Source: a virus. From it: a stretch of 64,000 nucleotides of DNA. Positions 1 through 64,000 of the stretch are shown in pieces. The stretch lies in the IMG/VR virus record IMGVR_UViG_3300046370_000202; one strand, written 5' to 3'. The notes below the pieces were generated by a model. The model saw only the letters and a list, made by a program, of their open reading frames with translations. It was not told where the DNA came from and ran no database searches. Positions within the stretch are counted from its first letter, which is position 1, and each line of letters starts with the position of its first letter. Both the position numbers and the translations under genes were made by a program.

Positions 1-369
1 CATCTCATCAAGAAAGTCGTCTAGAGAAAGTGAATCATTGAAGTCATCTTCCAGTTGTTGACTCTCATCTTCTTCAAGATATTCAGCCATTTCTTTCAGT
101 GCATTACTATACTGAGTTGTCATCTCCTCAGTCGGAACAGCAATAGACATTACCTTGTCAGTAAATACCATGATTATATTCATCGGTGAGTCTTGATAAA
201 CCATGTATGTTTTAAAAGCAAAAAACTTAGTACCATCATTCATTGTTTTAGCTGTAAGACTCAATGCATCTCGCACAATAAAAGAGTCTTTCATTTCGCT
301 AACTAACTCACAAATAAGTTCCTCACCCGTTACTAATTTCAAATGTTTAATCGAAGAGGTTGTCTCCAT
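1..369 (-). CDS. Conserved hypothetical protein downstream of UvsW (possibly Sm-like fold); runs off the window
   Basis: Not in the ORF track. ATG at 369 overlaps the UvsW end and reads METTSSIKHLKLVTGEELICELVSE..., open to position 1. The KLxxGEE(L/I)I start is typical of the small gene following uvsW in marine T4-like phages. Confidence 0.65.
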   Translation of the reverse strand, partial: METTSSIKHLKLVTGEELICELVSEMKDSFIVRDALSLTAKTMNDGTKFFAFKTYMVYQDSPMNIIMVFTDKVMSIAVPTEEMTTQYSNALKEMAEYLEEDESQQLEDDFNDSLSLDDFLDEM

Positions 370-1876
370 ATTCTTCTACTCTTATGGGTTTAAGGTTAAT
401 AGGATAGATCTTATAATCAAATCCTTCTTTAGTATATATCTTGATTCTTTCAGCGCTATGCTTCAGGGTAAAATTCTTATGAGATTTGACATGGAGATCA
501 TCAGCGATATCAATAAGCCTAGTACTCCTACCGTCGTCAGACTGACGAAGGCCACGACCAATTGATTGGAGAACTTTAACTTGAGATTTGGATGGTGTCG
601 CAAATACAATATTATGAAGGTTGCGGATGTTGATGCCAGTGCTGAAAGTGCCAAGAGAAGCGACAATAATAGCGTCATTTTCTTTTTCTACGATCCCTCG
701 TATTTGTTCACGATCAGTAGCGTCTACTTCACCAGACACGTAAAATACTTTGCGGTCTTCAGCAGCTAACTTCCTGATCATATCGTATAATACCTTTCCG
801 TGTTTCTCTACAAACTGAAACATCACTAAGGTATTCCCCGTTTGATCCAACGCAACTTTGCTAATAAACTTATTGCGCGGTTCATATGTGACAATGTAAT
901 CAAGTTCTTCCTGATAACTTTTGTCCTTCATCATGTGACAGATATCGTTGTGGTATCTTAACAACAAGATGGAGATGTCCAACTCTGCCAGTTCCTTTGA
1001 CTTTTGCAGTTCCACCGTGCGGGTAACAGTGAGCGTTGGGCCAAACAGTCCTTCTAAGACCAGTTTGTTTGTTTCGGTACCATCAAGGGTACCAGTAAGA
1101 CCAAATCTGTATTTGGCATTAATGCACTTGTCCATCATGGTAGTGAGAGACTTTGCTTTGAATAGATGCACCTCATCGCCAAAGACAGTTCCGAACTGTT
1201 CAAACCACTCTTTGCCGAACTTATAGATAGATTGCCATGTTGAGATGATAATGCGTTTGTCGGTATTCTTTTCTTTACCTGAGTAGATACGATGACAGAA
1301 TTCATCTACATCATATCCGTAATCTGAGAAGTCCTTGTACATTTGTTCTACAAGTGATGTGGTAGGAACGACTACCAGAATTTTTTCATCAGTGACCTCA
1401 AAACAGTACCGAAGAAGATTATATATGATAAATGACTTGCCGCTACCAGTAGGACTAAGTAAAATACAGCGTCGGTGCTCAACGCCGTGTGAAATAGCTT
1501 TGTACTGATAGTCTCTAGGCTTGAATGGTGCATCAAGAACAGATAAAAACTCAACCAAAGCAGGGTGATCGATGTCTTCTCTAAACGACGGAATTCCATA
1601 CGTTTCATGTTCAAGTATCTCTAACTGGTAAAATCTGTCCGCACAAAAACGGCGCAGATGTTGGTACAATCCTACATTCATTTGTTTCGACACTATGTTG
1701 TAGAGTTTAACCCTACCGTCCCAGTGTCGAGATTTATATGCTGGCATATATTTATAGCCAGGCACGAAGAAAGAGAAATACTCCCTCAATTCGTTTTCTT
1801 GTGCCGGATGAGCTTCCACCATAAAGTGTGAATGGTCTTTCATCCGAATTCGTATTTTATTATCCACCAGATTCAA
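347..1876 (-). CDS. uvsW: UvsW SF2 helicase
   Basis: Walker A SPTGSGKS, DEVH box, GLTGT motif III, QSIGRGLR motif VI; adjacent to uvsY. Confidence 0.96.
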   Translation of the reverse strand: MNLVDNKIRIRMKDHSHFMVEAHPAQENELREYFSFFVPGYKYMPAYKSRHWDGRVKLYNIVSKQMNVGLYQHLRRFCADRFYQLEILEHETYGIPSFREDIDHPALVEFLSVLDAPFKPRDYQYKAISHGVEHRRCILLSPTGSGKSFIIYNLLRYCFEVTDEKILVVVPTTSLVEQMYKDFSDYGYDVDEFCHRIYSGKEKNTDKRIIISTWQSIYKFGKEWFEQFGTVFGDEVHLFKAKSLTTMMDKCINAKYRFGLTGTLDGTETNKLVLEGLFGPTLTVTRTVELQKSKELAELDISILLLRYHNDICHMMKDKSYQEELDYIVTYEPRNKFISKVALDQTGNTLVMFQFVEKHGKVLYDMIRKLAAEDRKVFYVSGEVDATDREQIRGIVEKENDAIIVASLGTFSTGINIRNLHNIVFATPSKSQVKVLQSIGRGLRQSDDGRSTRLIDIADDLHVKSHKNFTLKHSAERIKIYTKEGFDYKIYPINLKPIRVEEYGDNLFD

Positions 1877-2306
1877 ACTTTCTATAGTCGATCATGTTCT
1901 TGATCGTAGAATGTCTCCACTTCAAAACATTTAATATATCCGTTAAAGTATCTATCTGTATCTTTAACATAGATATTCTCTCTACTGACTTCTGTATCTC
2001 TGGATCAGCGTCATAGTAGTAGTCCATTTCCCCCTTCAGAATTTTAAGACCATTGAATGGATCTGGTTCCCAGCCCTTATCCATGATCTCTTTCTGATCC
2101 ATTTTACCATTATAGTATAACCACTTTTGTTTTAATAGTGTCTTCTGTGAAGTCTCTGCTCGTTGCAGTGACAACTTACTAATGGTAAGGTACTCTAGAT
2201 ATTTTGCATGTAAGTTGGGCGTTCTCCTTGATGTCTCATCTAACTGGTGGATTGGAATGTGAGAATCTTCTTCCCACTCTTTTAAAATGCCTTCAATATT
2301 AATCAT
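1860..2306 (-). CDS. uvsY: UvsY recombination mediator
   Basis: 148 aa; LHAKYL, WLYYNGK, YYYDAD, IKNMIDYRKFESG; immediately upstream of uvsW. Confidence 0.92.
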   Translation of the reverse strand: MINIEGILKEWEEDSHIPIHQLDETSRRTPNLHAKYLEYLTISKLSLQRAETSQKTLLKQKWLYYNGKMDQKEIMDKGWEPDPFNGLKILKGEMDYYYDADPEIQKSVERISMLKIQIDTLTDILNVLKWRHSTIKNMIDYRKFESGG

Positions 2307-2339
2307 GTAAAAACTCTTGCGGATAAAACGTATAGTATA

Positions 2340-2987
2340 TCACGTATGGGTGATGTAGTCAATACAATCTTTCCAATAATCTTCATTGTGACCTAAGACG
2401 TAGCTCAATGTCATACGGTAACAGTTGGTTCTCGCGGCGTGATACACCACTTGATCTGATCCGTACTCACCAAAATATCCTGCCTTTAGTTGCCACCCCC
2501 GTTCATCTTGAATCGTAATAACCGCTTGCGTTTCTGGATCGACATATTTGAACCATCCGTCTCCTTCTTCTGACCAAGTAAAAATCAGATTGAAGGCAGA
2601 CGCATTCGCGTTATTGTGCCACCCAATAAACCCGTTCGGCGGATATAGAGTAGATAACGCACTTGTTTCCAAACCAAGTTCTGTCTTCATTTTACCGTCA
2701 AGATGGGACCATGTCTTTGCATACTCTTCAGGATGCGTCCCACGATAAAACTCAACCTTGATAGGATGACACACAGAGTTCTCTGCCGCACCCAGATGTC
2801 GTTCTCCCATATTCATTATACGACGCATTTCATTTTCGCCTGTATAATGATCAGCCATCCCTGCTTGATCTGATCTCAGTACAAGGTTGGTCTTTTCTGG
2901 TTGGTAGAGTTCACGATAAGTGTACCGAAACTCTTCTAACAGATCAAGAACATTCCTATTCTTGATCTCGTATTTTGAAAGGGTCAT
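2340..2987 (-). CDS. Putative Fe(II)/2OG-oxygenase-like double-stranded beta-helix protein with H-x-N motif; paralog of 40312..41016
   Basis: YPPNGFIGWHNNAN...YHAA...RMTLSY matches the H-x-D...H...R spacing of 2OG oxygenases, with Asn in place of Asp. Confidence 0.6.
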   Translation of the reverse strand: MTLSKYEIKNRNVLDLLEEFRYTYRELYQPEKTNLVLRSDQAGMADHYTGENEMRRIMNMGERHLGAAENSVCHPIKVEFYRGTHPEEYAKTWSHLDGKMKTELGLETSALSTLYPPNGFIGWHNNANASAFNLIFTWSEEGDGWFKYVDPETQAVITIQDERGWQLKAGYFGEYGSDQVVYHAARTNCYRMTLSYVLGHNEDYWKDCIDYITHT

Positions 2988-3779
2988 TTAGTCGTTATCT
3001 ACCAAAATAATATCAAATGTTGCTGACACTTGTGTTTGTTGTCCAGCCACGACATCTACTTTGATGTCAGTCATTTCTGGAACGACTAATGGTACTGGGT
3101 ATTCAATATCCAGACTTTGACCGCCCGCAGCATTTAAGTTTGCTTTGATTCGGAATACACCGCCGTCAGTAACTTCACGACAAAACAAACGATATGTCAT
3201 ACGCGAGTTAGTGGATGCTTTGTCGGAACCCAAGTGAAGACCCAGTATGTAACCAGTCTTACCGGCAGGTACTGTGTATGTTGACATCAAAGTCTGACCT
3301 AGACCAGCAAGAATCTTGGCCGCGAGATCACCGCCTTGATTAATTGTAACATCACTTGCGTTGGTAGTAGTAGACATCTTGCATCGGAACACACGAGAGA
3401 AAGTTAGAACACCTGTTGCGCCGATAGCAATCGTCTCACTCTGTAGATTGTAGTCCGCATCTAGACCGTCAACGATCACATCTTCACCAACCTCTGTTAG
3501 AGAAGATATGGAAACTAGACCAGCATCTGGGTATGGGTATGCAACATCGCCGTCATTACCGTCCCAAACAGTTCCTTCTGTCACGTCTCCGTTAGTCGCA
3601 CCAAACTTGTTGATATGTGCGTAACCAGATACATCACCGGCTGCGATTGAAATATTACTTGCCGCGCCAGAGGTGTTTAGGATGTTACCGTCTTTGTCGG
3701 CAATCATTACGACTTCGTGGATATCGTTGCGAGTTCCACCACCTAAATGTATGCCTCTCCTTGCGCTATATTGTGCCAT
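2988..3779 (-). CDS. Hypothetical protein, beta-rich, possibly virion-associated
   Basis: 263-aa ORF with GGAGG RBS directly after gp3; no motif I can assign. Confidence 0.55.
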   Translation of the reverse strand: MAQYSARRGIHLGGGTRNDIHEVVMIADKDGNILNTSGAASNISIAAGDVSGYAHINKFGATNGDVTEGTVWDGNDGDVAYPYPDAGLVSISSLTEVGEDVIVDGLDADYNLQSETIAIGATGVLTFSRVFRCKMSTTTNASDVTINQGGDLAAKILAGLGQTLMSTYTVPAGKTGYILGLHLGSDKASTNSRMTYRLFCREVTDGGVFRIKANLNAAGGQSLDIEYPVPLVVPEMTDIKVDVVAGQQTQVSATFDIILVDND

Positions 3780-3789
3780 TATGACCTCC

Positions 3790-4257
3790 TTAAACTAATT
3801 CAAATTCTGTAAATCTAAATGTCACATCAAAGGATATGTATGCCACATCGCCTTGAGTCGACGTAAACTCAATAGAACCCAACTGTGTTGGTATAGCGTT
3901 CTTATATCGAATCTTGCCACACGAGTTGTTATGACTATTGAGAATGATAACGGTCACATCATGATTCACAGTCTCGCCTTTGTTATAGACACATTGTTCT
4001 AACCAAGTCTGCATTTCTTTATATGCAGAAAGATCTTCGTCAAGAATTAGTGTTAAGGACAAATCGCCGTAATTGATAGTGTCTCCAGAAACCGGAAACC
4101 CTTGAATTCTAGGTATACCAATTTCTACAGCATTAACTGTAGAGCCGGGATGTGTAACAGACTGTGAAAAGAACTCAAGGTTTGCATACTGTTCTCGTTC
4201 TATTACAATACGAAATCCTGACGGTTGCAAAAAGTTCTTGTTGTTAGTTAAACTCAT
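3790..4257 (-). CDS. gp3: Tail tube terminator / tail completion protein gp3
   Basis: NFLQPSGF, LEFFSQSVTHPG, LILDEDL..YKEMQTWL, ILNSHNN; position after gp23 as in marine T4-like phages. Confidence 0.88.
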   Translation of the reverse strand: MSLTNNKNFLQPSGFRIVIEREQYANLEFFSQSVTHPGSTVNAVEIGIPRIQGFPVSGDTINYGDLSLTLILDEDLSAYKEMQTWLEQCVYNKGETVNHDVTVIILNSHNNSCGKIRYKNAIPTQLGSIEFTSTQGDVAYISFDVTFRFTEFELV

Positions 4258-4278
4258 AATAAGTCCTCGTTATCACTT

Positions 4279-4286
4279 TATTTATA
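4279..4286 (-). promoter_or_regulatory. T4-type late promoter TATAAATA upstream of gp3
   Basis: Exact TATTTATA on + strand, intergenic. Confidence 0.8.
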
Positions 4287-4291
4287 CGCAT

Positions 4292-4316
4292 AAAAAAAGG
4301 GAGTCCGAAGACTCCC
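4292..4316 (-). terminator. Intrinsic terminator after gp23
   Basis: GGGAGTC-TTCG-GACTCCC stem with C(UUCG)G tetraloop followed by T7. Confidence 0.9.
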
Positions 4317-4345
4317 CAAAATGACTAGTAGACTAGTTCTTTTTA

Positions 4346-5710
4346 TTAAACACCTGCGCGATCAAGAATATTGTCGACGCGGAAGATGCGGTAGTATGTG
4401 TTCAAACCAGTTGTCGCAGAGATGTCACGTGAAGATCCATCTAGTGTGCCGATGAATGGGTTCGCAGCCATACCATAACGAGTCTTAAACCCGATACGTG
4501 GTTGGAAATCATTCTCGCCAACTGCCTTGACCATCTGTAGTGGTACATATGGGCAATAGAACATACCAGCGTCATATGGGTTAGTACCCTTATAACCTAC
4601 TGTACAGTAGTTGATGTCTGCGTATGGATCGATGAATACGCGCATACGACCGTTTAGAGTACCAGCGAATGTGTTACCAGTATCATCTACTGATAGACCA
4701 GCGCCTGGAGTGTAGTCCAACTGACCAGAAGCTGCAAGTGCAGTAGCAACGTCAGATGAACATACGATGATGTTACCCTTACCGCGACGTGTGTCTTTCG
4801 CGATACGGTTTGCTTCGCGTTCGATCTGCATTGCTAGACCTTTGAACTTCTCCGCAGACCAACGACCATCAGCGTCTGTCGATAGATCGAAGATGCCTGG
4901 GTTAGTAACGTTTGAAGACTCTTGTAGACCAAGTTTAGCCTGCAAGTTGATTGTACGAACGATTTCGCGGTTGATTTCAGCAAGAATCTCTGTAGACAGA
5001 ATGTTTGCTAGTTCTGTCTCTGCGTCTAGACCGTGGATTGCCTTTAGGTCTTGCGCTAGTTCTAGTGAGTACTCAGCCTTTAGTGCACGTGACTTTGCAG
5101 TGACGGCTGTCTTCTCGATTGAGAAACCCATCTCTTGGAAAGCACCTGTGTCACGACCTAGACCTTCTGCCGCAGCAGTTGACATTGGACGACCTACTGC
5201 ATCAACAACAGTGAAAGTATCTGAGTCTCCACCGAAACCAGAAGCTTGTGTAGTTGGTGCATCACCAGCGTTATCAAATCCGCTTGAGTATGGTGGTACA
5301 GCGCCTGGCTTACCACCAGAGAATCCAGTACTTGGCTCGTCTAGACCCAATGCTTCTGGTCCGTCCATACCGTTGTACTTTGACTTCATCGCGAAGATTA
5401 GACCAGTTGGGCCAGACATTGGCTGGACACCACATAGGTCATATGCCATTAGGTTTGGCATTGCGCGACGTACTAGTGAGATTAGGATTGGATCCCAGTT
5501 AGCAACGCCTGCATTACCGACGCTGTTAGTTGGACCAGTTTCTGTTAGAAAACCACCCATTGCAGCACGCTCTTCTGAAAGTGCCTTCTCTTGGTTTTCT
5601 AGGATAGCAGCTGTAACTGCCTTACGGTGATGATCGGTGATTTGACCAGCAGACTCTTCATTAAGTACTGGCGCCCACTTCTCAATCAATTGATCGAATG
5701 AATTGTTCAT
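4346..5710 (-). CDS. gp23: Major capsid protein gp23
   Basis: KWAPVL, LVRRAMPNLMAYDLCGVQPMSGPTGLIFAM, KSRALKAEYSLELAQDLKAIHGLDAETELANILSTEI, FQPRIGFKTRYG. Confidence 0.99.
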   Translation of the reverse strand: MNNSFDQLIEKWAPVLNEESAGQITDHHRKAVTAAILENQEKALSEERAAMGGFLTETGPTNSVGNAGVANWDPILISLVRRAMPNLMAYDLCGVQPMSGPTGLIFAMKSKYNGMDGPEALGLDEPSTGFSGGKPGAVPPYSSGFDNAGDAPTTQASGFGGDSDTFTVVDAVGRPMSTAAAEGLGRDTGAFQEMGFSIEKTAVTAKSRALKAEYSLELAQDLKAIHGLDAETELANILSTEILAEINREIVRTINLQAKLGLQESSNVTNPGIFDLSTDADGRWSAEKFKGLAMQIEREANRIAKDTRRGKGNIIVCSSDVATALAASGQLDYTPGAGLSVDDTGNTFAGTLNGRMRVFIDPYADINYCTVGYKGTNPYDAGMFYCPYVPLQMVKAVGENDFQPRIGFKTRYGMAANPFIGTLDGSSRDISATTGLNTYYRIFRVDNILDRAGV

Positions 5711-5721
5711 TGTTAGATTCC

Positions 5722-6759
5722 TTATTTCTTAGAGGTTTTACGTAGAGCGCTCAAGTATCCTTCCATAGATTGTGATACTTCTACTTCTTCTTCAGCTTCT
5801 TCTGAAGCTGACTCTTCAAGTTGCTCTGGAATTTCTTTTGAGAAGTATGATTCTTTAACTGTATTCACTTTAGTAACGAATGATTCTTCGTTCTCAAAAT
5901 CAACACTGTTTAGAAGATCTGCTAACTTCTCCGCTTGTGTGTCTGCCAAATCACGAGATGCTTCAGCGATAATCGCTTCACGCTTATAATTTTCTAGTTC
6001 TTCAGCAAGTGAAATTGCATCACCAGTAGTTGAGTTTAGACGTTCTTCTAAATCTTCTACTTGTCCTGCAAGTTCATCAACTAGGTCTACCTTAGACTCT
6101 GGAACTTCAACGTAAGACTCTACGAATAGATCACGCATTCCGTTCATGAACCCTTCAGCGATTTCAGTACGTAGACCGTTCTGAATTGCCAACTTGTTCT
6201 CTTCCATCCAAGATTCAACCACGTAGTTTAGGTATGAATCAACTTTACCGACTAGGTCGGTTTTGATTGTTTCGACTTCTTCAGCAAGCTCTTCAGCATA
6301 CTGCTCTTCTAGTCGAGTTACTTCTTCAGAAAGCTTAGACTTAACTGCAGACTCAAAGATGATTGCGGTCTTTTCCTTGAACTCTTCTGATAGAGTTGCT
6401 TCACCATCAACAATTGCAGATAGTTCTGCAGATGTGTCAGCGTCTTCAACGTCATCCAGTAGTTCAACAGACTCTGCAAACAACTTGTTGTATGCATTTG
6501 TTAGGTCTTCTTTTTTCATTTTAGAAGTAGCCTTATACATGGCGTTAACCATGCCTGCCTTTGTTTTAGGCGGAGCAGTCTTTGAAGTTGCCTTCTTAGC
6601 TTTATCTACAGAGGCGATTGACTCAGGTTCATCAATAGGTTGATCTTCCTTTGCCTTGCCTTTAGTTGTAGGAGCTTTTGCTTCTTCGAGAGTTTCCTCC
6701 ACGATTTCGTTTGTTTCAACATCTAGATCGCGGATTTCACCTTGATTTAAATCAGTCAT
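5722..6759 (-). CDS. gp22: Prohead core scaffold protein gp22
   Basis: Acidic helical protein with LSEEFKEK..IFESAV, KVDSYLNYVVESWMEEN, VKESYF; between gp21 and gp23. Confidence 0.95.
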   Translation of the reverse strand: MTDLNQGEIRDLDVETNEIVEETLEEAKAPTTKGKAKEDQPIDEPESIASVDKAKKATSKTAPPKTKAGMVNAMYKATSKMKKEDLTNAYNKLFAESVELLDDVEDADTSAELSAIVDGEATLSEEFKEKTAIIFESAVKSKLSEEVTRLEEQYAEELAEEVETIKTDLVGKVDSYLNYVVESWMEENKLAIQNGLRTEIAEGFMNGMRDLFVESYVEVPESKVDLVDELAGQVEDLEERLNSTTGDAISLAEELENYKREAIIAEASRDLADTQAEKLADLLNSVDFENEESFVTKVNTVKESYFSKEIPEQLEESASEEAEEEVEVSQSMEGYLSALRKTSKK

Positions 6760-6768
6760 AGTGACTCC

Positions 6769-7428
6769 TTATAGTTTAGATTTGATTAACGAGAGGAAAT
6801 TCTTGAACTCACGCATTTGCACTTCAGGTTGATGTGCAATTGGTGCTTGCTTAATTTCAGTCTCTATATCTTCAATGACTTGAGGTTGAAGTACTCCATT
6901 ATTCCAGACCCAGTCTACACCTTCCATAATCCCATTAACAAATGCTTCTGGTGCGCTTGGATCTTGTACGATATCTACCGTATTAAGAATAAAGTCTTCT
7001 TTGACGTACATTGCGCCATTTTTTCTCTCAAGACTTCCCATTCCACGAGTTGACACGCCTAGTTGTACACCACCTTCTAAGAGACCTTTCACAATCTTGC
7101 CCATTGGGGTGTCCAATATTTGTGCCTTTCCAACCACATCATTACCTTCCAATTTTAGGTCTGTGATGAGGTGAGAAACTTTATCAAGGTTAACGGTTGG
7201 GCCCTCTGGATGATTCAATTCACCCACGGCGCGTTTTTTGTTAACCTGTTCTTCAACGTACTTGTTTACAGCAGATTCCATAATCTGTTTTGGGTAAACA
7301 CGTCCGTTACGATTCTTTTGTTCTGCCTGTGCAAATACACCTTCAATAACAAAATTCTTGCCGCCATCTTCTTTGGCTTCAACGATGCATTGTATATCGT
7401 TTTCTACGTATTCGCTAATCAGTTTCAT
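6769..7428 (-). CDS. gp21: Prohead protease gp21
   Basis: IEGVFAQAEQKNRNGRVYP, GELNHP, LGVSTRGMGSL, DIVQDPSAPEAFV. Confidence 0.97.
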   Translation of the reverse strand: MKLISEYVENDIQCIVEAKEDGGKNFVIEGVFAQAEQKNRNGRVYPKQIMESAVNKYVEEQVNKKRAVGELNHPEGPTVNLDKVSHLITDLKLEGNDVVGKAQILDTPMGKIVKGLLEGGVQLGVSTRGMGSLERKNGAMYVKEDFILNTVDIVQDPSAPEAFVNGIMEGVDWVWNNGVLQPQVIEDIETEIKQAPIAHQPEVQMREFKNFLSLIKSKL

Positions 7429-7429
7429 T

Positions 7430-7627
7430 TTATTTTCCTAAGTCTTTAAGGACTTGTTTCGCGGTTGACTCCGCTTCTTTTTGTGACTTAAATGTGTCAA
7501 CAGAATCTCCATCGATTGACAGATGAAAACCCTTTGCAGTTTTAGTGATGACTACCGGATAACCAGACATCTTTTTCTTCAAGACGACCTTATCTTTCGC
7601 CTCACGTAATTCTTGAAAAGTTTTCAC
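7430..7627 (-). CDS. Small basic protein with a T4 internal-protein-like N-terminal capsid-targeting sequence, in the gp68 position
   Basis: Starts MKTFQELREA (T4 IPII/IPIII start MKTYQEFIAE); RBS AAGGAG and its own late promoter; stop is 1 nt from the gp21 start. Confidence 0.65.
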   Translation of the reverse strand: MKTFQELREAKDKVVLKKKMSGYPVVITKTAKGFHLSIDGDSVDTFKSQKEAESTAKQVLKDLGK

Positions 7628-7647
7628 ATTAAGTCTCCTTTAGAATG

Positions 7648-7655
7648 TATTTATA
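7648..7655 (-). promoter_or_regulatory. T4-type late promoter TATAAATA for the 65-aa/gp21/gp22/gp23 genes
   Basis: Exact motif, intergenic. Confidence 0.8.
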
Positions 7656-7684
7656 CAAAAAAGTTTTTTAAATGTAACTTTTTG

Positions 7685-8320
7685 TTATTTACGATAAAGA
7701 TGCTTCGTACTACCGAACATTTGATCAGCATAAACTGGATCTGGGCCATCATAATAGACATGTTTCTTTTTAAAATGTCTCGGTATCAAATAGTGTGACG
7801 GCCATATTACCAGTTTGTGTTTCTCTTTATCTGGTACAAATTGTGACAACCATTCATTACCCGTAGACTTATACGGTTTAGGGTCCAAGTCTTCCGGTCT
7901 TAATTTGTGCAGTTCGTCAATCAACATTCGCACAAACGTATTCTCTGGATTACACGCCTGTATCGGTGAGATAAAGTTAGGCACAATAGTCTCACTCTCA
8001 AATACAGTGTATGCATGATCCGCAGGCGCAGTGAATAGTTCATCCGTATTACGTAAACAAACTGCATCAGCTGGCGGTAAAAACCCACCTTGTTCATACA
8101 GTAGTTCATATCGGATTAAATCCGCAACACCTGCGTACGCCCCCTGATTATAATACTTTGCGATTAGATGTTGATTGTGCCATTGTCTGGCTCGTAACAT
8201 CTCATCTGTAAAAATATAATAGTCCCAGTCGGGGTGTTTTTCTTTCCATGTATCCATCCACTGCAATGGTGGGCTTAAATGCCCTATCCATATGTGACAC
8301 ATGCTTTTAACTATATTCAC
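7685..8320 (-). CDS. Glycosyltransferase, GT32/Gly_transf_sug-like, with degenerate DxD
   Basis: HIWIG...WKEKHPDWDY...ADLIRYELLYEQGG matches H-x-I-W...W...P...D-x-x-R-Y-x-x-L-Y-x-x-G-G. The usual YxDxD reads FLPPAD. ATGA overlap with the upstream gene. Confidence 0.75.
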   Translation of the reverse strand: MNIVKSMCHIWIGHLSPPLQWMDTWKEKHPDWDYYIFTDEMLRARQWHNQHLIAKYYNQGAYAGVADLIRYELLYEQGGFLPPADAVCLRNTDELFTAPADHAYTVFESETIVPNFISPIQACNPENTFVRMLIDELHKLRPEDLDPKPYKSTGNEWLSQFVPDKEKHKLVIWPSHYLIPRHFKKKHVYYDGPDPVYADQMFGSTKHLYRK

Positions 8321-8652
8321 GACTCTTCGGTTTCTTCCAATTCAGAATCTGTAGAACCAAAATCTTCAGCTTCTTCGCCGTATTCGACTTCCGAAGTATC
8401 GTCAACCTCAACTTCGTCGTCTAGATCCATCTCTTCCGGTTCAACGCCATTAAAGATCTGATCAGCGACCGCAACTTTCTCAGCATCTAAAGCATCTTGG
8501 ACTTTATTGCCCAAAATGTCATTAAATAGAGTTTCAGCTCCATTGAAGTTGCCGTTCTGAAGTGCATCAACAAAACTTAGAGTAGGATCAACTTCTACCT
8601 CAGTCTCTGCCACTTCTAGTTCTAAATCTAATTCTGTATCTAATTCATTCAT
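8317..8652 (-). CDS. Prohead core protein, gp67-like
   Basis: Very acidic 111-aa protein directly after portal; FVDAL..GN...A...F..IL..KV.DAL..EK..VA..IF pattern. Confidence 0.75.
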   Translation of the reverse strand: MNELDTELDLELEVAETEVEVDPTLSFVDALQNGNFNGAETLFNDILGNKVQDALDAEKVAVADQIFNGVEPEEMDLDDEVEVDDTSEVEYGEEAEDFGSTDSELEETEES

Positions 8653-8654
8653 GG

Positions 8655-10163
8655 TTATACCTCCATATCATCCACGTCTCCGCTTTTTTCGTTTTCAGCT
8701 TCGACTTGTTTTGACATCTCTTCGATGTCTTCATCATTAAACATCATTACGTTTTTCATTACCCACTCACGTGAGAAATACTCTCCCACATAACTGGCGA
8801 TTTGATCCATAGTGGCTAGTCGTTCTCGCAACAACTCAGAATCTTTTAGTTCTGCGAAGTGGTTGTCTCTAGTGTAGTCAACCTGAATTTGAGTTTTCCA
8901 TTCTTCCCAGTCTTGTTCTGTACATACGCCCTTAAGAATAAGTTGTTTCTTAAGAACACCAAGGAACAGGTGCGCAAACTTTTTGCGCAGTCGGTCAATA
9001 AACTTTTGGAACTTTACTTCGTCACGGCCAATTTCTGTTGTACGACCCAAAGAAAACTGTGATTCTTGTTCCAATCGGTTCAAAGGCACGTTTAACGAAC
9101 GATACAACTTCTTTTGGAAATAAATGATATCGTCAATCTGTCCTAGGTTTTCGCCGCCTGGTAGAGTACTTATCTCTGTTCCACGACCACCTTCGCGACG
9201 TGGCAACCAAAAGTCCTCTAACATTGACATATGTTTACGATCGTCTTTGATCTCACCAGAGTTCGCATCATACACAATCTTGTTACGGTATCGCGCCATA
9301 ATATCTTTGATGTGTTGTTCGGCCTTACCCTTCGGCAGGTTACCAACATCAATATAGAAGATGCGTCGTTCAGGCGCACGTGCGAGACGATAGATGACCA
9401 ATGAGTCTTCCATCATGCGCAATTGGTTTACAGGTTTGATTGCTTTCTGTAGGTAGGATAGGACGCGTTTTTTTGACGCATCCAAAAGACCTGAAGTGAC
9501 ATAAGACACAGAATCTGGTGTTAACTTAATGCCAGTAGATGCACCACCCTTATCTTGGTAGATGTAAAACTCATTAACTTTATCTACTAACTTTGCCCCA
9601 GTTTTCGGATCTTTCTTATGTTTTATCTCTTTGACTTTACGAATCTTAGTTGCGTCAATAGGGCGAATCTCTTGGATTCCAGCCTTTAGGTTAGACTCAT
9701 TAACAACTAAGTGGTGATATATGCGACCATCTACATACCAAGAACGGAACATATCGTGTCCATATTCTTCAAAGTTTAACATACCGACGATGTTGTCAAA
9801 CTCTTCTGTAATAGTCTTTTTGATTTTATCTCCGGCCTCAACTTTATCTAAATTAAGAGTGACCGAAGATTCTAATTCGGATGAAACGATTGTTTCATTG
9901 ATAATATCTTCTATCGCAGCATCACACTCTGGGTGTTCAGCGACCGAACGATATTTTTTGATGAGTTCTGCGTTGTCTTTGGCTGCGCCACCGTCCATGT
10001 CGATGTACTGACCAAAATAAGAACCAGAAGCAGTAACATATCCAGCGCCATCTTCATCGACCTTCGGTACGATAGAGGGCGTCTTGTCATTTTCGTCTTT
10101 CATTTTTTGAACGCGTTTTAGTTCAAATCCGAATGCTTGGAAAATATTTCTTTCGTCTGCCAT
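8655..10163 (-). CDS. gp20: Portal protein gp20
   Basis: WYVDGRIYHH, NQLRMMEDSLVIYRLARAPERRIFYIDVGNLPKGKAEQ, EDFWLPRREGGRGTEISTLPGG. Start moved to ATG 10163 (MADERN) because of the GAGGA RBS. Confidence 0.98.
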   Translation of the reverse strand: MADERNIFQAFGFELKRVQKMKDENDKTPSIVPKVDEDGAGYVTASGSYFGQYIDMDGGAAKDNAELIKKYRSVAEHPECDAAIEDIINETIVSSELESSVTLNLDKVEAGDKIKKTITEEFDNIVGMLNFEEYGHDMFRSWYVDGRIYHHLVVNESNLKAGIQEIRPIDATKIRKVKEIKHKKDPKTGAKLVDKVNEFYIYQDKGGASTGIKLTPDSVSYVTSGLLDASKKRVLSYLQKAIKPVNQLRMMEDSLVIYRLARAPERRIFYIDVGNLPKGKAEQHIKDIMARYRNKIVYDANSGEIKDDRKHMSMLEDFWLPRREGGRGTEISTLPGGENLGQIDDIIYFQKKLYRSLNVPLNRLEQESQFSLGRTTEIGRDEVKFQKFIDRLRKKFAHLFLGVLKKQLILKGVCTEQDWEEWKTQIQVDYTRDNHFAELKDSELLRERLATMDQIASYVGEYFSREWVMKNVMMFNDEDIEEMSKQVEAENEKSGDVDDMEV

Positions 10164-10185
10164 AAAATCCTCGTAATAATAAATG

Positions 10186-10207
10186 AGGGGGTGGATTAAC
10201 ACCCCCT
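10186..10207 (-). promoter_or_regulatory. GC-rich hairpin between gp19 and gp20 (weak terminator, leader or processing site)
   Basis: AGGGGGTG-TTAATC-CACCCCCT followed by CATTTATTATT; no clean U-tract. Confidence 0.5.
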
Positions 10208-10214
10208 GTCAACT

Positions 10215-10222
10215 TACTTATA
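10215..10222 (-). promoter_or_regulatory. Possible variant late promoter TATAAGTA upstream of gp20
   Basis: One mismatch from TATAAATA, intergenic. Confidence 0.45.
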
Positions 10223-10228
10223 ATACCT

Positions 10229-10753
10229 TTAACTAGTGGTATTTGACTCCCAGTATTGGATTGAAAATGCTACTTCAAACTCTTCTACTGTATCAACTGT
10301 ATCGTATGATAGGTCGATTGCAGCAACGCTGTTAGGGAATGCTCCACGGAAGTTATAACTCTTTAACACACTACCGTCCTTATCTAGTTGATCTACAATA
10401 AGATCCGCTTGATAAGCTACAGGGTTTGTGAATCCTGTGTTAGCGGTGTGACCGTTCATTCCGTTCATCCATCGTTCCATTGCGTTACGAACTTCAAAAC
10501 CTGTATCGTTGATTACTGTAACTGACCAATCTTCAAATGTACGATCACCAGCAATCTTCAACTGACGACCACGGAATGGTACTTCAACAGCATTGATTGT
10601 TGATGCAGGCAACTGTGCGCCTTTGCACATAAATGAAGTTAGTTCTGCGTTACCACCGGCATACGCTGGGAAATTTAGGGTTACACGGAATAAATTAGGA
10701 CGTGCACCGCCACCTTTTAGTTTTGCTTTAAAATCGTCTACTCTTAATGACAT
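10229..10753 (-). CDS. gp19: Tail tube protein gp19
   Basis: GGARPNLF, FMCKGAQLPAS, VPFRGRQLKIAGDRTFEDWSVTVIND, EEFEVAF..QYW. Confidence 0.97.
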   Translation of the reverse strand: MSLRVDDFKAKLKGGGARPNLFRVTLNFPAYAGGNAELTSFMCKGAQLPASTINAVEVPFRGRQLKIAGDRTFEDWSVTVINDTGFEVRNAMERWMNGMNGHTANTGFTNPVAYQADLIVDQLDKDGSVLKSYNFRGAFPNSVAAIDLSYDTVDTVEEFEVAFSIQYWESNTTS

Positions 10754-10764
10754 GATAATTCTCC

Positions 10765-12441
10765 TTATACTTGTCCGACGACTTCTTCAAAGTCAACACC
10801 AGTTCTCACTGCTACGAAGTTTAGAGTTACGTAGTTGATTGAACGTGCTGGTTTGATAAAGCAAGATGCGACGAATTCGTTGCGGTCAATAACTTCTGGC
10901 GTGTTGTTTGTTTCGTCACAAACAAGACGGAAGTCAGTGATACCACGACGACCCTGAACTTCACGTAGAAATGGTTCTACGGTATTGACAAACTCTGCAC
11001 GTGTGAAATCGTCGTTGAACTCAAACATAACGTTCTCGGCCGCTGCAGAAATTGCACGTTCTAGAACTAGGAACAAACGACGTACGTTGATGCGATCAAA
11101 CGCAGATGGACGTGATAAGTGAGTCTTGTCACCGTAAAGCATAATGCCCTGGCCAGGGAAACTGACGATTGGGTTAATGCCTGCTTTGTATAGACGATCA
11201 CGGTCTGTCTTGGATGGATTGACTAGAATGTCAGTAACACCCAAGTATTGACCACGACGTGAACCGGCTGGTGAGAACCAAGGCGCATCTGTTACGTCAC
11301 CCGCCGCCATGATGCCTGCAGTTGATGATGCCGCTGGAATATTCTCGTACTTATCGTTATACTTATCGTATACTTTCAACCAGTTTCCATCGACAACTAG
11401 GTACGATGAACTTTTATTTAAAGATGATACGTGCGCTAACATAGAGTCTATAACTGTTGACTCTCCTGTTATTGATGGTGAAATAACTGCAATACAATCT
11501 TTACGTGATTCTGCGATGTTTACCAATTTTTGATGAATTGCAATAGAACTCCCTTGACCACCTGCTGGTGGAACCAAGAAATCGATCTGGATAGTATTTT
11601 TATCTTCGAACTCACCATATGCATCAACATAATTTGGTTGAACGTCTTCATCACCATCCTTTCCGCCTTGTAACACATAACGACCAACGTCTGGAACTTC
11701 GTCACCTTCGTTCATGACTATCCAAGATGAGTTTTTATTTACAACTTCGACAAAATAATTAGACAAACCATTATCTAGAATAGAACCTTTGGTTGTAGAT
11801 ACGTATTCAAAGGTGTCTAGAACTGATTCATCGTCAGTGCCTGCTTTTGATAAAACAACAATATGAAGTTCATCACCAACCGGCGCCGAGGTGAAAAGCT
11901 TTTGATATTCCCACGGATTAGGTGGATTTATCATCACAGGAACTTCCTGTGTGACAGGTTGATTGTCCGAATCAAGTACAGGTGTGCCGTCTGAATCAAG
12001 TACAGGAACAGTTTCAAAAACAAGTTGACCGTCCGAGTCTCTAGCTTGAACTAGAGTGTCTGAAGTATCTAACCAATGAGCAGCGTCACAGACTTCTACT
12101 GTAATAGAGTTGCCTAATGTGCCTGGATACTTTGCTGTGAATTGTCCTGAAACTGCAGATGCAGAACCGTCTTTGGATGCGCGTACAACGAATGCGCTTG
12201 AAGAGTATTTTAGGAAATGCGCGACAGACAAAAAATCGCCTGCATATGCTTCTCCCGCGAGAGGAGACCCGAAAGTGGACGCTAGTTCTGATTCTGTACC
12301 GACAAGAACAGGCGTGTTTACAGGGCCCCAGTTGAAGTCACCGACAAAAGCGCCCGTAGTAGATGTGACCGATGGAACAACTCCAGTTAGGTCAATCTCA
12401 CGAACATTTACTGCTGGCGACTCTGAAAATTTAAGAGCCAT
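10765..12441 (-). CDS. gp18: Tail sheath protein gp18
   Basis: SPAVNVREIDL, FNWGP, PWFSPAG..RG, GDKT...SAFDRINVRRLF, FEFNDDFTR, IKPARSINYVTLNFVA. Confidence 0.98.
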   Translation of the reverse strand: MALKFSESPAVNVREIDLTGVVPSVTSTTGAFVGDFNWGPVNTPVLVGTESELASTFGSPLAGEAYAGDFLSVAHFLKYSSSAFVVRASKDGSASAVSGQFTAKYPGTLGNSITVEVCDAAHWLDTSDTLVQARDSDGQLVFETVPVLDSDGTPVLDSDNQPVTQEVPVMINPPNPWEYQKLFTSAPVGDELHIVVLSKAGTDDESVLDTFEYVSTTKGSILDNGLSNYFVEVVNKNSSWIVMNEGDEVPDVGRYVLQGGKDGDEDVQPNYVDAYGEFEDKNTIQIDFLVPPAGGQGSSIAIHQKLVNIAESRKDCIAVISPSITGESTVIDSMLAHVSSLNKSSSYLVVDGNWLKVYDKYNDKYENIPAASSTAGIMAAGDVTDAPWFSPAGSRRGQYLGVTDILVNPSKTDRDRLYKAGINPIVSFPGQGIMLYGDKTHLSRPSAFDRINVRRLFLVLERAISAAAENVMFEFNDDFTRAEFVNTVEPFLREVQGRRGITDFRLVCDETNNTPEVIDRNEFVASCFIKPARSINYVTLNFVAVRTGVDFEEVVGQV

Positions 12442-12505
12442 AATAGTTTCCTTTTGTTAAGGTATAATAAGAGATCATAATACGGAGTAATTATTTCAAT
12501 GTAAC

Positions 12506-12513
12506 TATTTATA
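12506..12513 (-). promoter_or_regulatory. T4-type late promoter TATAAATA upstream of gp18
   Basis: Exact motif, intergenic. Confidence 0.8.
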
Positions 12514-12525
12514 ATAACGCGATTT

Positions 12526-14133
12526 TTACCAATCTTCGGGGTCATATTTAGCCCATTGCATACTATATGGATCATATGGTTCTGACGGAGGCACGTAATG
12601 GTTTCCGTCGTCTATAATACCAAACGGAGGCACGTCGTCTTCAATCTCCCTCATCCGTTGATCAAATAACATCTGCTTTATATTCACGTCTGTCATATCA
12701 CCGAAAGACTGTGTCCCTACGAAGTATCCGAACATCACTAGGTTCATCATCAAGTCGTCGTGGTTGCCGTCACTGGCCTCAAACGACTGTCCCTTAGACA
12801 CAAACGTAGAGATCTCCATAATCGTATTCTCATCTACGATATCAAGTTTATGATTCTCGATAATATCCTTGATGGCGGAACATCCGATACGTTTTACCTT
12901 GCGGTCCATACGAATGCCGATCGCATCGGCCTTCACTGCAGACTCAAGGTGAATGTTCTCGTACTCTAGATCTTGATACAAACCCACACAAGTCACCATA
13001 CCCTGATCGTTATTCTCAATGACAGTGTATGCCTCGTTATAAAGAGTGGCGTACTTGTAAATTATATTCGGAAAAAGTATTGGAGATATTCTATTGTTAC
13101 GATATACACACACCTGTTTGAAAGGTTGTACCGAAACATCTATTATATTAAATGTGGAATAATCTTGGCCACGGCCTTGACAGACATCTACTGTCATGAT
13201 ATACTGGTGTTCTTCAATAACATCTTCATAAACTAATAAGTCGCCACCTTCTAGTCTACGTTTAGGTTCTCTAGCCCGTAAATCTAATAATATCTGGCCT
13301 TCAATTAGAGTATTGCCAGTACCAAAAAAAGTGTTGCCAAATTCTTGGTCAAACTGTAAACTAGAGGTATTGGCAATGGTTTGTTCTTTCCACTTTTCAT
13401 TTCGGCCAGGCACATCCCACCAATCTACACGGAATGGTTTGTATTCGTTCACTCCTTGTACGGCACCTTCCCATATCTTGTGATAGGTATTTCCGATACC
13501 GTTCGCAGTACTTGTTATGATAACTTTTGTATCTTTACCAGATGAGATTACTGGATATGTGGATGTGTAGAACTCAGCGGCATTCTCTACGAACGCAAAC
13601 TCATCTAGAAACAATAAGTTGACCGACATACCACGAATAGATGAACCAGAGGTTGCAGCTGCAATAATACGACTATTATTACTGAATTCCAAAGACCCCT
13701 TGTTGAGTGCCTTACACCCTGGCTGAAGAAAGAACGGCAGATTCTCTAACATAAGTGTGACACGTGCCAACATCTCACGTGCGGTCATACCTTTGTTCGC
13801 GAGGATCGCGATAGTCTTCTCTGGGTGAAAGAGTGCGTACCACAACAGATAACCAACCGAACTGATAGACTTACCCGACTGACGACATGCCAATACGATG
13901 TTGAATCGGTTATCGTTGAAGTGTTCAAACATCTTTTCCTGATATGGATAGAGCTTGAATGGCACGAGACCTTTATCTAGGTGAATGACCTTGACGTACT
14001 TGCGACAGAAATACGATGGGTCCTTCATGCATTTCTTATACTCGCGCAGCTTCTTGGCGTCCCATTCTTCTGCGACACCATCTTTCTTAACTAACGGATT
14101 ACCTAGGTAGGAGTTCTTTGTATAACTACTCAT
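12526..14133 (-). CDS. gp17: Terminase large subunit gp17
   Basis: YLGNP, RQSGKS Walker A, LLFLDEFAFV Walker B, ITSTANG, nuclease VDVCQGRGQDYS and HDDLMM; uninterrupted. Confidence 0.98.
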   Translation of the reverse strand: MSSYTKNSYLGNPLVKKDGVAEEWDAKKLREYKKCMKDPSYFCRKYVKVIHLDKGLVPFKLYPYQEKMFEHFNDNRFNIVLACRQSGKSISSVGYLLWYALFHPEKTIAILANKGMTAREMLARVTLMLENLPFFLQPGCKALNKGSLEFSNNSRIIAAATSGSSIRGMSVNLLFLDEFAFVENAAEFYTSTYPVISSGKDTKVIITSTANGIGNTYHKIWEGAVQGVNEYKPFRVDWWDVPGRNEKWKEQTIANTSSLQFDQEFGNTFFGTGNTLIEGQILLDLRAREPKRRLEGGDLLVYEDVIEEHQYIMTVDVCQGRGQDYSTFNIIDVSVQPFKQVCVYRNNRISPILFPNIIYKYATLYNEAYTVIENNDQGMVTCVGLYQDLEYENIHLESAVKADAIGIRMDRKVKRIGCSAIKDIIENHKLDIVDENTIMEISTFVSKGQSFEASDGNHDDLMMNLVMFGYFVGTQSFGDMTDVNIKQMLFDQRMREIEDDVPPFGIIDDGNHYVPPSEPYDPYSMQWAKYDPEDW

Positions 14134-14512
14134 CTTCGTCGTCGTGGTCTATAGTTTTTTCATCACCCATCAGCATACGCTGTAATTCTGTAGTAGACCC
14201 GACAAATAGATTATTATTAGTAGTTGTTGCTTCGGCAGGTTTGTCTTCTTTCTGAAGTTCTTTCTGTTTCTTGTTGAGATCCATCAGCTTGTCATTGACA
14301 TCTGCGATGCCTTTGATCATGCCAGACAGAACCTCAAACGCACGAGGGTGTTCACTCTCACGTGCGACTTCAATCATGAGTTCTAGTGACTCACGACCTT
14401 TCTCAATTAGGTCATAGTAAGTATCACGAGAGTACTCATAGTCCTGCTCGTGCACGAAGTTTTTCTTCTGTTCTTCGTCAAACAGGCCTGGCGGTTTACG
14501 ATTGTCTCTCAT
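14126..14512 (-). CDS. gp16: Terminase small subunit gp16
   Basis: DYEYSR..YYDLIEKG, SEHPRAFEV, NNNLFVGSTTELQ. Confidence 0.95.
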   Translation of the reverse strand: MRDNRKPPGLFDEEQKKNFVHEQDYEYSRDTYYDLIEKGRESLELMIEVARESEHPRAFEVLSGMIKGIADVNDKLMDLNKKQKELQKEDKPAEATTTNNNLFVGSTTELQRMLMGDEKTIDHDDEDE

Positions 14513-14527
14513 AAATATATCTATGTC

Positions 14528-16582
14528 TTAAATAAAGTTAGGTTTCGGTAACGTCCAACTCGACGCACCGTTATCAAACTGATCATATGAAGTCACACTA
14601 GACACGTTCCATCCACTCAAATCTTGGTTGAATGATGTTGCGTTTTCGAACATCTCGCCCATATCTGTTACACTGGATGTGTCCCAGTTGGCGATATCTG
14701 CGCTTCCGTTATTACTGAACGAAGGACAGTCTTGGAACATTTCGTTCATGGTGTCTACGTTAGATACGTCCCACGCACCGATGTTGATGTCAAAGTCTTC
14801 GTTCTCTTCAAACATCTCTGACATATCTTTGACATTAGAAACATCCCATCCACCGATATCTGCACCGAAAGGAGCTGGAACACCAGTCCACACAGAACCA
14901 GCAACGGCAAACATTCCCGACATATTGACAGCACTTCCTGTGTTCCAACTAGAAATATCTGAGTTTGTTACTGTGGCATTGAAATAAGTATTTTTGAACG
15001 TGTCATAAAAACTAATCACATTAGACACATCCCAACTACCGACACCTTGACCCGTAAATTCAGATGCATCAAACATATCTGACATTGTTCTTGCGTTGGA
15101 AGTGTCCCATCCACTTAGGTCTTGATCGAATGCCGCTCTGAGGAAGGTTTCATCAAATCTGAATACAGCTGAAGTGTCCCAACTACCAATAGGTTGGTTG
15201 AAAGTGACATTGTCATAAAACATTGATTGTAAAATAACACCGTGGACACCAGCGCTGCTAAGTGGGTAACCACCTGTCGGAGCGTAATCGTCCCAATCAT
15301 GCATGTAATCAAAGTCTGAGTAAGTGTTTTGATTGATTGTGACACCAGAGTCCGTCCAGTAAGATGCAACTACGTCAGTGATAGGTGTAGTTTTATCTGC
15401 GCAAATAGTCCATCCACTAATGTCCTGATTGAATACTGCTTCACGGAACATAGATGTGAAGTCTCTATTTTTAGAAACATCCCACCCAGTAATATCACTC
15501 GTGTTAGATGCAAAGTCCGATTCTCTAAGCATCTCTCTTGCGGTTACGACTTGGGACATATCTAAATTGGTGATATTTGCACTACCCAAAGTAGATGTCT
15601 GAGAAGACTCATCGAAGAACATCCAGTCAGTGTGCATCAATGGTTCGTCTGTAGTAAAACCTACATTTGGAGTCCAAACATATCCTGGCGGTGCGTAATG
15701 CGTTCTCCAATCAATAGATGTCGGATCTTCTGTTACGCCAGTGATGATATAATCGTATGTCGGTTCGGGTTCTGGCTCCGGTTCGGGTTCCGGTTCGGGT
15801 TCGGGTTCCGGTTCGGGTTCCGAAGCTTCTATTATTTCAACATTAAACCCATAGTCTCCGTCTGGGCTTACATCAATAGGATCTGGAGTAACTCTAACAG
15901 TTTCAACAAAATCTGAACCTTCGGTAGTAATAAGATTGATATTGGTGTTCACTTCACGAACAATTGGAGTTGGATTTTCTGGGCCATAGAAGTTCACACG
16001 CATATCAAATGTCATGTTATATATGATAGTACGTCTCTGTTCTACGGGACCCTCAAAGTCGTCTTGAAAATCAACACTCGTTAGTGAAATAGGAATGTCT
16101 TCTTTGATATCAGGCAAATCAACGAAAGGTTTGACTGTCAACGTATACTGAGGAGCGAAGTATGGTAGGATTTGTTCTACCACCTGAAGCGCATCATCTT
16201 GTGATCGTGCGTAAACGCTTAACTGAAATGACAAAGTATATGGTACGCCGACATAGTATTTGTCTGCAAATTGACTGCCGTCTGAAACGGTAAAGTGATT
16301 AAGTTTGGGCAGTTGTCTCTGTGCGTCGTATGCAATAGAAACGATCTCAAATGACATACGTGGTAATTTTAAAGCGACTCTACGTTCAGCCCCTTCTCCT
16401 TGTGACATCTCTTCTAGTCGTTCAATAAACGATCTAGCCGGTGCATAAGATAGAGGAACCTTTACCTGCGACAACACTTTACCCGCAGAGTTTGTTCTTA
16501 AAATATTAATATCATCAAACATAGAACCGAATAAAGCCACGCAAGACCTAACTCGTTTATGATAAAAGTGTCCGCCCATCAT
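14528..16582 (-). CDS. gp15: Tail sheath stabiliser gp15 fused via an (EP)n linker to DUF285/BspA-like surface-protein repeats
   Basis: N-terminal ~250 aa: FYH, KVPLSYAP, LPRMSFE, DDALQVVEQILPYFAPQY, DDFEG..RRTIIY. Then EPEPEP, then repeats W-D-(T/V)-S-x-V-x-x-M-x-x-M-F...FNQD-(I/L)-x-x-W. Confidence 0.9.
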   Translation of the reverse strand: MMGGHFYHKRVRSCVALFGSMFDDINILRTNSAGKVLSQVKVPLSYAPARSFIERLEEMSQGEGAERRVALKLPRMSFEIVSIAYDAQRQLPKLNHFTVSDGSQFADKYYVGVPYTLSFQLSVYARSQDDALQVVEQILPYFAPQYTLTVKPFVDLPDIKEDIPISLTSVDFQDDFEGPVEQRRTIIYNMTFDMRVNFYGPENPTPIVREVNTNINLITTEGSDFVETVRVTPDPIDVSPDGDYGFNVEIIEASEPEPEPEPEPEPEPEPEPEPTYDYIITGVTEDPTSIDWRTHYAPPGYVWTPNVGFTTDEPLMHTDWMFFDESSQTSTLGSANITNLDMSQVVTAREMLRESDFASNTSDITGWDVSKNRDFTSMFREAVFNQDISGWTICADKTTPITDVVASYWTDSGVTINQNTYSDFDYMHDWDDYAPTGGYPLSSAGVHGVILQSMFYDNVTFNQPIGSWDTSAVFRFDETFLRAAFDQDLSGWDTSNARTMSDMFDASEFTGQGVGSWDVSNVISFYDTFKNTYFNATVTNSDISSWNTGSAVNMSGMFAVAGSVWTGVPAPFGADIGGWDVSNVKDMSEMFEENEDFDINIGAWDVSNVDTMNEMFQDCPSFSNNGSADIANWDTSSVTDMGEMFENATSFNQDLSGWNVSSVTSYDQFDNGASSWTLPKPNFI
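15761..15820 (-). repeat. (Glu-Pro)10 coding hexanucleotide repeat (linker in gp15)
   Basis: GARCCN tandem units encoding EPEPEP... Confidence 0.9.
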
Positions 16583-17463
16583 TAGAATATATCTCCAAAC
16601 GGATTGGATTCTGAGAAATCAACAAAGTCATTTGCCCAATCATCAAACACTTCTTTCTGTGCCAAACGATCAATCTCGTTGACTCCCTCTTTTTCAGAGA
16701 TAGGTGTCAATGATGCGTTCTCGCCAATAACAGGTCTGTTTGTCGCCCACTCGTGATACTTACCGTCTGTTGCGCCCGTGTGTGCAATCTTGAGGACACG
16801 TGTGTCGTGGTTCCAATAAGTGACTTCACCCTCAAGTCGGAAGTCATCAAACTCTTGATAAACATCTTCACCGACAAGGTAATAGATTTCACGACCCATG
16901 CCTTCGTCTGGCATCTTGAGTTCGTATTGGAATGCGCCTTCAACCTCAACGTTGTCAATGCCCGGAATGCCAGTATCAAAGTCCTCATCGGAGAATTCAA
17001 ACAACTCACATTGCATACGGAAAAGAGGCAGTTGGGATAGTTGATAAAACGGAGATTCTGTATAGACGCGTTTGACCTCGAAAAGAGATTCTGATAGAGG
17101 CAAGTATATTACATCGCCCTCACGTGGACGGAACTGTGCGTCAGAAAGACGATCACCAATCAAACTTTTCCATCTGCGTCGTGCGATAACAAATGTAGCT
17201 TGATCACGCAACTCGATGCCGAACTTAGTGAACAGATCGCCTTCGCCTTCGAAACCTTCTGCGTTCTCGATGTACACCTCAACTTTGTAGGCGTCAGAGA
17301 ACTGAGACTGAATACTATCTAAGAAGATGTCTTCTCTCTCGACCACTTCGCGTGGGAGATAGTAAACATCCTGACCATAGAACTGAATTGCCTCAATGAG
17401 AATGTCTTCATAGAGGTTCTGTTCTTGTCTGTTTTTTAAACTAATATATGGATTAGTAGCCAT
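16582..17463 (-). CDS. gp14: Neck protein gp14
   Basis: EQNLYEDILIEAIQFYGQDVYYLPR, GDLFTKFG, RPREGDVIYLP, PFYQL, FSESNPFG. Confidence 0.96.
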   Translation of the reverse strand: MATNPYISLKNRQEQNLYEDILIEAIQFYGQDVYYLPREVVEREDIFLDSIQSQFSDAYKVEVYIENAEGFEGEGDLFTKFGIELRDQATFVIARRRWKSLIGDRLSDAQFRPREGDVIYLPLSESLFEVKRVYTESPFYQLSQLPLFRMQCELFEFSDEDFDTGIPGIDNVEVEGAFQYELKMPDEGMGREIYYLVGEDVYQEFDDFRLEGEVTYWNHDTRVLKIAHTGATDGKYHEWATNRPVIGENASLTPISEKEGVNEIDRLAQKEVFDDWANDFVDFSESNPFGDIF

Positions 17464-17466
17464 GTC

Positions 17467-18237
17467 TTACCCCATGAAGAACATTGGACCTTCATCTTCG
17501 TCCGTACGAAAACGTTCAATTATTCTCTCGATGTCTGAAAGTGCATCTTCGTAAATAAGACGTGCGTTGACAGTAACACCGCCAGGCAGTGCCATACCAT
17601 CGAACTTGATTAGGTTGAGTCCCCACTGTCTCTTTATCAGTGCGGTTGCATATTCTTTTAGAAAACGATGATTCCAAAGTGAGTTATATTCTGTAACAGA
17701 CTCATCTGGATCACGAATAGTGTAGACCTCAAATACAATATAATCATGCAGTTCTAATTTCGTTTTAGAAACGTGTAGATTAACACGATTATACTGACGA
17801 TCAAATGTGATCTGAGGCATACCACCAAGTTTCATATCTAGGAGTGATAACTGTTGTTGCATTTGTTCGTAGTGTGCAAGATCTCCTAAGATCCCACCAT
17901 TTCGTGTAAAGTCTGACATAGTGTAGGCCATAACTTGCCACGCATCACTAAACCACCCTGAGTGTGCAGAACTAAATGTTACTGGCACCATACGAACAAC
18001 CGCAGACAGATCTAGATTATCTGGAAAATCAACATACTGATTCTCAATATCCTGTTCGGTTAATTGGTGTTTTAGATAATATCTTTTAGAACCATCGGGG
18101 TGATTTTCACGAAACCACTGCAACGCCTCATCAATACGATCATCTAACTGTTCTTCGTCAATGTTTACTTCTACTACTGGATGGCCCAGTGCGCGTAGAC
18201 AGTAATCAATTAACTCTTCTCTAGTTGTAGAATACAT
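17467..18237 (-). CDS. gp13: Neck protein gp13
   Basis: YCLRALGHPVVEVN..EEQLDDRIDEALQ, KEYATALIKRQWGLNLIKF.GM.LPGGVT.N. Confidence 0.96.
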   Translation of the reverse strand: MYSTTREELIDYCLRALGHPVVEVNIDEEQLDDRIDEALQWFRENHPDGSKRYYLKHQLTEQDIENQYVDFPDNLDLSAVVRMVPVTFSSAHSGWFSDAWQVMAYTMSDFTRNGGILGDLAHYEQMQQQLSLLDMKLGGMPQITFDRQYNRVNLHVSKTKLELHDYIVFEVYTIRDPDESVTEYNSLWNHRFLKEYATALIKRQWGLNLIKFDGMALPGGVTVNARLIYEDALSDIERIIERFRTDEDEGPMFFMG

Positions 18238-18265
18238 GTCAGTTTCCGAAATTGGTTTACTGTTC

Positions 18266-18273
18266 TATTTATA
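18266..18273 (-). promoter_or_regulatory. T4-type late promoter TATAAATA upstream of gp13
   Basis: Exact motif, intergenic. Confidence 0.8.
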
Positions 18274-18286
18274 CGTTTTTTAAAGT

Positions 18287-18314
18287 AAAAAAAAGGGAGT
18301 CCGAAGACTCCCTT
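18287..18314 (-). terminator. Intrinsic terminator after the giant fibre gene
   Basis: AAGGGAGTC-TTCG-GACTCCC followed by T8; same stem-loop as the gp23 terminator. Confidence 0.9.
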
Positions 18315-18333
18315 GTTAAACACTAATGTGTGA

Positions 18334-21300
18334 TTAGTTGACTAGGTTACCGGCAGCGTCATAGACGTTGATACGGTAGTATGTAGGAGCTTGTCCACCC
18401 AGTGCGTTCGCGTCATGCGATTCCGCAACTGTTAGTGATGAAGCAGCTTCTACTTCGTCAATTGCAATCTCACCAGTTGTTGAGTTGTAGTCGATACATA
18501 GACCACCAGATAGACAATCCTTAGTACGTTGTTCTGTCCAGTACTTGTTGATTGATCCTTCTGATAGGTTGTCTGTTGTCCAACTATTGATAGTTCCAAC
18601 ATTTGTTTCTAGTGAAGTGATGCGTGAACCATTACTACTGATTAGACCAGATAACGTTCCATCTACTGACTGGAATTCTGCAACAATCTCTGTTAGAGAA
18701 TCTAGTGATGCAGAGTCAGTGTTAGATACGATGAAGTCAATCTGAGACTGTAGACTTGCGTCTGCAGATACACGAGCACTTTCTTCAGCAGAGATATCAC
18801 TTGACAGTGCACTTTCTGCAGCAGTCGCACGGGCAACTTCAGCAGCTAGTGAATCAGTCAGATCAGAATCACCCGCGATGCGAGCATCTTCTTCTTGACC
18901 TAACTGGAACTGTAGTGAACTCTTACCTGCAGTCTCTTCCGCAGACAATGCGTCAATCTGAGATTGTAGTTCTGCGTCAGCAGAATCACGATCAGATTCA
19001 GATGCAACGATTGCAGCCGCACGTGCGTTCTGTTCTGCGGTAATCGCAGCAGCACGAGCAGTTGATTCTGCAGTAATCGCATCCGCATTCACCTGTACCG
19101 CAGCAACACGCGCCACTGTCTCAGCAGAGATAGCGTTTGCGTTAGACGTTGTTGCAAGTTCAGTTGCGTCCATCTCACTTTCTAGAGTTGAAACACGTGC
19201 AGTCAATGCACTTGCGTCACCACCTAGATTAGAGATTACGGTCTGTAGATCAGAGTCAGCATCTTCAAATGCCGCGACAACTTCAACCAACTGGTTCAGA
19301 GTTTCTGGAGAACCGTTTGTGATTGCAGTTACTGCCGCATCTACCGCATTGATGTTCGCCTGAAGTGCATTGTCAGCAGATGTTCTTGCTAACTCTTCAG
19401 CATCAATTGCAGACTGAAGTACTGCATCAGCCGCGATACGTGCGTTCTCTTCTGCAGTGATTGCAGACTGTAGACCTTGGTCAGATAGGATACGAGCAGA
19501 CTGTTCTGAATCTAGTAGTGACTGTAGAACACCTTCCGCAGCAGTTGCACGGGCAACTTCTACATCTAGTCCAGACTGTAACGACGCATCACCAGCAACA
19601 CGTAGTGCAGCTTCAGCAGCGATGTCTGAGTCTAGATCTTCTCTCATTGACTGATCTGCAGCAGAACGTGCCGCAACTTCAGAAGTGATCTGAGATTGTA
19701 GATCTGTTTCAACACCAGTCGCACGTGTCTCTTCCGCGTCGATTGCACTTTGTAGTACACCTTCAGCAGTTAGGGCACGTGTCTCTTCTGCAGTAATCGC
19801 AGCAGCATTCGCTGTGTGTGATCCTGCGTTAGATGAGATTAGTGTTTGTAGATCAGAATCTGCGTTCTCAAATGCAGCGACAACTTCTACGATTGTATCT
19901 AGTGACTCCGAAGAACCATTTAGAATCGCGTCAACACGTCCACTTACTGTGTCGATGTTAGACTGTAGAGTATTATCTGCAGTAGTACGTGCTGTACCTT
20001 CGTCAACAACCGCTTGTGCGTTAACCGCTTCTGCCGCAGTTGCACGAGCAACTTCAGCATCGATCGCAGACTGTAGGTCCGAATCAGCGTCAGCACGAGT
20101 ACTTGCTTCTGCAGCTTCTGCCGCTAGAGCACGTGACTCTTCCGCAGAGATGTCAGATGCAAGTGTCGCTTCCGCAGACGTTGCACGAGAGATCTCGTTA
20201 GCCAAGTTAGTTGTCAATACACCTTCTGCAGTTGTCGCACGAGATTCCTCGTTTGAAATCGCAGTAGAAAGTAGTGCATTTAGATCACTATCAGCTTCAT
20301 CAACATATCGCTTGTTTGCAGCAAGATTTGCTGAAGTTGGTTCGTCAACGATTACTTGTGAACCACCGAAGTGTACTAGACCATCTTGCCAATCAATAGT
20401 TGATCCTGGCTGTTCTACCTTTAGTGTTCCTTCAACTACGATTTGGTTAGAAGCAATACGACCTTGAATGTAATCAGTGAACTCGTAGTCCGTTCCGTTC
20501 CACTTCAAGAACTCACCAGAATCCGCAGCAGAAACATTCAAGTGTTGGTCGATCTCTGCCTTAGTAGCATTACCGAAACCACCACCAATGATTGTTGATG
20601 AACCGAAGTTTACTATAGAACCTTCGAAATCAACAGTTCCTGTTTGAACTTTCAGGTCATTCGATTCAATCGTGTCAATGAATGCACGGTTAGCGTAAAC
20701 ATCATTAACATCCTTGATGTTGTTCTGACCCATCTCAATGCCTACTGACAATGCGACATTAGAGTCGGAATCTACACTGATACCTGCAGTACGTGCGTTC
20801 GTTGCAGCAATTGCGCTTGCATTTGAGGCCACCATTGTGGTAACGTCACTATCTGCGTCTTGGAATGCAGAGACTAGTTCAGTCAATGAATCCAATGCAG
20901 CTGGATCAGTATTTTCCTTAATGAAGTCAATCTGTGTCTGCAAGTCAGAGTCAGCAGCAACACGAGCACTTGTCTCTGCAGATTCTGCAGTCTGTGCACG
21001 AGCAACTTCAGCAGCAAGATCAGCAGTTAGTACTGCGTCACCAGCAACACGTAGTGCAGCCTCATCTGAGTCAGCGTTCGCACGATCAGTTGCTTCAGTT
21101 GCGATTGCAGCAGCATTCTGCGAAATTGTTGAAGCGTTCGCAGTAATTAGGTTTTGGATATCGCTATCCGCACCTTCAAATGCACTTACAACCTCAACGA
21201 CGGTGTCTAGTGATTCAACAGAACCATTTAGAATCGCGTCGATACGAGCATTTGCAGCGTCAATGTTAGACTGCAGTGAAGTGTCTTCTGTTGTACGACT

Positions 21301-24300
21301 AGTTGCTTCTGTCGCGACAGTTGCATCAACGTATGACTTAGTTGCAGCGTCTTGTGCGGCAGTTGGATCAGCCATATCAGTAATCTTGTTACCAGACATG
21401 TCAACTTCAGCACTCATCTCAATGTTAGATGAACCAGAAGATGTGCTTACACCAGCAACCTGTGATTGTAAACCTGAAATCGCAGTCGCGTTTGCAGATA
21501 CGTCAGAAGTTAATACCGCTTCCGCACCTTGTGCACGTAGTGACTCATCAGCAATGTCTTGAGCAAGTGACGCTTCGACCGTAGTCGCACGTGTTGTCTC
21601 ATCGGCAATTGCCTGAGCATTAACACCCTCAGCAGCTGTTGCACGTGATGTTTCAGCAGCAATGTCTGACGCAAGACCTGTTTCTGCAGATGTTGCACGG
21701 GCAACTTCAGCAGCTAGATCAGACGTTAGTACACCTTCTGCCGATAGAGCACGAGATGTTTCGTTCGACAAACCAGCACTCAAGTCAGAGTCAGCGTTTC
21801 TGCGAGCAGATGCTTCATCTGTGATTGCCTGTTGACGTGCCGCCACTTCTGCATTAATTGCGTCAGTGTTAGCCGTTACGCTTGTGCTGTTAGATGTGAT
21901 CAGAGACTGGATATCACTATCCGCGTTCTCAAATGCCGCAACAACCTCAACAATAGTGTCTAGTGATTCACCAGCACCTTGTAGGATTGCGTCAACACGA
22001 TCACTTACTGCTTGTGTAGTTGCATCAACATATCCCTTAGTGGTAACGTCACCAGAATCTACCGGAGTTGGGTAGTTAATGATTCTGTTGCCCATTAGGT
22101 CTAGGTTTGAAAGTACCTGCAGATTGTCAACGTCAGCGTTGAATCCGATAGTACCAGTTCCGTCACCGAAGTATAGACCACCGTTGAATGTCGCTAGACC
22201 GTCAACTGTGATAGATCCGTCAGTAAAGTTTGCGCCTAGATGATTTGCAAGTTGAGTTTCTGCAGCCGTTGCACGAGCAGTTTCTACCGCGATATCCGCA
22301 GCAAGACCTGCTTCTACTGCTTCTGCACGAGACTGTTCAGTTACGACAGCGGCAGCATTTACACCTTCTGCAGTTGTTGCGCGTAGTTCTTCTGCATCAA
22401 TTGCACTTTGTAGCGCACCTTCTGCGAGAGTAGCACGAGCGACCTCAGTAGCTAGAGATACTTCTAGTCCACCCTTATCAGCGACCTGTGTGTTAGACAA
22501 TCCGTCAATCTGAGACTGTAGACTTGCGTCACCCGCGATGCGAGATGAAGACTCAGTGTTGATGTTAGACTGTAGCACACCTTCTGCCGCTAGAGCACGT
22601 GTCTCTTCTGCATTTTCTGCAGAAACAGCACGAATAACTTCAGCATCTAGTTCTGAGTGAACTTCGTTGATCGCACCAACAACAGTTGTTGCAGTTGTTG
22701 CCAACGATGATACTGCACCGACATCTGAATCCAAATTGGAGATGTCTGTGTCGTTCGAATCAATCTGCGATTGTAGATCCGAATCACCCGCAATGCGTGA
22801 TGCTTCTTCAGCGTCAATGTTAGATTGTAGAACAGTATCTGCAGCTTCGCGGTTTGCAGTCTCTGTAGTTAGAGATGCATTCAAACCGCCAACACCTGTT
22901 GCGTTAGAGGTCATTAGTGCTAGTAGATCACTATCTGAACCCTGAAGTGTTGAGACGATCTCTTGGAACGTGTCTAGAGTCTCTGGTGATGTACCAACGA
23001 TGTGGTCAATCTGAGCCTGTAGATCTGTTTCCACAGTTGTCGCACGAGTTTCTTCGTTGGAAACTTGCGTATCAACATACAACTTAGTAGTAACATCCTT
23101 ATCAACTGTAGGTTCTGCAATGTTAAGGACTTGATGCTCATTCATGTCTAGATCAGACATGATAGTAATCGCGTCACTTAATGGATCGTGTCCGATCGCA
23201 CCACCACTTGTACCAACCGAGATTCCATCACTAAACGTTGCCAAACCTTCGACTCTAATATCTCCGTCTGAGTCTGGTTGTAGTGCGCTAGAAAGGATAT
23301 CTACTCTTTGAGTTAAGATTGTATCTTCGGTCGTTGAACGAGAAATCTCTGCACTCAATTGTGATGTTAGATCTGTTGTGATCGTAGTTAATGAATCGAT
23401 CTCAACTTGTTGAGCTGCATCACCATCAGCACGTGCAGTCGTTTCTGTAGCAATTGCCGCAGCGTTGTCTGCAATACCTATGCCGTATCCTTCCTGTGCA
23501 ACAGAAATATTGTTAGCATAATTGTAAGCGTTAACGTTAACATCATTTGCCAACTGTTCTAACTGATTGGTTCTATGCATCAAGTAGTTCATACCTGTTG
23601 AGATACCAGAGTTCGGTAGAACGTGTTCTGTGATCTCTACTGCACCAGAAGCCAGTGTCAAGCTTAAACTTCTATATCCGAATGACTGTTCTGTAGTAGT
23701 TGTGTCTTGATCTACCAAATCGCTTGGAGTGATCTTGACTGGAACACCAGTTAACAGATTTGTCTGATAAATGTATACAGCACCAGAGTTAGTTCCTTGA
23801 TCATCATCGTAAGGAGCAGCAACGGCTAACTTACCGCCGTTAACAGAAATCTTATAACCGAAGTTATCACCTGCCGAAGCATCTGGTGCATTCAGTGTAA
23901 ACACTGGTGGTGGAGCATATGATCCAGCCTGAGTAGCGTTATCGTAAAGTCCTTCTAGTTCATAAACAAGAACTTGTCCTGCGTTGACGCCATAAGGATT
24001 ATCATCGTATGGAACACCAACATACAAGTAGTTTTCGTCGGTCGCTAGGTCCCAACCAAAATTTTGATTTTGTTCATACCAATCGGGAGCTCTAATGAAC
24101 CTATAATCACTACTAACTCCATAATCATTTGATCTTGGGTGTATTGATATGAGTCCAACATCGTATTTTCCTCCATCAGGATCATAGTCGTCATAAGGCA
24201 TACCTACGAAAATATGAGTACTGCTCATGGCAATACCATACTGACCATATCCACGACTCGGACTTTCTCCCGAAGCGTAATACTTGTTGTAGTAATTATC

Positions 24301-27300
24301 GTTATGCCAGTTTATAGCACTAAGATTAGAGATTGAAGATCCACTGTTCAAAAGGTTCGTTAGGTCATATGTGTATATGGCACCATAATATCCGCGTAAT
24401 GACCCACTTGAATATTGCTCGGTGTGACCGCCTGAATATTCGCCCGTAAAACCGTCCCTTTCGCCGTAGTTATCAGCACCGACTACTAACATGTTGTCGA
24501 TAACTTCTACTCTTCGACCAAAGTAAGTGTTATCGTCATTGTCTGCATCGTTTGAGTTTCCATATAGCTCAATCTGAGAGTGAGTAGGGGTTAGTACAGT
24601 AGGACTTAATCCTAAGTTATTAACGTCAAATAGATAAACAGAACCCGTATTGGTATTAGATGCTTCAGGTACGGTATAGTCATCGCCCGGACAACCGACA
24701 ATAATGAACTCATCGGTACCAGTAACATCCCAACCAAACTGCATGTCAGCTTCGCTTGTGATGTTAGGATGTAGTCTAACTGGAGGAATAGTCAAGTCCG
24801 CTATTTCATATACAAATACAGCGCCCTGATTACTTACTATAGTGTCATCGTATGGGTCACTGATAACCAGATATTCGCGAACAACAGCTGCTGCGTGACC
24901 AAAGTAACCACCTGTAATTCCGTCTGGGTGCGTTAACTTAACTGGCTGTTCAGTTGGATTGTTTGCATCAAAGACGTAGACTGAACCACTATTTTTGTTA
25001 CCAGAAACAATCATATACTGATCTTGATAGACCGTACGTGAAATTTCTGTCATCACATTAGGTAGGTTTGTTAGTCCTGCACCACCACTAATCTCATTCT
25101 CTAGACTTAATAGATGTGTAGAGTTGTTTGAGATTAATGTCTGAATGTCGTTGTCAGCATTCTGGAATGCAGAAACAACTTCTTGGATTGTATCCAGAGT
25201 TTCTGGAGACGTTCCGACAATGTTATCAATCTGTGCTTGTAGAACTGAGTCACCAGCAACACGAGCCGAAGTCTCATTTGCAATATCTACAATGTTAGTA
25301 TTGATAGTTGCAGCGTTTGCATCGACATCGGTACGTAGACCAGCTTCGATACCAAGTGCACGTACTACTTCAGCGTCTAGTTCGTTGTGAACTTCGTTAA
25401 TCGCACCGATCGTTGAATCTGCATTAGTCAGTAGACCTTCCGCAACAGGCGGAGCAAGTTCAGCAGGTACTGATTCAAGATTACGTGAAACAGAATCGAT
25501 CAACTTAACGTTTGGTGGGTTGTCTAGGTTTGCAACCTCAAATACAGAGATTGACTGTGAGTTAGAACCTACGAATAGGAATCCGGACATCAAACCAATC
25601 GCGACACCAAACTGATCTTCGTTGTTAGGAGCAACAACTTGCGAGTCAGCAGCAACAGCTTGTTTCCAATCAGTGTAATCTGTTGTATTAACTGTTGAGA
25701 TATCATTCCAGATGCTAACGCCATTGTATGAACCGATGTACATCTTGTTATCTTCTAAGATGATTGGTTCAATAGAGTTGACAGGAATGTGTGCTGGTGA
25801 GAAGTTTGCTTCGTCAGCATAGTAGTAGAAGTGCTGTGTCAGATCATAAGTGTAACTTGTCTGTGCACCACCCTGCCATGTAAACTGGAACCAAGCGCCA
25901 GCAACGTTTTCGGTGAAAGACAACAAGATAGGATACATTTCACCTTCAACCATTGAGACTGTTGCAGTATCTGTACCAACGTTAGTCTGATATATGATTG
26001 CTTCGGCAGTACCTCTATTTGAAGTGTTCATTAATGCATTTTCACCGATCCACATCAACCCTTGGTTATCAGAATTTATTCTGAAAGTAAAGTTTGCTGT
26101 TTCTGGAGCTTTAAAGTAACCAACAAACTGGTAACTATAGTAGTCACCTTCATCACCTAGGTTAATCTGATTGGTGTATAGGCTAGCGTTTGACAACGGC
26201 ATGTCAATACCGCTTGACCATCCTCCTTGTCCGCTTCTCTTCGCTCCCCATAGACCACCTTGGGTTAGACCAGATTCTAGACCACCAGTACTGAATACTT
26301 TTGGAGATTCTGACAGGTTCAATCTATCCCAAACAACAGCCTTATCAGTCAATGATGTTGCAATCCAACGATCGTTCATAGTTACTGAACCACCGATAAT
26401 ACCCACATCTGAGTTTGGACCTCTTAGAGTCGCAACTAAAGATGAAGATGCTGGATTGGTGATGTCATAGACATAAAGGAAACCAACAGAAACTACCGAT
26501 TCCATAGTCATTTGTTGCTTAGGTGAAGAGACTACCAAAGTAGTTCCTCTGATTGCCATAGAGTGTCCATAGCCCATACCCGCAGAACCTACAGAAGGTT
26601 CTATTGTGCTTAATAGAGCGTAAGAACTTGCGTCGTATAGTTTCACAGTTCCGTATGAACTGTCCGAAACACTACTGATAGCAATAACGTCGTCAGTCAT
26701 AACAATTGAAGAACCGAAGTCTCCAGAAGTTACGCCACTGTTGATGATAGTCGGAGCAGAGAACAAATCCGATGCGTCATACACAAAGAACTCGCCGTTT
26801 GATGCTGCAACAACAACCTTAGTTGATGATACCGCAACGTCAACACCATAACCCATATCCGCATCTACTGTCTCACCAGACTCACGGTTTGGAGTTAGTT
26901 CGATAGGTGATAGGTTTAGGTTATTACCGTTGTAAGCAAGTACTGTGTTTGCTTCTGGCTTCTTAACGAAGACAAAAGGAACTTTCGCATCTAAATCAAC
27001 TTCTGTCGCAGAAGCAATTGCCTCAACACTAGATTCTAGTGCAGAAATAGCAGTCGCGTTAACAGCGTTGTTTGTTGCGTTTGTTGAAAGTAGATTAGAT
27101 ATATCTGAATCGGCATTTTCAAATGCTGATACAATTTCTACCATAGTGTCTAGGTGATCTGGACTTGCCCCTAGGATAGCATCGATCTGAGATTGTAGAT
27201 TTGAATCACCAGCAATACGTGCTGATTCTTCAGTATCAATGTTTGTCTGCAAAGTTGTGTCTGCAGCTTCACGTGCAGCAGTTTCTCCGTCAGTATACTG

Positions 27301-30300
27301 TTCGAAGTATGCTACGTGTGCCGCGTTTGCACTGTCATAAATTGACGCTTGCTCTGCGTTTGCAGCAGCATATACCGCAGACTGATCTAAGTTAGCCTGT
27401 GCATAAATCGCAACCTGTTCTGCTTTATCAGAATCGAAACGTTGATCTTGTGCAGCAAGTTTGAAGTCAATATTGTCTTCGATTGCTTGTACGTCTTCAA
27501 CGAATGAGGCCGATCCCGTTAGTGCACCTACCGCAGTAAGAAGTTCTTCTTTCTTAGCATTTAAGTAGTTAACCGCAGACGTTAGACTGTCATTCGGATT
27601 GAATGTTTCAGTGTAAGATTCTGTGATTGTTGCACGAGGAGAAATAACAGTAGATGCATACGAAGTTGTTCCATCATCAATTTCTTCAATTTTTACCGGA
27701 GCAAGAGATAGATCATTAATATCATGGATCATCGTCAAATTAGTACGATTAAACGAATGTTGTCTGTAGTCATGAGCATTTACGACGAACAAATCTCCAT
27801 GAACAGAAATCTCATGAGCATATCTGGCATCACTGCCATTATCTGAGTGCCCCCAAGTTGTATCTTTCCAACTTAATAGACCAGCAGAATTGGTACCGTT
27901 GCTTGGCATAGCCGAATCGCCTTGTAAGGCAATAGCTTTAGGGATTACGTATACTCTGCCGTTGTTACCGTAGTAGAAATGCCCAGTATTACCTAAGAAA
28001 AGATAATCGTCATGAACTGCTATTTGATCTTGAGAATTAAATGCATAGTAATAATGGTTATCTGGACGATCTGACGAACTGTAATGTCGAACCATATTGT
28101 TATCAGTTATGATAACAGGTGGTATGGATAAGTCAGTTGCATCAAAGACAGCAACTTTACCTGTACCATCAGACCAATTATATTGACCATTACGAGAAGT
28201 GACTGCCACCATCGTATCACTTGCACGAACAGATACACGACCAAAATCGCTGCCATTGGTTACGGTATCCGACAATGTAGTTACGAAAGACAGATCAGAC
28301 TTATTGTAAACAACAACCTTTCTTTGTCCTCCTAGAGCAACGAATATGTGCGTACTGTTCCAAGCTGCATGATTACCATACCAAAGATCCCCATCAGTTA
28401 CATCAGGGCCTGGTATATTAAGTGAAGAAGGTAGATCGTCGACCATAGATTCGACATAGATTGCACTGCCTGAGGCTAATGATGGAATATCATAAACCCT
28501 TACGCCGCCTAAACTATCGTCCGAGTGATCTTGATACTTGGTGACCATTAGTTTGGTTCCACCATCATACTCTAAGTTTCTATCAAATCCTTCACAATCT
28601 ACGACTGCAATTGGTGTTGATGAGACATTGATTGTTTCTAAATCATATACTAAGAACGAATGTTCGCCCGAGACATTTGCCTTATCCACAAGGAATATTG
28701 CATAATCGCGAGTTACGACCATCTGATCTGTTGCATTATTCGACGTATATTCGTCTGGGAACTGAATTCTTGTACTTACACCAACGTTTTGACCAGTTGA
28801 TGACCAATTGGCTGAAGTGTAAACATAAGTCTCATCATCGCCACGACGCACAACATAGTACTGATCTGGGATCTGCCTATCATAAGTGATAGAGGTTGTG
28901 TCTTGTGGTAAAGCAACGTGACCCACGCCCATGCGAGTACGAATTTCTTCTTGAAGTTCATTCGTTGTCGCAAATGCACTTTCTACACTTGATGTGAACG
29001 AGGTATAATCAGAATCGTGATCTAAGATAAACTCTGCTTGAGAAGCGTTTACTGTATTCTCAAACGCAGTACGATCAGCATTCACCTGATCAATATCAGC
29101 TTGAACTGCATCACGGTGTGTTTGACGCTCCGCGTTTACAGATGCTTCGAATGCAGTACGATCTGCATCTACCGCAACGATTGCAGCTGCATTAGTTGCA
29201 ATGTTTGCAGTGTTAGTTGCAACGTCTGCTGCTACTGCAGCGATATCTGCATCATTTGACTGAATTGCTGCCAAGTTTGCTTCTAGATCTGCACGTAGTT
29301 CCTGACGCTTAGATTCCAAGTAGTTGATCGAGTTACCTAGACCAGCAGCTGGAATGATTGTGTCAGTGATTGACTGCGTAACAGTTGCCGCTGGCGAGAT
29401 TGCCATACGATTACCGAATGTGCCGCCCGCAGTACTGTTGGTAGGTTCTATCAAATTAATAGGATCTTGATCCATATTTGTTAGATCATAGACATAAATG
29501 CCAGTTTCTGAAGCACTTCTTACCAACAACCGGTTGCTTTCTTCGTGTATGGATCGTGCAAAGTTACTAACACCTTCATCAGGCGATTCTACAACTAAAG
29601 GTGGTAAAATCAAATTTGTAGAGTCGTAAATGAACATAAGTCCATTAGAACTTGGAGTTGTGCTCATACTGCTAGCATCTAAAGCACCAACAATCAATCG
29701 AGTATCTGTTAAAGCGATAGAATGTCCAAATTGAAGATTGGAAGATGCGTATTCGGGTGGCGCATATAACTTAGTGTGTGGTTCATTTAGGTTATCCGGA
29801 TTAAACAAATAAACAGAACCATGATTGATTCCTTGCGTATCATCGTTCGGAGCACCTACAGCAATAAGAGTAGATGAAGCTTCGAATGCGCCAGTAAGTT
29901 CGCCTGACCCCCAAGCAATAGTATCTGAGTTCAAATCACTAGAAGTTAATTGATGTGCATTACTCAAAGAACCATCGGTTGCGTCAATATCCCAGACCCA
30001 AAGAGTATCAGTACCAGAAGTTCTAAGCGCATATAACTTATCACCGAAAACTCGCATTTTATACGTATTAAGTCCGTTAATAGTATATGTTGAGACAGCA
30101 CCTGTAGTTCCGCCTTCTGATAGCGGTTGTCTCCAGATTTGGTCTGTTCCACTAGTTTCGTGCACATAAATGTAATCTTCAGAAACGGCAAAGGCTGAGA
30201 CGCTTTGTCCGCCAGCTTCAGCTGGTCTGTAATTTTTAGAAGATGAAGTTATACCTAAAACTAGGTCTGATAATTCATATCTGTAAACTATGTGTGCGTT

Positions 30301-33300
30301 AGAATTCCATCGAACAAATACTGCTTCACTGTTCATATCCATTATGTGAACACTGTTACCACCATTATAGATTGTTGCAACAGGAACCCTTGGATTTGAT
30401 CTTGCGCTATCATACACATAGACGTTATAACTATCAGCAACCGCATAGAACTGACGACCCGCATACTCTACTTCATAGGTGATTGTCTCACCGATGTCTG
30501 GAGTAATTAGAGGAACGTTTTCAGCACCAATTGTTGTCTGTAGTGCAGCTAGTGTACCAGTGTTTGTGTTGATTAGATTCTGTAGACTGTTATCAGCACT
30601 TTCATATGCAGATACAATTTCTTGTAGAGTATCTAATGTCTCTGGGGACGTACCGATAATTGCATCTAGTTGTGCTTGTAGTGCTGCGTCACCTGTGACG
30701 ACTGCACTTGCGTTAGCCTGTTCTGCCAACTGAGCACGAACAACTTCTGCGTCCAATGCATCTTCTACAGCATTGAGTTCGGCGACAGTTGCGCCACTTG
30801 CAGTTCGAGCTGCGTTATCTGCAACAATATCGTCAATTTGGTTCTGTAGAATTCCATCAGCACCAATACGTGAAGTTGTTTCGTCTGTAAGGTTTTGCGA
30901 CTGTGTGTTAATAAATGTCTGTAAGGAAGCGTCACCAGCTAGACGTGCAGATTCTTCTGCATCTATCTGTGCTTGTAGAGCGCTGTCAGAAGACATACGT
31001 GCAGTCGTCTCGATAGACGCCTGTGCGATGCGTTGAGTCTTCTCGTCTAATATGTCCGCCGCAAGATCAGCGTCACCAGCGATACGAGAAGTTGCTTCTG
31101 AAGTGTCGGCTGCAATACGTGCGTCTACTTCTTGTTGAAGTGCTGCATCTGCACCAGCTGTATCTGATAACTCAGTGTGTAGTTCATTAATCGCATCAAC
31201 TAGTGTTGAGGCAGATGTGTCTAGAGAACTAACATCACCAATCGCGGATGAGTTTGCAGTCATCAATGTCTGTAGATCACCATCAGCACTTTGGAATGCA
31301 GCTACGATCTCTTGTAGTGTATCCAAATTTTCTGGAGATGAACCCAAGATCGCATCAATCTGTGACTGGATGCTTGATAGATCTAAGTTTGCTAGATCCG
31401 AAGACTTCGCTAGTTCTACCCACTGACCACCGTGTGCAAAGTATGCCGCACCTTCTGCGTGGACGTGTGCAAACATACCGTGATTTGCAGATGCGTCTGG
31501 TAGATCTCCCATAGTAGAGAACAATGGGTGAGCTTGTCCACCCGCCTCAACTTGGTCAATCTTGTTTTGCAACAAGGCTTCTGCCGCTAAAGCGCGGGTC
31601 TCTTCTGCAGAGATTGCTGTAGCGTTTGCTTGTTCAGCCGCTGTTGCACGAGCCGTTTCTGCGTCTACTGCTGCCTGTACTGTTGCATCACCTGCAACAC
31701 GAGCGGTTGCTTCTGCGGAAATTGCACCAACACGAGCACTTGACTCTGCGGTATCTGCCGCTTCACGAGCTGAAACTTCTGCTGCTAGTGATGCGGTTAG
31801 ATCTGAATCGCCAGAGATACGCGATGCTTCTTCTGCATCAATAGATGACTGTAATGCATCGTCTGCGTTTTCACGTGCAGTTGCTTCTGCTTGAACAGCG
31901 AATGTACGTTCAGAGACTTCTTGAGTCAATGATGCATTTACTGCCGCAATAGTAGAAGAGTTGCCTGTGATTAGACCTGTAAGGTCACTATCTGCACCTT
32001 CAAACGCCGCCACAACTTCTTGAATTGTGTCTAGTGTTTCTGGAGATGTTCCAACGATTGCGTCTAGTTGTGATTGAATGCTTGATAAATCGCTACCAGT
32101 TACAGTATTCAACTGTGATTGTAGATCAGAGACCGCAGCTGCACGTGTTTGTGCTTCTGATAGGTCAGCAGCAATACGTGCTGCTTGTTCTGCGTCTACT
32201 GCAGCTTGTACTGTTGCATCGCCAGCAACACGAGCGGCCGCTTCTGCAGTTACTGCGTCTTCACGAGCAGTCTTTTCTGTTTCTATTGCCGCAGCGTTTG
32301 CTTGTTCTGCAGATGTTGCACGAGCAATTTCTGCATCAATTGCAGCACCACGTGCCGTTGCTTCCGCAGCGACTGCATCAGCGATATCCTGAGATACTGC
32401 CTCACGTGCGCGTACGACTGTGAAGAATAACTTATTGTCACCTTCAGCAATAGCGTCTGTGCTTGTTACTGCGATTGGAGTTGCTGTAACGCCGTCGTAT
32501 ACTTCCCAACGATCGTCTAGTTCGTTCCAACGTAGTTGAACTGCAGGTTCGTCACCACGCATGATACGAATACCTGCGTTAAGTACCGGAGCACCTGTAG
32601 AAACATTGCTGTTTAGATCGATGATGTTGTCAGCTACTTTTAAGGTCTGGCTGTCTAGAGTTGTTGTAGTACCCTCGACGGTCAAATTGCCTTCGATGGT
32701 TACATTATCTTCAAAGACTTTATCGCCAGTGATTGTACCGTCTGCATTTAAACTGTCAACATATTCTTTTGTTGCAGCGTCTGAAGCATCTACTGGAACA
32801 CCGACATTTGTAACTTTGTGTGTTCCCATATCAACAGCACCACCAAACTTAGTTGGTTCGCCGCCGACTGTAGAAATTGTTTCTCCAACGGACATTACTA
32901 GATCTGACTTCAACTGGACACTTTCGTCGCCAGCGTTTAGATCAATGTTACCACCACCTGTTGCGCCGAACGACAGGTTCTGACCTGCGTCTGCGTACAT
33001 AGTGATTGTACCGCTGTTGTCTTCTAGAATCTTAGTACCGTTAATGTACAGAGAGCCTGGACCGATGTATAGATCTTTCCATACGCGATCTGGAGAACCT
33101 AGTGTGTACTCGTTATCCAATGATGGAATTAGGTTTCCTGCCCAACCGTCACTGTCGTTATACGTGAACTGTGATGCTTGCAAACTTGCAACGTCTGCTT
33201 GACGTGCAACTGCTTCAGCAGTAATTGCGGCCGCGTTTAGATCGTCTGCCGTTATCGCACGTGCGATCTCAGCATTCAAACTATTTTGCAGTGCGTTATC

Positions 33301-33831
33301 GCCGGCAATACGGCGAGTTGTTTCAACTGCAAGATCATTCGCAACAGAAGTTATCTGTGTTGAATTGGCTGTTAGTTGAGATGAGTTTGCAGCTAGAAGT
33401 GATTGAATGTCACTATCTGCACCTTCAAAAGCGGAAACGATCTCGACAAGAGTATCAAGTGTTTCTGGTGAAGCGCCTAAGATGGAGTCAATTTGAGTTT
33501 GTAGTGAATCTACTGCTGCTTGAGTGTCGGAGTTAACTCCTAGTGAGTCAATCTGAGTTTGTAGGGATGCAATATCTGAAATACGTGTTGCTGTTTCAGA
33601 TGCGATTGCAACTGTGTTACTGTTTACATCTATGAAAATTTGTGAATCTGAGTCGACGATAGAACTGCCTGAACCAGTGAGTGCACCTTCATCTACTAGA
33701 GATGAGACTGCGTCTGCGATGGCCCCTGCAACTATAGTACCATCAGCTCGGATTATAACGACATCATTGACGGTTAATTCACCTTTTACGTCAACGCCGT
33801 TCTGAATCCTAAACTTTTTGTTAGTATTCAT
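18334..33831 (-). CDS. Giant 5165-aa fibre/adhesin: coiled-coil shaft, four beta-propeller-like inserts, PA14-like domain
   Basis: Ala/Glu/Arg heptad repeats. 13 copies (manual count) of I-x-G-x-SPETLDT-x-x-E-(I/V)-V-x-A-F, related to the tail-fibre motif AP.ALDTL.ELA.AL. DAATK.YVD motifs. FG-GAP-like blades (FG.S.A...VGA..DD....G.VY). PA14-like GYFKAPETANFTFRINSDN. Confidence 0.85.
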   Translation of the reverse strand: MNTNKKFRIQNGVDVKGELTVNDVVIIRADGTIVAGAIADAVSSLVDEGALTGSGSSIVDSDSQIFIDVNSNTVAIASETATRISDIASLQTQIDSLGVNSDTQAAVDSLQTQIDSILGASPETLDTLVEIVSAFEGADSDIQSLLAANSSQLTANSTQITSVANDLAVETTRRIAGDNALQNSLNAEIARAITADDLNAAAITAEAVARQADVASLQASQFTYNDSDGWAGNLIPSLDNEYTLGSPDRVWKDLYIGPGSLYINGTKILEDNSGTITMYADAGQNLSFGATGGGNIDLNAGDESVQLKSDLVMSVGETISTVGGEPTKFGGAVDMGTHKVTNVGVPVDASDAATKEYVDSLNADGTITGDKVFEDNVTIEGNLTVEGTTTTLDSQTLKVADNIIDLNSNVSTGAPVLNAGIRIMRGDEPAVQLRWNELDDRWEVYDGVTATPIAVTSTDAIAEGDNKLFFTVVRAREAVSQDIADAVAAEATARGAAIDAEIARATSAEQANAAAIETEKTAREDAVTAEAAARVAGDATVQAAVDAEQAARIAADLSEAQTRAAAVSDLQSQLNTVTGSDLSSIQSQLDAIVGTSPETLDTIQEVVAAFEGADSDLTGLITGNSSTIAAVNASLTQEVSERTFAVQAEATARENADDALQSSIDAEEASRISGDSDLTASLAAEVSAREAADTAESSARVGAISAEATARVAGDATVQAAVDAETARATAAEQANATAISAEETRALAAEALLQNKIDQVEAGGQAHPLFSTMGDLPDASANHGMFAHVHAEGAAYFAHGGQWVELAKSSDLANLDLSSIQSQIDAILGSSPENLDTLQEIVAAFQSADGDLQTLMTANSSAIGDVSSLDTSASTLVDAINELHTELSDTAGADAALQQEVDARIAADTSEATSRIAGDADLAADILDEKTQRIAQASIETTARMSSDSALQAQIDAEESARLAGDASLQTFINTQSQNLTDETTSRIGADGILQNQIDDIVADNAARTASGATVAELNAVEDALDAEVVRAQLAEQANASAVVTGDAALQAQLDAIIGTSPETLDTLQEIVSAYESADNSLQNLINTNTGTLAALQTTIGAENVPLITPDIGETITYEVEYAGRQFYAVADSYNVYVYDSARSNPRVPVATIYNGGNSVHIMDMNSEAVFVRWNSNAHIVYRYELSDLVLGITSSSKNYRPAEAGGQSVSAFAVSEDYIYVHETSGTDQIWRQPLSEGGTTGAVSTYTINGLNTYKMRVFGDKLYALRTSGTDTLWVWDIDATDGSLSNAHQLTSSDLNSDTIAWGSGELTGAFEASSTLIAVGAPNDDTQGINHGSVYLFNPDNLNEPHTKLYAPPEYASSNLQFGHSIALTDTRLIVGALDASSMSTTPSSNGLMFIYDSTNLILPPLVVESPDEGVSNFARSIHEESNRLLVRSASETGIYVYDLTNMDQDPINLIEPTNSTAGGTFGNRMAISPAATVTQSITDTIIPAAGLGNSINYLESKRQELRADLEANLAAIQSNDADIAAVAADVATNTANIATNAAAIVAVDADRTAFEASVNAERQTHRDAVQADIDQVNADRTAFENTVNASQAEFILDHDSDYTSFTSSVESAFATTNELQEEIRTRMGVGHVALPQDTTSITYDRQIPDQYYVVRRGDDETYVYTSANWSSTGQNVGVSTRIQFPDEYTSNNATDQMVVTRDYAIFLVDKANVSGEHSFLVYDLETINVSSTPIAVVDCEGFDRNLEYDGGTKLMVTKYQDHSDDSLGGVRVYDIPSLASGSAIYVESMVDDLPSSLNIPGPDVTDGDLWYGNHAAWNSTHIFVALGGQRKVVVYNKSDLSFVTTLSDTVTNGSDFGRVSVRASDTMVAVTSRNGQYNWSDGTGKVAVFDATDLSIPPVIITDNNMVRHYSSSDRPDNHYYYAFNSQDQIAVHDDYLFLGNTGHFYYGNNGRVYVIPKAIALQGDSAMPSNGTNSAGLLSWKDTTWGHSDNGSDARYAHEISVHGDLFVVNAHDYRQHSFNRTNLTMIHDINDLSLAPVKIEEIDDGTTSYASTVISPRATITESYTETFNPNDSLTSAVNYLNAKKEELLTAVGALTGSASFVEDVQAIEDNIDFKLAAQDQRFDSDKAEQVAIYAQANLDQSAVYAAANAEQASIYDSANAAHVAYFEQYTDGETAAREAADTTLQTNIDTEESARIAGDSNLQSQIDAILGASPDHLDTMVEIVSAFENADSDISNLLSTNATNNAVNATAISALESSVEAIASATEVDLDAKVPFVFVKKPEANTVLAYNGNNLNLSPIELTPNRESGETVDADMGYGVDVAVSSTKVVVAASNGEFFVYDASDLFSAPTIINSGVTSGDFGSSIVMTDDVIAISSVSDSSYGTVKLYDASSYALLSTIEPSVGSAGMGYGHSMAIRGTTLVVSSPKQQMTMESVVSVGFLYVYDITNPASSSLVATLRGPNSDVGIIGGSVTMNDRWIATSLTDKAVVWDRLNLSESPKVFSTGGLESGLTQGGLWGAKRSGQGGWSSGIDMPLSNASLYTNQINLGDEGDYYSYQFVGYFKAPETANFTFRINSDNQGLMWIGENALMNTSNRGTAEAIIYQTNVGTDTATVSMVEGEMYPILLSFTENVAGAWFQFTWQGGAQTSYTYDLTQHFYYYADEANFSPAHIPVNSIEPIILEDNKMYIGSYNGVSIWNDISTVNTTDYTDWKQAVAADSQVVAPNNEDQFGVAIGLMSGFLFVGSNSQSISVFEVANLDNPPNVKLIDSVSRNLESVPAELAPPVAEGLLTNADSTIGAINEVHNELDAEVVRALGIEAGLRTDVDANAATINTNIVDIANETSARVAGDSVLQAQIDNIVGTSPETLDTIQEVVSAFQNADNDIQTLISNNSTHLLSLENEISGGAGLTNLPNVMTEISRTVYQDQYMIVSGNKNSGSVYVFDANNPTEQPVKLTHPDGITGGYFGHAAAVVREYLVISDPYDDTIVSNQGAVFVYEIADLTIPPVRLHPNITSEADMQFGWDVTGTDEFIIVGCPGDDYTVPEASNTNTGSVYLFDVNNLGLSPTVLTPTHSQIELYGNSNDADNDDNTYFGRRVEVIDNMLVVGADNYGERDGFTGEYSGGHTEQYSSGSLRGYYGAIYTYDLTNLLNSGSSISNLSAINWHNDNYYNKYYASGESPSRGYGQYGIAMSSTHIFVGMPYDDYDPDGGKYDVGLISIHPRSNDYGVSSDYRFIRAPDWYEQNQNFGWDLATDENYLYVGVPYDDNPYGVNAGQVLVYELEGLYDNATQAGSYAPPPVFTLNAPDASAGDNFGYKISVNGGKLAVAAPYDDDQGTNSGAVYIYQTNLLTGVPVKITPSDLVDQDTTTTEQSFGYRSLSLTLASGAVEITEHVLPNSGISTGMNYLMHRTNQLEQLANDVNVNAYNYANNISVAQEGYGIGIADNAAAIATETTARADGDAAQQVEIDSLTTITTDLTSQLSAEISRSTTEDTILTQRVDILSSALQPDSDGDIRVEGLATFSDGISVGTSGGAIGHDPLSDAITIMSDLDMNEHQVLNIAEPTVDKDVTTKLYVDTQVSNEETRATTVETDLQAQIDHIVGTSPETLDTFQEIVSTLQGSDSDLLALMTSNATGVGGLNASLTTETANREAADTVLQSNIDAEEASRIAGDSDLQSQIDSNDTDISNLDSDVGAVSSLATTATTVVGAINEVHSELDAEVIRAVSAENAEETRALAAEGVLQSNINTESSSRIAGDASLQSQIDGLSNTQVADKGGLEVSLATEVARATLAEGALQSAIDAEELRATTAEGVNAAAVVTEQSRAEAVEAGLAADIAVETARATAAETQLANHLGANFTDGSITVDGLATFNGGLYFGDGTGTIGFNADVDNLQVLSNLDLMGNRIINYPTPVDSGDVTTKGYVDATTQAVSDRVDAILQGAGESLDTIVEVVAAFENADSDIQSLITSNSTSVTANTDAINAEVAARQQAITDEASARRNADSDLSAGLSNETSRALSAEGVLTSDLAAEVARATSAETGLASDIAAETSRATAAEGVNAQAIADETTRATTVEASLAQDIADESLRAQGAEAVLTSDVSANATAISGLQSQVAGVSTSSGSSNIEMSAEVDMSGNKITDMADPTAAQDAATKSYVDATVATEATSRTTEDTSLQSNIDAANARIDAILNGSVESLDTVVEVVSAFEGADSDIQNLITANASTISQNAAAIATEATDRANADSDEAALRVAGDAVLTADLAAEVARAQTAESAETSARVAADSDLQTQIDFIKENTDPAALDSLTELVSAFQDADSDVTTMVASNASAIAATNARTAGISVDSDSNVALSVGIEMGQNNIKDVNDVYANRAFIDTIESNDLKVQTGTVDFEGSIVNFGSSTIIGGGFGNATKAEIDQHLNVSAADSGEFLKWNGTDYEFTDYIQGRIASNQIVVEGTLKVEQPGSTIDWQDGLVHFGGSQVIVDEPTSANLAANKRYVDEADSDLNALLSTAISNEESRATTAEGVLTTNLANEISRATSAEATLASDISAEESRALAAEAAEASTRADADSDLQSAIDAEVARATAAEAVNAQAVVDEGTARTTADNTLQSNIDTVSGRVDAILNGSSESLDTIVEVVAAFENADSDLQTLISSNAGSHTANAAAITAEETRALTAEGVLQSAIDAEETRATGVETDLQSQITSEVAARSAADQSMREDLDSDIAAEAALRVAGDASLQSGLDVEVARATAAEGVLQSLLDSEQSARILSDQGLQSAITAEENARIAADAVLQSAIDAEELARTSADNALQANINAVDAAVTAITNGSPETLNQLVEVVAAFEDADSDLQTVISNLGGDASALTARVSTLESEMDATELATTSNANAISAETVARVAAVQVNADAITAESTARAAAITAEQNARAAAIVASESDRDSADAELQSQIDALSAEETAGKSSLQFQLGQEEDARIAGDSDLTDSLAAEVARATAAESALSSDISAEESARVSADASLQSQIDFIVSNTDSASLDSLTEIVAEFQSVDGTLSGLISSNGSRITSLETNVGTINSWTTDNLSEGSINKYWTEQRTKDCLSGGLCIDYNSTTGEIAIDEVEAASSLTVAESHDANALGGQAPTYYRINVYDAAGNLVN

Positions 33832-33862
33832 TGCTTATACCTTTTTTGGCTATGTGGGAAAT

Positions 33863-33885
33863 GGGGGTGGACTGATTCCACCCCC
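33863..33885 (-). promoter_or_regulatory. GC-rich hairpin between the two coiled-coil fibre genes
   Basis: GGGGGTGGA-ATCAG-TCCACCCCC followed by ATTT; resembles the 10186 hairpin. Confidence 0.55.
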
Positions 33886-33913
33886 GAAGTTATGATTTAG
33901 AAATTATAATATA

Positions 33914-36900
33914 TTATACGTCAACGTGAGTGGCAGTGACCTTAACGGTTGCACCAGCACTTACAGCTGTGTATGTTAGTTCTACTGAACCATTTGTCAT
34001 TTGAACGTCGGTATCACCTAGCAGACCTGCGCCTGTATAAACGATTCCGTACTCTGTTATATATGCATTGGTTCCGTCGTGGATTACCATGCACTCACGT
34101 ACTTCGTGTTGACCGCCTAGATCTACAGTTACGATGAACTTAGCAGAACGATGGACAGTTGAATCAAACGAAGATACGACAACAGCAGATGTACCTACAG
34201 CAACATCTTCACCCTGAATGAATGCCTTGATTTCGTCAGCTAGTGTTTCAGCACCAACAGACTTAGGATCTAGGACACCAACCGAGTTAGTAGACTGAGC
34301 GATAACAACCGCCTGTGTACCGACTGGGATAGCAGAAGTGAATGTGATTGTCTGATTAGGACCATCAATTGTGTAGTGAGTTGTTGGATCCTGAATAACA
34401 CCACCAACAAACACGAACGAGTTCTGGTTAGTAGTTGCGAAATCTAGTGCAAATACTGTTTGTGAACCGTCACCGCTTAGTGTCTGACGTTGTGCGTCAT
34501 TGAACTGAAGTTGAGTTGGATCAACAAGCTCGATACCAGTACCGTCTGTACGTACGCGAGCAACATATCCTGCCTTTGCAGTACCTAGAGATGAATCAGT
34601 AACGTCTTCCAACTCAACGAATGCCTTACCAGTTGATACTGATAGAACACCTGTTGAACTGTTGTAAGATACGTCGCCTTCACCATCTACGTCTGTGACA
34701 GAGATTGAAGCACGAGCACGTGCTGGAGTAAAGTATTCGTTATCGCCTTCACTTAGATCAGTAGTTGAGAATACAGAGATATGCTGTGCAGCAAGTCCTG
34801 CATCCATCTGACCTTTGTTGACTGCGTCTGTTGCGTCAGTACCGTTTGCAACCGCAACAACCTTGTTTGAACCCATGTTCAAAACACCAGTCATTGTGTC
34901 GCCAGACTTTGATACCTTAGTATCTACTGCAGCTTGTAGAATTACGTCAGCAGCAGCAAACTCTGCACGGATCGCAGCGTCTTCTGAAACACGTGTTGAA
35001 GTTTCAGTAGCAATTGCAGTCGCGTTAGCAGCGATGTCTGTTTGGTTCTGTGATACTAGACCTGTTAGAGTACCGTCTGCAGCTTGGAAAGCAGCAACGA
35101 TTTCTGTTAGTGAGTCTAGTGCAGCAGAGTCAGTGTTTGACTTAATGAAGTCAACTTGTGACTGTAGAGATGTTTCAACACCCTGTGCACGAGTTGATTC
35201 AGCAGCGATTGCTGCAGCGTTAGTTGCGATGTCGCCTGCGTTTGCAACTTCAGCAGCCGTTGCACGGGCAACTTCTGCCGCTAGAGATGCAGTTAGATCT
35301 GAATCGCCAGCAATACGTGCAGCTTCTTCTGCATCAATCTGTGCCTGAAGTGAAGACTCTTTTGATAAACGACCAGTATCTACTGCTTTGATCGCTGCGT
35401 CCAACTTCTGGTCTGCATCTGCAAGAGATGTAGATAGATTGATGTAGTTAGTGCCGGATGGAGTTGCATAAGTGCCGTCAGCATTAACGCCAGCAGCTGT
35501 TTGTGTTGCAGTCATTTCACCTTCAACGACTGTTAGACGTGAGTCTAGAGCGTTGTCAGCAACTTGACGTGCGTTTGTTTCTGTAGTGATCTTACCGTCT
35601 AGGACGTTATCCGCATTCTCACGTAGAGTAGCTTCGTTTGCAACGATGCCGTCTGCGTAAGTCTTAGCATTTGCTTCTGCAGTGTCAGCCTTAGTAGTAG
35701 CGTCTGTTGCCGCTTCTGACTTGACTACAGCGTCTGCCGCGATGTATGCGTTAGTTACTACCACATCTGCCGCAGCGAACTCAGAACGGATTGCAGAGTC
35801 TTCTAGGACACGTGTTGCAATTTCAGAAACAAGAGCATCTGAATCTGCGTCTGCGCGAGCAACAGCAGCTGCAAGACCTGCAGTGTTAACGTCTGTCTCG
35901 CCGTGTACTTCGTTGATTGCACCAGTTAGAGTCTGTGCAGTTGTGTCTAGAGTTTCTTCTGCAGAACCGATCTTCGCTTCTAGAGCGTCGATGTCTGCTT
36001 CGTTAACTGTTAGACGACCTGCTTGTAGACCCTGTTCTGTTTCTAGAGCAGTCGCACGACCTTCTAGTGAAGTAGAACGAGATTCTAGATCAGTTGCACG
36101 TAGTTCAAGAGCATCGATGTCTGCTTCGTTGACTGTTAGACGACCAGAGTTTGCAGAAATAACATTCTGTAGGTCTGAGTCTGCGTCTTCAAATGCAGCT
36201 ACGATTTCTTGTAGTGTGTCTAGAGTTTCTGGTGAAGTACCAACAATCGCATCAACACGACCAGTTACTGCGTCAACGTCAGTACGTAGACCACCTTCAA
36301 CGCCAGTAGCGCGAGTAGTTTCGTCTGCGATTGCAGTAGCGTTGGCTTGTTCTGCAGCCTGTGCACGTGTAACTTCAATTGTTAGATCAGCTGCGTTCTG
36401 TGCGATTGCAGCAGTGTTTGTGTTAACGTCTGAACGTAGACCACCTTCAATACCAGTAGCACGAGCAACTTCTGCTGCAAGTGATGCTGTTAGATCGGAG
36501 TCTGCGCTAGCACGTGTAACGGCTTCTGCATCAATGTTGTTCTGCAATGCAGTGTCTGCGTTTGCACGAGCAACTGCTTCTGCGTCGATGTTAGACTGTA
36601 GAGTCGCATCACCAGCAGCACGAGCAACTTCTTCTGCACGTAGATCAGTTTCGTTTTGATCAGCAAGTGCTTCTACTGCATCCATCTCACCTTCTAGCGC
36701 AGTAGTGCGTAGAGAAAGTGCGTCGTCTGCAGCTGAACGAGTTGCAGCTTCTGCAGTAACTTGTGCAGTAGTGAAGTCGTTTGCTTCTTGCTTAGCAGTT
36801 AGGATACGTGCAGTAACAGTGTTACCGACAGTTCCGTCTACTGTTGCGTCACCGATTAGGGCAGCGTCTTGTGCATCAGCGTGTGCAATTGCAGCCGCTT

Positions 36901-38539
36901 GATGTAGATCTGCTTCTTGATCAGTGTATGCTTTTGCAGCGAATAGTACGTCTGAGTCGCGATCGATGTAATCTAGAGTGATGTTATCAATCTGTGTCTG
37001 TAGACCAGCATCTGCAGTACCACGAGTCGCCGCTTCTGCGTCAATCGCGTTCTGTAGTGCAGTGTCTGCAGAAGCACGTACAGACGCTTCCGTTGAAATA
37101 GCAGTAGTGTTAGATGATACTAGTGCAGAGATGTCTGAGTCCGCATCTACAAATGCAGAGACGATCTCTTCTAGTGTATCTAGAGTTTCTGGTGAAGCAC
37201 CAAGGATTGTTGTAACTTGTGATTGAACAGCGTCAACGTCAGTACGTAGACCAGATTCAACACCAGTTGCACGAACAACTTCTGCCGCTAGGTCAGATGT
37301 TAGTACGCCTTCCGCAGCAGTCGCACGAGCGATTTCAGCGTCAAGACCTGCTTGTAGGTCAGAGTCGCCTGCAATACGTGCAGCTTCTTCTGCAGCAACA
37401 CCTGAATCAGCGTGTGACTTAGATGCAGCTTCTGCAGATGCGATACGGTCAGTTACAGTGTTTCCTGTAGTACCATCTACAGTCGCATCGCCGATCAATA
37501 GATCATCGTGTGCTTTTGCAGATACTAGAGTTGCAGCGTCACCAGAGTTGATCAATGCAGTCATGTCAGTGCGGACTTGTGTGTCAGCAGTTGCACGTGC
37601 AGAGATTTCGTCTTGGATAGATTGTGCGTTTGCAGCTTCTGCCGCTGTTGCACGAGTTTCTTCGTCTGCGATATCCTGAGCGTTAACCGCTTCAGCCGCA
37701 GTTGCACGAACGATCTCAGCAGCAAGGTCAGATTGTAGAGTGTCTACATTACCTTCTTCTGTGGTTAGTCGAACGTTTAGTGCGTTGTCAGCAGCGATAC
37801 GAGCAGCTTCTTCTGCAGTAAGTGCAGTCTGAAGTGCAGTGTCGCCAGCAGTACGTGCAGATACTTCTGCAGTGATCTGACCTTGTAGATCAGCTTCTGC
37901 AGTTGTTGCACGTGTAACCTCGTTAGAGATTGCAGTTGAGTTTGCAATAGTAGATGCAGTCAATACGCTATCTGCGTTTTGGAATGCAACGACGATTTCT
38001 GCAAGTGAGTCAAGTGCAGCTGGGTCAGTATTGCTAACAATGTTGTCAATACGAGTGGTTAGAGCTGAATCTGCAGTTTGGTATGCAAGTTCAATTGCAT
38101 CTTCACGTGCTACTGCACGAGTAACTTCTGCAGCAAGATCAGCAGTGAGTGTTGCGTCAGCAGCGATACGAGCAGCTTCTTCCGCGTCAATGTTTTGTTG
38201 TAGTAGAGTTTCAGCCGCTGATGCGCGTGAAGATTCAGTTGCTACCGCGTCTGCGATATCTTGTGCGACTGCTTCTTTAGCACGTGCGTCAGTGAAGTAC
38301 TTAGATGAATTTTCGGTAGTGCCTTCAGAGATGTCGTCCGTAGAGAACGATGCGATGAAGTCATCTGCGCCAATTTTCTTAAGTGAGTCTGAACCTACAT
38401 CGTACAATAGGGTAAAACAATCTGCAGGGTTAACCATTCCCTGTAGTTCGGCTTGCCCCTGTACCGCGCTCTCATCAAGTTTTGTATTGATGACGGCCTT
38501 GTCGGCCAGAGCAGGTGATTTAATTTGCCTAAATGCCAT
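33914..38539 (-). CDS. 1541-aa coiled-coil fibre protein, shaft paralogous to the giant fibre
   Basis: Same E-x-x-R-A-x-x-A-E heptads, four LD(T/S)L.EIV.AF motifs, STDD(I/L)SEG..N.YFT..RA motif, KSGDTMTG.LNMG, C-terminal beta domains. Confidence 0.82.
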   Translation of the reverse strand: MAFRQIKSPALADKAVINTKLDESAVQGQAELQGMVNPADCFTLLYDVGSDSLKKIGADDFIASFSTDDISEGTTENSSKYFTDARAKEAVAQDIADAVATESSRASAAETLLQQNIDAEEAARIAADATLTADLAAEVTRAVAREDAIELAYQTADSALTTRIDNIVSNTDPAALDSLAEIVVAFQNADSVLTASTIANSTAISNEVTRATTAEADLQGQITAEVSARTAGDTALQTALTAEEAARIAADNALNVRLTTEEGNVDTLQSDLAAEIVRATAAEAVNAQDIADEETRATAAEAANAQSIQDEISARATADTQVRTDMTALINSGDAATLVSAKAHDDLLIGDATVDGTTGNTVTDRIASAEAASKSHADSGVAAEEAARIAGDSDLQAGLDAEIARATAAEGVLTSDLAAEVVRATGVESGLRTDVDAVQSQVTTILGASPETLDTLEEIVSAFVDADSDISALVSSNTTAISTEASVRASADTALQNAIDAEAATRGTADAGLQTQIDNITLDYIDRDSDVLFAAKAYTDQEADLHQAAAIAHADAQDAALIGDATVDGTVGNTVTARILTAKQEANDFTTAQVTAEAATRSAADDALSLRTTALEGEMDAVEALADQNETDLRAEEVARAAGDATLQSNIDAEAVARANADTALQNNIDAEAVTRASADSDLTASLAAEVARATGIEGGLRSDVNTNTAAIAQNAADLTIEVTRAQAAEQANATAIADETTRATGVEGGLRTDVDAVTGRVDAIVGTSPETLDTLQEIVAAFEDADSDLQNVISANSGRLTVNEADIDALELRATDLESRSTSLEGRATALETEQGLQAGRLTVNEADIDALEAKIGSAEETLDTTAQTLTGAINEVHGETDVNTAGLAAAVARADADSDALVSEIATRVLEDSAIRSEFAAADVVVTNAYIAADAVVKSEAATDATTKADTAEANAKTYADGIVANEATLRENADNVLDGKITTETNARQVADNALDSRLTVVEGEMTATQTAAGVNADGTYATPSGTNYINLSTSLADADQKLDAAIKAVDTGRLSKESSLQAQIDAEEAARIAGDSDLTASLAAEVARATAAEVANAGDIATNAAAIAAESTRAQGVETSLQSQVDFIKSNTDSAALDSLTEIVAAFQAADGTLTGLVSQNQTDIAANATAIATETSTRVSEDAAIRAEFAAADVILQAAVDTKVSKSGDTMTGVLNMGSNKVVAVANGTDATDAVNKGQMDAGLAAQHISVFSTTDLSEGDNEYFTPARARASISVTDVDGEGDVSYNSSTGVLSVSTGKAFVELEDVTDSSLGTAKAGYVARVRTDGTGIELVDPTQLQFNDAQRQTLSGDGSQTVFALDFATTNQNSFVFVGGVIQDPTTHYTIDGPNQTITFTSAIPVGTQAVVIAQSTNSVGVLDPKSVGAETLADEIKAFIQGEDVAVGTSAVVVSSFDSTVHRSAKFIVTVDLGGQHEVRECMVIHDGTNAYITEYGIVYTGAGLLGDTDVQMTNGSVELTYTAVSAGATVKVTATHVDV

Positions 38540-38589
38540 TAGGTAATCTCCTAGGTTAGTGGTTTTGGAATTAAACGTTTAATAATATA

Positions 38590-38949
38590 CTAACGAAATT
38601 TAATGTAGATGTCCGTCCCTACTGGGGGGATCTCAAAAAACTGAATAGTATTCTCAATTGTTTCATAGATTTCTTCAGGATGCTGAAGAACATCGTTAAC
38701 CCAGACATCAATTAGATCATCACGAGATGGGATACCATTCAAAGTAAATACTGCAGTGTCGCCTGGAGCAATGATAGACTGTGCTTCAGGAATGACAGTG
38801 CGTTCATTGGTTGATGAAGAGGTACCTTCGATATAATCGAATAATGCGGTTTCTTGGCCGGGTGTCGCAGAAACTTCTTCTTGTTTTTGTTTAGCTAAGT
38901 TGAAAAGACTTTCGGCAAGTACCCTGTTGAAGGATTTATTATTGATCAT
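38590..38949 (-). CDS. Small virion-type beta-sandwich protein
   Basis: GDTAVFTL...VWVNDVLQHP...Y...TIQF...P..G module, also present in the neighbouring fibre genes. Confidence 0.6.
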   Translation of the reverse strand: MINNKSFNRVLAESLFNLAKQKQEEVSATPGQETALFDYIEGTSSSTNERTVIPEAQSIIAPGDTAVFTLNGIPSRDDLIDVWVNDVLQHPEEIYETIENTIQFFEIPPVGTDIYIKFR

Positions 38950-38986
38950 ATCTTTGGAATACTACGTCTGATTAATATACTGTCTT

Positions 38987-38994
38987 TATTTATA
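38987..38994 (-). promoter_or_regulatory. T4-type late promoter TATAAATA for the fibre operon
   Basis: Exact motif, intergenic. Confidence 0.8.
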
Positions 38995-39026
38995 TTAAAA
39001 ACGAGTTCAAAGCGTATTTTTATTTT

Positions 39027-39908
39027 TTATGACTGCCTGAACTGTAGTAATTCTTGTAATAACTCTGTGACATCTTGTAGATCACTGTCCAGATTATTAA
39101 TTCTGGCGTGTAATACGTCTACTTCAGTTTGTGTAGTGACACTCTGGCCATTCAATGTATAGTTACCAAGAAGTTGAACTCCAGTATCGTCCAGAACAAG
39201 TCTATCATCATTTTGGTGTTGTATCTTGAACTGACTATCGTTAAACCCTAAGTGTTTAATAATAGTGTCAGTACCATTATGATAAAAACGAGTTTCTTCG
39301 TTGGTGCCTACAATAAAGGCAAAGTGGTCATCTATGATGAGGTCGTTTCCAAAAGAAACGCCAGTAGAATTGTAGGCTGCTACCTGAACTACCTGTTCAT
39401 CGCCTACAATGTGTGTAAGGGAGATCGTGTCTCCGTCATTCGCAACGTAGTCTATTCCTTGATGGAGTAAGACACCGTTCAAATATACTTGAATTCTTGA
39501 TGGACTGTTTGGGTCTGGGTCATACTGTAGTACGTTCCCAGCGTCATCTGCACCCGTTATAACTTCTAATGTTCCGTCAGAGGTATAAATGTATGCGTTG
39601 AATGTAGTTGTCGCAGAGAGACTATCGTCCCCTACAGCGCCAATCTCTACAATCGTTTGAACTCCACCATCATACTCTCGTTTGATGTAGAGCTTTCCGT
39701 CTTGAGTATTTATACCGATCTCGCCCAGTTTTAACTCTTCAATACTGGGAATATCACCAAGACCGTCAAACGTCTTGATGTTCGCACCGATGTTCTGTAC
39801 GACATTACTGATAGGTCGGCCGACCGTGACTCTCTTAACCTTGGTTCCAGAACCAAACCCACTGATAGACGATACGCCTGTGACTCCACCGATTCTACGT
39901 ATAGGCAT
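39027..39908 (-). CDS. Tail-fibre-associated structural protein
   Basis: IPS..L.LGEIGINTQDGKLYIK (common phage fibre N-terminal motif), VYLNGVLL..G.DY module, short C-terminal coiled coil. Confidence 0.65.
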   Translation of the reverse strand: MPIRRIGGVTGVSSISGFGSGTKVKRVTVGRPISNVVQNIGANIKTFDGLGDIPSIEELKLGEIGINTQDGKLYIKREYDGGVQTIVEIGAVGDDSLSATTTFNAYIYTSDGTLEVITGADDAGNVLQYDPDPNSPSRIQVYLNGVLLHQGIDYVANDGDTISLTHIVGDEQVVQVAAYNSTGVSFGNDLIIDDHFAFIVGTNEETRFYHNGTDTIIKHLGFNDSQFKIQHQNDDRLVLDDTGVQLLGNYTLNGQSVTTQTEVDVLHARINNLDSDLQDVTELLQELLQFRQS

Positions 39909-39912
39909 GTCG

Positions 39913-40263
39913 TTACCTCGTTACAGAAGGGTTGACTTTTATCTTACCTTCTAGTATTCTTTCTATGATAGTATGTCCGTCTTCATCAACGAAACTGATC
40001 TCAACATCATAGACGTATCTACCACGAGTGGATAGGGCATCGGTTTGCAAGTTAGTTAAGGATATTGTAACGATGCCCTCTAAAGGAGGAGTGGGTATTA
40101 CAGCCGTGAAGTCAATTGACTCTGTACTTCTGTAAGTTTTTTTCAGTTTGGCGGCCGCTGAATAACCAGTAAGATCTTTCTTAGATCCGTCCGGATTCAC
40201 TAACTCTATCTGTAGAGCTAGGTCCGCACCTTGATCAATTGTAAAATCTTCGTAAGTCGCCAT
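39913..40263 (-). CDS. Conserved small phage structural/adaptor protein, Ig-like
   Basis: IDQGAD, DLTGY, G.VTISLT..QT..L..GRYVYDVEI, RILEG.I.V.P.VTR family signature. Confidence 0.7.
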   Translation of the reverse strand: MATYEDFTIDQGADLALQIELVNPDGSKKDLTGYSAAAKLKKTYRSTESIDFTAVIPTPPLEGIVTISLTNLQTDALSTRGRYVYDVEISFVDEDGHTIIERILEGKIKVNPSVTR

Positions 40264-40299
40264 TATGGTTAAACCCTAAGTGTTATAAACTTCTGTTTC

Positions 40300-40307
40300 T
40301 ATTTATA
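40300..40307 (-). promoter_or_regulatory. T4-type late promoter TATAAATA
   Basis: Exact motif, just past the stop of the 234-aa gene. Confidence 0.78.
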
Positions 40308-40311
40308 ACAC

Positions 40312-41016
40312 TTAAACTGCAGAAATGTCGTCAAGAACCATCTCACGAAATTCTTCAGAAGTCTCTGACCAGTCAAATACATAAGAAACGGTAACACGCC
40401 AGTCATCTGTAGATGCGGCATGATACATTAACTTTTCTGGTTCGTCATAGTGTCCGAAGTATGCAGCCTTACAAGTCCATACTCCTGGCGCGTCTTGACA
40501 ACGAACAACTTCTTTCGTTTCTGGATGAATGTAGTCAAAGTAACCAGAACCATCTTCTGAGTAAGAGAAGATAAGATTAAAACCTGGCGCATTTGCATTG
40601 TTATGCCATGAGATATACCCGCCCGGTGGATAGACTGCTGCAAGTGCATTGTGTTTAACAGACAAGAAGTTCATCATCTTGTCGTTTAGATCACGTAGGT
40701 GATGAGTCATGTCACGTTTAAAGATTGGGTCTGCATCTTTTTCAAACATCTTATGTGCGCGGTCAGATAGTTTGAAGTTATATCCAACCATCTCTTCGGG
40801 AAATCCATCATGTCCCTTGCCCATTGCAACGATGTCATTCATGTATCCTTCACCAACGTAGTATGAACGTTGACGAATATGTTCTGCTGCAGTCAAGTGA
40901 CAGTTCTTTTCAAAACCCTGCATAGTATGCAATTTGGCATACTGGTCTAAAACCTCTAGCAACTCTGGGTTATTTACCTCTACGTGCTTTAGATATTGGT
41001 CGTTTACCTGTGTCAT
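40312..41016 (-). CDS. Putative Fe(II)/2OG-oxygenase-like DSBH protein with H-x-N motif; paralog of 2340..2987
   Basis: YPPGGYISWHNNANAPGFNLIFSYSEDG.GYF...W.CKAAYFG...YHAA...RVTVSY. Confidence 0.6.
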   Translation of the reverse strand: MTQVNDQYLKHVEVNNPELLEVLDQYAKLHTMQGFEKNCHLTAAEHIRQRSYYVGEGYMNDIVAMGKGHDGFPEEMVGYNFKLSDRAHKMFEKDADPIFKRDMTHHLRDLNDKMMNFLSVKHNALAAVYPPGGYISWHNNANAPGFNLIFSYSEDGSGYFDYIHPETKEVVRCQDAPGVWTCKAAYFGHYDEPEKLMYHAASTDDWRVTVSYVFDWSETSEEFREMVLDDISAV

Positions 41017-41741
41017 ACGATTGGAGTATCCTTGTTCAACCCAGCCGAGAAGTGTCTTAAAATTACGGGTCCCGTCTCAGGTCGTGTTCTTGCCCAATTG
41101 AGGGCATTGTAATAATTCCACCTCAAGTCATCATCAAAGATACCAACCTTGAGGTCCTTATACTTTTCTTCCTTCTCAGTTAACCACCAGAGCGAGAACT
41201 GATCCCAAGACTTGAGACTGTCTGCATACCCTTCCGGCCACCAAGAGTCGTTCATCTGTCTGAATGTCAAGTCCCACCAATCGTCCATGAATTCACGTAC
41301 AATCGGTTTACTCATATCATACAAACAAACGCCACCGCATAATGTAAACTTCGCCATACCCTCTGGTGTAGAGAAGTCGCGTTCTGCGTAGATGTAATCT
41401 CTATCATCTGTTAACGCAGAAAACACCACATCGTGGTCTTTCATCTCATCCCAAACTTTTACAATGTCTTCGTGCTCACATTCCATATCAGCATCAATGT
41501 ACATTGTCAAGTCATACGGAGACTTTGCCATCCCCCACAACTTCGCACGGTAGTGATCATCACAAAAGATGATATCATCCGCGACTTCGCGACCACGATC
41601 ATCAATAAACCGTTCTTCGGTCACTAAACAAATCTTGCAATCCTCATAGTAATCTCTAATGGATTCGGCAAGATTCAATGCGTACAAATAAAAGTTGCGT
41701 TTCTTAGACGCAACTAATAAAAATCCTTTACTCTTCTCCAC
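41013..41741 (-). CDS. GT-A fold glycosyltransferase, GT8-like
   Basis: RAKLWGMAKSPYDLTMYIDAD (DxD), GGVCLY, WDQFSLW, RWN, VILRHF. Confidence 0.82.
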   Translation of the reverse strand: MEKSKGFLLVASKKRNFYLYALNLAESIRDYYEDCKICLVTEERFIDDRGREVADDIIFCDDHYRAKLWGMAKSPYDLTMYIDADMECEHEDIVKVWDEMKDHDVVFSALTDDRDYIYAERDFSTPEGMAKFTLCGGVCLYDMSKPIVREFMDDWWDLTFRQMNDSWWPEGYADSLKSWDQFSLWWLTEKEEKYKDLKVGIFDDDLRWNYYNALNWARTRPETGPVILRHFSAGLNKDTPIV

Positions 41742-42189
41742 TGTCTTCGGCCTCTAGTTGTTCTTGCAGAATCATAATTGAGTACATATCTACTTCAATC
41801 TTTGACTTCGCCCGACGCAGTTTTGCCTTTAACTTGCGGTTCTTAGAGTTTTTAATCTCCTCAACCTCAAACGCTTCTAGTTTGTAGTTGAACAGTTTTT
41901 CAAGCTTACGTGCCTTTTGATGTTCTTCTTCACGTATCTTTTCTTCTTCAGCTTCTGCCTTCTTGCGAACAACACGATCAGATGTTTCCTTATCAATCGC
42001 ATCTTCACCTAGGGCATCAACAACTTCATTAAACAGTTCGTTCTCACTACCATCCTTATCATGACGATGTAAAAACATTTGTTGGCGCGTCACTCTACCA
42101 ACGTCATCTTCAAGTTCTAGAATACAGTTTATTTCTTTCTTTTCGTCTGTTTCCCAGAACGCATTATCCATCCAACGCTTATAACTCAT
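41728..42189 (-). CDS. Hypothetical charged helical protein, candidate fibre chaperone
   Basis: 153-aa ORF with GGAG RBS directly after the 1800-aa gene, overlapping the GT start; function inferred from position only. Confidence 0.55.
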   Translation of the reverse strand: MSYKRWMDNAFWETDEKKEINCILELEDDVGRVTRQQMFLHRHDKDGSENELFNEVVDALGEDAIDKETSDRVVRKKAEAEEEKIREEEHQKARKLEKLFNYKLEAFEVEEIKNSKNRKLKAKLRRAKSKIEVDMYSIMILQEQLEAEDSGEE

Positions 42190-42236
42190 TAAGTATCTCC
42201 AAAGAGTTCAATTCAATTCAAATGTATATAGTGTAG

Positions 42237-42265
42237 AAATAAAACGGGTCAAGTGAATGACCCGC
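42237..42265 (-). terminator. Intrinsic terminator after the 1800-aa gene
   Basis: CGGGTCA-TTCACT-TGACCCG followed by TTTTATTT. Confidence 0.75.
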
Positions 42266-42295
42266 ATTTCCTATATTATAACACAGTACGGTTGA

Positions 42296-45200
42296 TTATG
42301 CAACACGTACGTATAATGTATATGTTTCAGTAACCTCTGTAAGCGTATCTGAAATCGTTGCACCCACGTAGTTACCCAAGAAAGATCTTGCATAGTTACC
42401 AACGTAATCTCGAGCATAATTACCACCAAATGTACGTGAGTAATTACCTGTGAAGTCTCCAACATAGGCAGAGTCACGATTACGTGAGTATGCACCAGAG
42501 TATGCAGAAGTACGGACACGAGCATATGCAGAGACACGGACACGAGAGTAATTACCTACGAAGTCGCGTGAGTAAGTGCCAGTATATTCACCAGTAAATG
42601 TGCGTGAATAATCACCGACATAGTTACCACCGAAGTCGCGAGTATATGTGCCAGTGTATTCACCAGCAAAGTCACGGGAGTAGTTACCTACATATTCCCC
42701 AGCGAAGCCGCGTGAGTAGTTGCCCGCATACTGACCAGAGAAGTCTCGAGTATATGTGCCAGTGTATTCACCCGCGAATCCACGAGCATAGTTACCTACG
42801 AAGTCGCCGACAAAGTCACTTGCATAAGCCCCAGTGTATTCACCAGCAAATGTTCTTGCATAGTTACCAGTAAAGTCTCCAGCAAAATCACGTGCATAAT
42901 TACCAGCAAATGTTCTTGCATAGTTACCAGTAAATGTGGCATTATATGTTCCCGCATACTCACCAACAAATCCACGTGAGTAAGCACCAGTATATTCACC
43001 AACGAAGTTGTTGTTGTAAGTACCAGTGTATGCGCCTGTGTATTCACCTACGAATGTTCGGTTATAAGTTCCTGCGTATTCGCCAACAAATCCACGTGAA
43101 TAGTTACCCGCAAAGTTTCCACCAAAGTCACGTGCGTAGTTTCCTACGTAGTTTCCTCCGAAGTCTCCAACAAAATCACCGATAAAGTTACCAGCGAAGT
43201 TACGAGAGTAGTTACCAGTGAATGTGCGTGAGTAGTTGCCTGCAAAATCTCCAGCGAAGTCACGCGAGTAGTTACCAGTGAATGTACGTGAATAGTTACC
43301 AGCAAAGTTTCCTGCAAAGTTAGTCACACGATCACGAGCATATGTTGATGCACGGTTGCGGATGTATGCAGAAACACGAGTCACGACATATGCAGAGTAA
43401 CGAGTACGAGTAGATGTACGAGTATACTCACCAGTAAAGTTACCGGCATATTCACCAGCAAATCCACGTGAGTAGTTACCTACAAAGTCACCTGCATAGT
43501 TACGGGCGTAGTTACCGATAAAGTTACCAGCGAAGTTTGTTACTCTATCACGAGTGAAGTTACCTGTGTAATCAGTAATTCGTGTACGTGCATACGAAGA
43601 GTTGCGATTACGCGTAGATGTACGTGTTGATGTACGAGTAAAGTTACCTGTGTAATCAGTAATTCGTGTACGTGCATAAGCTGAGTAACGTGTGCGTGTT
43701 GAAGTAATTGTCGATACACGTGTGAAGTTGCCTACGTAGTTTGTTACGCGATCACGAGCGTAAGCTGAGTTACGTGTACGAGTATAGTTTGTTGCACGAG
43801 TTCTTGCATAAGCACTGTAACGAGTACGAGTAGATGTGCGCGTAGATGTACGAGTAAAGTCACCAACATAGTTAGTAATACGAGTACGTGAGTAGGCACT
43901 GTAACGAGTACGTGTTGAAGTACGTGTTGACGTACGAGCATATTCACCTACGAAGTCACCAGCATAGTATCCAGTACGTGTGTAGTTACCTGTATTGGTA
44001 AAGGTCTGAACACGATTACGAGTGAACGCACGAGCGTAGTTACCTGTGTAGTACAATGTACGAGTGTAGTAACCAGTACCTGTACCCGTACGTGTTGACG
44101 TACGGCTGTAATTGCCTTCATATGAGAACGGACGACTACGAGTATAGTTTCCTACAAAATCACCAGTAAAGTTGGTTACACGATCACGTGAGTAGTTTCC
44201 AGCGTATGAGAACGCACGACTTCGATTATACGTAGAAGTACGGGTGCGCGTATAGTCGCGAGAGTAGTTTCCAGCGTAAGAGAATGCACGACTGCGAGTA
44301 TAATCCTCTGCGGATACACGAGTTCGGGCATAGTCCCCAACAAAGTTGCCGGTAAAAGAACCAGCCGTGCCTTGAGTAACCAACCCATAGTAATAATTTT
44401 GAAAAAGTTGCATTTGGAGAGTGCCTCTTGAATAGGTCACTCCATTGTGCGTAATTGAAGTTGCGTTGGCGTTAGTGCTGGTCGCAATAGTCGTAGCGTT
44501 AATAACAACAGAAGCTCCCGCAGTACTCTTTAACCAATATGTGACATATTGGGCGTACTGAGTAGTACTTCCCGAATTAACAGAAGTTCGGGTTGATGTG
44601 CGTGCGTAGTTGCCTACATACGAAGTACCGCCCGTAACTCCAGTATAGTTTCCTACAAAGTTTCCTGTAAAAGAACCGCCAGAACCACTGTAAGTAACGC
44701 CGTAACGAGTTTCCAGCCCAAAGTTCTCTCGGAAAGTGCCTCGATTATACGTGACACCACCATTGGTTATTGATGTCATGGTGGTTCCTTGCGCTATAGC
44801 GACAGAAGAACCGCCCACATAAACAATTACAGTACTGGATTCATTATCAATAACCCAACCATCTGTCACTGTGTTGAAAGGACTCTCCGAATAATCGTCA
44901 GTAGCACCACCAGAACCCGTAGAAACGCGAGTAGAAGTTCGGGTGAAATCTGTACTAGTTGGAGTTCCAGTGTAGTTACCTAAATAAGATCCCGTTCGGT
45001 TTCGAGTAAAGTTTCTTGAATAGTTTCCGCCGAAGTTACGCGAATAATTACCCAAATAAGATCCAGTACGAGTACGGCCATAGTTGCCTACAAAGTTGCC
45101 TGCGTAGTTGACATCTGGTTCGCGAGTATAGTTACCCAAATAAGATCCGGTTCGTGTACGCGCATAGTTACCTACAAAGTTGCCTGCGTAGTATAGTGTA

Positions 45201-47698
45201 CGAGTATAAGCTGGGGTACGTGCATAGTCTGCAGCATAGTTACGTGCATAGTTGCCAGTGAAGTCGCCGACATAGTACAGTGTACGTTGATAGTTCAAAG
45301 TACGTGTTGAAGTACGTGTTGATGTGCGTGAATAGTTTCCTACAAAATCACCAGCATAGTTACCAGCAAAACCACGAGAATAGTTGCCTACAAAGTCGCC
45401 AGTAAATGTAGTCGCGTAATTACCTACGAAATCACCACCGTAGTTGCCTGCGAATCCTCGAGCATAGTTGCCTACAAAGTCGCCTACATAGTCTCCGACA
45501 TAATTTCGGGCGTAGTTACCAACAAAGTTACCTGCGAATGTCGTTGTATAGTTGCCTGTGTAGTTACCTGCAAAGTCACCAGCGTATCCACGAGCATAGT
45601 TTCCTACGAAATCTCCGGTGAATACTGTGGTATAATTACCTACGAAATCGCCACCGTAGTTGCCCACAAATGTACGTGCATAGTTTCCTACGAAATCTCC
45701 GGTGAATACTGTAGTGTAGTTACCCACGAAGTTACCAGCGTAATTAGTAACACGGTCACGTGTGTATGCAGATGCACGAGTACGGGTAGATGTACGCGCA
45801 TAAGCTGAGTAACGTGTTCTCGCAGAAGTACGAGTAGAAACACGAGCATAGTTGCCTACGTAGTTTCCTGCAAATCCGCGTGAGTAGTTACCTACGAAGT
45901 TACGTGAATAGTTGCCTTGGAAAGAACGTGAGTAGTTTCCAATAAAGTTGCCAGCAAAATCGGTCACACGATCGCGAACATATGAAGAAACACGGCCACG
46001 AGTAAACTCACCCGTGAAGTTAGTCACACGATTGCGTGTGTAAGTAGAAACACGGGCACGAGCATAAGCATTTGCAAAGTTAGTGACACGGTCGCGAGTG
46101 TAGTTAGTGATGCGGGTTCGTGTGTAATCTGCAGAGTATGCTGATGTGCGTGTACGAGTTGAAGTTCTTGTATAAGCTGAGTTACGAGTACGTGAGTATG
46201 TTCCGGCATAAGCTGATACACGGTTTCGTGAATATGTACCAGAGTATGTACCTGTGTATGAAGAAACACGAGTACGAGCGTAAGTGCCTGAATAGGCAGA
46301 GTTACGAGTACGTGCATATGTACCTGCATAAGCAGAAACACGACCACGAGTGTATGCAGAAGAACGAGAACGCGTGAACGTACCAGTAAAGTTCTGTACG
46401 CGATTACGTGTGTAAGTAGAAACACGTGCGCGTGAGTAAGTTCCCGCAAAGTAACCAGTAAATGCAGTTAGTCTATTACGAGAATATGTAGAGATACGGT
46501 TACGAGCATACGCGCCAGAGTACGCAGATGTGCGTGTGCGCGAATATGTTCCAACGTATGTTGAGACACGGGTTCTCGCATAAGTGTCTGAATACGCGGA
46601 TGTACGAGTTCGTGAGTAGGTTCCTGTATAAGAGGAAACACGTGTACGAGTGTAATCAGCCGAGTAAGTAGAAACACGATTGCGAATATAAGTCCCTTCA
46701 TATGAAGATGGTCGCGTACGAGTGTACTCTCCGACGAAATCTCGAGAATAGTTACCTACGAAATCTCTATTATATGTTCCTGTGTAGTCTCCAACAAAGG
46801 TGCGGGAGAATGTATCTACACTATTACGTGTGTATGTTGAAACTCTATCGCGAGTGTAAGCCGAAATACGCGTACGTGCGTATGATGAGTTACGTGTGCG
46901 AGAGTATGAACTATTTACAATAGTACGTCGGGTGTTAGTTGCATCACCAACAACAGACCATGTTCCAGGCAGTGTTGGTACACCTTGCGCAGCTGAACGG
47001 AACTGATAAGATCCGATCGCACCGGCCGTCGCACGGAGGGATTTGACACGTTGACCAATAGTATATTTGATCTGATCATCCGACATTTCTTTGAATCCGT
47101 CAAAGTTGGATGACCCATCGTAACAAATAGCAACGGGACGCACTGCGTTAACCACAGGCATCGTTACACGTTGATAGATGTTGTAATTTGTTACTGTACC
47201 ATCACCGTGTGTGTCTGAGAAGACATTTGCGAGGAAGACCGTATAGTCTGCGCCAGGTGATGTACTAGAAAGTTTGAATGTACCGACATAGTCATTCTGG
47301 ACCATGTTACTGAGTACACGACTTGCAAGATTATCCAAATCTGGATCTACCATTTCGTAGAAGCCTGGATTTGGGCCTGAGTCATAATAACCCACAGGAC
47401 GAACAAAATCGGCACCAGTTTCATCTGCAACACCGCCCACCTGACGTAGAGGTGTGGTTACAGTTGTAGATGTGATATTAGTAATTGGGTGAGTACCCGC
47501 AGATTCATTAAAATACGCGTCCGTAAATGAACCAATATTAACATCACCAGTTAAACTGATATCTCCGACTTCACCAGCAGATGCATCTGCTAATGCTTGT
47601 CCCACCGCATAAGAAAGATAGTTCTCTTCTAGCGGTGTAAATTCCTGTAGGTCACCATTAGTATTTTTAATTTTTAGTGGGATACTAGATGCTGACAC
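42296..47698 (-). CDS. 1800-aa tetrapeptide-repeat fibre-like protein with mirror-complementary arms (predicted giant antiparallel hairpin with forked tip)
   Basis: GTG start after a late promoter; ~260-aa N-terminal domain; residues 265-912 and 1133-1780 built from [YF]xRx, [YF]xGx, Rx[ST]x and SxRx units; two central ~65-75-aa domains; C-terminus YTLYVRVA. Confidence 0.85.
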   Translation of the reverse strand: MSASSIPLKIKNTNGDLQEFTPLEENYLSYAVGQALADASAGEVGDISLTGDVNIGSFTDAYFNESAGTHPITNITSTTVTTPLRQVGGVADETGADFVRPVGYYDSGPNPGFYEMVDPDLDNLASRVLSNMVQNDYVGTFKLSSTSPGADYTVFLANVFSDTHGDGTVTNYNIYQRVTMPVVNAVRPVAICYDGSSNFDGFKEMSDDQIKYTIGQRVKSLRATAGAIGSYQFRSAAQGVPTLPGTWSVVGDATNTRRTIVNSSYSRTRNSSYARTRISAYTRDRVSTYTRNSVDTFSRTFVGDYTGTYNRDFVGNYSRDFVGEYTRTRPSSYEGTYIRNRVSTYSADYTRTRVSSYTGTYSRTRTSAYSDTYARTRVSTYVGTYSRTRTSAYSGAYARNRISTYSRNRLTAFTGYFAGTYSRARVSTYTRNRVQNFTGTFTRSRSSAYTRGRVSAYAGTYARTRNSAYSGTYARTRVSSYTGTYSGTYSRNRVSAYAGTYSRTRNSAYTRTSTRTRTSAYSADYTRTRITNYTRDRVTNFANAYARARVSTYTRNRVTNFTGEFTRGRVSSYVRDRVTDFAGNFIGNYSRSFQGNYSRNFVGNYSRGFAGNYVGNYARVSTRTSARTRYSAYARTSTRTRASAYTRDRVTNYAGNFVGNYTTVFTGDFVGNYARTFVGNYGGDFVGNYTTVFTGDFVGNYARGYAGDFAGNYTGNYTTTFAGNFVGNYARNYVGDYVGDFVGNYARGFAGNYGGDFVGNYATTFTGDFVGNYSRGFAGNYAGDFVGNYSRTSTRTSTRTLNYQRTLYYVGDFTGNYARNYAADYARTPAYTRTLYYAGNFVGNYARTRTGSYLGNYTREPDVNYAGNFVGNYGRTRTGSYLGNYSRNFGGNYSRNFTRNRTGSYLGNYTGTPTSTDFTRTSTRVSTGSGGATDDYSESPFNTVTDGWVIDNESSTVIVYVGGSSVAIAQGTTMTSITNGGVTYNRGTFRENFGLETRYGVTYSGSGGSFTGNFVGNYTGVTGGTSYVGNYARTSTRTSVNSGSTTQYAQYVTYWLKSTAGASVVINATTIATSTNANATSITHNGVTYSRGTLQMQLFQNYYYGLVTQGTAGSFTGNFVGDYARTRVSAEDYTRSRAFSYAGNYSRDYTRTRTSTYNRSRAFSYAGNYSRDRVTNFTGDFVGNYTRSRPFSYEGNYSRTSTRTGTGTGYYTRTLYYTGNYARAFTRNRVQTFTNTGNYTRTGYYAGDFVGEYARTSTRTSTRTRYSAYSRTRITNYVGDFTRTSTRTSTRTRYSAYARTRATNYTRTRNSAYARDRVTNYVGNFTRVSTITSTRTRYSAYARTRITDYTGNFTRTSTRTSTRNRNSSYARTRITDYTGNFTRDRVTNFAGNFIGNYARNYAGDFVGNYSRGFAGEYAGNFTGEYTRTSTRTRYSAYVVTRVSAYIRNRASTYARDRVTNFAGNFAGNYSRTFTGNYSRDFAGDFAGNYSRTFTGNYSRNFAGNFIGDFVGDFGGNYVGNYARDFGGNFAGNYSRGFVGEYAGTYNRTFVGEYTGAYTGTYNNNFVGEYTGAYSRGFVGEYAGTYNATFTGNYARTFAGNYARDFAGDFTGNYARTFAGEYTGAYASDFVGDFVGNYARGFAGEYTGTYTRDFSGQYAGNYSRGFAGEYVGNYSRDFAGEYTGTYTRDFGGNYVGDYSRTFTGEYTGTYSRDFVGNYSRVRVSAYARVRTSAYSGAYSRNRDSAYVGDFTGNYSRTFGGNYARDYVGNYARSFLGNYVGATISDTLTEVTETYTLYVRVA
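42359..44302 (-). repeat. C-terminal (returning) arm of 12-bp/4-aa degenerate repeats
   Basis: Residues 1133-1780 parse into tetrapeptide units plus four 2-residue shifts. Confidence 0.9.
44963..46906 (-). repeat. N-terminal (outgoing) arm of 12-bp/4-aa degenerate repeats
   Basis: Residues 265-912 parse into tetrapeptide units plus four 2-residue shifts. Confidence 0.9.
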
Positions 47699-47747
47699 AA
47701 TAATTGCTCTCTTGTAAAAGTTGAAATTAACGGTTAATAACGTACTT

Positions 47748-47755
47748 TATTTATA
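47748..47755 (-). promoter_or_regulatory. T4-type late promoter TATAAATA for the 1800-aa gene
   Basis: Exact motif about 50 nt upstream of the GTG. Confidence 0.8.
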
Positions 47756-47757
47756 AT

Positions 47758-47794
47758 AAAAAAAATGTGCGGAAACCAAAGTCTGCGCACATTT
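47758..47794 (-). terminator. Intrinsic terminator after the tail assembly chaperone gene
   Basis: AAATGTGCG...CGCACATTT stem running into a T-tract. Confidence 0.7.
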
Positions 47795-47818
47795 CGTAAA
47801 AATATTTATGACAATTAG

Positions 47819-48268
47819 TTATGCTGGGGCGTCAGGCCATGGAACATCGTCCAAACTTTCAATTCCGTCTAGAACGTCTGTGATATCACGTAGTTCTTGA
47901 CGATAACCCGCCCACGCATTCTTCATATCTTCTGACAGTGGAGCATCTGGAATTTGTGTCCAATCTGTTCCCGCAAGAAGACCATTTCTTCGTGTACGAA
48001 TATCTTTTATTAGATCCTCAAGATCCCATACCCAGTTTCGTGATTCTGTATCCCATCGACAGTATTGATTTGGTGCGTCCTCACGAGGGTGAAACCTTCC
48101 ATCATCAAAATAATTTCTTTTTATAAACTCAAACCCATTCTCAATAGGAAAGTCTAAATGAAGGATTAAAGATCCATCTTCCTGAAATCCTTGTTCAGGC
48201 AATCTTCCATATGCAGTTTGAAGGTTTATTATTTGTTGATCTTTAATGTATGCAATATGATTTACCAT
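47819..48268 (-). CDS. Phage tail (fibre) assembly chaperone
   Basis: IRTRRNGLLAGTDWTQIPDAPL....K.AW..YRQELRDIT....VPWP signature. Confidence 0.85.
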   Translation of the reverse strand: MVNHIAYIKDQQIINLQTAYGRLPEQGFQEDGSLILHLDFPIENGFEFIKRNYFDDGRFHPREDAPNQYCRWDTESRNWVWDLEDLIKDIRTRRNGLLAGTDWTQIPDAPLSEDMKNAWAGYRQELRDITDVLDGIESLDDVPWPDAPA

Positions 48269-49011
48269 TATAATAATTCTCCTATTAAAATTTGATTTCT
48301 GATTCTTCCATATGATGTAAAGTATTCATCTCCAAATGGATTAGAACCAGACCTATCGTCTTCTTCGTTCCCCGATTGTCCTGTTGAGTTTATAACTGTT
48401 ACCTCATTAGCTTGTACCGTGAGAGAAGAAGTGTATGTGAAACATTGTTCCTGTGATGCTAAATCAGTAGGACTTGGGTTATAGTAAGTCCAAACCCAAG
48501 GCAGAGAAGATTCTAAATCACTTACTGAAATATATTTAGATCTATGCCCTAAATCATACCCATAAGTTATATCTGGATATGAATGTGAATCTGTGATTTG
48601 GAAATGATTAGAACCAACTGCCCTAGAGTCAAACTGAACACTTTCGTTTTCATTATAAATGATAAGTCCATAGTCATCGGTGGAACTAATTTGACCAGCC
48701 TTTTTTATAACGAAGTAATCTAAAGATACCGGATATTTATTGTCATTGTTTGAAACGTATCTATAAAAACTAAAAGAGTTTGTGCTGGATGTAGGAAAAG
48801 ATTGACCGTTCGTTGGTTCTACAAAAAAATTATAAATTGAACTTCCCGAGGTGTGCAGAGAAGGATCTGCTCGGACAAATAATATTTCACCCGAAGTCAG
48901 TGTAATGGATGAAGCAACACCAGCCTGAGTAACTATATAACTACTCAGCGGGTTTGATGAATCGAACATCAAACCGTTTGCATCATTAAATACTTGTAAT
49001 CCGTATGACAT
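48268..49011 (-). CDS. Tail-tip accessory / putative receptor-binding protein with two YGL modules
   Basis: MSYGLQVFNDANGLMFDS and DYGLIIYNENESVQFDS, typical of genes following J-like fibres. Confidence 0.65.
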   Translation of the reverse strand: MSYGLQVFNDANGLMFDSSNPLSSYIVTQAGVASSITLTSGEILFVRADPSLHTSGSSIYNFFVEPTNGQSFPTSSTNSFSFYRYVSNNDNKYPVSLDYFVIKKAGQISSTDDYGLIIYNENESVQFDSRAVGSNHFQITDSHSYPDITYGYDLGHRSKYISVSDLESSLPWVWTYYNPSPTDLASQEQCFTYTSSLTVQANEVTVINSTGQSGNEEDDRSGSNPFGDEYFTSYGRIRNQILIGELL

Positions 49012-49961
49012 TATGACAACCTAAAAATTTCAATATTGAAGGCAACATCGGTTGAACTTTGATTAGTAATACTTATAGTATTACCAGAAAAAGATGATGA
49101 TATCCCATTCGGGTCGGCACTAGGAAATAATCCTACAGCATATTGAGAGGTGTTAGTGACGTTTGGTATTGTTATTTGAGTAGTTCCGCCCGCAGTAGCT
49201 GTCGCAGCAAAACTTAATTCTTGTTTGTTTAACACAACATCAACTTTAGAAGATATTATTAACGTTTGATTTTCATTAAAAATCTCCAATCCATACCCTG
49301 TGCCCGAACCTATAGGTGTTGGTCTTTCGTCCGCATCACTATTCGTTGTTGTTCCACCACCACCATCAACAACATTAACGATGTTCATAGTACCAGACTG
49401 TTTGGTTAAAGATGTACCAGACACTGTCCCAGAAACAGTAACTTTAAATGATTCATTCGACTCACTCAATGAATCAGTCGATAATACAACTGAAAAGGTA
49501 CCAGTATTATTAGATATGTTTACTGTTCCTGTCACTGAAGAAAAGTCAGAGTTAGAGGTCGTTACATTATTAATCGCCCAGTTAAGTTGAGTTGTTCCCG
49601 AAGGGAAATTGGCAGTATTGACATCAAAACTTATTGTATCACCTTCAGAATGCCAAGCTGATCCATTACTAGGAGAAATTGTAGTGATAGAAGGTGTGGA
49701 ACCGCTACCACCGCCCCCACCACTACTAGCACTATTGCTTATAGAGTAGTAAGTCGAAGTGGAAGTTCCAACAAATGGACTGGTGGTTGTTACTGTTTCT
49801 TCAACATCACCTCTTGTGTAAGTGGTACCTTCGAATACAAAAGAAGATGCGTCTGACGGAGTAACTGTGGCACTAACACCATCATATGCAATGAAAGCAC
49901 CAAATTGACTAGAAACCCAATAGTAATATGGAGCAGTTGTCCTTGAATATTGAAACGACAT
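49011..49961 (-). CDS. Modular tail-tip accessory protein: tip domain, Calx-beta/Ig-like domain, YGL module
   Basis: N-terminal YYW...GTTYTRG...YYSI domain; Gly/Ser linker; EGDTISF....DF...TGTV.I.....D...E.NESF.V; GYGLEIFNEN. Confidence 0.65.
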   Translation of the reverse strand: MSFQYSRTTAPYYYWVSSQFGAFIAYDGVSATVTPSDASSFVFEGTTYTRGDVEETVTTTSPFVGTSTSTYYSISNSASSGGGGGSGSTPSITTISPSNGSAWHSEGDTISFDVNTANFPSGTTQLNWAINNVTTSNSDFSSVTGTVNISNNTGTFSVVLSTDSLSESNESFKVTVSGTVSGTSLTKQSGTMNIVNVVDGGGGTTTNSDADERPTPIGSGTGYGLEIFNENQTLIISSKVDVVLNKQELSFAATATAGGTTQITIPNVTNTSQYAVGLFPSADPNGISSSFSGNTISITNQSSTDVAFNIEIFRLS

Positions 49962-49962
49962 A

Positions 49963-51471
49963 TTATGTTAACTTCCCTAACTTAATTCTTGTGGCTCCAT
50001 TCGCGTCACTAATAGTGATCAAGTTTCCTTTGATGTTCATAGAACCGTCGTCATCTGAAGTAGTAACGTCGATTTCGCCTGTCACTTTCGCATTAGAAAG
50101 TTCTACACCTTCAGCAGTAACACTAAACGGAGCAGTACCATTACCAGTTCCATCTGTAGGTAGAATCTTGAATGTATCTGCGGTAATTTCAAAGTCTGCC
50201 GTGGTACCGTTGTTACCGAACTTAATACCTGCAACCTTTGGATTGCTCTCGGTTCCTGCAACAAGATCGATACCCCACGTTGCTGTAGTATTACCTTCCG
50301 AGTCAATCAACGCAGTAAGCGTTTGCGTTGCTTGTGAGATGTCACTATCAATTTTAGCAATTAAGTCGGTCTGCATTTGGGTGGTGACGGAAGTGATTTT
50401 TCCATCGACTGTAGTAATCTGACTTTCTAAAGCACTCTTTGCTTCGGCAACCGCTGTCGTTACATTACCATTCTCATCTGTCACGAATACATTGTTATTA
50501 AGAGTTGTTATATCCGACGCCAGTGCAGTGACTCTATTTTCAGAGGAATCGTACTCTGTACGAGAAATTAATTCTGATTGTGCTTCAGATAAAGCTTCAA
50601 CTCTTGTGTTTAGATCTGAATCAACAACCGCTAGTCCCGTCTCTAATTCTACAATCTTTGCCGCTTCAATTACCAGTTTGTCACTATCCGCGTTCATGCG
50701 AATTGTTAACGTGTCTCCTGCCCCTGCCATTGCAGAGTCGATCATCTCTGGAGTAATGTTGATGCCGTCTTGAATAAACTGATCTAAAGTAAGTCCTAGA
50801 GAGTCGACCGATTCTAGAATTACACTCAGACCATCTGAGTTCACATTAATCCTAGAAGTCAACGAGGAGACTGCGCTAGTGTTGATATCAATTCTTTCGT
50901 TGGTGTCCGAATTAAATAGTAATAGGTTGTTCTCAACGCTGTCGATGATGCCAGCGAAAGAAACAATCTGATCGCTGTTTGCTTCGATGCGTGAGATGAT
51001 TGAAGTATTAGCACTAGCGATGGCTGATGCGAGAAGGTCAGAGTCTATCCCACCAAGGACCATATTATCTAAAGAAGCTTGGGTTTGGATCAAGGCTTGT
51101 GATAAAACAAGAATTCCAGAATCGGTGTTATCGATACGGGACTCTAATGTAAAGATAGCAGAGGCGTTCGCTTGAATATCAGAATCATTTACGTTTGTAT
51201 TGATCGTGAACTGTTGAAGGTAATCTTCGTTGATCACTGTTAGGAAATAGTTCGAATCAAGGAACGTCGCCATGAAGTCGTTGAAGACCGAAGAATCCAA
51301 ATAATTATTGATTAAATTATTCGTCTCTCCAGTATCTACACCACCAGACTCGGTCGGTGTCGGTAAAGGAATATCTCCCGTTACAATACCATCGAAGTTC
51401 TGATTTATTTTTAGAACAGCGGCGTTAATATTGTCTGCAAGATTGACTACTTGTATGTTACTCATTTGCAT
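49963..51471 (-). CDS. Coiled-coil fibre with DUF1983 / lambda-J-like C-terminus
   Basis: N-terminal D......KINQNF anchor motif; C-terminal VAGIKFG....ADFEITADTFKI...APFSV...RIKLGKL. True start may be ATG 51465. Confidence 0.72.
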   Translation of the reverse strand: MQMSNIQVVNLADNINAAVLKINQNFDGIVTGDIPLPTPTESGGVDTGETNNLINNYLDSSVFNDFMATFLDSNYFLTVINEDYLQQFTINTNVNDSDIQANASAIFTLESRIDNTDSGILVLSQALIQTQASLDNMVLGGIDSDLLASAIASANTSIISRIEANSDQIVSFAGIIDSVENNLLLFNSDTNERIDINTSAVSSLTSRINVNSDGLSVILESVDSLGLTLDQFIQDGINITPEMIDSAMAGAGDTLTIRMNADSDKLVIEAAKIVELETGLAVVDSDLNTRVEALSEAQSELISRTEYDSSENRVTALASDITTLNNNVFVTDENGNVTTAVAEAKSALESQITTVDGKITSVTTQMQTDLIAKIDSDISQATQTLTALIDSEGNTTATWGIDLVAGTESNPKVAGIKFGNNGTTADFEITADTFKILPTDGTGNGTAPFSVTAEGVELSNAKVTGEIDVTTSDDDGSMNIKGNLITISDANGATRIKLGKLT

Positions 51472-51691
51472 TACCTGCTAATTTTAAGAGCAAGTCTTTT
51501 ATTTGACTCATATCTTCTTTTAATCCTCTGACATCTTTCGTGAGAGATTCTATTTGATTTTGTCGTTCGTGATATATTCTATCACGTTTTCTCGCGTTAT
51601 CTATCTCGGACCTGTTTGTATTTAGTATAGCTCCAGTACGACTGTCTCGTACTAAATTACTATGTCCCTCTACTTTTAAGTGTTTATTCAT
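51458..51691 (-). CDS. Conserved small protein following the DUF4815-like gene
   Basis: KVEGHSNLVRD..TGAILN plus a C-terminal coiled coil, typical of marine T4-like phages. Confidence 0.75.
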   Translation of the reverse strand: MNKHLKVEGHSNLVRDSRTGAILNTNRSEIDNARKRDRIYHERQNQIESLTKDVRGLKEDMSQIKDLLLKLAGNANE

Positions 51692-51696
51692 AAGAC

Positions 51697-54600
51697 TTAG
51701 TGATGCGCAACGTCAGTTCCATCTTCGGAATCTGACCCTGTACTGTCACCACTGCCTCCTGCACCCGAAGTGCCAGAACTTTGTGCTGGGGTTAACTCTC
51801 TAGAGATGCGGTGATAGAATATTGAGATGCCGGGATTACTCTGGTCTAATTCTTCTAGATCACCCTTGAAGTAAGTGTACCCATCATTAGCGTCAATAGA
51901 TACAATTTGTGTATCATCAAGACCTTGTGTTTGAGAAAGGTCATATGTTATACTAGATCCATTCCAATAAATGCTAGCTATATTAAATTCGTCACCGCCG
52001 CTTATTATTTGAGAGATAGAGAAATAATACTGAGGTGCTGTTCTAGAATAGAAATCGAGTTCCGGTTCAGGTTCTGGTTCGGGCTCTGGTTCTGGTTCAG
52101 GACCTGGCTCAGGTTCGGGCTCTGGTTCTGGTTCAGGACCTGGCTCAGGTTCCGGTTCTGGTTCGGGTTCTGGTTCAGGTTGTGGTTCGGGTTCTGGACT
52201 TGGAGCAGGAGTATCTACTGGGTTCAAGTCTAGGTCAAACAACTCTCCAAACTTCTGCAGTCCGCTAGCAGTGATCAAAGAGATTGCACGAAGGTCTGTA
52301 ATCATCGGAGACTTAGATGAATTGTCAGACTTCATTACAATCATGACTTGGAACACAGTAAATGGTTCTGCGTCTAGTGTGTACTCATAGTCACGGAAAA
52401 TGTCCGGATTCTCATCTGTAGGCATTGGTGTGTCAATTTCAATTTTCGCCCACAACGCATCAGCAAATGCGTTCTCATCTAGAGATGTACGTGCGTACAC
52501 TTCAAACTCTGCACCACGTGCTCGGTTCGCTGCGAAGATAATTTTGAGACCTTCTGACAACTCATCAATGATCACAGGTGTTGTAATGTGTTGAGTTGCG
52601 TTTCCATTATCGATGACATTTTCTAGAGTAACTACAGAAACTCTTTGTAGATCAATCACAGGGGAAACTTTAGGGTCGCCCGTTGACATATCTAATTTGA
52701 ATTTTAATGTTTTTACGGGAGAGTTGTCTGAGGTAGCGACAACATTCGGATTCGTATTTACATTTAGGTCATTGAGCGACACGCTTTGTATTTTACTTAC
52801 AGGAGGATCCTGTGTATATGAGTGTTGTTGAAATGTACGACTAGACCCATACGAATCCGCCAGAGCTTTAGTTACGGTAGGTTGAATACTTGTAGACCTA
52901 GGTGAGAAAGACTGCACTTGTGGAATATATTGATCATAAACCACCTGTTGAGTTGCCGTGACGTTATTACCACCACCTTGCGCAGAACTTGTTGCTGCAG
53001 CCGGTGCGGTAATGGTATACCCTTCCCACGTCGGAGATTCTACAACAAATGATCCTGTAAGTTTGTCGGGAGTAAGTCCGCCCACATTACTTGATACGTC
53101 TGATAAGACGACAACATCACCACTACTAAATCCATGCCCTTGGTGTTGCACTTTAACTTTATTTGATCCTGCTTCAATAGTTTCAAACGGACTCTGAATC
53201 AAAGTCACTTTAGGTAACTCTGCATTCTCTAAGTGTAGTACACCAGAAGGAGCAAATTCTGCGCGATCCAGTTTAAACATCAAATCCTTAGTTTGATCTG
53301 GAGTCCACGTTGATCCGTTCTGCGACAAGAACAGAGAACCTAGTGTTGGTTGACGTGATACTCTGGCTTCACGAGAAGGTCCTACAACAAACTCATAAGT
53401 CTGTGCGGTATATACATTATAATCTACAGACTCAGCAAGTAGTACTATAGCATATTCTTCGCCAGGAGTCAAGTAAATTGGTTCATCAAATACAACTTCT
53501 GTTCCTCTTTCAGACAGGTAATCTATACCCTGTTCTTGTGCGTCTGCTAAAGGTGTCACCATGATATCTTCTGAATTGACAAACTTTACTGCGCCTGGTA
53601 CAATACGATTTGTAGGTACGCCATTCTCTACTGCTCGGATTTGAACTTGCATAGGAATGACAGAGTCTTTACTCTCAACATAAACATGTGCTTTGGTGAT
53701 AAAGATGCCGTTTGGATTTTCTACTTGATCAACAAAGAATGTCTGCGCAAGTGGATCTCGCCAATAAGTTGTTTCAACAATACGCGTTGTACGCATAGTA
53801 CGTTGTATTGTCTCGATAGTACCCACCGAAGTGTATCCTGCGCGACTGACCGCAGTAGAATCTTCTTCATTGTTTTTGCTGATGTCAAGTAGTTTAAATT
53901 CTTGCCGACCAGTTCTAAAGCTAATATCTGGAGTGTTGGGTAAGAAGAAAGAACCTATCAGTTCTCCTTTATCGTCAGTTACTAGGTCGCCTTTGCCGCC
54001 TAATTCGGTAGGATATTCGGTTGCATTAGAATATTGATTGCCGTATTCGGTTGGGTCGTCAGAGAAGTTGACATAAGTAGACTCTGGTCTTACCCAATCA
54101 TTCACATCTTTGTTGCCAAAGAAAGCCCACATAGGACTATTAGGCCTCAATCCCTGTACCCTAAATGATATTTTGCGAGAACGCATGAAAGGAATAATCT
54201 CCACATCCAGAATGCGTTCTCCTATAAATTCTTGAATTGTTTTTGACGTTACTTTAGATCTAATTTTATTATTAGGTCTTGAGAAGAAAGTAGGCAAATA
54301 AGTCGTAATACGACGTACAACATTCTGCATTATATCGGGCAGTCTTTTAGTCTCTACCCATTCGTCAGATGACGGAGACAATGTCATATGTCCGTTAGAA
54401 GTGATAACCGCAAAAGGGTTAATGTTGTCTGTACCAGTCGCTAATAGTTGAGATATTATTGTAACGTTTGTATGAGGTAGAGTAACAAGGTCTCCTTTCT
54501 TAGAGGCGGTATTTTGTATGTTGGTTGCATCATACATTAAACGTACAGAATTTTCCACGAATGATGGACGCAATAAACCATCCGGATCTACCGATGCTCT

Positions 54601-57276
54601 ATAAGCAGGATTATGCACGTCAGAAAAGTTCAGTGTGCTAAAGTTATCCGCAATGAATCCCGCTTTGGTACGAGGGTTGCCGTTCGCATCTAATACTTGT
54701 AAGACGTTGGTATTAGTCTCAAGGAAACTCAATGCAGTCAACTCGTACAATGTCTCTACGCGATCAGACAACTTAGAGATGTCTTTCATTGTGAACCGGC
54801 GATTAGGTATGTATGTGCTGATCACATCCGAACGGTCGAATGTGTATGCGTTCAACGTGAACTTGTATAACGCTAATGATCCTGCGGGCGTCTCTGGTTC
54901 GCGTGGATCAATAGATGGTTGACCCTGAATAACTTGTAATTCCCCAAAACCTATATCTCCACGACTGTCTGTAGAGTTCACTACAAGAATATCCGTACGC
55001 GGTAAGTAGTAATCAACTTGATTAATTATAATCGATGAGGCGTTCTGTGGCAACTCGATGATATCAAAAGAGTCTTGTGGCTGAACAACATCTCTATCTG
55101 GTCTGAAATCTAGTACATCGCGTAAAGAGATTGTCTCTCCAGTGCTAATTGTGGTGTGTGAAGGGATATCTTCATATGCTAGTCCAGTGTATGAACTCGC
55201 AGCAAAGAATTTGCCACCATCTATACGTTCGAAGTACTCAAAGGAAATTTCTATTGATACGTTAGGTCCGTGTGGGATAGTGTATCCTTCTTTTACGAAA
55301 GCTTTTGCGATATCATAATAGTTGTCTCGTTGACCGCCATCTAAATCAAACTGGAATGTGATGTCTGTAGTTGTACTACCGTTAGTTAGTTGGACAGATG
55401 TTATTGAAATCGCGTCGACAACCGACAAAGAAATATGCGTTGTTTCTTGAGTCACATTTATTGTTTTCGACCCCGTAGTGACTGTTTTTGTTTTAGGGGA
55501 GATAGACTCTTGCTTAAAGTATGCGATCGCATATGTCTTATTGTCATCTAATCCGGAATACGTTGATGAATTATCAGAATTGGGTGTAGGGGCAATTTTA
55601 AGAATTGGTCCGTTTACTTCTGAAATTATCCAACTAGAAGATTCAACACCCGCAATAGTAATTACCCCGCCAGATGGCTGGTCTGTTCTAAATTTTTGTG
55701 ATGTGTAAGAAGCGCCTTGAATGCTGTTTTGTTCCGGAGATTTATATGGCAACGCGAATAACAGATCGTTATTAGATGTTCCATATAGTGTGGTATCAAA
55801 TGTAAGCGGTGTTTGGTCTGAATCTGTATCGAAAGATAAAGGTCTTAGTGGGATATCATTTCCAAATTCATCCTGTAAATATCTTACACCTGAGAATGGG
55901 TAACGAGCACTAGTTACGACAGTCTGGCCGTCGCTGTCAGTATACTCAATTTTATCCATTTTAATGTCAAAGACATACAAGCGATAACCTACACCATCTC
56001 TTTGAATTCCTCTAATGTGTGCGGTTCCTAACAATTGTGTGACTTCTTGATAAACTCCAAATAAGTTTACTTTGCCAAATGTGCCTAGTTGACCGAACCC
56101 TTCAGTACGATCTGGATCAATGTATACCCAGTTTCCATATACAGCAGGTACCGCCTCTTGTGTCTGTGTTCGCGTCTCACGGGCTTTAGGTACAGTTATG
56201 TCAGTAGTACCTACTTCTAAACGATAACCGTCTACGTACGCGACACCCTCTGTAACGTCTAAGTTTAGACTTGTGCCATCTTCTTCTAGGTCTTCAAAGA
56301 TAGCTCTAAACTCTTCGACAACATAGTCGCCAGATTCTTCTTTCGTGCGAAGTGCCAGTAGATCATTGACACGATTATATGCGTCAAATGTACTAATCTC
56401 TCGTGTAATCACGCCGTTAACGATACGAGCAACGAATACAAAGTTATCTTCTCCGGCCTCTTTACGTGTAGACGGAATTAGTTTAATCTGATAACGATCT
56501 GCGCCTGGGGCGGTTCTATCAGGAACTTCGCCTTGATTGTCGTATAACTTTGGATCTTCGTTTGATGACGGTCCACCCGCTTTGACTATATTCTGTTCTA
56601 TCTTAAATCCAAAGTCTACTGTGGGAGTGCCACTATACTTGTCAACGAATGTGCTGCCGCCACTTAGATATACAAAATGTCCTTGTACAAAAAAGTCCCC
56701 CGACGAAAAATATGCTTTAGTCGATTTACCCGAAGCTGGAATAACAAGATCTAGTCCATCATCTCCAGTGACTATCGTATCTGGACCTACGACCATGTTA
56801 ACTCCACCAGTGCCATCTGCAAAAGATAGAACATTGGTGGCGTCTACACGAGGAGAAATGGTTGTATCAGTAACACCTAATGTGCTTGTATATTGTACGT
56901 ATAGTGTAGCTGGATCGCCTGTAGGATTTGATGGATTGGGAACAACCGCATCATGCAACTCTATAATCTTAAACTCGACTTCACCATTCGTCAACACATC
57001 CCCAACGGAAGCACTTGTAATATCACTGCCGGACGTTAATCTAATATACTCCAATCCATTATCTACAGTCGCACCGCCTGGATTGACCATCGCACCTTCT
57101 TTAAAGATGTTCTGACCGAATCGTGCGATTTCTTCTTGAATGATTGTTTGTTGTTCGATTAGTTCACGAGCTTGAAGCGCACGACCGGAATTGTATAGGA
57201 CACGATAGTAACCGTCATTCGCGTCATAGAAATCGCGATATGTTTCTCTGAACGTTTTGTTTGTAAAATCTACCAT
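51697..57276 (-). CDS. Large baseplate structural protein (DUF4815/VrlC-like) with added (EP)n linker and C-terminal tip domain
   Basis: [86 protein letters not shown]...DLMF. Confidence 0.88.
52059..52196 (-). repeat. Pro-Glu coding repeat (linker)
   Basis: [12 protein letters not shown]...PGPEPE tract. Confidence 0.9.
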
Positions 57277-57284
57277 GATTAATC

Positions 57285-58676
57285 CTATACAGTAATTACT
57301 ATTTTAATGTCTTCTTGTTGCTCTTCATCACGTCGAATGCGCGCTCGATTCTCAATATATAGCACGTCACCACTGGAACGATCAATGACATTTTTTAAAT
57401 TAATGCTATCAATTTCTCCAACTAAAACGACCCCTGTTTGAGTAACAGCTTCGCCAGATACAAATTGTTCAAATCCTGTCGATAGGTTTTGATGATAAAA
57501 AACTTCATTTCCTAAACTATCATCAACATATGCACGTGCACCAGACTGTGCGCCTACGATTTCTTTGCCTTTATCAAATGGAGAATCATTGACCAGTACA
57601 AGTGAAGATAACACTTTTGCAGAAGTGTTGGTATAAGGAATTGGATTACCTTCGGTATCTAAATCTAAAGACAATGGATTTTTAATAAGTCCCATTTGAC
57701 GAAATGAATTCTGTACAATAAATGTATCTGCTACGGTGCCGTCTGGTTTGATATTGACCATTACAGAACTTGTTTTTAAATCGTCTATAGGATCATAGCC
57801 CAAACCTTTCATGGTCGTAACGACCGCTTCTACTACAGAAGGCGATGATCCGTCCACAATTTCAAAGGATGCATACGTATAACCAGATCCATAGTTTGTC
57901 ATGTTTACCCCGACAAGGTTTCCCTCTTCGTCAATGACTGATACTGCGGCCGCGGTTCCATCACCATCACCATGAATATAAACTGTTGGGGGATTAGATT
58001 GTGAATATCCGGTACCTGCTGTTACGATCCGGGCTCGAATAATTTGTCCCCCTACTGCAGATGATTTTACCTGATACTGTAAATCTTCGATCGGGTCACC
58101 CACAGCTAAAGAATCTTCAGATTCCTGTATAGGCATATGGTTAGAAGATAAAAATTGGTAGATGTTTTCTGGTGTTAGAGAATATAGAAACTTCCAAACG
58201 TACCCGTCAGAAGTAGTAAAAGGTTTCCAATACTCTGCTTCATTATCCGCATTTCTGTCTGCATCTAACCCATAATTAGGTTCGATAATCGATGGTACTG
58301 GGTCACCTGTTGCATTAAAGGATGGAGATAGACACACATAAACTTCTTTCGCGTCCGTCAGTACGTAGAAGGGCGTCCAGTTCTCATCAATATCTGATTT
58401 AACACTATCGTCCCATCCAGAGTAGACTGAACCATATGACCAGTTTACACGTTTAACAACCAGAGTAGATCCTTCGACCTTTTTGATCGACTGTAGGTTG
58501 TTTCTGAATTCACGTTCTTCCCGTAAACAATCGACAGGGTCAATCACAGAGTCGGCTTGATTAAAGGTATCGCATTTACCGATACCGATATAATACTCAT
58601 TGCTAGAATTCTGAACATCTGTCAGAAGATCACGCGCCAGAGTCCTGCTCATTGTTTGTCTTACTATAGCTGGCAT
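57285..58676 (-). CDS. gp8: Baseplate wedge protein gp8
   Basis: RVNWSYG.VY, FYVLT...[46 protein letters not shown]. Confidence 0.92.
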
Positions 58677-58732
58677 TTTCTTTTCCTGTAAAAAACCTTA
58701 TCTTATATATAGGGGGTTTGTTAAAATTTATA

Positions 58733-61700
58733 TTATAATAAACCGATTTTGACACGAAGACCAGATCCATCATAGATCTTAATACCGTCATCGGTAATTT
58801 CTGTACGCGCACCTGACTGTCCGACACCGACGTTTAGGTTTCCTTTTACCTGAGTGTCTTGTAGTTCTACCACTCCGTCAGTGACCTTGAATGGTGCGGT
58901 ACCATTACCACTACCTGTTCTTACTTGGAAGTCACGTGCGGTGATTATAAACTCAGAAACACTGTCAGTTGATGCTCCATCGGTAGAGTTTCTCAACTCA
59001 AACCCAGTGAACTCTCCGTTAGCGTTTAGCCCAACTGTGTATCTTTGATCGATATTGATTAATCCGTTTTCATTTGCTGTGACGCGGTTTTCAAGAGATT
59101 GTGTAGCCGTCGCGACGACACCTTCCACGTCAGCGTCTAGAACATAACCCGCACTCTGAATGGTAGCGATATTACCTTCCGTGGCGTCGATTCTTCCGGA
59201 TAATGTGCTGGTCGTTCCTACTGTAGCATAAGTTCCGTTTAAGTCTAATTCAGATTCAAAAGATGTTATCTCAGCGTTAACGATTGAAGTTATTGCTTCG
59301 GAAGAAAGTATCTGAGATTCTAGTTCTTGTTTCGCAGTATTAACGGCACTTGTTAGTTCTCCGCCTGTCACCCGATCAAGAGACTGGTCAAAGGTTGTGA
59401 TCTTAGTATCGATTAAACTATTGACCTCAGCGTCTGTTCGAATTTCTGACCGAAGTTCATCTTTTGCATTGCTAACTAAAGTTGCAGCGACTCCAGCGGT
59501 CTCATAGTTGAGTGTTCCAGAAAACTCAGTAATCTTAGTATTAACGATTGCTGTCGCTTCAGCATTGTCTAATAACTCAGATCTTAGTTCATCCTTGGCG
59601 CTGTTAACGGCGGAAGTCAATTCACCGTCAGTGACTCGGTCAAGAGACTGGTCAAAGGTTGTGATCTTGGTATCGATTAAAGAATTAATCTCGCCGTTGG
59701 TTCGAATTTCTGACCGAAGTTCATCCTTAGCGGCGCTAACTAGAGATGAAGCAACACCTGCTGTTTCGTAATTCAGGGTACCAGAAAACTCCGTGATCTT
59801 AGTATTGACAATAGCGGTTGCTTCAGCATTGTCTAATAACTCAGATCTTAGTTCATCCTTGGCGCTGTTGACAGCATTGGTTAGTTCTCCATCCGTGACT
59901 CGGTCTAAGCTTTGGTCGAATGTTGTGATCTTGGTATCGATTAAAGAATTAATCTCGCCGTTGGTTCGGATTTCAGATCTTAGTTCATCTTTGGCGTCAC
60001 TGACCAATGAAGCTGCGACACCTGCTGTTTCATAATTTAAAGTTCCAGAAAACTCTGTGATCTTAGTATTAACGATTGCTGTTGCTTCAGCATTGTCTAA
60101 TAGTTCTGACCTAAGTTCATCCTTGGCGCTGTTGACGGCACTCGTTAGTTCTCCGTCTGTAACCCGATCAAGTGACTGATCGAATGTCGTGATCTTAGTA
60201 TCGATTAGAGTATTAATCTCACCGTCGGTGCGTATCTCAGACCTCAGTTCATCTTTTGCATTGCTAACTAAAGTTGCAGCGACTCCAGCGGTCTCGTAAT
60301 TCAGGGTACCAGAAAACTCTGTGATCTTAGTATTAACGATTGCTGTCGCTTCAGCATTGTCCAATAGTTCTGCCCTAAGTTCATCTTTAACTGAATTTGT
60401 CGCAGAGGTCAATTCACCATCTGTTACCCGATCAAGTGACTGATCGAATGTCGTGATCTTAGTATCGATTAGAGTATTAATTTCTCCATCTGTTCGTATT
60501 TCAGATCTCAACTCGTCCTTAGCGTCGCTGACTAATGTAGCGGCCACTCCAGCAGTTTCATAATTGAGTGTGCCTGAGAACTCTGTGATCTTAGTATTGA
60601 CAATAGCGGTTGCTTCAGCATTGTCTAATAGTTCTGCTCTAAGCTCATCTTTAACCGTGTTCGTTGCGGAAGTCAATTCACCATCTGTTACCCGATCAAG
60701 AGACTGATCAAACTCAGTAATTTTAGTGTTGATTAAATTATTGATTTCCCCATCAGTACGTATTTCACTACGTAGCTGATCAGTCGCATCATTGACTAAT
60801 ACAGTTACTTCAGAATCAGTAGCATAAGAAACACCCTGATTTATTTCTGTGATCTTAGTATCAATTAAAGAATTGATTTCGCCATCAGTACGTATCTCAG
60901 ACCGCAATTCATCCTTGGCATCACTGACTAAAGTTGCAGCGACACCTGCTTGTTCGTATGTTAGTGAACTACTAAACTCTGTAATCTTACTGTTGACAAT
61001 TGATGTGATTTCGGAGTCCGATCTTATCTCAGACCTTAATGCATCTTCGACAGAAGTAGTCGCTGTAACGACAAAATCGGAATCTATCGCATTAAGTAAT
61101 TCTTGTTCTACTGAAGTTACCCTACCGCCTAACGCAAACAGTTCATCTGAGTTTTGTCCAACAAGAGCATAGAGATCATCAGTAGTGCTCGATAAAATAG
61201 CAACCACCAAATCAGAATCTATACCTTCTTGCAAAGCCGCGTCTAATTGCAGGACCCTTTGAGAGATAACAACTAAGTCACTATCTGTCTGTATGATTTG
61301 AGTTGCCATACTATCAAGGGCAAGTCCATTCGCTTGAATTCCTGCACGTAAGTCGCTCTCATCAATAGCATCCAAAGAAACTTCTAGTTGAGTGACGCTT
61401 TGTGATAATATCGATATACCACTATCGTTTTGTTGAACTAACGTTTCAAGTGACTGTCTGGCTCCGGCTTCTGCGTCGATGCGCACACCTAGATCTGAAT
61501 CTATCGATGCGATCTGTGAACCTAGATTAGTAATTTGAGAAGACTGAGAGACTATATTGCCTTCTGTCTGTTCAACACGTGTTTCTAATAAATTTGTCGC
61601 CGTCGAGTTCGCAGAAATGGACGTACCTAAGTTTGAGTCGAGTTGATTTAATTCGCTACTCAACGATGTGATTCTTTGAGACTCTACAGATATGCTGTTT

Positions 61701-62608
61701 GTGTTTTGTACGATCTGAGAAGATAACGCATCTCGGGAAGTTGCTGCCGCATCTAATCGTTGATTTAAATCCGAATCATTTTGGGACAACGTTGCGGACA
61801 GTGAAGTCACGTCCTCAGACAATATTTGTAAGTCAGAATCTGTTTGTTGAATTAGTGCGGTCAAAGAGTTCGTAGCGGACGCGACAGCAGAATCTGTGTT
61901 ATTAGATAAGGAAGACTCTAAGTTAGTGATCTGTTGCGACAGTATCGTTAACTCAGAATCATTCGCATTAATCATTGCGGTGAGGCTGTCAGTAGCAGTG
62001 GCGACCGCTGAGTTTGTATTGTTTGTTAATGAAACTTCTAAATCTGTTACTTGCTGTGCCAATACCGTGACGTCGGAGTCGGTTTCTTGTATCAATGATG
62101 TAAGACTTGTGGTCGCCGTTGATACTGCTTCGCCGATATCCGTTGTTAATGATGTATTTAATTCGGTGATCTGCTGTTGAAGTTGAATAAAGTCACTATC
62201 AACTATGCTTAAAATCGTCGCAGTATCTAAATTCGCATTAGATAATGCAATAATATCTGCAGAATCTAGACCTTCAGGAATCAATGCGAGAACTTGTGAT
62301 GAATCTAGTCCGGCGCTATCGATAGCAGACTGCATCCCGATAAGGATCGCGTCGTGATTATCAACCCTAGCGCTCAGCAAAGTAATTGAACTTTGGTTTG
62401 CGATGATTCCGGATAGATCAACACCGTCCATGGCATCATCTACAGCATTCGTCACGTAGTTAGATAAAAACTCAACGGTCACATCACCTAATGTAGTGAT
62501 CTCATAGAGTTCTTGGAAGTTAAGATTGATCTTTTCGCTGGCTTCGCGGAGTGTATCTCCCGTACCGTCGTTTGCTGATCCACCAGTGTTTAGAATTCTT
62601 CTTGTCAT
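58733..62608 (-). CDS. 1291-aa fibre: gp9/gp10-type baseplate anchor, coiled coil, 88-aa tandem repeats, DUF1983/J-like C-terminus
   Basis: N-terminal NTGGSANDGTGDTLREASEKINLNFQELY; C-terminal GEFTGFEL...SEFIITARDF.V...APFKV...RVKIGLL. Confidence 0.8.
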   Translation of the reverse strand: MTRRILNTGGSANDGTGDTLREASEKINLNFQELYEITTLGDVTVEFLSNYVTNAVDDAMDGVDLSGIIANQSSITLLSARVDNHDAILIGMQSAIDSAGLDSSQVLALIPEGLDSADIIALSNANLDTATILSIVDSDFIQLQQQITELNTSLTTDIGEAVSTATTSLTSLIQETDSDVTVLAQQVTDLEVSLTNNTNSAVATATDSLTAMINANDSELTILSQQITNLESSLSNNTDSAVASATNSLTALIQQTDSDLQILSEDVTSLSATLSQNDSDLNQRLDAAATSRDALSSQIVQNTNSISVESQRITSLSSELNQLDSNLGTSISANSTATNLLETRVEQTEGNIVSQSSQITNLGSQIASIDSDLGVRIDAEAGARQSLETLVQQNDSGISILSQSVTQLEVSLDAIDESDLRAGIQANGLALDSMATQIIQTDSDLVVISQRVLQLDAALQEGIDSDLVVAILSSTTDDLYALVGQNSDELFALGGRVTSVEQELLNAIDSDFVVTATTSVEDALRSEIRSDSEITSIVNSKITEFSSSLTYEQAGVAATLVSDAKDELRSEIRTDGEINSLIDTKITEINQGVSYATDSEVTVLVNDATDQLRSEIRTDGEINNLINTKITEFDQSLDRVTDGELTSATNTVKDELRAELLDNAEATAIVNTKITEFSGTLNYETAGVAATLVSDAKDELRSEIRTDGEINTLIDTKITTFDQSLDRVTDGELTSATNSVKDELRAELLDNAEATAIVNTKITEFSGTLNYETAGVAATLVSNAKDELRSEIRTDGEINTLIDTKITTFDQSLDRVTDGELTSAVNSAKDELRSELLDNAEATAIVNTKITEFSGTLNYETAGVAASLVSDAKDELRSEIRTNGEINSLIDTKITTFDQSLDRVTDGELTNAVNSAKDELRSELLDNAEATAIVNTKITEFSGTLNYETAGVASSLVSAAKDELRSEIRTNGEINSLIDTKITTFDQSLDRVTDGELTSAVNSAKDELRSELLDNAEATAIVNTKITEFSGTLNYETAGVAATLVSNAKDELRSEIRTDAEVNSLIDTKITTFDQSLDRVTGGELTSAVNTAKQELESQILSSEAITSIVNAEITSFESELDLNGTYATVGTTSTLSGRIDATEGNIATIQSAGYVLDADVEGVVATATQSLENRVTANENGLINIDQRYTVGLNANGEFTGFELRNSTDGASTDSVSEFIITARDFQVRTGSGNGTAPFKVTDGVVELQDTQVKGNLNVGVGQSGARTEITDDGIKIYDGSGLRVKIGLL
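59255..61045 (-). repeat. Tandem 264-bp (88-aa = 2 x 44-aa) coding repeat; five near-identical units plus diverged flanking halves
   Basis: Unit DELRSEIRTDGEINTLIDTKITTFDQSLDRVTDGELTSATNSVKDELRAELLDNAEATAIVNTKITEFSGTLNYETAGVAATLVSNAK; boundaries approximate. Confidence 0.9.
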
Positions 62609-62609
62609 T

Positions 62610-63560
62610 TTACCCGCCGTGTTCTTCTGCGTCTAGATTTTCGTAGGTTTGTGATAAATCAAGTGTACCATCATCTAGTGTAGGTGGTTTCACGCCAGCC
62701 CATTCTCCGACCGTACCGAAGTCGTCGGATAGTTGTTGCAGTGTAATTGTATCGTACTTATCAAGAGTCTCAAGCGAACTAATGATAATACCTGTACCAT
62801 CGTCCTTCTGCGCCTGCGTACGTGCGTCGACCGGATCGTTCTCTTCCATAACGAGTAGAGAGTAGGTCGGAGCGAGGCTGCCTGACTGAGTTGTTTCAAG
62901 AACGACTGGGTAGTTAGGGATTTCTAATGGATCGGTCGTCTGACCTGCCATTACATTTAGGTCACTAAACCCTTGAGTCTCTGTCTCGCCCGCCAGATAG
63001 AACCCCGCAGGGTGTACCATCTTCTTGTACATTGCTTCGTAATCAGAGAACGATAGAGGTGTTTTTAAAAGAACTGAAAAGATCTGATATCGTCTGTCGT
63101 CTTGAATGTACTTCAATGAACTTGGTCCAATCAGAGACCCGTTTGGTTTATCGTTTAGCTTAAAAATGTTCTTCTTTGGATATGTAACTTCAATGTCCAC
63201 ACCATAGAAGGCTTTGAAAAATTGTTCTGCAGATAGTTGTGTGCCTTTGGATCTATAGAACCTTGATAGAAGGCGCGTCATAAATCTTGGGTCTGCATTT
63301 ACATTCTGATCAAACGAATCGGTATCTAAACCATCGCTGATTTCTCCTAACAACAAATCCAAATATTCTAAATCGGTAGTTGAGATATTACGTATATCAA
63401 TCAAGTTTTTGATTATATGATCTACGGATTCCTCTTTCTCAAAATCATAATATGTTTCTAGAAAAGAAACAAACAACGGATACTCTTCCTGAAAAAACGG
63501 AGGCAGTACTTGAGATACTTTTGATTGGTGAAATTTAGGATCTATTCTTAAATCTGACAT
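62610..63560 (-). CDS. Baseplate wedge subunit, compact gp7-like
   Basis: LP.FFQEEYPLFVSFLETYY, FYRSKGT..S...FF..FYG, IQDD..YQ.FS, HPAGF; follows gp6. Confidence 0.78.
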   Translation of the reverse strand: MSDLRIDPKFHQSKVSQVLPPFFQEEYPLFVSFLETYYDFEKEESVDHIIKNLIDIRNISTTDLEYLDLLLGEISDGLDTDSFDQNVNADPRFMTRLLSRFYRSKGTQLSAEQFFKAFYGVDIEVTYPKKNIFKLNDKPNGSLIGPSSLKYIQDDRRYQIFSVLLKTPLSFSDYEAMYKKMVHPAGFYLAGETETQGFSDLNVMAGQTTDPLEIPNYPVVLETTQSGSLAPTYSLLVMEENDPVDARTQAQKDDGTGIIISSLETLDKYDTITLQQLSDDFGTVGEWAGVKPPTLDDGTLDLSQTYENLDAEEHGG

Positions 63561-64000
63561 TACAAATCAACCTTTACTACACCCGTATCTACGTTGGAAT
63601 AAGTTGTCGATAAGTCCTCATCGATCGTCAGAATATAATTTCTCAAAGGCGATATTGTACTTTGATTCGCTGGAGTGCCACTTATCTTGATAACCCCATC
63701 GACGTAACTATTTTCATCTACAGTGAGTGCAGATAAAAACACCGTCCCCTTTGCGGGTTCGTAATATCCGATATTATCTACTCTAACCACATTATCCATA
63801 TCCAACAACTGCAGCTTAGTAGAACCAAGTTTGTTCTTGATGATAACGTTATGTCCGTTTGATTTAAAAACAGACGAAGTGATAACATGGTCATCTTTGT
63901 CTGGATTCGATAAGAAAACAGGGAATTTCACTTTAAAGTCCTGTTCTATTTTATCGACGATCTCCAACTGTTCGTTTTGTCTCTTCTCGTTCAGTTCGGT
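63560..64000 (-). CDS. gp6: Baseplate wedge gp6, C-terminal part (5' end outside the window)
   Basis: Frame is open to the window edge (TELNEKRQNEQLEIV...); ITSS.F, NIG.Y....G.V.L, I.ISGTPAN...I..LRN.IL.ID is a gp6-type C-terminus. Confidence 0.78.
   Translation of the reverse strand, partial: TELNEKRQNEQLEIVDKIEQDFKVKFPVFLSNPDKDDHVITSSVFKSNGHNVIIKNKLGSTKLQLLDMDNVVRVDNIGYYEPAKGTVFLSALTVDENSYVDGVIKISGTPANQSTISPLRNYILTIDEDLSTTYSNVDTGVVKVDL

Follow-up and report, generated by a model that had tools for sequence, protein, structure and literature searches.

A gene in the baseplate/fibre module of an uncultured T4-like phage record (160 kb; IMG/VR) probably encodes a late virion protein of a T4-like marine myovirus, a giant fold-back fibre in which two arms pair antiparallel at i+j=2042, i and j being the numbers of facing residues. 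The window (the whole stretch of DNA analysed, 64,000 nucleotides) carries the gene at 42296..47698 (-), where the ORF list and translation give a protein of 1800 aa with a GTG start (P0001). Homologs begin at the same residues, and the start codon is supported because the homolog P0003 starts with M-SASSIPLKIKN.

The N-terminal anchor domain (residues 1-263; 46910..47698, (-)) ends in an invariant G-T-W strand and is followed by arm 1, the putative outward arm (residues 264-915; 44954..46909, (-)), in which Y-x-R-x-R-x-S-x and F-x-G-x-Y-x-R-x units fill a tetrapeptide lattice in aperiodic order. The apex (residues 916-1126; 44321..44953, (-)) comprises two diverged small globular domains, which are paralogs (tblastn, E 1e-9), are both flanked by short repeat segments (mini-stems) and may form a forked tip. 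Arm 2, the putative returning arm (residues 1127-1778; 42365..44320, (-)), complements arm 1 in mirror order at i+j=2042 and leads into a C-terminal tail (residues 1779-1800; 42299..42364, (-)) with the motif E-T-Y-T-L-Y-V-R-x-A. The arms contain no His and no Cys. The stem carries 175 Arg and a net charge of +104, physically unusual in a two-stranded ribbon, and partners or modification may be needed.

Residues 264-915 were aligned with residues 1778-1127 at i+j=2042, yielding 652 pairs without a gap. The gap-free register had been proposed in the initial annotation and stood, but its end point was set three residues off, residue 265 being paired with 1777. The span first assigned to the arms, 42359-46906, corresponds to residues 265-1780, with the 3-residue slip confined to one end. 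Over the first 134 tetrad pairs, every one of the 63 tetrads beginning with Arg or Ser (36+27) faced an [FY]xGx tetrad, and unit position 3 was occupied by G:R in 64 pairs, G:T in 17, R:S in 31, N:R in 1 and R:R in 0. Both counts exactly reproduced the earlier ones, including the rule that Arg faces Gly or Ser (with one Asn), Thr faces Gly and Arg never faces Arg. For the 63/63 facing tetrads, 100,000 tetrad shuffles gave a mean of 26.6 (sd 3.8, maximum 45) and the best of 133 circular unit shifts gave 44, for an approximate chance probability of 1e-30. Pairs were also counted over 162 tetrads and compared with shuffles in blocks of 4, 8, 16 or 32 residues: R:G pairs numbered 76 (46±5 shuffled), R:R 2 (20±3), G:G 11 (26±3) and R:S 32 (12±3), values matched by 0/5000 shuffles at any block size tried. 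Among all registers scanned, 2042 was the top-scoring i+j and the others fell far below, as did shuffled arms, in agreement with the claim that a single register is specified. Complementarity scores in 48-residue windows did not separate the registers, since repeats in phase with each other score well wherever they are paired. Arg-type units change arm 13 times along the stem, each swap of Arg-rich and Gly-rich blocks being matched across the arms, and units of this type stand on both arms at one place only in a short irregular zone. The 2-residue phase slips occupy identical columns on both arms; these matched slips and the block swaps had likewise been noticed at the outset. The mirror match in the fibre protein is thereby confirmed as real and beyond chance.

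An inverted repeat was sought in the DNA of the fibre gene and was not found, which ruled out a DNA palindrome or antisense origin of the mirror pattern.

Equal arm lengths, which the initial annotation had put forward as a check in homologs, were recovered in the protein of phage C48C1 (3347 aa), whose arms are 58% longer and again match (1033 and 1033 residues). Arm 1 of this homolog (263-1295) is unbroken, and arm 2 is divided into six pieces of 72, 72, 83, 84, 282 and 440 residues, which sum to 1033. The stretches skipped in the pairing are a 73-residue tip and five inserted globular domains, each of the five starting with G-P and finishing with P-G or L-G exactly at repeat borders, and the register continues unbroken past these insertions. 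The register was scored without assuming phase, fixed-lattice counting being unsuited to C48C1 because the lattice slips there, and outscored all 1032 circular shifts (245 vs 183). Opposite a 14-residue insertion at 806/807 stand two of 6 and 8 residues at 1228-1237 (the partner of 806 is 1236), and a gain of 44 residues in arm 1 has its counterpart in arm 2 as 16+28, with the gains on both arms inside a paired zone of 28-residue repeats. The homology map and the pairing map of the 1800-aa protein and the C48C1 homolog were concordant at 438/644 positions. Double changes between two alignable homologs numbered only 3, the homologs being ~75% identical with few differences. The C48C1 record also contains an unpaired 225-nt segment in perfect tandem duplication, which was flagged by the equal-arm rule and, by that rule, would be looped out or an artefact of assembly.

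Relatives with the N-terminal domain were found in at least 331 clusters of a 50%-identity library, and 115 of the 150 relatives listed carry the conserved ETYTLYVRxA tail motif. Neither the raw self-convolution of aromatics nor a local fold-back DP was counted as family evidence, their central peak being biased because overlap is greatest there. Two other tests took their place, one of circular shifts and one of antiparallel versus parallel matching. Among 111 proteins, aromatic matches were more numerous in the fold-back than in the parallel direction in 83 and less numerous in 23 (p 7e-10). When the register was predicted from the conserved termini alone in 104 members, it ranked first over all circular shifts in 21 (0.7-3 expected). 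Members with quite different repeats are likewise mirror-organised (e.g., VRDVNF facing PQPQNF), and a scoring matrix derived from the 1800-aa protein gave only short alignments in long relatives with other repeat types. Taken from sequence, these results suggest a very long ribbon, folded back on itself, for which no structure of its kind has been described so far, and the relatives keep the mirror design.

Structures of two short members (P0032; P0044, 404 aa) were predicted by AlphaFold2 (AF2). The N-domain was modelled with pLDDT above 90 and the C-tail strand with pLDDT 86-98, and together they form a single globular domain from which a long, two-stranded stem base rises. Both members have two long strands of equal length, at 253-283/623-655 in P0032 and at 242-276/366-402 in P0044, with the predicted register at their centre; their DSSP state, matching length and placement suggest that they pair with each other. 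The models thus show a long two-stranded stem and not two separately folded solenoids, the outcome named in the initial annotation as evidence against a hairpin. Mid-arm regions were modelled at pLDDT 30-45, with no confident arm-arm contacts past the stem base, and because of these values beta conformation and contacts beyond that point rest on sequence logic. Models of the anchor domain (N-domain plus C-tail) were matched to MABP-like beta-prisms in VIA over 109-120 residues at Z 5.7-7.5, a range common among unrelated folds (rmsd 3.4-3.7 A, identity 7-12%), and the matches reach from the N-domain to the last residue. The domains concerned belong to MACPF C-termini (8b6v, 2qp2, 3tow; ~115-120 residues aligned) and have no functional link to a fibre anchor, so that the likeness serves as a lead only.

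The same sequence statistics would be obtained if arm 1 of one subunit zipped with arm 2 of another, whether in a head-to-tail dimer or in an oligomer formed by domain swapping, cis and trans pairing sharing one i+j rule. Such trans pairing is unlikely: in the AF2 monomers a single chain closes the stem base, with the C-tail completing the N-domain at pLDDT above 90, the apex of the 422-aa P0110 is no longer than a turn joining two units, a point in favour of a simple hairpin, and the inserted domains exit and rejoin the same arm at neighbouring positions.

It is more doubtful still that the arms fold independently, as beta-solenoids or triple beta-helices, and owe their mirror pattern to some other constraint such as a common symmetric partner. 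Eight-residue repeats are known in triple beta-helices (e.g., T4 gp5; PMC3004832), and AF2 placed no confident contacts between the arms past the stem base, but independent folding leaves unexplained the residue-by-residue complementarity, the matched 2-residue slips and 13 matched block swaps, the exactly equal arm lengths in two proteins of very different size, the matched indels and the conserved pairing between the C-tail and the final strand of the N-domain. An artefact of chance or composition in low-complexity repeats, or a by-product of inverted DNA duplication, can be practically dismissed, for although any two in-phase repeat stretches score positive and the raw self-convolution of aromatics has its peak near the centre from greatest overlap alone, the unit shuffles and circular shifts held composition, phase and overlap constant, the gene has no inverted repeat and a homolog of another length obeys the same rule. 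The fold-back reading of the initial annotation is therefore supported; equally good scores for shuffled arms or other registers, unequal arms and locally folded solenoids were each looked for and not seen.

In the proposed fold-back fibre, the last 22 residues would join residues 1-263 in a single globular anchor, possibly beta-prism-like, with one hairpin of this domain extended into an enormous stem. Residues 264-915 would lead outward from the anchor, the forked apex (916-1126), with its two small globular domains, would provide the turn, and residues 1127-1778 would return antiparallel to the outward arm with residue-by-residue pairing. Both arms have a common 4-residue lattice with an aromatic at position 1, built from two 8-residue unit types in aperiodic order. 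Y-x-R-x-R-x-S-x is always opposite F-x-G-x-Y-x-R-x, and Arg therefore faces Gly, Ser or an aromatic ring and not Arg. Because the unit order is aperiodic, clash-free pairing is limited to one register, and the sequence sets its own register in the manner of a nucleic-acid hairpin. Globular domains can be inserted into one arm as side excursions, leaving the pairing undisturbed. The stem would be a beta-ribbon along its entire length; a rise of 0.33 nm per residue would make it ~215 nm long here, where the initial annotation gave roughly 200 nm, and ~340 nm long in C48C1. It would carry an Arg/Tyr/Phe ladder along one face and pair by cation-pi/knob-into-hole chemistry, the latter as the initial annotation suggested. 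The conserved anchor presumably attaches to the baseplate, and the variable apex and inserted domains presumably contact the host. Trimers are the usual rule among such phage fibres, and the fold-back fibre may also be oligomeric (e.g., a trimer).

The genomic setting is that of a generic phage tail or baseplate fibre, a late structural gene in a baseplate/fibre module beside chaperones. A T4-type late promoter, TATAAATA, lies at 47748..47755 (-), ~50 nt upstream of the fibre start codon; 9 copies of TATAAATA were counted in the window vs 2.4 expected, all on the coding strand. A terminator-like hairpin with a T-rich tail (42244..42265, (-); 8 pairs, 5 G-C) lies ~30 nt past the stop codon. The gene directly upstream (47819..48268, (-)) encodes a tail fibre assembly chaperone (PF16778, E 1e-15, plus PHROG tail fibre assembly families) and holds the same position in C48C1; the hairpin that follows this chaperone gene is terminator-like by eye, yet was uncalled in the terminator scan. 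Three overlapping genes downstream of the fibre gene (40312..42189, (-); 153, 242 and 234 aa) also stand behind the fibre gene of C48C1 and of a distant relative from metagenomes (38-45% identity). The sole family hint for this trio was a sub-threshold GT2 match (E 0.011), and a role in fibre assembly or modification may be considered. Baseplate wedge genes and gp13 flank the fibre gene, which adjoins the fibre chaperones, and in the relative the fibre gene sits between gp8/DUF4815 and gp13. Further neighbours include a PF09327 (tail tip) gene and an LtfC-like gene, and homologs of gp23, gp20, gp18, gp17 and a wedge gene are also encoded in the window.

Pfam and PHROGs were searched with the whole protein, the apex and the C48C1 inserted domains, and no family was found. 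The PDB gave no match by sequence (phmmer) or by family profile, and nothing was returned by Foldseek against the PDB. Foldseek against BFVD returned only non-significant rows (best, a T4 gp37 fragment; E 5e-3, TM 0.08), and matches in the ESM Atlas were unnamed viral clusters only. Literature searches found no account of this fibre family or of the mirror design. The initial annotation knew of no described fibre family with such a design; this held for the code and its scale, but a short fold-back fibre does exist in the T4 gp37 needle (PMC9659904).

Phage fibres set host range, and this large T4-like metagenomic family stands without Pfam, PHROG or PDB relatives. Even for so long a fold-back structure, the register can be read straight from the sequence, with arm lengths, indels and domain insertions coupled over hundreds of residues. 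The mirror code would account for the failure of structure predictors on these proteins and would offer a natural principle for register-specific beta pairing. We lean, by a small degree, towards a broader interpretation as a natural protein analogue of base pairing, in which a two-letter octad code (Arg-type/Gly-type on an aromatic lattice) sets the register over hundreds of residues and 0.2-0.34 micrometres, domains are spliced in like the bulges of an RNA stem and sister lineages have reinvented the code (VRDVNF:PQPQNF, DPCxF:PAQPT). If true, the family would represent a new class of fibrous fold and provide ready rules for building programmable beta-ribbon materials.

Cross-strand aromatics, and side chains lying over Gly, would be shared by the fold-back stem with tryptophan zippers and aromatic-Gly pairs, in each case as a means of stabilising an antiparallel hairpin of two strands. 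Designed tryptophan-zipper hairpins were reportedly described by Cochran in 2001, and aromatic-Gly cross-strand pairs in beta sheets are said to have been treated by Merkel and Regan in 1998. In contrast to the fold-back stem, tryptophan-zipper peptides are ~12-16 residues long, with a uniform pattern and no long aperiodic register code. The T4 gp5 C-domain and gp12 are triple-stranded beta-helix fibres or spikes (PMC3004832). Like the fold-back fibre, they are built of short repeats, of 8 residues in gp5, with much Gly and many beta-branched residues, but three parallel chains run round a common axis with no fold-back or reverse-matching halves. This triple beta-helix, in which distant halves are independent, has no mirror complementarity, equal arms or matched indels; here the halves depend strongly on each other in reverse order, and there was no Pfam match.

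The closest known structure is the needle domain of gp37 at the tip of the T4 long tail fibre, reportedly determined by Bartual et al. in 2010 (PDB 2XGF). In the needle, a homotrimer that gives six strands, each chain goes out to a distal head domain and returns antiparallel, an arrangement to which the mirror register, the equal arms and the AF2 stem base point in the fold-back fibre. Both are fibres of T4-type phages with the C-terminus at the phage-proximal side of the tip. The gp37 needle is six-stranded, antiparallel and short (PMC9659904), measuring ~150 x 25 A (PMC3004832), and binds seven iron ions (PMC6957217). Its length is thus roughly 15 nm, with tens of residues per strand, against 652 pairs in the stem described here and 1033 in C48C1. 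Iron is held in gp37 at His-x-His sites, whereas the fold-back arms here have no His; gp37 has no mirror code, and a sequence relation to the fold-back fibre was undetected by PDB phmmer and family profile. Unlike in gp37, the returning strand of the fold-back family would go fully back and complete the N-terminal domain.

The predicted fibre protein (1800 aa; window 42296-47698, minus strand, GTG start) contains the whole region flagged in the initial annotation, where two mirror-complementary arms had been proposed to form a giant beta-hairpin. It was divided into an N-terminal anchor domain (residues 1-263), arm 1 (264-915), an apex (916-1126), arm 2 (1127-1778) and a C-tail (1779-1800). 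A 4-residue aromatic lattice spans residues 265-909 and 1141-1793. When arm 1 was read forward over arm 2 reversed, with residue i opposite residue 2042-i (i+j=2042), both lattices coincided and the Gly-rich blocks of one arm faced the Arg-rich blocks of the other. Gapped fold-back alignment returned one ungapped segment (264-915 vs 1778-1127). Arg-type units switch arm 13 times, the 2-residue slips of the irregular zone occupy the same columns in both arms, as first described, and the 28-residue units of arm 1 (from 661) lie opposite 28-residue units of arm 2.

The original pair counts proved exact on recount: 63 of 63 R- or S-initial tetrads (36 in arm 1, 27 in arm 2) stood opposite [FY]xGx, and position-3 pairs comprised 64 G:R, 31 R:S, 17 G:T, 1 N:R and 0 R:R. 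The 63 facing tetrads were compared with 100,000 shuffles (mean 26.6, sd 3.8, max 45) and 133 circular unit shifts (max 44). Over all 162 tetrads, R:G pairs were observed 76 times (control 46+-5), R:S 32 times (12+-3), R:R twice (20+-3) and G:G 11 times (26+-3), results that were robust to shuffled block sizes of 4 to 32 residues; other in-phase circular shifts gave at most 60 R:G and at least 14 R:R. Shuffled arms and other registers thus scored far lower, and the mirror pattern as a whole was confirmed by recount, shuffles and circular shifts. A DNA-level origin of the pattern was rejected: direct repeats are numerous in the fibre gene, and its only inverted matches are two of 21-28 nt, at chance level and neither at mirrored positions.

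A tblastn search with the N-terminal 264 residues returned one phage record, C48C1 (OQ984149.1; filed under Kyanoviridae), at 76% identity, whose 3347-aa homolog shares the neighbourhood and termini of the window's protein. In fold-back alignment, C48C1 arm 1 (263-1295) had zero gaps and arm 2 fell into six pieces (72+72+83+84+282+440 = 1033 residues). The equal arm lengths expected of homologs therefore hold here (1033 vs 1033 residues), with 381 residues more per arm than in the window's protein. Outside the pairing lie a tip of 73 residues and five inserted globular stretches (127, 174, 158, 153 and 315 residues), and the insertion borders coincide exactly with the points where the repeat stops (…G-P) and restarts (P-G/L-G…). 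This register scored 245 by a simple fit measure, vs a best of 183 across 1032 circular shifts. In the alignable parts of the two proteins, 14 residues inserted after residue 806, whose partner is 1236, have a mirrored counterpart of 6+8 residues at 1228-1237. A gain of 44 residues in arm 1 is likewise balanced by 16+28 in arm 2, and both gains fall where the 28-residue repeats pair. Of 644 positions, 438 agree between the homology and pairing maps, and these form long runs; substitutions were too few to assess covariation. A 225-nt tandem duplication (100% identity) is present in the C48C1 record (L002:6632-7081), in the largest of the inserted domains and the first part of an arm-2 repeat segment. 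Its extra copy, the sole repeat stretch unpaired in the fold-back alignment, could stem from misassembly or have been duplicated very recently.

Relatives of the N-domain numbered 331 in a 50%-identity library; those listed range from 318 to 2503 aa, and the C-terminal motif E-T-Y-T-L-Y-V-R-x-A was found in 115 of the 150 listed. Family repeats vary widely, yet are mirror-organised: five VRDVNF units face five PQPQNF units in one lineage, NPxIxY blocks flank the centre on both sides (NPxIxY opposite itself) in another, and Cys-containing DPCxF faces PAQPT in another. The fold-back design seems, from these sequences, not to be tied to one particular unit code. In every case, the conserved last N-domain strand (G-T-W…) faced the conserved C-tail. 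Paired-unit variants and Pro/Gly/Asn-rich centres were seen among the family members P0110, P0059, P0066 and P0104. Centre-finding tests were discarded as family evidence because any repeat region overlaps most at its centre. Fold-back was instead compared with parallel alignment of the halves, and gave more aromatic matches in 83 proteins vs 23 (n=111; Wilcoxon p 7e-10). A register was also predicted from the termini only (K = length + position of G-T-W - 2), and its score on the initial 150 residues of the stem was taken with a matrix trained solely on the window's protein. For 21 of 104 proteins no circular shift scored better (0.7-3 expected by chance), and for 31 the predicted register was among the best three. 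Members carrying insertions or other codes are expected to fail this test. In P0003, a close metagenomic relative partial at its contig end, the anchor domain holds a ~700-residue insertion with LamG-like (PF13385) and FG-GAP (PF14312) repeats ahead of its last strands; the anchor, therefore, can also host extra domains.

Two short members were modelled by AF2 with family alignments. Long strands were predicted at 253-283 and 623-655 in P0032 (657 aa) and at 242-276 and 366-402 in P0044 (404 aa), with pLDDT above 90 for the N-domain and C-tail of both. The two strands of each model are of equal length and centred on the predicted register; past the globular part, the sole possible partner of each modelled strand is the other. 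The remaining arm residues (pLDDT 30-45) were uninformative. The confident part aligned to MABP-type beta-prism domains (8b6v, 2qp2, 3tow; Z 5.7-7.5 over ~115-120 residues), a match treated as a lead because such Z values are common among unrelated folds. It extends from the N-domain through to the very last residue, which would fit a globular domain with the stem inserted in one of its hairpins. Foldseek gave no significant match, and PDB sequence and profile searches gave none.

In the apex (window 44321-44953, minus strand), one small domain occurs twice, the copies having diverged (tblastn E 1e-9); BLAST gave no significant copy in other genes of the window. Short segments flanking each domain follow the same pairing rule (F:F, R:G, S:F) and are too short for statistics. 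This arrangement suggests a forked tip.

All window genes lie on the minus strand, within a 160-kb parent virus record (~93% complete), and include T4-type major head, scaffold, portal, sheath, terminase, gp15 and baseplate-wedge genes. Immediate neighbours of the fibre gene encode a PF16778 chaperone for tail-fibre assembly, a protein that carries the tail-tip fibre domain PF09327, a 1859-aa DUF4815 protein (51697-57276, minus strand) and an LtfC-like small protein. The T4 late promoter TATAAATA was located at 47748-47755 (minus strand), ~50 nt before the GTG start codon; past the stop codon lies a terminator-like hairpin. TATAAATA occurs 9 times in the window vs 2.4 expected, 9/9 on the coding (minus) strand (other sites include 40300-40307 and 38987-38994), consistent with T4-type late promoters preceding structural genes. 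Module setting, neighbours, promoter and hairpin together argue for a virion structural gene that is expressed late and is probably monocistronic. Downstream lies a set of overlapping genes for proteins of 153, 242 and 234 aa (40312-42189, minus strand), and these three also follow the fibre gene in C48C1 and a distant metagenomic relative (38-45% identity). The 242-aa protein had one sub-threshold match (GT2, E 0.011) and no other; the trio could be a module for fibre assembly or modification. The same structural module holds a 5165-aa ORF (18334-33831, minus strand), flanked by two more giant ORFs, one of 1541 aa (33914-38539) and the other that of the 1859-aa DUF4815 protein. No psbA-type gene (PF00124) was found in the whole 160-kb record (G000), even though the named phage closest to it is listed under Kyanoviridae. 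A host other than a cyanobacterium is possible.

If the arms pair in the proposed antiparallel way, residues at unit positions 1 and 3 of each arm would point to one common face, in rows of Y:Y, R:G, R:F and S:R. Each Arg would stand opposite a small residue or an aromatic ring, with diagonal aromatic neighbours, and we infer a continuous Arg/Tyr/Phe ladder along the stem. On the opposite face, T/V/A/S lie across from N/T/D. Arg occurs 175 times in the arms (net charge +104), and Lys, His, Cys, Trp and Met are absent from them. Since unit order is aperiodic, all other registers would incur Arg:Arg or lattice clashes, and the sequence would thereby hold negative design against mis-zipping. At 0.33 nm per residue pair, the predicted stem would be ~215 nm in the window's protein and ~340 nm in C48C1. 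Judged by which parts are conserved and which variable, the anchor likely attaches to the virion, and the apex and inserted domains likely contact the host. The long antiparallel fold-back proposed initially is supported by sequence and models, and the protein is filed as a predicted fold-back phage fibre.

No description of the fibre family was found in the literature. The chances are substantial that the family constitutes a new fibrous fold class whose pairing code is programmable. Triple beta-helices also have octad repeats, but their chains are parallel. The nearest precedent of the stem design is the T4 gp37 tip, in which three chains extend to a head domain and then return (PDB 2XGF). 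The fold-back principle and T4-type setting are common to both. The gp37 tip is a six-stranded antiparallel needle (PMC9659904) of ~15 nm (PMC3004832) with seven iron ions bound by His motifs (PMC6957217), whereas the arms of the fibre family are without His and without detectable homology to it, the predicted stem is 40-70-fold longer, the N-terminal domain is completed by the closure of the stem, and the arms carry a register code.

Follow-up and report, generated by a model that had tools for sequence, protein, structure and literature searches.

How does a fibre protein that seems to fold back on itself end at its far side, and can it end in a fork? The question is raised by a gene in a viral DNA stretch of 64,000 nucleotides (the window; IMG/VR record IMGVR_UViG_3300046370_000202). 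The gene (42296..47698, minus strand, as are all features below) has a GTG start, encodes a fold-back fibre protein of 1800 amino acids (P0001) and sits within a block of tail-fibre and baseplate genes. The upstream gene (47819..48268) encodes a tail-fibre assembly chaperone of 149 residues (Pfam PF16778, Phage_tail_APC, E 9.7e-16; PHROG 4912), and the P0001 homologue of phage C48C1 (WJE88074.1) is likewise preceded by a Phage_tail_APC-type chaperone gene. Three genes downstream of P0001 were considered as glycosyltransferase and oxygenase genes, and this assignment was dropped for want of Pfam support at E ≤ 0.01. A whole-protein search with P0001 returned no Pfam family at E ≤ 1, none of the PDB chains was matched by full-length P0001 in phmmer at E ≤ 1, and a search of the literature on tetrapeptide-repeat or fold-back fibres and on phage C48C1 did not turn up a description of this fibre family. 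Thus, no Pfam family, solved relative or paper was found for it. The best explanation, to which we assign a probability of about 0.5 with the forked apex argued for below included, is that the source is an uncultured marine T4-like myovirus and that P0001 is its receptor-binding fibre.

P0001 begins with a base domain (residues 1-264, 46907..47698) that is 61-77% conserved in close relatives. It has no Pfam match and no sequence match in the PDB, even when searched with a 20-sequence profile; a base-domain alignment of 20 sequences was built. Two arms of 648 residues follow, each made of 162 four-residue units without any indel: an outgoing arm (residues 265-912, 44963..46906) and a returning arm (residues 1133-1780, 42359..44302) that is mirror-complementary to it. 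The 4-residue phase is unbroken over residues 245-912 and then from 1121 to the end of the protein, with no slip. When the antiparallel register is anchored at residues 909-912 opposite 1133-1136, [FY]xGx units lie opposite all 48 RxSx units and all 15 STRT-type units, while the main-stem partners of [FY]xRx units are either [FY]xRx (32) or [FY]xGx (26). The signal of this code sits in unit positions 1 and 3. It amounts to a pairing rule in which an aromatic residue stands opposite Gly, Arg or Ser, a position-1 Arg stands opposite Gly, and Arg never stands opposite Arg.

The anchored register contains 75 compliant and 5 non-compliant unit pairs. Across 24 slid registers the counts were 25-46 compliant and 27-46 non-compliant (about 40/35), a parallel control gave 33/39, and 20,000 shuffles produced on average 40.5 non-compliant pairs (sd 3.4, minimum 28). 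The mutual information between facing units was 0.64 bit versus 0.04, and the best antidiagonal scored 171.5, the next 82.5. Rare motifs are mirrored as well: RTGS-YLGN lies opposite RAFS-YAGN three times, and RTLY units lie opposite xxYx units four times. At the level of single residues on the physical register, position 1 opposite position 3 gave the highest summed mutual information (1.01 vs 0.86 and 0.61), by a margin that is not decisive. A DNA palindrome, which would be a trivial cause of such a mirror pattern, was ruled out. Since the gene contains no inverted repeats, the pattern exists only at the protein level. Side-chain complementarity on one face of a ribbon seems to set the register of the main stem, and P0001 appears to form a single, very long ribbon of two strands, folded back on itself and presumably with beta geometry. 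An earlier note on this DNA had placed the end of the main stem at residues 912/1133, and the constant phase, the anchored register and the 75/5 ratio bear this out.

The comparison with relatives supports the pairing of the two arms. One search gave 159 homologues of P0001 (E ≤ 1e-3), and a second gave 31 IMG/VR loci. The arms match in length within each of seven relatives and differ between proteins, with N- and C-terminal arm spans of 564/564 (L008), 566/566 (L029), 602/602 (L018 and L013), 636/636 (L012), 748/748 (L022) and 510/512 (L020), as compared to 648/648 in P0001. Most relatives have one apical tip; P0021, and probably P0009, have two, and none of the 31 IMG/VR loci yielded a two-tip relative in the closest subfamily. 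In P0094 the arms are unequal, and the rule predicts a side hairpin of nine units together with a six-unit stem capped by a domain of 130 residues. Side hairpins are also predicted by the code in P0004. The number of tips and predicted branches thus varies among homologues, as had been anticipated.

The apex itself corresponds to positions 44303-44962, which translate exactly to residues 913-1132. It starts with a short linker (residues 913-917, PTSTD, 44948..44962), at which the repeat phase shifts by one residue. Stem 1 consists of an N-side flank (residues 918-929, FTRT STRV STGS, 44912..44947) and a C-side flank (residues 1010-1021, FTGN FVGN YTGV, 44636..44671), which enclose tip domain 1 and its Gly/Ser hinges (residues 930-1009, 44672..44911). 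A second linker (residues 1022-1026, TGGTS, 44621..44635), which would form a tight turn in the swapped topology discussed below, leads into stem 2. Its flanks (N side, residues 1027-1042, YVGN YART STRT SVNS, 44573..44620; C side, residues 1115-1130, FTGN FVGD YART RVSA, 44309..44356) enclose tip domain 2 and its hinges (residues 1043-1114, 44357..44572), and a third linker of two residues (1131-1132, ED, 44303..44308) closes the apex. The hinges are GSGG, SGSGGS, NSGS and QGTAGS, and VTGGTS links the modules.

Both modules, of about 110 residues each, share one order: an Arg-type flank, a Gly/Ser hinge, an all-beta knob, another hinge and, last, a Gly-type flank. The alignment of residues 913-1021 with 1022-1132 covers both modules over their whole length, including the flanks, at 35% identity (E 9e-17), and phmmer relates the two tip domains to each other with domain E-values of 2e-4 and 2.4e-5 (29-35% identity). 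Judged from their alignment, the two apical modules are homologous and represent a duplicated stalk-and-knob unit. Because most relatives have a single apical knob and another lineage (P0021, and probably P0009) has two, tandem duplication of this unit is the best reading of the fork. The earlier note had recognized two diverged homologous domains joined through Gly/Ser hinges, and had quoted the flank strings; the domains are confirmed by these alignments, and the strings lie at 918-929/1010-1021 and 1027-1042/1115-1130.

Each knob is confidently predicted by AlphaFold2 to be a compact all-beta domain, with a core at residues 942-1006 in tip domain 1 (pLDDT about 90) and at residues 1051-1111 in tip domain 2 (pLDDT 92-97). 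Tip domain 1 corresponds to the one tip that single-tip relatives have (48-55% identity). As had been expected of hypervariable tips, divergence within the protein is greatest in the knobs, which are 30-50% identical to those of relatives or undetectable, compared to 61-77% for the base domain. A tip-domain profile search of the whole library gave only six matches, which does not make for a deep knob alignment. A word-based homologue search limited to the apex found nothing, its candidates being swamped by repeat words. Separately, a related knob was detected at the C-terminal end of a neighbouring fibre protein of 1859 residues (E 1.3e-5).

In searches with the knob models, Foldseek against the PDB and VIA-align against 48,161 chains produced no usable fold match for either knob (best Z 3.4), and an ESM Atlas feature search with knob 1 produced no usable match. 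The top ESM Atlas cluster for knob 2 (80% PF05268) superimposed with a TM score of 0.53 over 81 aligned residues (rmsd 3.3). A Gp38-family protein ranked second for knob 2 in a Foldseek search of BFVD, with a probability of 0.92 and an E-value of 0.46, which makes it a weak hit. The PF05268 profile matched none of 44 tip modules. From their position, their divergence and this weak resemblance to the Gp38 family fold, the knobs are likely to be the host-binding parts, so that a fibre with two of them would bind with two specificities or with higher avidity. Of the two different adhesin heads proposed earlier, then, two diverged homologous knobs are present, and the word adhesin is a prediction from these same three features.

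Whether the apex forks depends on which flanks pair. Pairing each module's own two flanks gives three S:G pairs and one R:R pair in stem 2 without violation (chance P about 0.011, as estimated from random window pairs of the shaft) and two S:G pairs in stem 1, likewise without violation (P about 0.076, weak alone). These values are to be read with the rule having been derived from P0001 itself, which makes its application to the apex not fully independent, and with the modules being duplicates, which makes the two flank codes not independent observations. A Zuker-like folding of the unit classes recovered the main stem; the apical stems are too short for its helix-start penalty. The structure prediction that the earlier note had suggested was run on two constructs. 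A monomer model of residues 869-1176 (5-row alignment) was confident for knob 1 only, with pLDDT below 50 for the stems and knob 2, and a model of module 2 alone (residues 1022-1136, 44 rows) was confident for the knob, with its flanks below pLDDT 50. Neither construct gave a model with paired flanks. In the module 2 model, isolated bridges at 1035/1039 and 1115/1119 match predicted unit pairs, in low-confidence regions and in a construct that contained no alternative partner. Thus, the prediction delivered confident knobs but not confident stems. The proposal of two nested stems obeying the main-stem code stands in so far as Arg-type N-side and Gly-type C-side flanks fit the rule; their physical contact does not appear in the models.

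The proposed Y-shaped three-way junction has a competitor in the swapped arrangement, in which residues 918-929 pair with 1115-1126 and residues 1010-1021 with 1027-1038 around the TGGTS turn. The outer flanks would then simply continue the main stem, residues 1010-1038 would form a small hairpin of their own, and there would be no real fork. This pairing also breaks no rule (two S:G pairs and one R:R pair outside, one S:G pair inside), TGGTS does resemble a tight turn, and the inter-domain linker of P0009 (YTRT RMST YSRD - TLG - YTGN FEGN YTGA) is self-complementary. However, in each of the three two-tip proteins the swapped pairing scores below own-flank pairing, if by a small margin (4.5 vs 7.0 in P0001, 8.5 vs 10 in P0009 and 0.5 vs 5.0 in P0021). 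RVSA (1127-1130), moreover, then lacks a Gly-type partner, which 48 of 48 main-stem RxSx units have; this partner, YVGN at 1027, is met only under own-flank pairing. Furthermore, the two flanks of the one knob in single-tip relatives must pair with each other, and a duplicated unit is expected to keep that fold. In a variant of the swapped arrangement, a single sheet or collar is made by all four flanks, and the two knobs lie next to each other in a compound head. Strands in a sheet have two edges each, so own-flank and swapped contacts could coexist. We regard an apex of the swapped or compact kind, the two taken jointly, as unlikely, and own-flank pairing of the short flanks as the most likely topology.

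It is also conceivable that the flanks do not pair at all but are flexible leftovers of the shaft repeat, with the knobs strung like beads on Gly/Ser linkers and the code reflecting inherited composition. Stems of only three or four units, the non-significant P of stem 1 on its own, flanks that AlphaFold2 left without confident structure and hinges rich in Gly and Ser would all fit such an arrangement. Nonetheless, the Arg-type N side and Gly-type C side recur in six of six closely related tip modules examined (L003 and L005 among the relatives that retain them), the code of stem 2 has a chance P of about 0.011, and in single-tip relatives the same flanks are the top of the main stem. Phage C48C1 provides a further argument. 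Its flanks homologous to stem 1 (N side FSRT STRT STRT STRT STGS, C side YTGN FTGN FGGN FTGN YAGT) are longer on both sides together, with five units per side as against three in P0001. Unpaired flanks are therefore rather improbable. A more radical alternative is that the mirror complementarity acts between chains, in an antiparallel homodimer that has no apex and whose central dyad region is residues 913-1132. Such a dimer would give an identical constant i+j pattern, and the sequence alone cannot separate the intra-chain from the inter-chain case. Yet attachment to the baseplate is hard to reconcile with a bipolar build, which would put a base domain at either end of the fibre. Tight loops, apical or lateral, occur in relatives, with 26 residues in L015 and L033 and four residues in P0004 (853-876 : 881-904), in addition to the side hairpins; this argues for a fold-back within one chain. 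The C-terminal motif is moreover conserved together with the base domain: the tail of P0001 (residues 1781-1800 and the stop codon, 42296..42358) ends in ETYTLYVRVA, and an ending ETYTLYVR(V/T)A is common to P0001, P0004, P0005, P0009, P0021, P0094 and the C48C1 protein. The homodimer is very improbable, and the tail probably docks back on the base domain. The oligomeric state of the fibre would decide how a Y appears on the virion; its binding to a receptor is a prediction.

The forked apex thus remains our preferred reading, at about even odds: a fold-back ribbon with a duplicated stalk-and-knob module, ending in a three-way junction. The chain would leave the 264-residue base domain, run out for 648 residues as 4-residue units, turn at the far end and return antiparallel for another 648. 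The ancestral apical unit, consisting of an Arg-type strand, a hinge, a beta knob of 60-70 residues, a second hinge and a Gly-type strand, would have been duplicated in tandem. In each copy the N-side and C-side flanks would most likely stay paired with each other, making a short stalk three to four units long (4-5 nm if beta), and two different knobs would top the three-way junction at the end of the fibre. Of these, knob 1 corresponds to the tip of single-tip relatives, and knob 2 is a diverged extra copy.

A real fork would mean that this fibre family is able to branch, by duplication or insertion of a stem-plus-knob unit whose pieces stay folded under the pairing rule. Abundant marine phages would thereby have a simple, modular way of building host-recognition fibres with several heads. 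More tentatively, an evolvable pairing code between 4-residue units may generate RNA-like stems, bulges, side hairpins and multibranch junctions, the fork being a natural protein three-way junction with two binding heads, and phages may diversify the fibres that bind their hosts through duplication or insertion of modules, each a complete stem with its knob. With a real fork, P0001 would also have an architecture of a kind rarely met in proteins, one in which a short pairing rule suffices to read the topology and perhaps to design it. As to phage ecology, a fibre with two unlike heads suggests that this uncultured T4-like marine virus uses two receptors or has a wider range of hosts. Since the family is large and has neither a Pfam family nor a solved relative, a single structure would open up the whole class.

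Among known fibres, the needle of T4 gp37 has about 50-70 residues per strand and is trimeric, hence six-stranded. The structure of this long tail fibre tip, needle and head, was reportedly described by Bartual et al. in PNAS in 2010 (said to be PDB 2XGF). P0001 resembles gp37 in that the chain runs out and returns antiparallel, with the head at the turn and not at the C-terminus, as judged in P0001 from the code and the covariation of arm lengths only. The T4-like myovirus setting and the dependence on an assembly chaperone are shared as well. In contrast to gp37, P0001 has arms of 648 residues each, a strict 4-residue unit code and two apical modules, and it lacks a sequence match to any PDB chain (phmmer, E ≤ 1). 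The gp37 needle binds seven Fe ions through HxH motifs (iron sites in PMC6957217 and PMC6116203), whereas P0001 contains no HxH anywhere and no His in either arm.

The Gp38 adhesin of Salmonella phage S16 (PDB 6F45) is a monomer of about 250 residues with a beta-helix and a polyglycine-II sandwich built from Gly runs (PMC6851490). In S16/T2-type phages, Gp38 sits at the end of the fibre, where its chain runs out and back along the fibre axis several times and carries variable segments at the distal turns (PMC6851490). P0001 shares with it a distal role in host recognition, putative in our case, and an out-and-back chain, and the Gp38 family provides the nearest predicted shapes to knob 2. Unlike Gp38, P0001 has a longest Gly run of two and Gly at most once per 4-residue unit, has no PF05268 sequence match, and makes its out-and-back element as one ribbon of about 650 residues.

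An analogy with RNA multibranch loops also holds within bounds. In the proposed protein pairing, side chains would pack on a beta ladder under a loose rule, in which Gly-type units accept any partner; the pairing has no thermodynamic model, and the short stems of the fibre family cannot be assigned uniquely. What the two systems have in common is a linear polymer with a pairing rule, the generation of a three-way junction by duplication of a stem-loop, and compensating changes that keep stem lengths matched.

The apex of P0001, the 1800-aa fold-back fibre protein encoded at 42296-47698 on the minus strand, lies at 44303-44962 and corresponds exactly to residues 913-1132, between the outgoing and returning arms. 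All large genes in the window are on the minus strand and together make up a tail-fibre and baseplate block; the source virus record measures 160 kb and is ~93% complete. Baseplate wedge proteins are encoded in it (PHROG 438, E 2e-69), as are several proteins 1300-5200 aa long, and the gene immediately upstream of P0001 specifies a tail-fibre assembly chaperone (PF16778, E 9.7e-16). A 5165-aa ORF occupies 18334-33831 (minus strand), alongside several other ORFs of 1300-1900 aa. The wedge protein shares 64% identity with its counterpart in phage C48C1 (OQ984149.1, Kyanoviridae) and ~26-28% with those of Synechococcus, Prochlorococcus and Pelagibacter myoviruses. For P0001 itself, a Pfam search returned no family, the PHROG assignment was to a group of unknown function only, and a sequence search against solved structures found no relative. 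Immediately downstream, 40312-42189 (minus strand) holds three small genes that overlap (153, 242 and 234 aa). Their order is the same in C48C1, and none had a Pfam match at E <= 0.01, which lends no support to reading them as a glycosyltransferase and an oxygenase.

P0001 keeps a single four-residue phase, with zero slips, over residues 245-912 and again from 1121 to the end. Across 324 arm units, position 1 is Tyr or Phe in 241, Arg in 60 and Ser in 17, position 3 is Gly in 133, Arg in 114 and Ser or Thr in 53, and positions 2 and 4 carry small or polar residues. Setting unit 909-912 against 1133-1136 and proceeding outwards yields 162 unit pairs. In this register [FY]xGx is the partner of 48/48 RxSx and 15/15 STRT-type units, [FY]xRx faces either [FY]xRx (n = 32) or [FY]xGx (n = 26), and RxSx is never opposite RxSx or [FY]xRx. 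A four-class test gave 75 compliant and 5 non-compliant pairs, compared with 25-46 and 27-46 for 24 slid registers and 33 and 39 for a parallel control; over 20,000 shuffles, the number of non-compliant pairs averaged 40.5 (sd 3.4, minimum 28). Mutual information was 0.64 bit in the true register versus 0.04, and in a scan of all antidiagonals the true one scored 171.5 and the runner-up 82.5. No DNA inverted repeats were found in the gene and its direct-repeat spacings are all multiples of 12 nt, indicating that the mirror pattern exists at the protein level. Near the apex, residues 801-912 and 1133-1245 (44963-45300 and 44100-44302, minus strand) hold special motif pairs at exact mirror positions: RTGS-YLGN opposite R(A/P)FS-Y(A/E)GN three times, and RTLY/RTGY units opposite out-of-phase xxYx units four times. 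Such pairs could be ribbon kinks or reinforcing joints.

An earlier note had read the apex as a Y-shaped fork bearing two adhesin heads. Its site and its layout of flanks and domains were borne out, with exact coordinates and two homologous modules between residues 912 and 1133. Module 1 (913-1021) runs PTSTD, FTRT-STRV-STGS, hinge, domain 1, hinge, FTGN-FVGN-YTGV; module 2 (1022-1132) runs TGGTS, YVGN-YART-STRT-SVNS, hinge, domain 2, hinge, FTGN-FVGD-YART-RVSA, ED. The alignment of the two modules spans their full length, including the flanks, with 35% identity (E 9e-17), so the apex is a tandem duplication of a flank-knob-flank unit; the homology of the two domains is detectable even without the flanks. 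Duplication of a stalk-and-knob module is a solid conclusion. AlphaFold2 predicted compact all-beta folds for knob 1 (942-1006, pLDDT ~90) and knob 2 (1051-1111, pLDDT 92-97).

Pairing each knob's own flanks satisfies the code. Stem 2 (1027-1042 with 1115-1130) would form SVNS:FTGN, STRT:FVGD, YART:YART and YVGN:RVSA, that is, three Ser/Arg-type:Gly-type pairs plus a single Arg:Arg-type pair and 0 violations (chance ~0.011 for random four-unit window pairs from the shaft). Stem 1 (918-929 with 1010-1021) would form STGS:FTGN, STRV:FVGN and FTRT:YTGV (chance ~0.076), and single-tip counterparts support it better than its own chance value does. In the C48C1 homologue, FSRT-STRT-STRT-STRT-STGS precedes the knob and YTGN-FTGN-FGGN-FTGN-YAGT follows it, so that both sides lengthen together; the same arrangement is kept at the IMG/VR loci L003 and L005. 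A swapped apex would join 918-929 to 1115-1126 and, around TGGTS, 1010-1021 to 1027-1038. It likewise violates no rule of the code; in free register it scores below own-flank pairing in P0001 (4.5 versus 7.0) and in the homologues P0009 (8.5 versus 10) and P0021 (0.5 versus 5.0). It also leaves RVSA 1127-1130 without a Gly-type partner, which each of the 48 such units in the main stem has and which own-flank pairing supplies. Own-flank pairing would be the more parsimonious topology. The AlphaFold2 stems have pLDDT <50 in both models; in that of module 2, isolated bridges at 1035, 1039, 1115 and 1119, the first residues of predicted unit pairs, hint at the predicted flank pairs. The evidence partly supports the two-headed Y of the earlier note.

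One search returned 159 homologues of P0001, all metagenomic, and an IMG/VR scan found 31 loci. A small dynamic program that works on unit classes was used to fold nine complete relatives. The outgoing and returning spans, 648/648 in P0001, match in seven of the nine, at lengths that differ between proteins (564/564, 566/566, 602/602 twice, 636/636, 748/748 and 510/512). In the other two, L015 (628/849) and L033 (642/875), only the returning arm holds a globular insertion, of ~220 aa; this insertion (residues 1163-1390 in L015, ORF 5089-10458) resembles by eye the first insertion of the C48C1 homologue. Neither protein has an apical knob; the apex is a bare loop of 26 aa. This loop in L015, together with one of 4 aa in P0004 (853-876 : 881-904), shows that the chain is able to fold back on itself. 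The distant members P0004, P0005, P0006, P0007, P0009 and P0021 follow the same code over 34-50 unit pairs with 0-3 violations. A C-terminal tail, ...ETYTLYVR(V/T)A, is kept family-wide, consistent with a chain whose C-terminal end comes back to the base domain. In the close relative P0002 (1798 aa, 65% identity), whose record ends at a contig end inside the outgoing arm, a LamG-like domain and FG-GAP-like repeats (PF13385, PF14312) are inserted within the base domain, ahead of the repeat arm.

An iterated knob profile matched 53 of ~150 family proteins, nearly always as one mid-chain copy, and the closest relatives (C48C1, L003-L008, L018) have a single apical knob. Tandem pairs occur in P0001 and P0021; P0009 appears by eye to have one, of which the profile picks up the second domain only, and in P0080, P0082 and P0063 a second copy sits at the C-terminus. 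The arms of P0094 are unequal, and under the rule three pairings are predicted to meet in a three-way junction: 612-639 : 955-982, a 9-unit side hairpin (640-675 : 714-749), and a stem of 6 units (750-773 : 925-948) with a 130-aa domain as its cap. Branching and variable head number, which the earlier note had anticipated among homologues, are therefore present at the level of the code. The nearest named homologue, the 3347-aa protein of C48C1 (L002:612-10655; OQ984149.1 141011-151054), has five large globular domains, each inserted in the returning arm; its outgoing arm is continuous. It also contains a ~75-aa tandem duplication at about residues 2008-2157, which may be genuine or may have arisen in the assembly.

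The knobs are the point of P0001 furthest from the base domain and its least conserved part: against relatives they show 30-50% identity or are undetectable, whereas the base reaches 61-77% and the arms 44-66%. In shape, knob 2 comes closest to receptor-recognising proteins of the Gp38 family (ESM Atlas, TM 0.53 over 81 residues; BFVD, probability 0.92, but E 0.46). We found no sequence support for this likeness, and the best PDB fold match of the knobs had a Z of only 3.4. From distal position, low conservation and shape, we reasonably infer that the knobs bind a receptor. With filters off, the knob profile also matched the C-terminal end (residues 1747-1808, E 1.3e-5) of the neighbouring 1859-aa protein at 51697-57276 (minus strand) and, more weakly, the N-terminus (residues 3-78, domain E 1e-4, whole-protein E 5.9) of a 316-aa protein at 49011-49961 (minus strand). 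The knob may thus be a module common to several fibre proteins of the same phage. In a whole-library search, the 168-aa protein P0124 had one knob-like domain (E 2e-7) and, by eye, a hydrophobic N-terminal stretch resembling a membrane anchor, indicating that the knob occurs outside fibre proteins too.

A literature search found no published description of this fold-back fibre family. Among solved structures, the closest design is that of the tip of the T4 long tail fibre protein gp37. As reported by Bartual et al. in 2010, this is a trimer in which each chain extends outwards and returns, making a six-stranded needle; the binding head is at the turn, and Fe ions on HxH motifs hold the needle together. 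The arms of P0001 are ~10x longer than this needle, contain zero His and use a four-residue code instead. The gp37 iron sites are confirmed (PMC6957217, PMC6116203). Since P0001 is without the sequence-defined features of the gp37 and Gp38 families, we place it in neither. The cap formed by S16 Gp38 is monomeric; its chain repeatedly goes out and comes back, and the loops at the distal side are variable (PMC6851490, section 2.7), a precedent that leaves room for a monomeric reading of the P0001 fibre.

Follow-up and report, generated by a model that had tools for sequence, protein, structure and literature searches.

Two pairs of long exact repeats in a phage gene for a fibre-like protein are best read as two recent, short gene-conversion tracts, one from unit B to unit A of a tandem array in the N-terminal arm of the protein and the other from unit b′ to unit a′ of an array in its C-terminal arm. 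The two arrays face each other in an antiparallel pairing register that relates the arms over hundreds of residues, and mirrored insertions and deletions of equal size occur in both arms across the family.

The gene lies in a window of 64,000 nucleotides of viral DNA (IMG/VR record IMGVR_UViG_3300046370_000202). Its product, P0001, is the protein of the window phage (WIN in comparisons with relatives) and supplies the reference numbering for all amino-acid (aa) positions. The gene, its domains and its upstream neighbour are as follows.

42296..47698, minus strand: gene for the 1800-aa fold-back fibre-like protein P0001, with a GTG start, from the open reading frame list and translation
46913..47698, minus strand: conserved N-terminal domain, aa 1-262, proposed proximal anchor
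44924..46912, minus strand: N arm, aa 263-925, xxx[Y/F] tetrapeptide repeats that pair with the C arm at i+j=2042
44357..44923, minus strand: apex region, aa 926-1114, two small globular tip domains, swapped among relatives
42365..44356, minus strand: C arm, aa 1115-1778, tetrapeptide repeats complementary to the N arm
42296..42364, minus strand: conserved C-terminal tail and stop codon, aa 1779-1800, adjoining the N-terminal domain in the fold-back model
47819..48268, minus strand: upstream gene for a phage tail assembly chaperone-like protein (Pfam PF16778, E 1e-15; PHROG 4912, tail fiber assembly)

The phage is a T4-like marine myophage, and the P0001 gene sits in its module for tail fibres and host recognition. 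It has the location of a tail-fibre-module gene, beside the assembly chaperone gene; the same order of chaperone-like and fibre-like genes is found in L001 and in Phage C48C1 (Kyanoviridae), the nearest named record, and a Phage_Tail_Tip protein is encoded at 49963-51471. T4-like marine myophages are very abundant in ocean samples. Their hypervariable host-recognition cluster has been described (PMC7029224).

Relatives of P0001 comprise 113 metagenomic homologues and, in IMG/VR contigs, ~40 complete orthologues of 1163-2282 aa. The close orthologues L002 and L051 share 86% and 70% amino-acid identity with it, and a further relative, L001/P0002, is partial and covers the N arm only. Comparison with relatives places the variable part of the protein mid-chain and finds both termini conserved. 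Residues 1-262 are 92% identical to L002, 65% to L051 and 76.5% to Phage C48C1, and the C-terminal ...YTLYVRVA end is kept in orthologues. Within the apex (aa 926-1114), 74-81% of residues differ from relatives, as against 12-39% in the arms. Both arms carry an aromatic residue at every fourth position, in period-4 repeats rich in Gly, Thr and Arg as well as Tyr, and an Arg-rich stretch in one arm (e.g. YARTRxTxY) faces a Gly-rich stretch in the other (FVGNY).

Pairing register of the two arms

An earlier note on this DNA had proposed that the arms are antiparallel partners under i+j=2042, and the proposal is supported by residue complementarity, by anchors at the chain ends, by landmark residues and by covariation. 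The profile of arginine in one arm against glycine in the other gives a correlation of -0.63, with its peak at a register constant S of 2042-2043, and the same scan revealed no comparable parallel register. The register S=2042 brings together 78 R:G pairs and 2 R:R pairs and gives the highest mutual information. A register that sets aromatic residues against aromatic residues arises only when S = 2 mod 4. The resulting code between the arms consists of Y:Y, R:G, F:R, V:T and N:A pairs.

The register recurs throughout the family. Its best value reaches z 7-10 in 40 distinct orthologues, and among the ~40 complete ones it stays tied to both chain ends, with a constant that equals N anchor plus C anchor plus 16 in 21/21 orthologues. 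In 27/29 cases, over at least 9 different outer-arm lengths, the positions equivalent to WIN residues 640 and 1402 add up to the S of the orthologue concerned, and this landmark-sum rule is likewise valid for i=265-790. Substitutions follow the same geometry: 24 differences between WIN and L002 fall at paired sites where 8.8 are expected, the best of 165 registers, and the pair with the highest mutual information among 116x116 N/C alignment columns is 664:1378. Covariation across the arms is not absolute, T:N pairs also being present. The clean result comes from the closer IMG/VR orthologues; an R/G scan of the 113 distant homologues was noisy, and ~15 of them gave the expected constant.

A possible offset of -8 in the stem's outer third, which would mean a bulge, was considered across the family and is not claimed. 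With units of 8 aa, offsets 0 and -8 score equally on R:G, and 0 is favoured by Y:Y counts.

Exact repeats in facing arrays

Each arm contains an array of 28-aa super-units. The two arrays have an equal length of 128 aa and a mirrored unit order, and each carries one pair of exact repeats.

45347..45730, minus strand: N-arm array of 28-aa super-units A, B, C (+16 aa) and E, aa 657-784, Gly-rich type, tandem repeat finder period 84
43556..43939, minus strand: C-arm array of 28-aa super-units e′, c′ (+16 aa), b′ and a′, aa 1254-1381, Arg-rich type
45678..45712, minus strand: N-arm exact tract, unit A copy, aa 663-674, putative recipient of conversion from B
45594..45628, minus strand: N-arm exact tract, unit B copy, aa 691-702, putative donor
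43557..43594, minus strand: C-arm exact tract, unit a′ copy, aa 1369-1381, facing the unit A tract
43641..43678, minus strand: C-arm exact tract, unit b′ copy, aa 1341-1353, facing the unit B tract

The 35-bp (N arm) and 38-bp (C arm) exact repeats, for which shuffles give an expectation of 0 matches, were found where the earlier note had placed them, both with a spacing of 84 bp. They rank as the top two direct repeats when the longest exact repeats of the gene are listed; the next longest, both in the C arm, measure 33 bp and 26 bp, with spacings of 60 and 108. Their mirror partnership was also borne out: under i+j=2042 the N-arm copies map onto 1340-1351 and 1368-1379, with a centre offset of 1.5 aa. 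When the repeats are held fixed, a mirrored match of the same spacing results for just 14/801 constants (2037-2050; 1.7%), and the constant 2042 had been fixed independently. Shared spacing alone is weak evidence, since other N-arm sites (aa 739/767 and 836/864) also show an 84-bp spacing. Synonymous positions, said to be identical within each pair, are so inside the exact tracts but not over the whole 84-bp units, where identity between copies is 76% in the N arm and 79% in the C arm (0.57 and 0.61 at third positions).

The repeats had been taken for compensatory duplications that lengthened the stem. Mirrored changes of equal size do exist in the family (see below), but a lengthening of the stem by this repeat pair itself is not supported. 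Two fresh 84-bp tandem duplications, one per arm, that extended the stem by seven tetrapeptides would account for the equal spacing, the mirrored position and the synonymous identity within the tracts, and they have precedents both in the same array, where a 28-aa unit pair was gained earlier, and among orthologues. True fresh paired tandem duplications are seen in L006, with 53 and 63 exact of 84 nt, and in L043, L040 and L053, whose exact runs exceed the repeat period. However, exact identity in the window gene spans only 35-38 of each 84 bp, the remainder of the units being ~60-75% identical. Moreover, units A, B, a′ and b′ are already present at equal total length in L002, L051, most of 21 further orthologues and, for the N arm, L001/P0002; their arrays are as long as that of WIN or lack one unit pair elsewhere in the array. 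Because the units pre-exist in relatives and exactness is limited to 35-38 of 84 bp, the repeats point to short conversion tracts and not to new length. Fresh duplication thus appears largely refuted by the relatives, and we regard it as unlikely.

Local divergence also argues for conversion. Nucleotide identity to L002 falls to 0.57-0.65 at aa 661-700 and to 0.50-0.67 at aa 1341-1380, and it dips only there, the arms outside the two dips being about 0.8-0.95 identical. Such dips are the signature of short replacement tracts rather than of fresh 84-bp duplications. As gene conversion would predict, the exact tracts (35 and 38 nt) are shorter than their 84-nt units and bounded by diverged flanks, and donor and recipient units are both present in outgroups.

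The history of the individual sites leaves room for variants of this reading. At the unit A site, the close relatives L002, L051 and L001 have AR(N/D)F..-type or SRNF..-type sequence. In unit B of orthologues, the (A/T)TTFTG(D/N)F-type sequence is the common state (about 14/21). Across orthologues the unit A site is polymorphic between a TT state and an AR(D/N) state, and the TT state in unit A could be an old polymorphism that was only re-homogenised lately. At the unit a′ site, L002 has a different sequence, ARTSTRTRGSAY, whereas L051 has ..ITNYVGNF and is already b′-like, which makes the direction of the C-arm conversion uncertain; the event may have altered just two residues. Two further recent homogenisations in the C arm (33 nt and 26 nt) have no exact partner in the N arm, suggesting that many conversions are one-sided.

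A different kind of exchange could in principle place two tracts in facing positions. If a single long recombination between co-infecting phages had replaced the inner stem and tip as one cassette, and both junctions had slipped by one 84-bp unit, the tracts would mark its ends and have arisen in one step. They do border the two arrays on the outer side, and the tip has clearly been swapped between WIN and L002, with 74% of residues different and one tip domain absent. Identity to L002 is also somewhat higher in the outer N arm, at about 0.9, than in the inner arms, at about 0.75-0.83. Yet the inner arrays between the dips (aa 701-860 and 1161-1340) are still ~80% identical to L002, indicating that the replaced DNA was two short patches and not one 2-kb cassette, and the tracts bring no length change. 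We consider such an exchange quite improbable.

Paired length changes across the family

Relatives were checked for paired indels of equal size, and mirrored changes of 12/12, 20/20, 28/28 and 60/60 aa are present. The 12/12 indel lies at exactly the patch pair that carries the exact repeats. The 28-aa (84-bp) unit pair, in the same array, occurs only in the window phage and a few relatives. Three of the paired insertions map to the window gene as follows.

45485..45568, minus strand: N half of a paired 28-aa insertion, unit C, aa 711-738, absent from most orthologues
43742..43852, minus strand: C half of the 28-aa insertion, within aa 1283-1319, gap placed as 16+12 aa
45956..46015, minus strand: N half of a paired 20-aa insertion, aa 562-581, whose mirror, 1461-1480, fits the C half within 1 residue
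43262..43321, minus strand: C half of the 20-aa insertion, aa 1460-1479
46556..46735, minus strand: N half of a paired 60-aa insertion, aa ~322-381
42599..42778, minus strand: C half of the 60-aa insertion, aa ~1641-1700

Exact repeats behave similarly. Of the 104 exact repeats of 24 nt or longer in N arms across the family, 30 are matched by one of the same spacing at the mirrored C-arm site, compared with 1.5 +/- 1.8 (maximum 12) under shifted registers. These pairs lie at many different positions and have spacings of 24-252 nt. The lengths of the paired exact tracts, which should correlate if the two events were simultaneous, show no correlation across the family (rho 0.20, p 0.28). Outer arms are equal in 27/29 orthologues. 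One exception is L042, which differs from its near-identical variant L043 by an unpaired deletion of a 24-aa tandem unit, so single-arm slippage does happen, unless the L042 assembly is a collapsed repeat.

These counts bear on whether period-84 arrays simply convert at random, the two longest tracts facing each other by accident. The 84-bp spacing at other N-arm sites and the two unpaired C-arm tracts would fit such an accident, and, given mirrored 28-aa arrays, we estimate the chance of facing tracts in one gene at about 1 in 10 (~0.1), so that for this gene by itself the coincidence of exact tracts adds modest weight. Against an accident stand the 1.7% of registers that match for WIN alone, the 30 mirrored pairs family-wide where ~1.5 are expected, and the covarying residues that the tracts carry. 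Coincidence is very improbable.

Equally little probability attaches to a nucleic-acid palindrome (in DNA or mRNA) or an antiparallel homodimer, although either would also yield i+j=constant and sequence by itself fits pairing within and between chains alike: at matching offsets the arms show only background nucleotide complementarity (0.19-0.33; mean 0.25) and no long inverted repeats joining the two arms were found, so that the palindrome is rejected, and a dimer would have anchor domains at both rod ends and tips at its centre, unlike any known fibre.

Fold-back model and comparison with known systems

We think it probable that P0001 folds back on itself, with short homogenisation of matched blocks producing the tracts and selection keeping the register. 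The N arm (aa ~263-925) and C arm (aa ~1115-1778) would run antiparallel, residue i facing residue 2042-i, so as to place the variable tip domains mid-chain and bring both conserved termini together at the base. The simplest fit to the pairing code is a very long stem resembling a two-stranded beta-ribbon, a fold that we infer from the code. A displacement by one unit, in gene conversion or misaligned recombination, would have produced the tracts: in the N arm block B would overwrite block A, and in the C arm block b′ would overwrite or re-homogenise block a′. The A:a′ rungs would in this way come to duplicate the B:b′ rungs, which were matched beforehand, down to the covarying pairs V664:T1378 and T666:D1376. 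Mutation would proceed separately in the two arms, through slippage or recombination in the tandem array of each, and selection for an unbroken register would retain only those combinations in which both arms carry a matching change. The same process would give paired duplications and deletions of equal size, and hence arm lengths that are nearly always equal.

Structure prediction resolved little beyond one tip domain. AF2 applied to P0001 residues 640-1402 with 25 orthologue segments gave a mean pLDDT of 42 and was confident for one tip domain only, with values above 90 only at aa ~929-1004 and of ~30-65 in the arms, to which it assigns strands and no helices at low confidence. For a short module of the homologue P0003, consisting of a 76-aa periodic stretch plus a domain, the periodic part reached a pLDDT of ~30. 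No usable arm model came from AF2 or from complex prediction of N-arm 585-700 with C-arm 1342-1457 using separate alignments. A structure search with the low-confidence N-arm model found weak likeness to solenoids and tailspikes, at Z 4-6.3, within the noise range of the tool. Sequence searches with P0001 returned 0 Pfam families at E<=1, no PDB match, no named fibre in PHROGs (only phrog_15773, of unknown function, E 3e-6) and, in the ESM Atlas, only unnamed viral clusters with scores below 0.9.

If the arms pair as the evolutionary signals indicate, the protein has a fibre architecture for which we found no described counterpart: a fold-back stem hundreds of residues long, with a readable pairing code and host-binding tips mid-chain. 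A description of the family was likewise not found in literature on tetrapeptide repeat fibres, cyanophage fibre repeats or fold-back fibres. The P0001 family would also make it testable in protein how two distant, co-dependent sites change together. Natural paired events in it (duplications, deletions and conversions) number in the dozens, at least one variant seems to be unpaired, and some close relatives are separated by single events. Since the genes belong to a hypervariable host-recognition cluster of abundant marine myophages, the mechanism may bear on marine host-range evolution.

The pairing rules invite comparison with RNA helices, in which distant segments also obey i+j=constant, with covarying substitutions and matched indels, among them paired insertions in expansion segments. 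The evidence tips slightly towards regarding P0001 as a protein analogue of such a helix, in which arms of more than 500 residues would zip together by a position-specific amino-acid code, the stem would be edited by paired tandem duplication, deletion or conversion, and the branched versions that occur in larger homologues would resemble a multiloop. Unlike in RNA, the complementarity is between amino acids, that between nucleotides having been tested and found absent. If the analogy is true, marine myophages would be able to tune the length of the fibre and the display of its tips rapidly, and with them host recognition, and the code might serve the design of beta-ribbons of chosen length.

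Like the fibres of phages and viruses (T4 gp34-37, T5 pb1, the adenovirus triple beta-spiral), P0001 is long, repetitive and probably beta-rich with swappable tip domains, and its gene, as for T4-type long tail fibres, belongs to a fibre module, where it immediately follows the gene for a tail assembly chaperone. In known fibres, three chains run in parallel and the receptor-binding tip is C-terminal, whereas P0001 has its variable tip mid-chain, between two conserved termini, and shows no sequence homology to a described fibre domain in Pfam, PHROGs or PDB. Short periodic repeats with aromatic or hydrophobic residues are shared with pentapeptide-repeat and beta-solenoid proteins, but the period is 4, not 5, and a solenoid formed by a single arm would leave unexplained why arms 2 kb apart show mirrored complementarity and mirrored indels.

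Fold-back stalks are known from other proteins. In the stalk of the streptococcal antigen I/II adhesin, an A-region helix is wound with a P-region polyproline helix; as in P0001, two different repeat types pair in matched numbers below a variable tip domain, but that stalk combines alpha and PPII helices, has only 3-4 repeats, belongs to a bacterial cell-wall protein and shares no homology. In SMC, Rad50 and MukB, the N- and C-terminal arm segments of one chain pair antiparallel around a functional apex domain, with the termini together at the base, and arm length is conserved, indels having to match in both segments. The P0001 arms appear to pair antiparallel around an apex domain in the same way, and length changes in the family are matched in the two arms. 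However, the arms of SMC, Rad50 and MukB are alpha-helical heptad coiled coils, whereas those of P0001 are xxx[Y/F] tetrapeptides with predicted strands, unrelated in sequence, that complement one another residue by residue (R:G and Y:Y) and often carry tandem duplications in pairs.

Layout and setting of the repeat-bearing gene

Both repeat pairs are housed in a single minus-strand open reading frame (ORF) at 42296-47698, which starts with GTG and encodes 1800 amino acids arranged as follows:

aa 1-262: conserved N-terminal domain
aa ~263-925: N arm
aa ~926-1114: apex, two small globular domains
aa ~1115-1778: C arm
after the C arm: conserved short C-terminal tail

Both arms consist of tetrapeptides with Tyr or Phe as the last residue, which come in two flavours, Arg-rich (e.g. 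YARTRxTxY, TRTSTRTRYSAY) and Gly-rich (e.g. FVGNY). Searches with the protein returned no Pfam family and no PDB sequence match, and its one PHROG hit is to a family of unknown function. Directly upstream lies a gene for a tail assembly chaperone (PF16778), and a Phage_Tail_Tip protein and giant virion genes are found in the neighbourhood. In Phage C48C1 (Kyanoviridae), which shares this gene order, a hypothetical protein of 3347 aa matches the N-terminal domain at 76.5% identity. The region corresponds to the hypervariable host-recognition cluster of T4-like marine myophages (PMC7029224).

Two giant ORFs nearby form part of the same structural and host-recognition region as the fibre-like gene: one at 18334-33831 (5165 aa) and one at 51697-57276 (1859 aa), the second of which has DUF4815 and a weak acidic-repeat match. 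Downstream of the fibre-like gene, window positions 40312-42189 hold three overlapping minus-strand genes, for which no Pfam family was found at E≤0.01 and no PHROG at E≤0.001.

Arm pairing and matched length change

Four lines of evidence, all independent of the repeats, indicate that the arms pair with N-arm residue i opposite C-arm residue j at i+j=2042 (the register constant, S). After smoothing, the Arg-minus-Gly profiles of the N arm and of the reversed C arm are anticorrelated (r=-0.63), with a sharp optimum at S=2042-2043; the same profile scanned over parallel registers revealed no complementarity, the best being a weaker like-with-like correlation (r ~+0.40). At the residue level, S=2042 gives 78 Arg:Gly (R:G) pairs, two R:R pairs and maximal mutual information. 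Family-wide, the commonest facing pairs are G:R (1631 observed vs 435 expected), Y:Y (1235 vs 215) and F:R (1060 vs 259), and R:R is nearly missing (6 vs 249).

The family was assembled from 71 IMG/VR loci, which yielded 40 distinct complete orthologues of 1163-2282 aa and a few larger, more complex ones. In each orthologue the top-scoring R:G register exceeds the rest by 7-10 standard deviations, and it equals the N-terminal anchor plus the C-terminal anchor plus exactly 16 in all 21 orthologues for which the two anchors could be located. Thirty full-length orthologues were aligned with MAFFT, and in about 27 of 29 cases the counterparts of residues i and 2042-i of the window protein add up to the constant of the orthologue concerned. 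This holds for all tested i from 265 to 790, despite outer arms ranging from ~190 to ~680 aa; algebraically, all changes in N outer-arm length must therefore be matched by equal changes in the C outer arm.

Substitutions follow the same register. In a comparison with L002, an IMG/VR locus whose protein is 86% identical, sites that differ in the N arm lie opposite sites that differ in the C arm in 24 instances (8.8 expected), and S=2042 is the best of 165 registers for such differences. When N-arm residues 585-700 and C-arm residues 1342-1457 were aligned separately for 22 phages, 664:1378 was the top mutual-information pair among 116x116 column pairs and lies on the predicted antidiagonal. A nucleic-acid palindrome as the source of the symmetry is rejected, as the arms show only background complementarity in their nucleotides and are not linked by any long inverted repeat.

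The earlier note had suggested looking for equal-size indels in both arms, and these are real, both family-wide and in the repeat-bearing array. Relative to the orthologue of locus L051, the window protein and L002 carry three extra segments, equal in size in both arms and mirrored in order:

60 aa: N arm, aa ~322-381; C arm, aa ~1641-1700
20 aa: N arm, aa 562-581; C arm, aa 1460-1479 (mirror exact to within one residue)
28 aa: N arm, aa 711-738; C arm, within aa 1283-1319

Most orthologues lack these segments on both sides simultaneously, and six lack 12 aa from the N arm and 12 aa from the C arm precisely at the exact-repeat patch pair. In the outer stem (46556-46735 and 42599-42778), the local R:G score of the window protein, L002 and L037, which have the 60-aa pair, favours a register 8 residues off (19 vs 9); in other orthologues the global register is tied or preferred there. 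The 8- and 12-aa unit periods probably account for the offset.

Repeats are mirrored as well. Exact repeats of 24 nt or longer were listed for 30 non-redundant orthologues, and 30 of the 104 in the N arm have a partner of the same spacing (24 to 252 nt) at the mirrored C-arm position, with centres at most 10 aa apart; shifted registers give 1.5 +/- 1.8, with a maximum of 12. In several of these pairs the exact runs exceed the period, marking them as genuinely fresh tandem copies. In the window protein alone, a mirrored match arises for just 1.7% of registers.

Not all events are paired. The third longest exact repeat of the gene (33 bp, spacing 60) lies in the C arm at 42842-42874 and 42902-42934 (aa 1589-1599 and 1609-1619). 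The N-arm segment facing it (aa 423-453) also has a 20-aa period, with nucleotide identity of only 67%, and the C-arm repeat looks like a one-sided recent homogenisation. No mirrored N-arm partner was found for a 26-nt C-arm repeat. The orthologues L042 and L043 differ by one substitution in ~1650 aa and by 24 aa (two 12-aa tandem units) absent from L042, in the C arm only, at L043 aa 1439-1462. The register constant minus length is 266 in L042 instead of 242, making it a candidate natural intermediate with unbalanced arms or, alternatively, a candidate case of repeat collapse during assembly.

Origin of the two exact repeat pairs

The 35-bp N-arm repeat (45594-45628 and 45678-45712) and the 38-bp C-arm repeat (43557-43594 and 43641-43678), each spaced by 84 bp, are confirmed, and are the two longest exact direct repeats of the gene. 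They sit in two mirrored arrays of 28-aa super-units, 128 aa each:

N arm, aa 657-784: A, B, C (+16 residues), E; Gly type
C arm, aa 1254-1381: e', c' (+16 residues), b', a'; Arg type

The N repeats lie within A and B, and the C repeats within the partner units a' and b'. Over 84 nt, A and B are 76% identical and a' and b' 79%, with a single unbroken exact core (35 or 38 nt) in each unit pair and ordinary divergence beyond it, a pattern indicating that the copies are not fresh duplicates. All four units are found without length difference in L002 (1729 aa), L051 (1595 aa) and most other orthologues, as are the N-arm units in the partial L001 protein (P0002). Nucleotide identity between the window gene and L002 is ~0.8-0.95 along the arms and, within the arrays, dips only at aa 661-700 (0.57-0.65) and aa 1341-1380 (0.50-0.67). 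Unit A is of AR(N/D)F.. or SRNF.. type in the close relatives L002, L051 and L001 and reads TTVFTGDF in the window protein, the same as that protein's unit B; among 21 orthologues, both states are found at this site. Partial exactness, pre-existing units, local dips and the unit A states together lead to a best reading of the repeat pairs as two short tracts of recent conversion, with B copied onto A and b' onto a'. The direction is less certain in the C arm, because L002 has unrelated sequence there.

Covarying residues fall inside the tracts. At 666:1376, six phages have V:N and five have T:D; at 664:1378, most phages have D:V or T:V and the window protein has V:T. The post-event A:a' pairs equal the B:b' pairs (V:T and T:D), and the two changes, N to D and V to T, that separate a' of the window protein from an L051-like state are the exact partners of two N-arm changes, which fits compensatory co-conversion. 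The earlier note had proposed that the stem lengthened by compensatory 84-bp duplications about 2 kb apart. Its pairing and the principle of two-site compensation are strongly supported; lengthening by this repeat pair is not, and paired conversion of existing units takes its place.

Stem model, tip variation and known systems

The sequences show directly that the arms correspond in antiparallel order, that almost every orthologue has arms of equal length, that indels and recent repeats are mirrored and that residues covary. We infer that the two arms of one chain may pair directly as a two-stranded stem resembling a beta ribbon, where aromatics of both strands would face each other and Arg side chains would lie over partner-strand Gly. 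Each arm would be altered separately, by slippage or misaligned recombination in its own tandem array, and selection for an unbroken register would retain matched combinations. Such changes could be combined when co-infecting variants recombine within very large phage populations. Some events in the family may have arisen by one long recombination in which both junctions slipped, but such an origin is at odds with this repeat pair, given the identity profile against L002.

The apex (44357-44923, aa 926-1114) comprises two related small domains with the motifs GGVTYNRGT and NGVTYSRGT, the first of which (aa ~929-1004) is predicted by AF2 with pLDDT above 90. L002 has only one such domain and L051 a different one, and the tip region looks to have been exchanged between close relatives. 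Larger homologues, namely L074 (Phage C48C1, OQ984149 141011-151054), L011 (3884 aa) and P0003, are not simple hairpins. C48C1 has a main register of S=2664 and ~930 more residues on the C side. These hold several modules, in each of which a Gly-type periodic stretch of ~76 aa precedes a domain of ~150 aa, and the usual conserved C-terminal tail follows; such an arrangement suggests branched stems with several tip domains. The close relative P0002 (L001 10001-15397) has ~900 extra residues between N-terminal domain and N arm, with FG-GAP and Laminin_G_3 matches. It ends at the contig end, at a position matching aa 842 of the window protein, and its 1798-aa length is therefore coincidental.

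Our literature search found no paper describing this fold-back, fibre-like protein. Apart from genomic context, it does not have the defining features of known phage fibres. In architecture and matched indels it most resembles the SMC and Rad50 arms, which are antiparallel coiled coils, and the A/P stalk of antigen I/II adhesins, and in evolutionary behaviour its closest analogue is the RNA helix; the protein shares the sequence or secondary-structure features of none of these.
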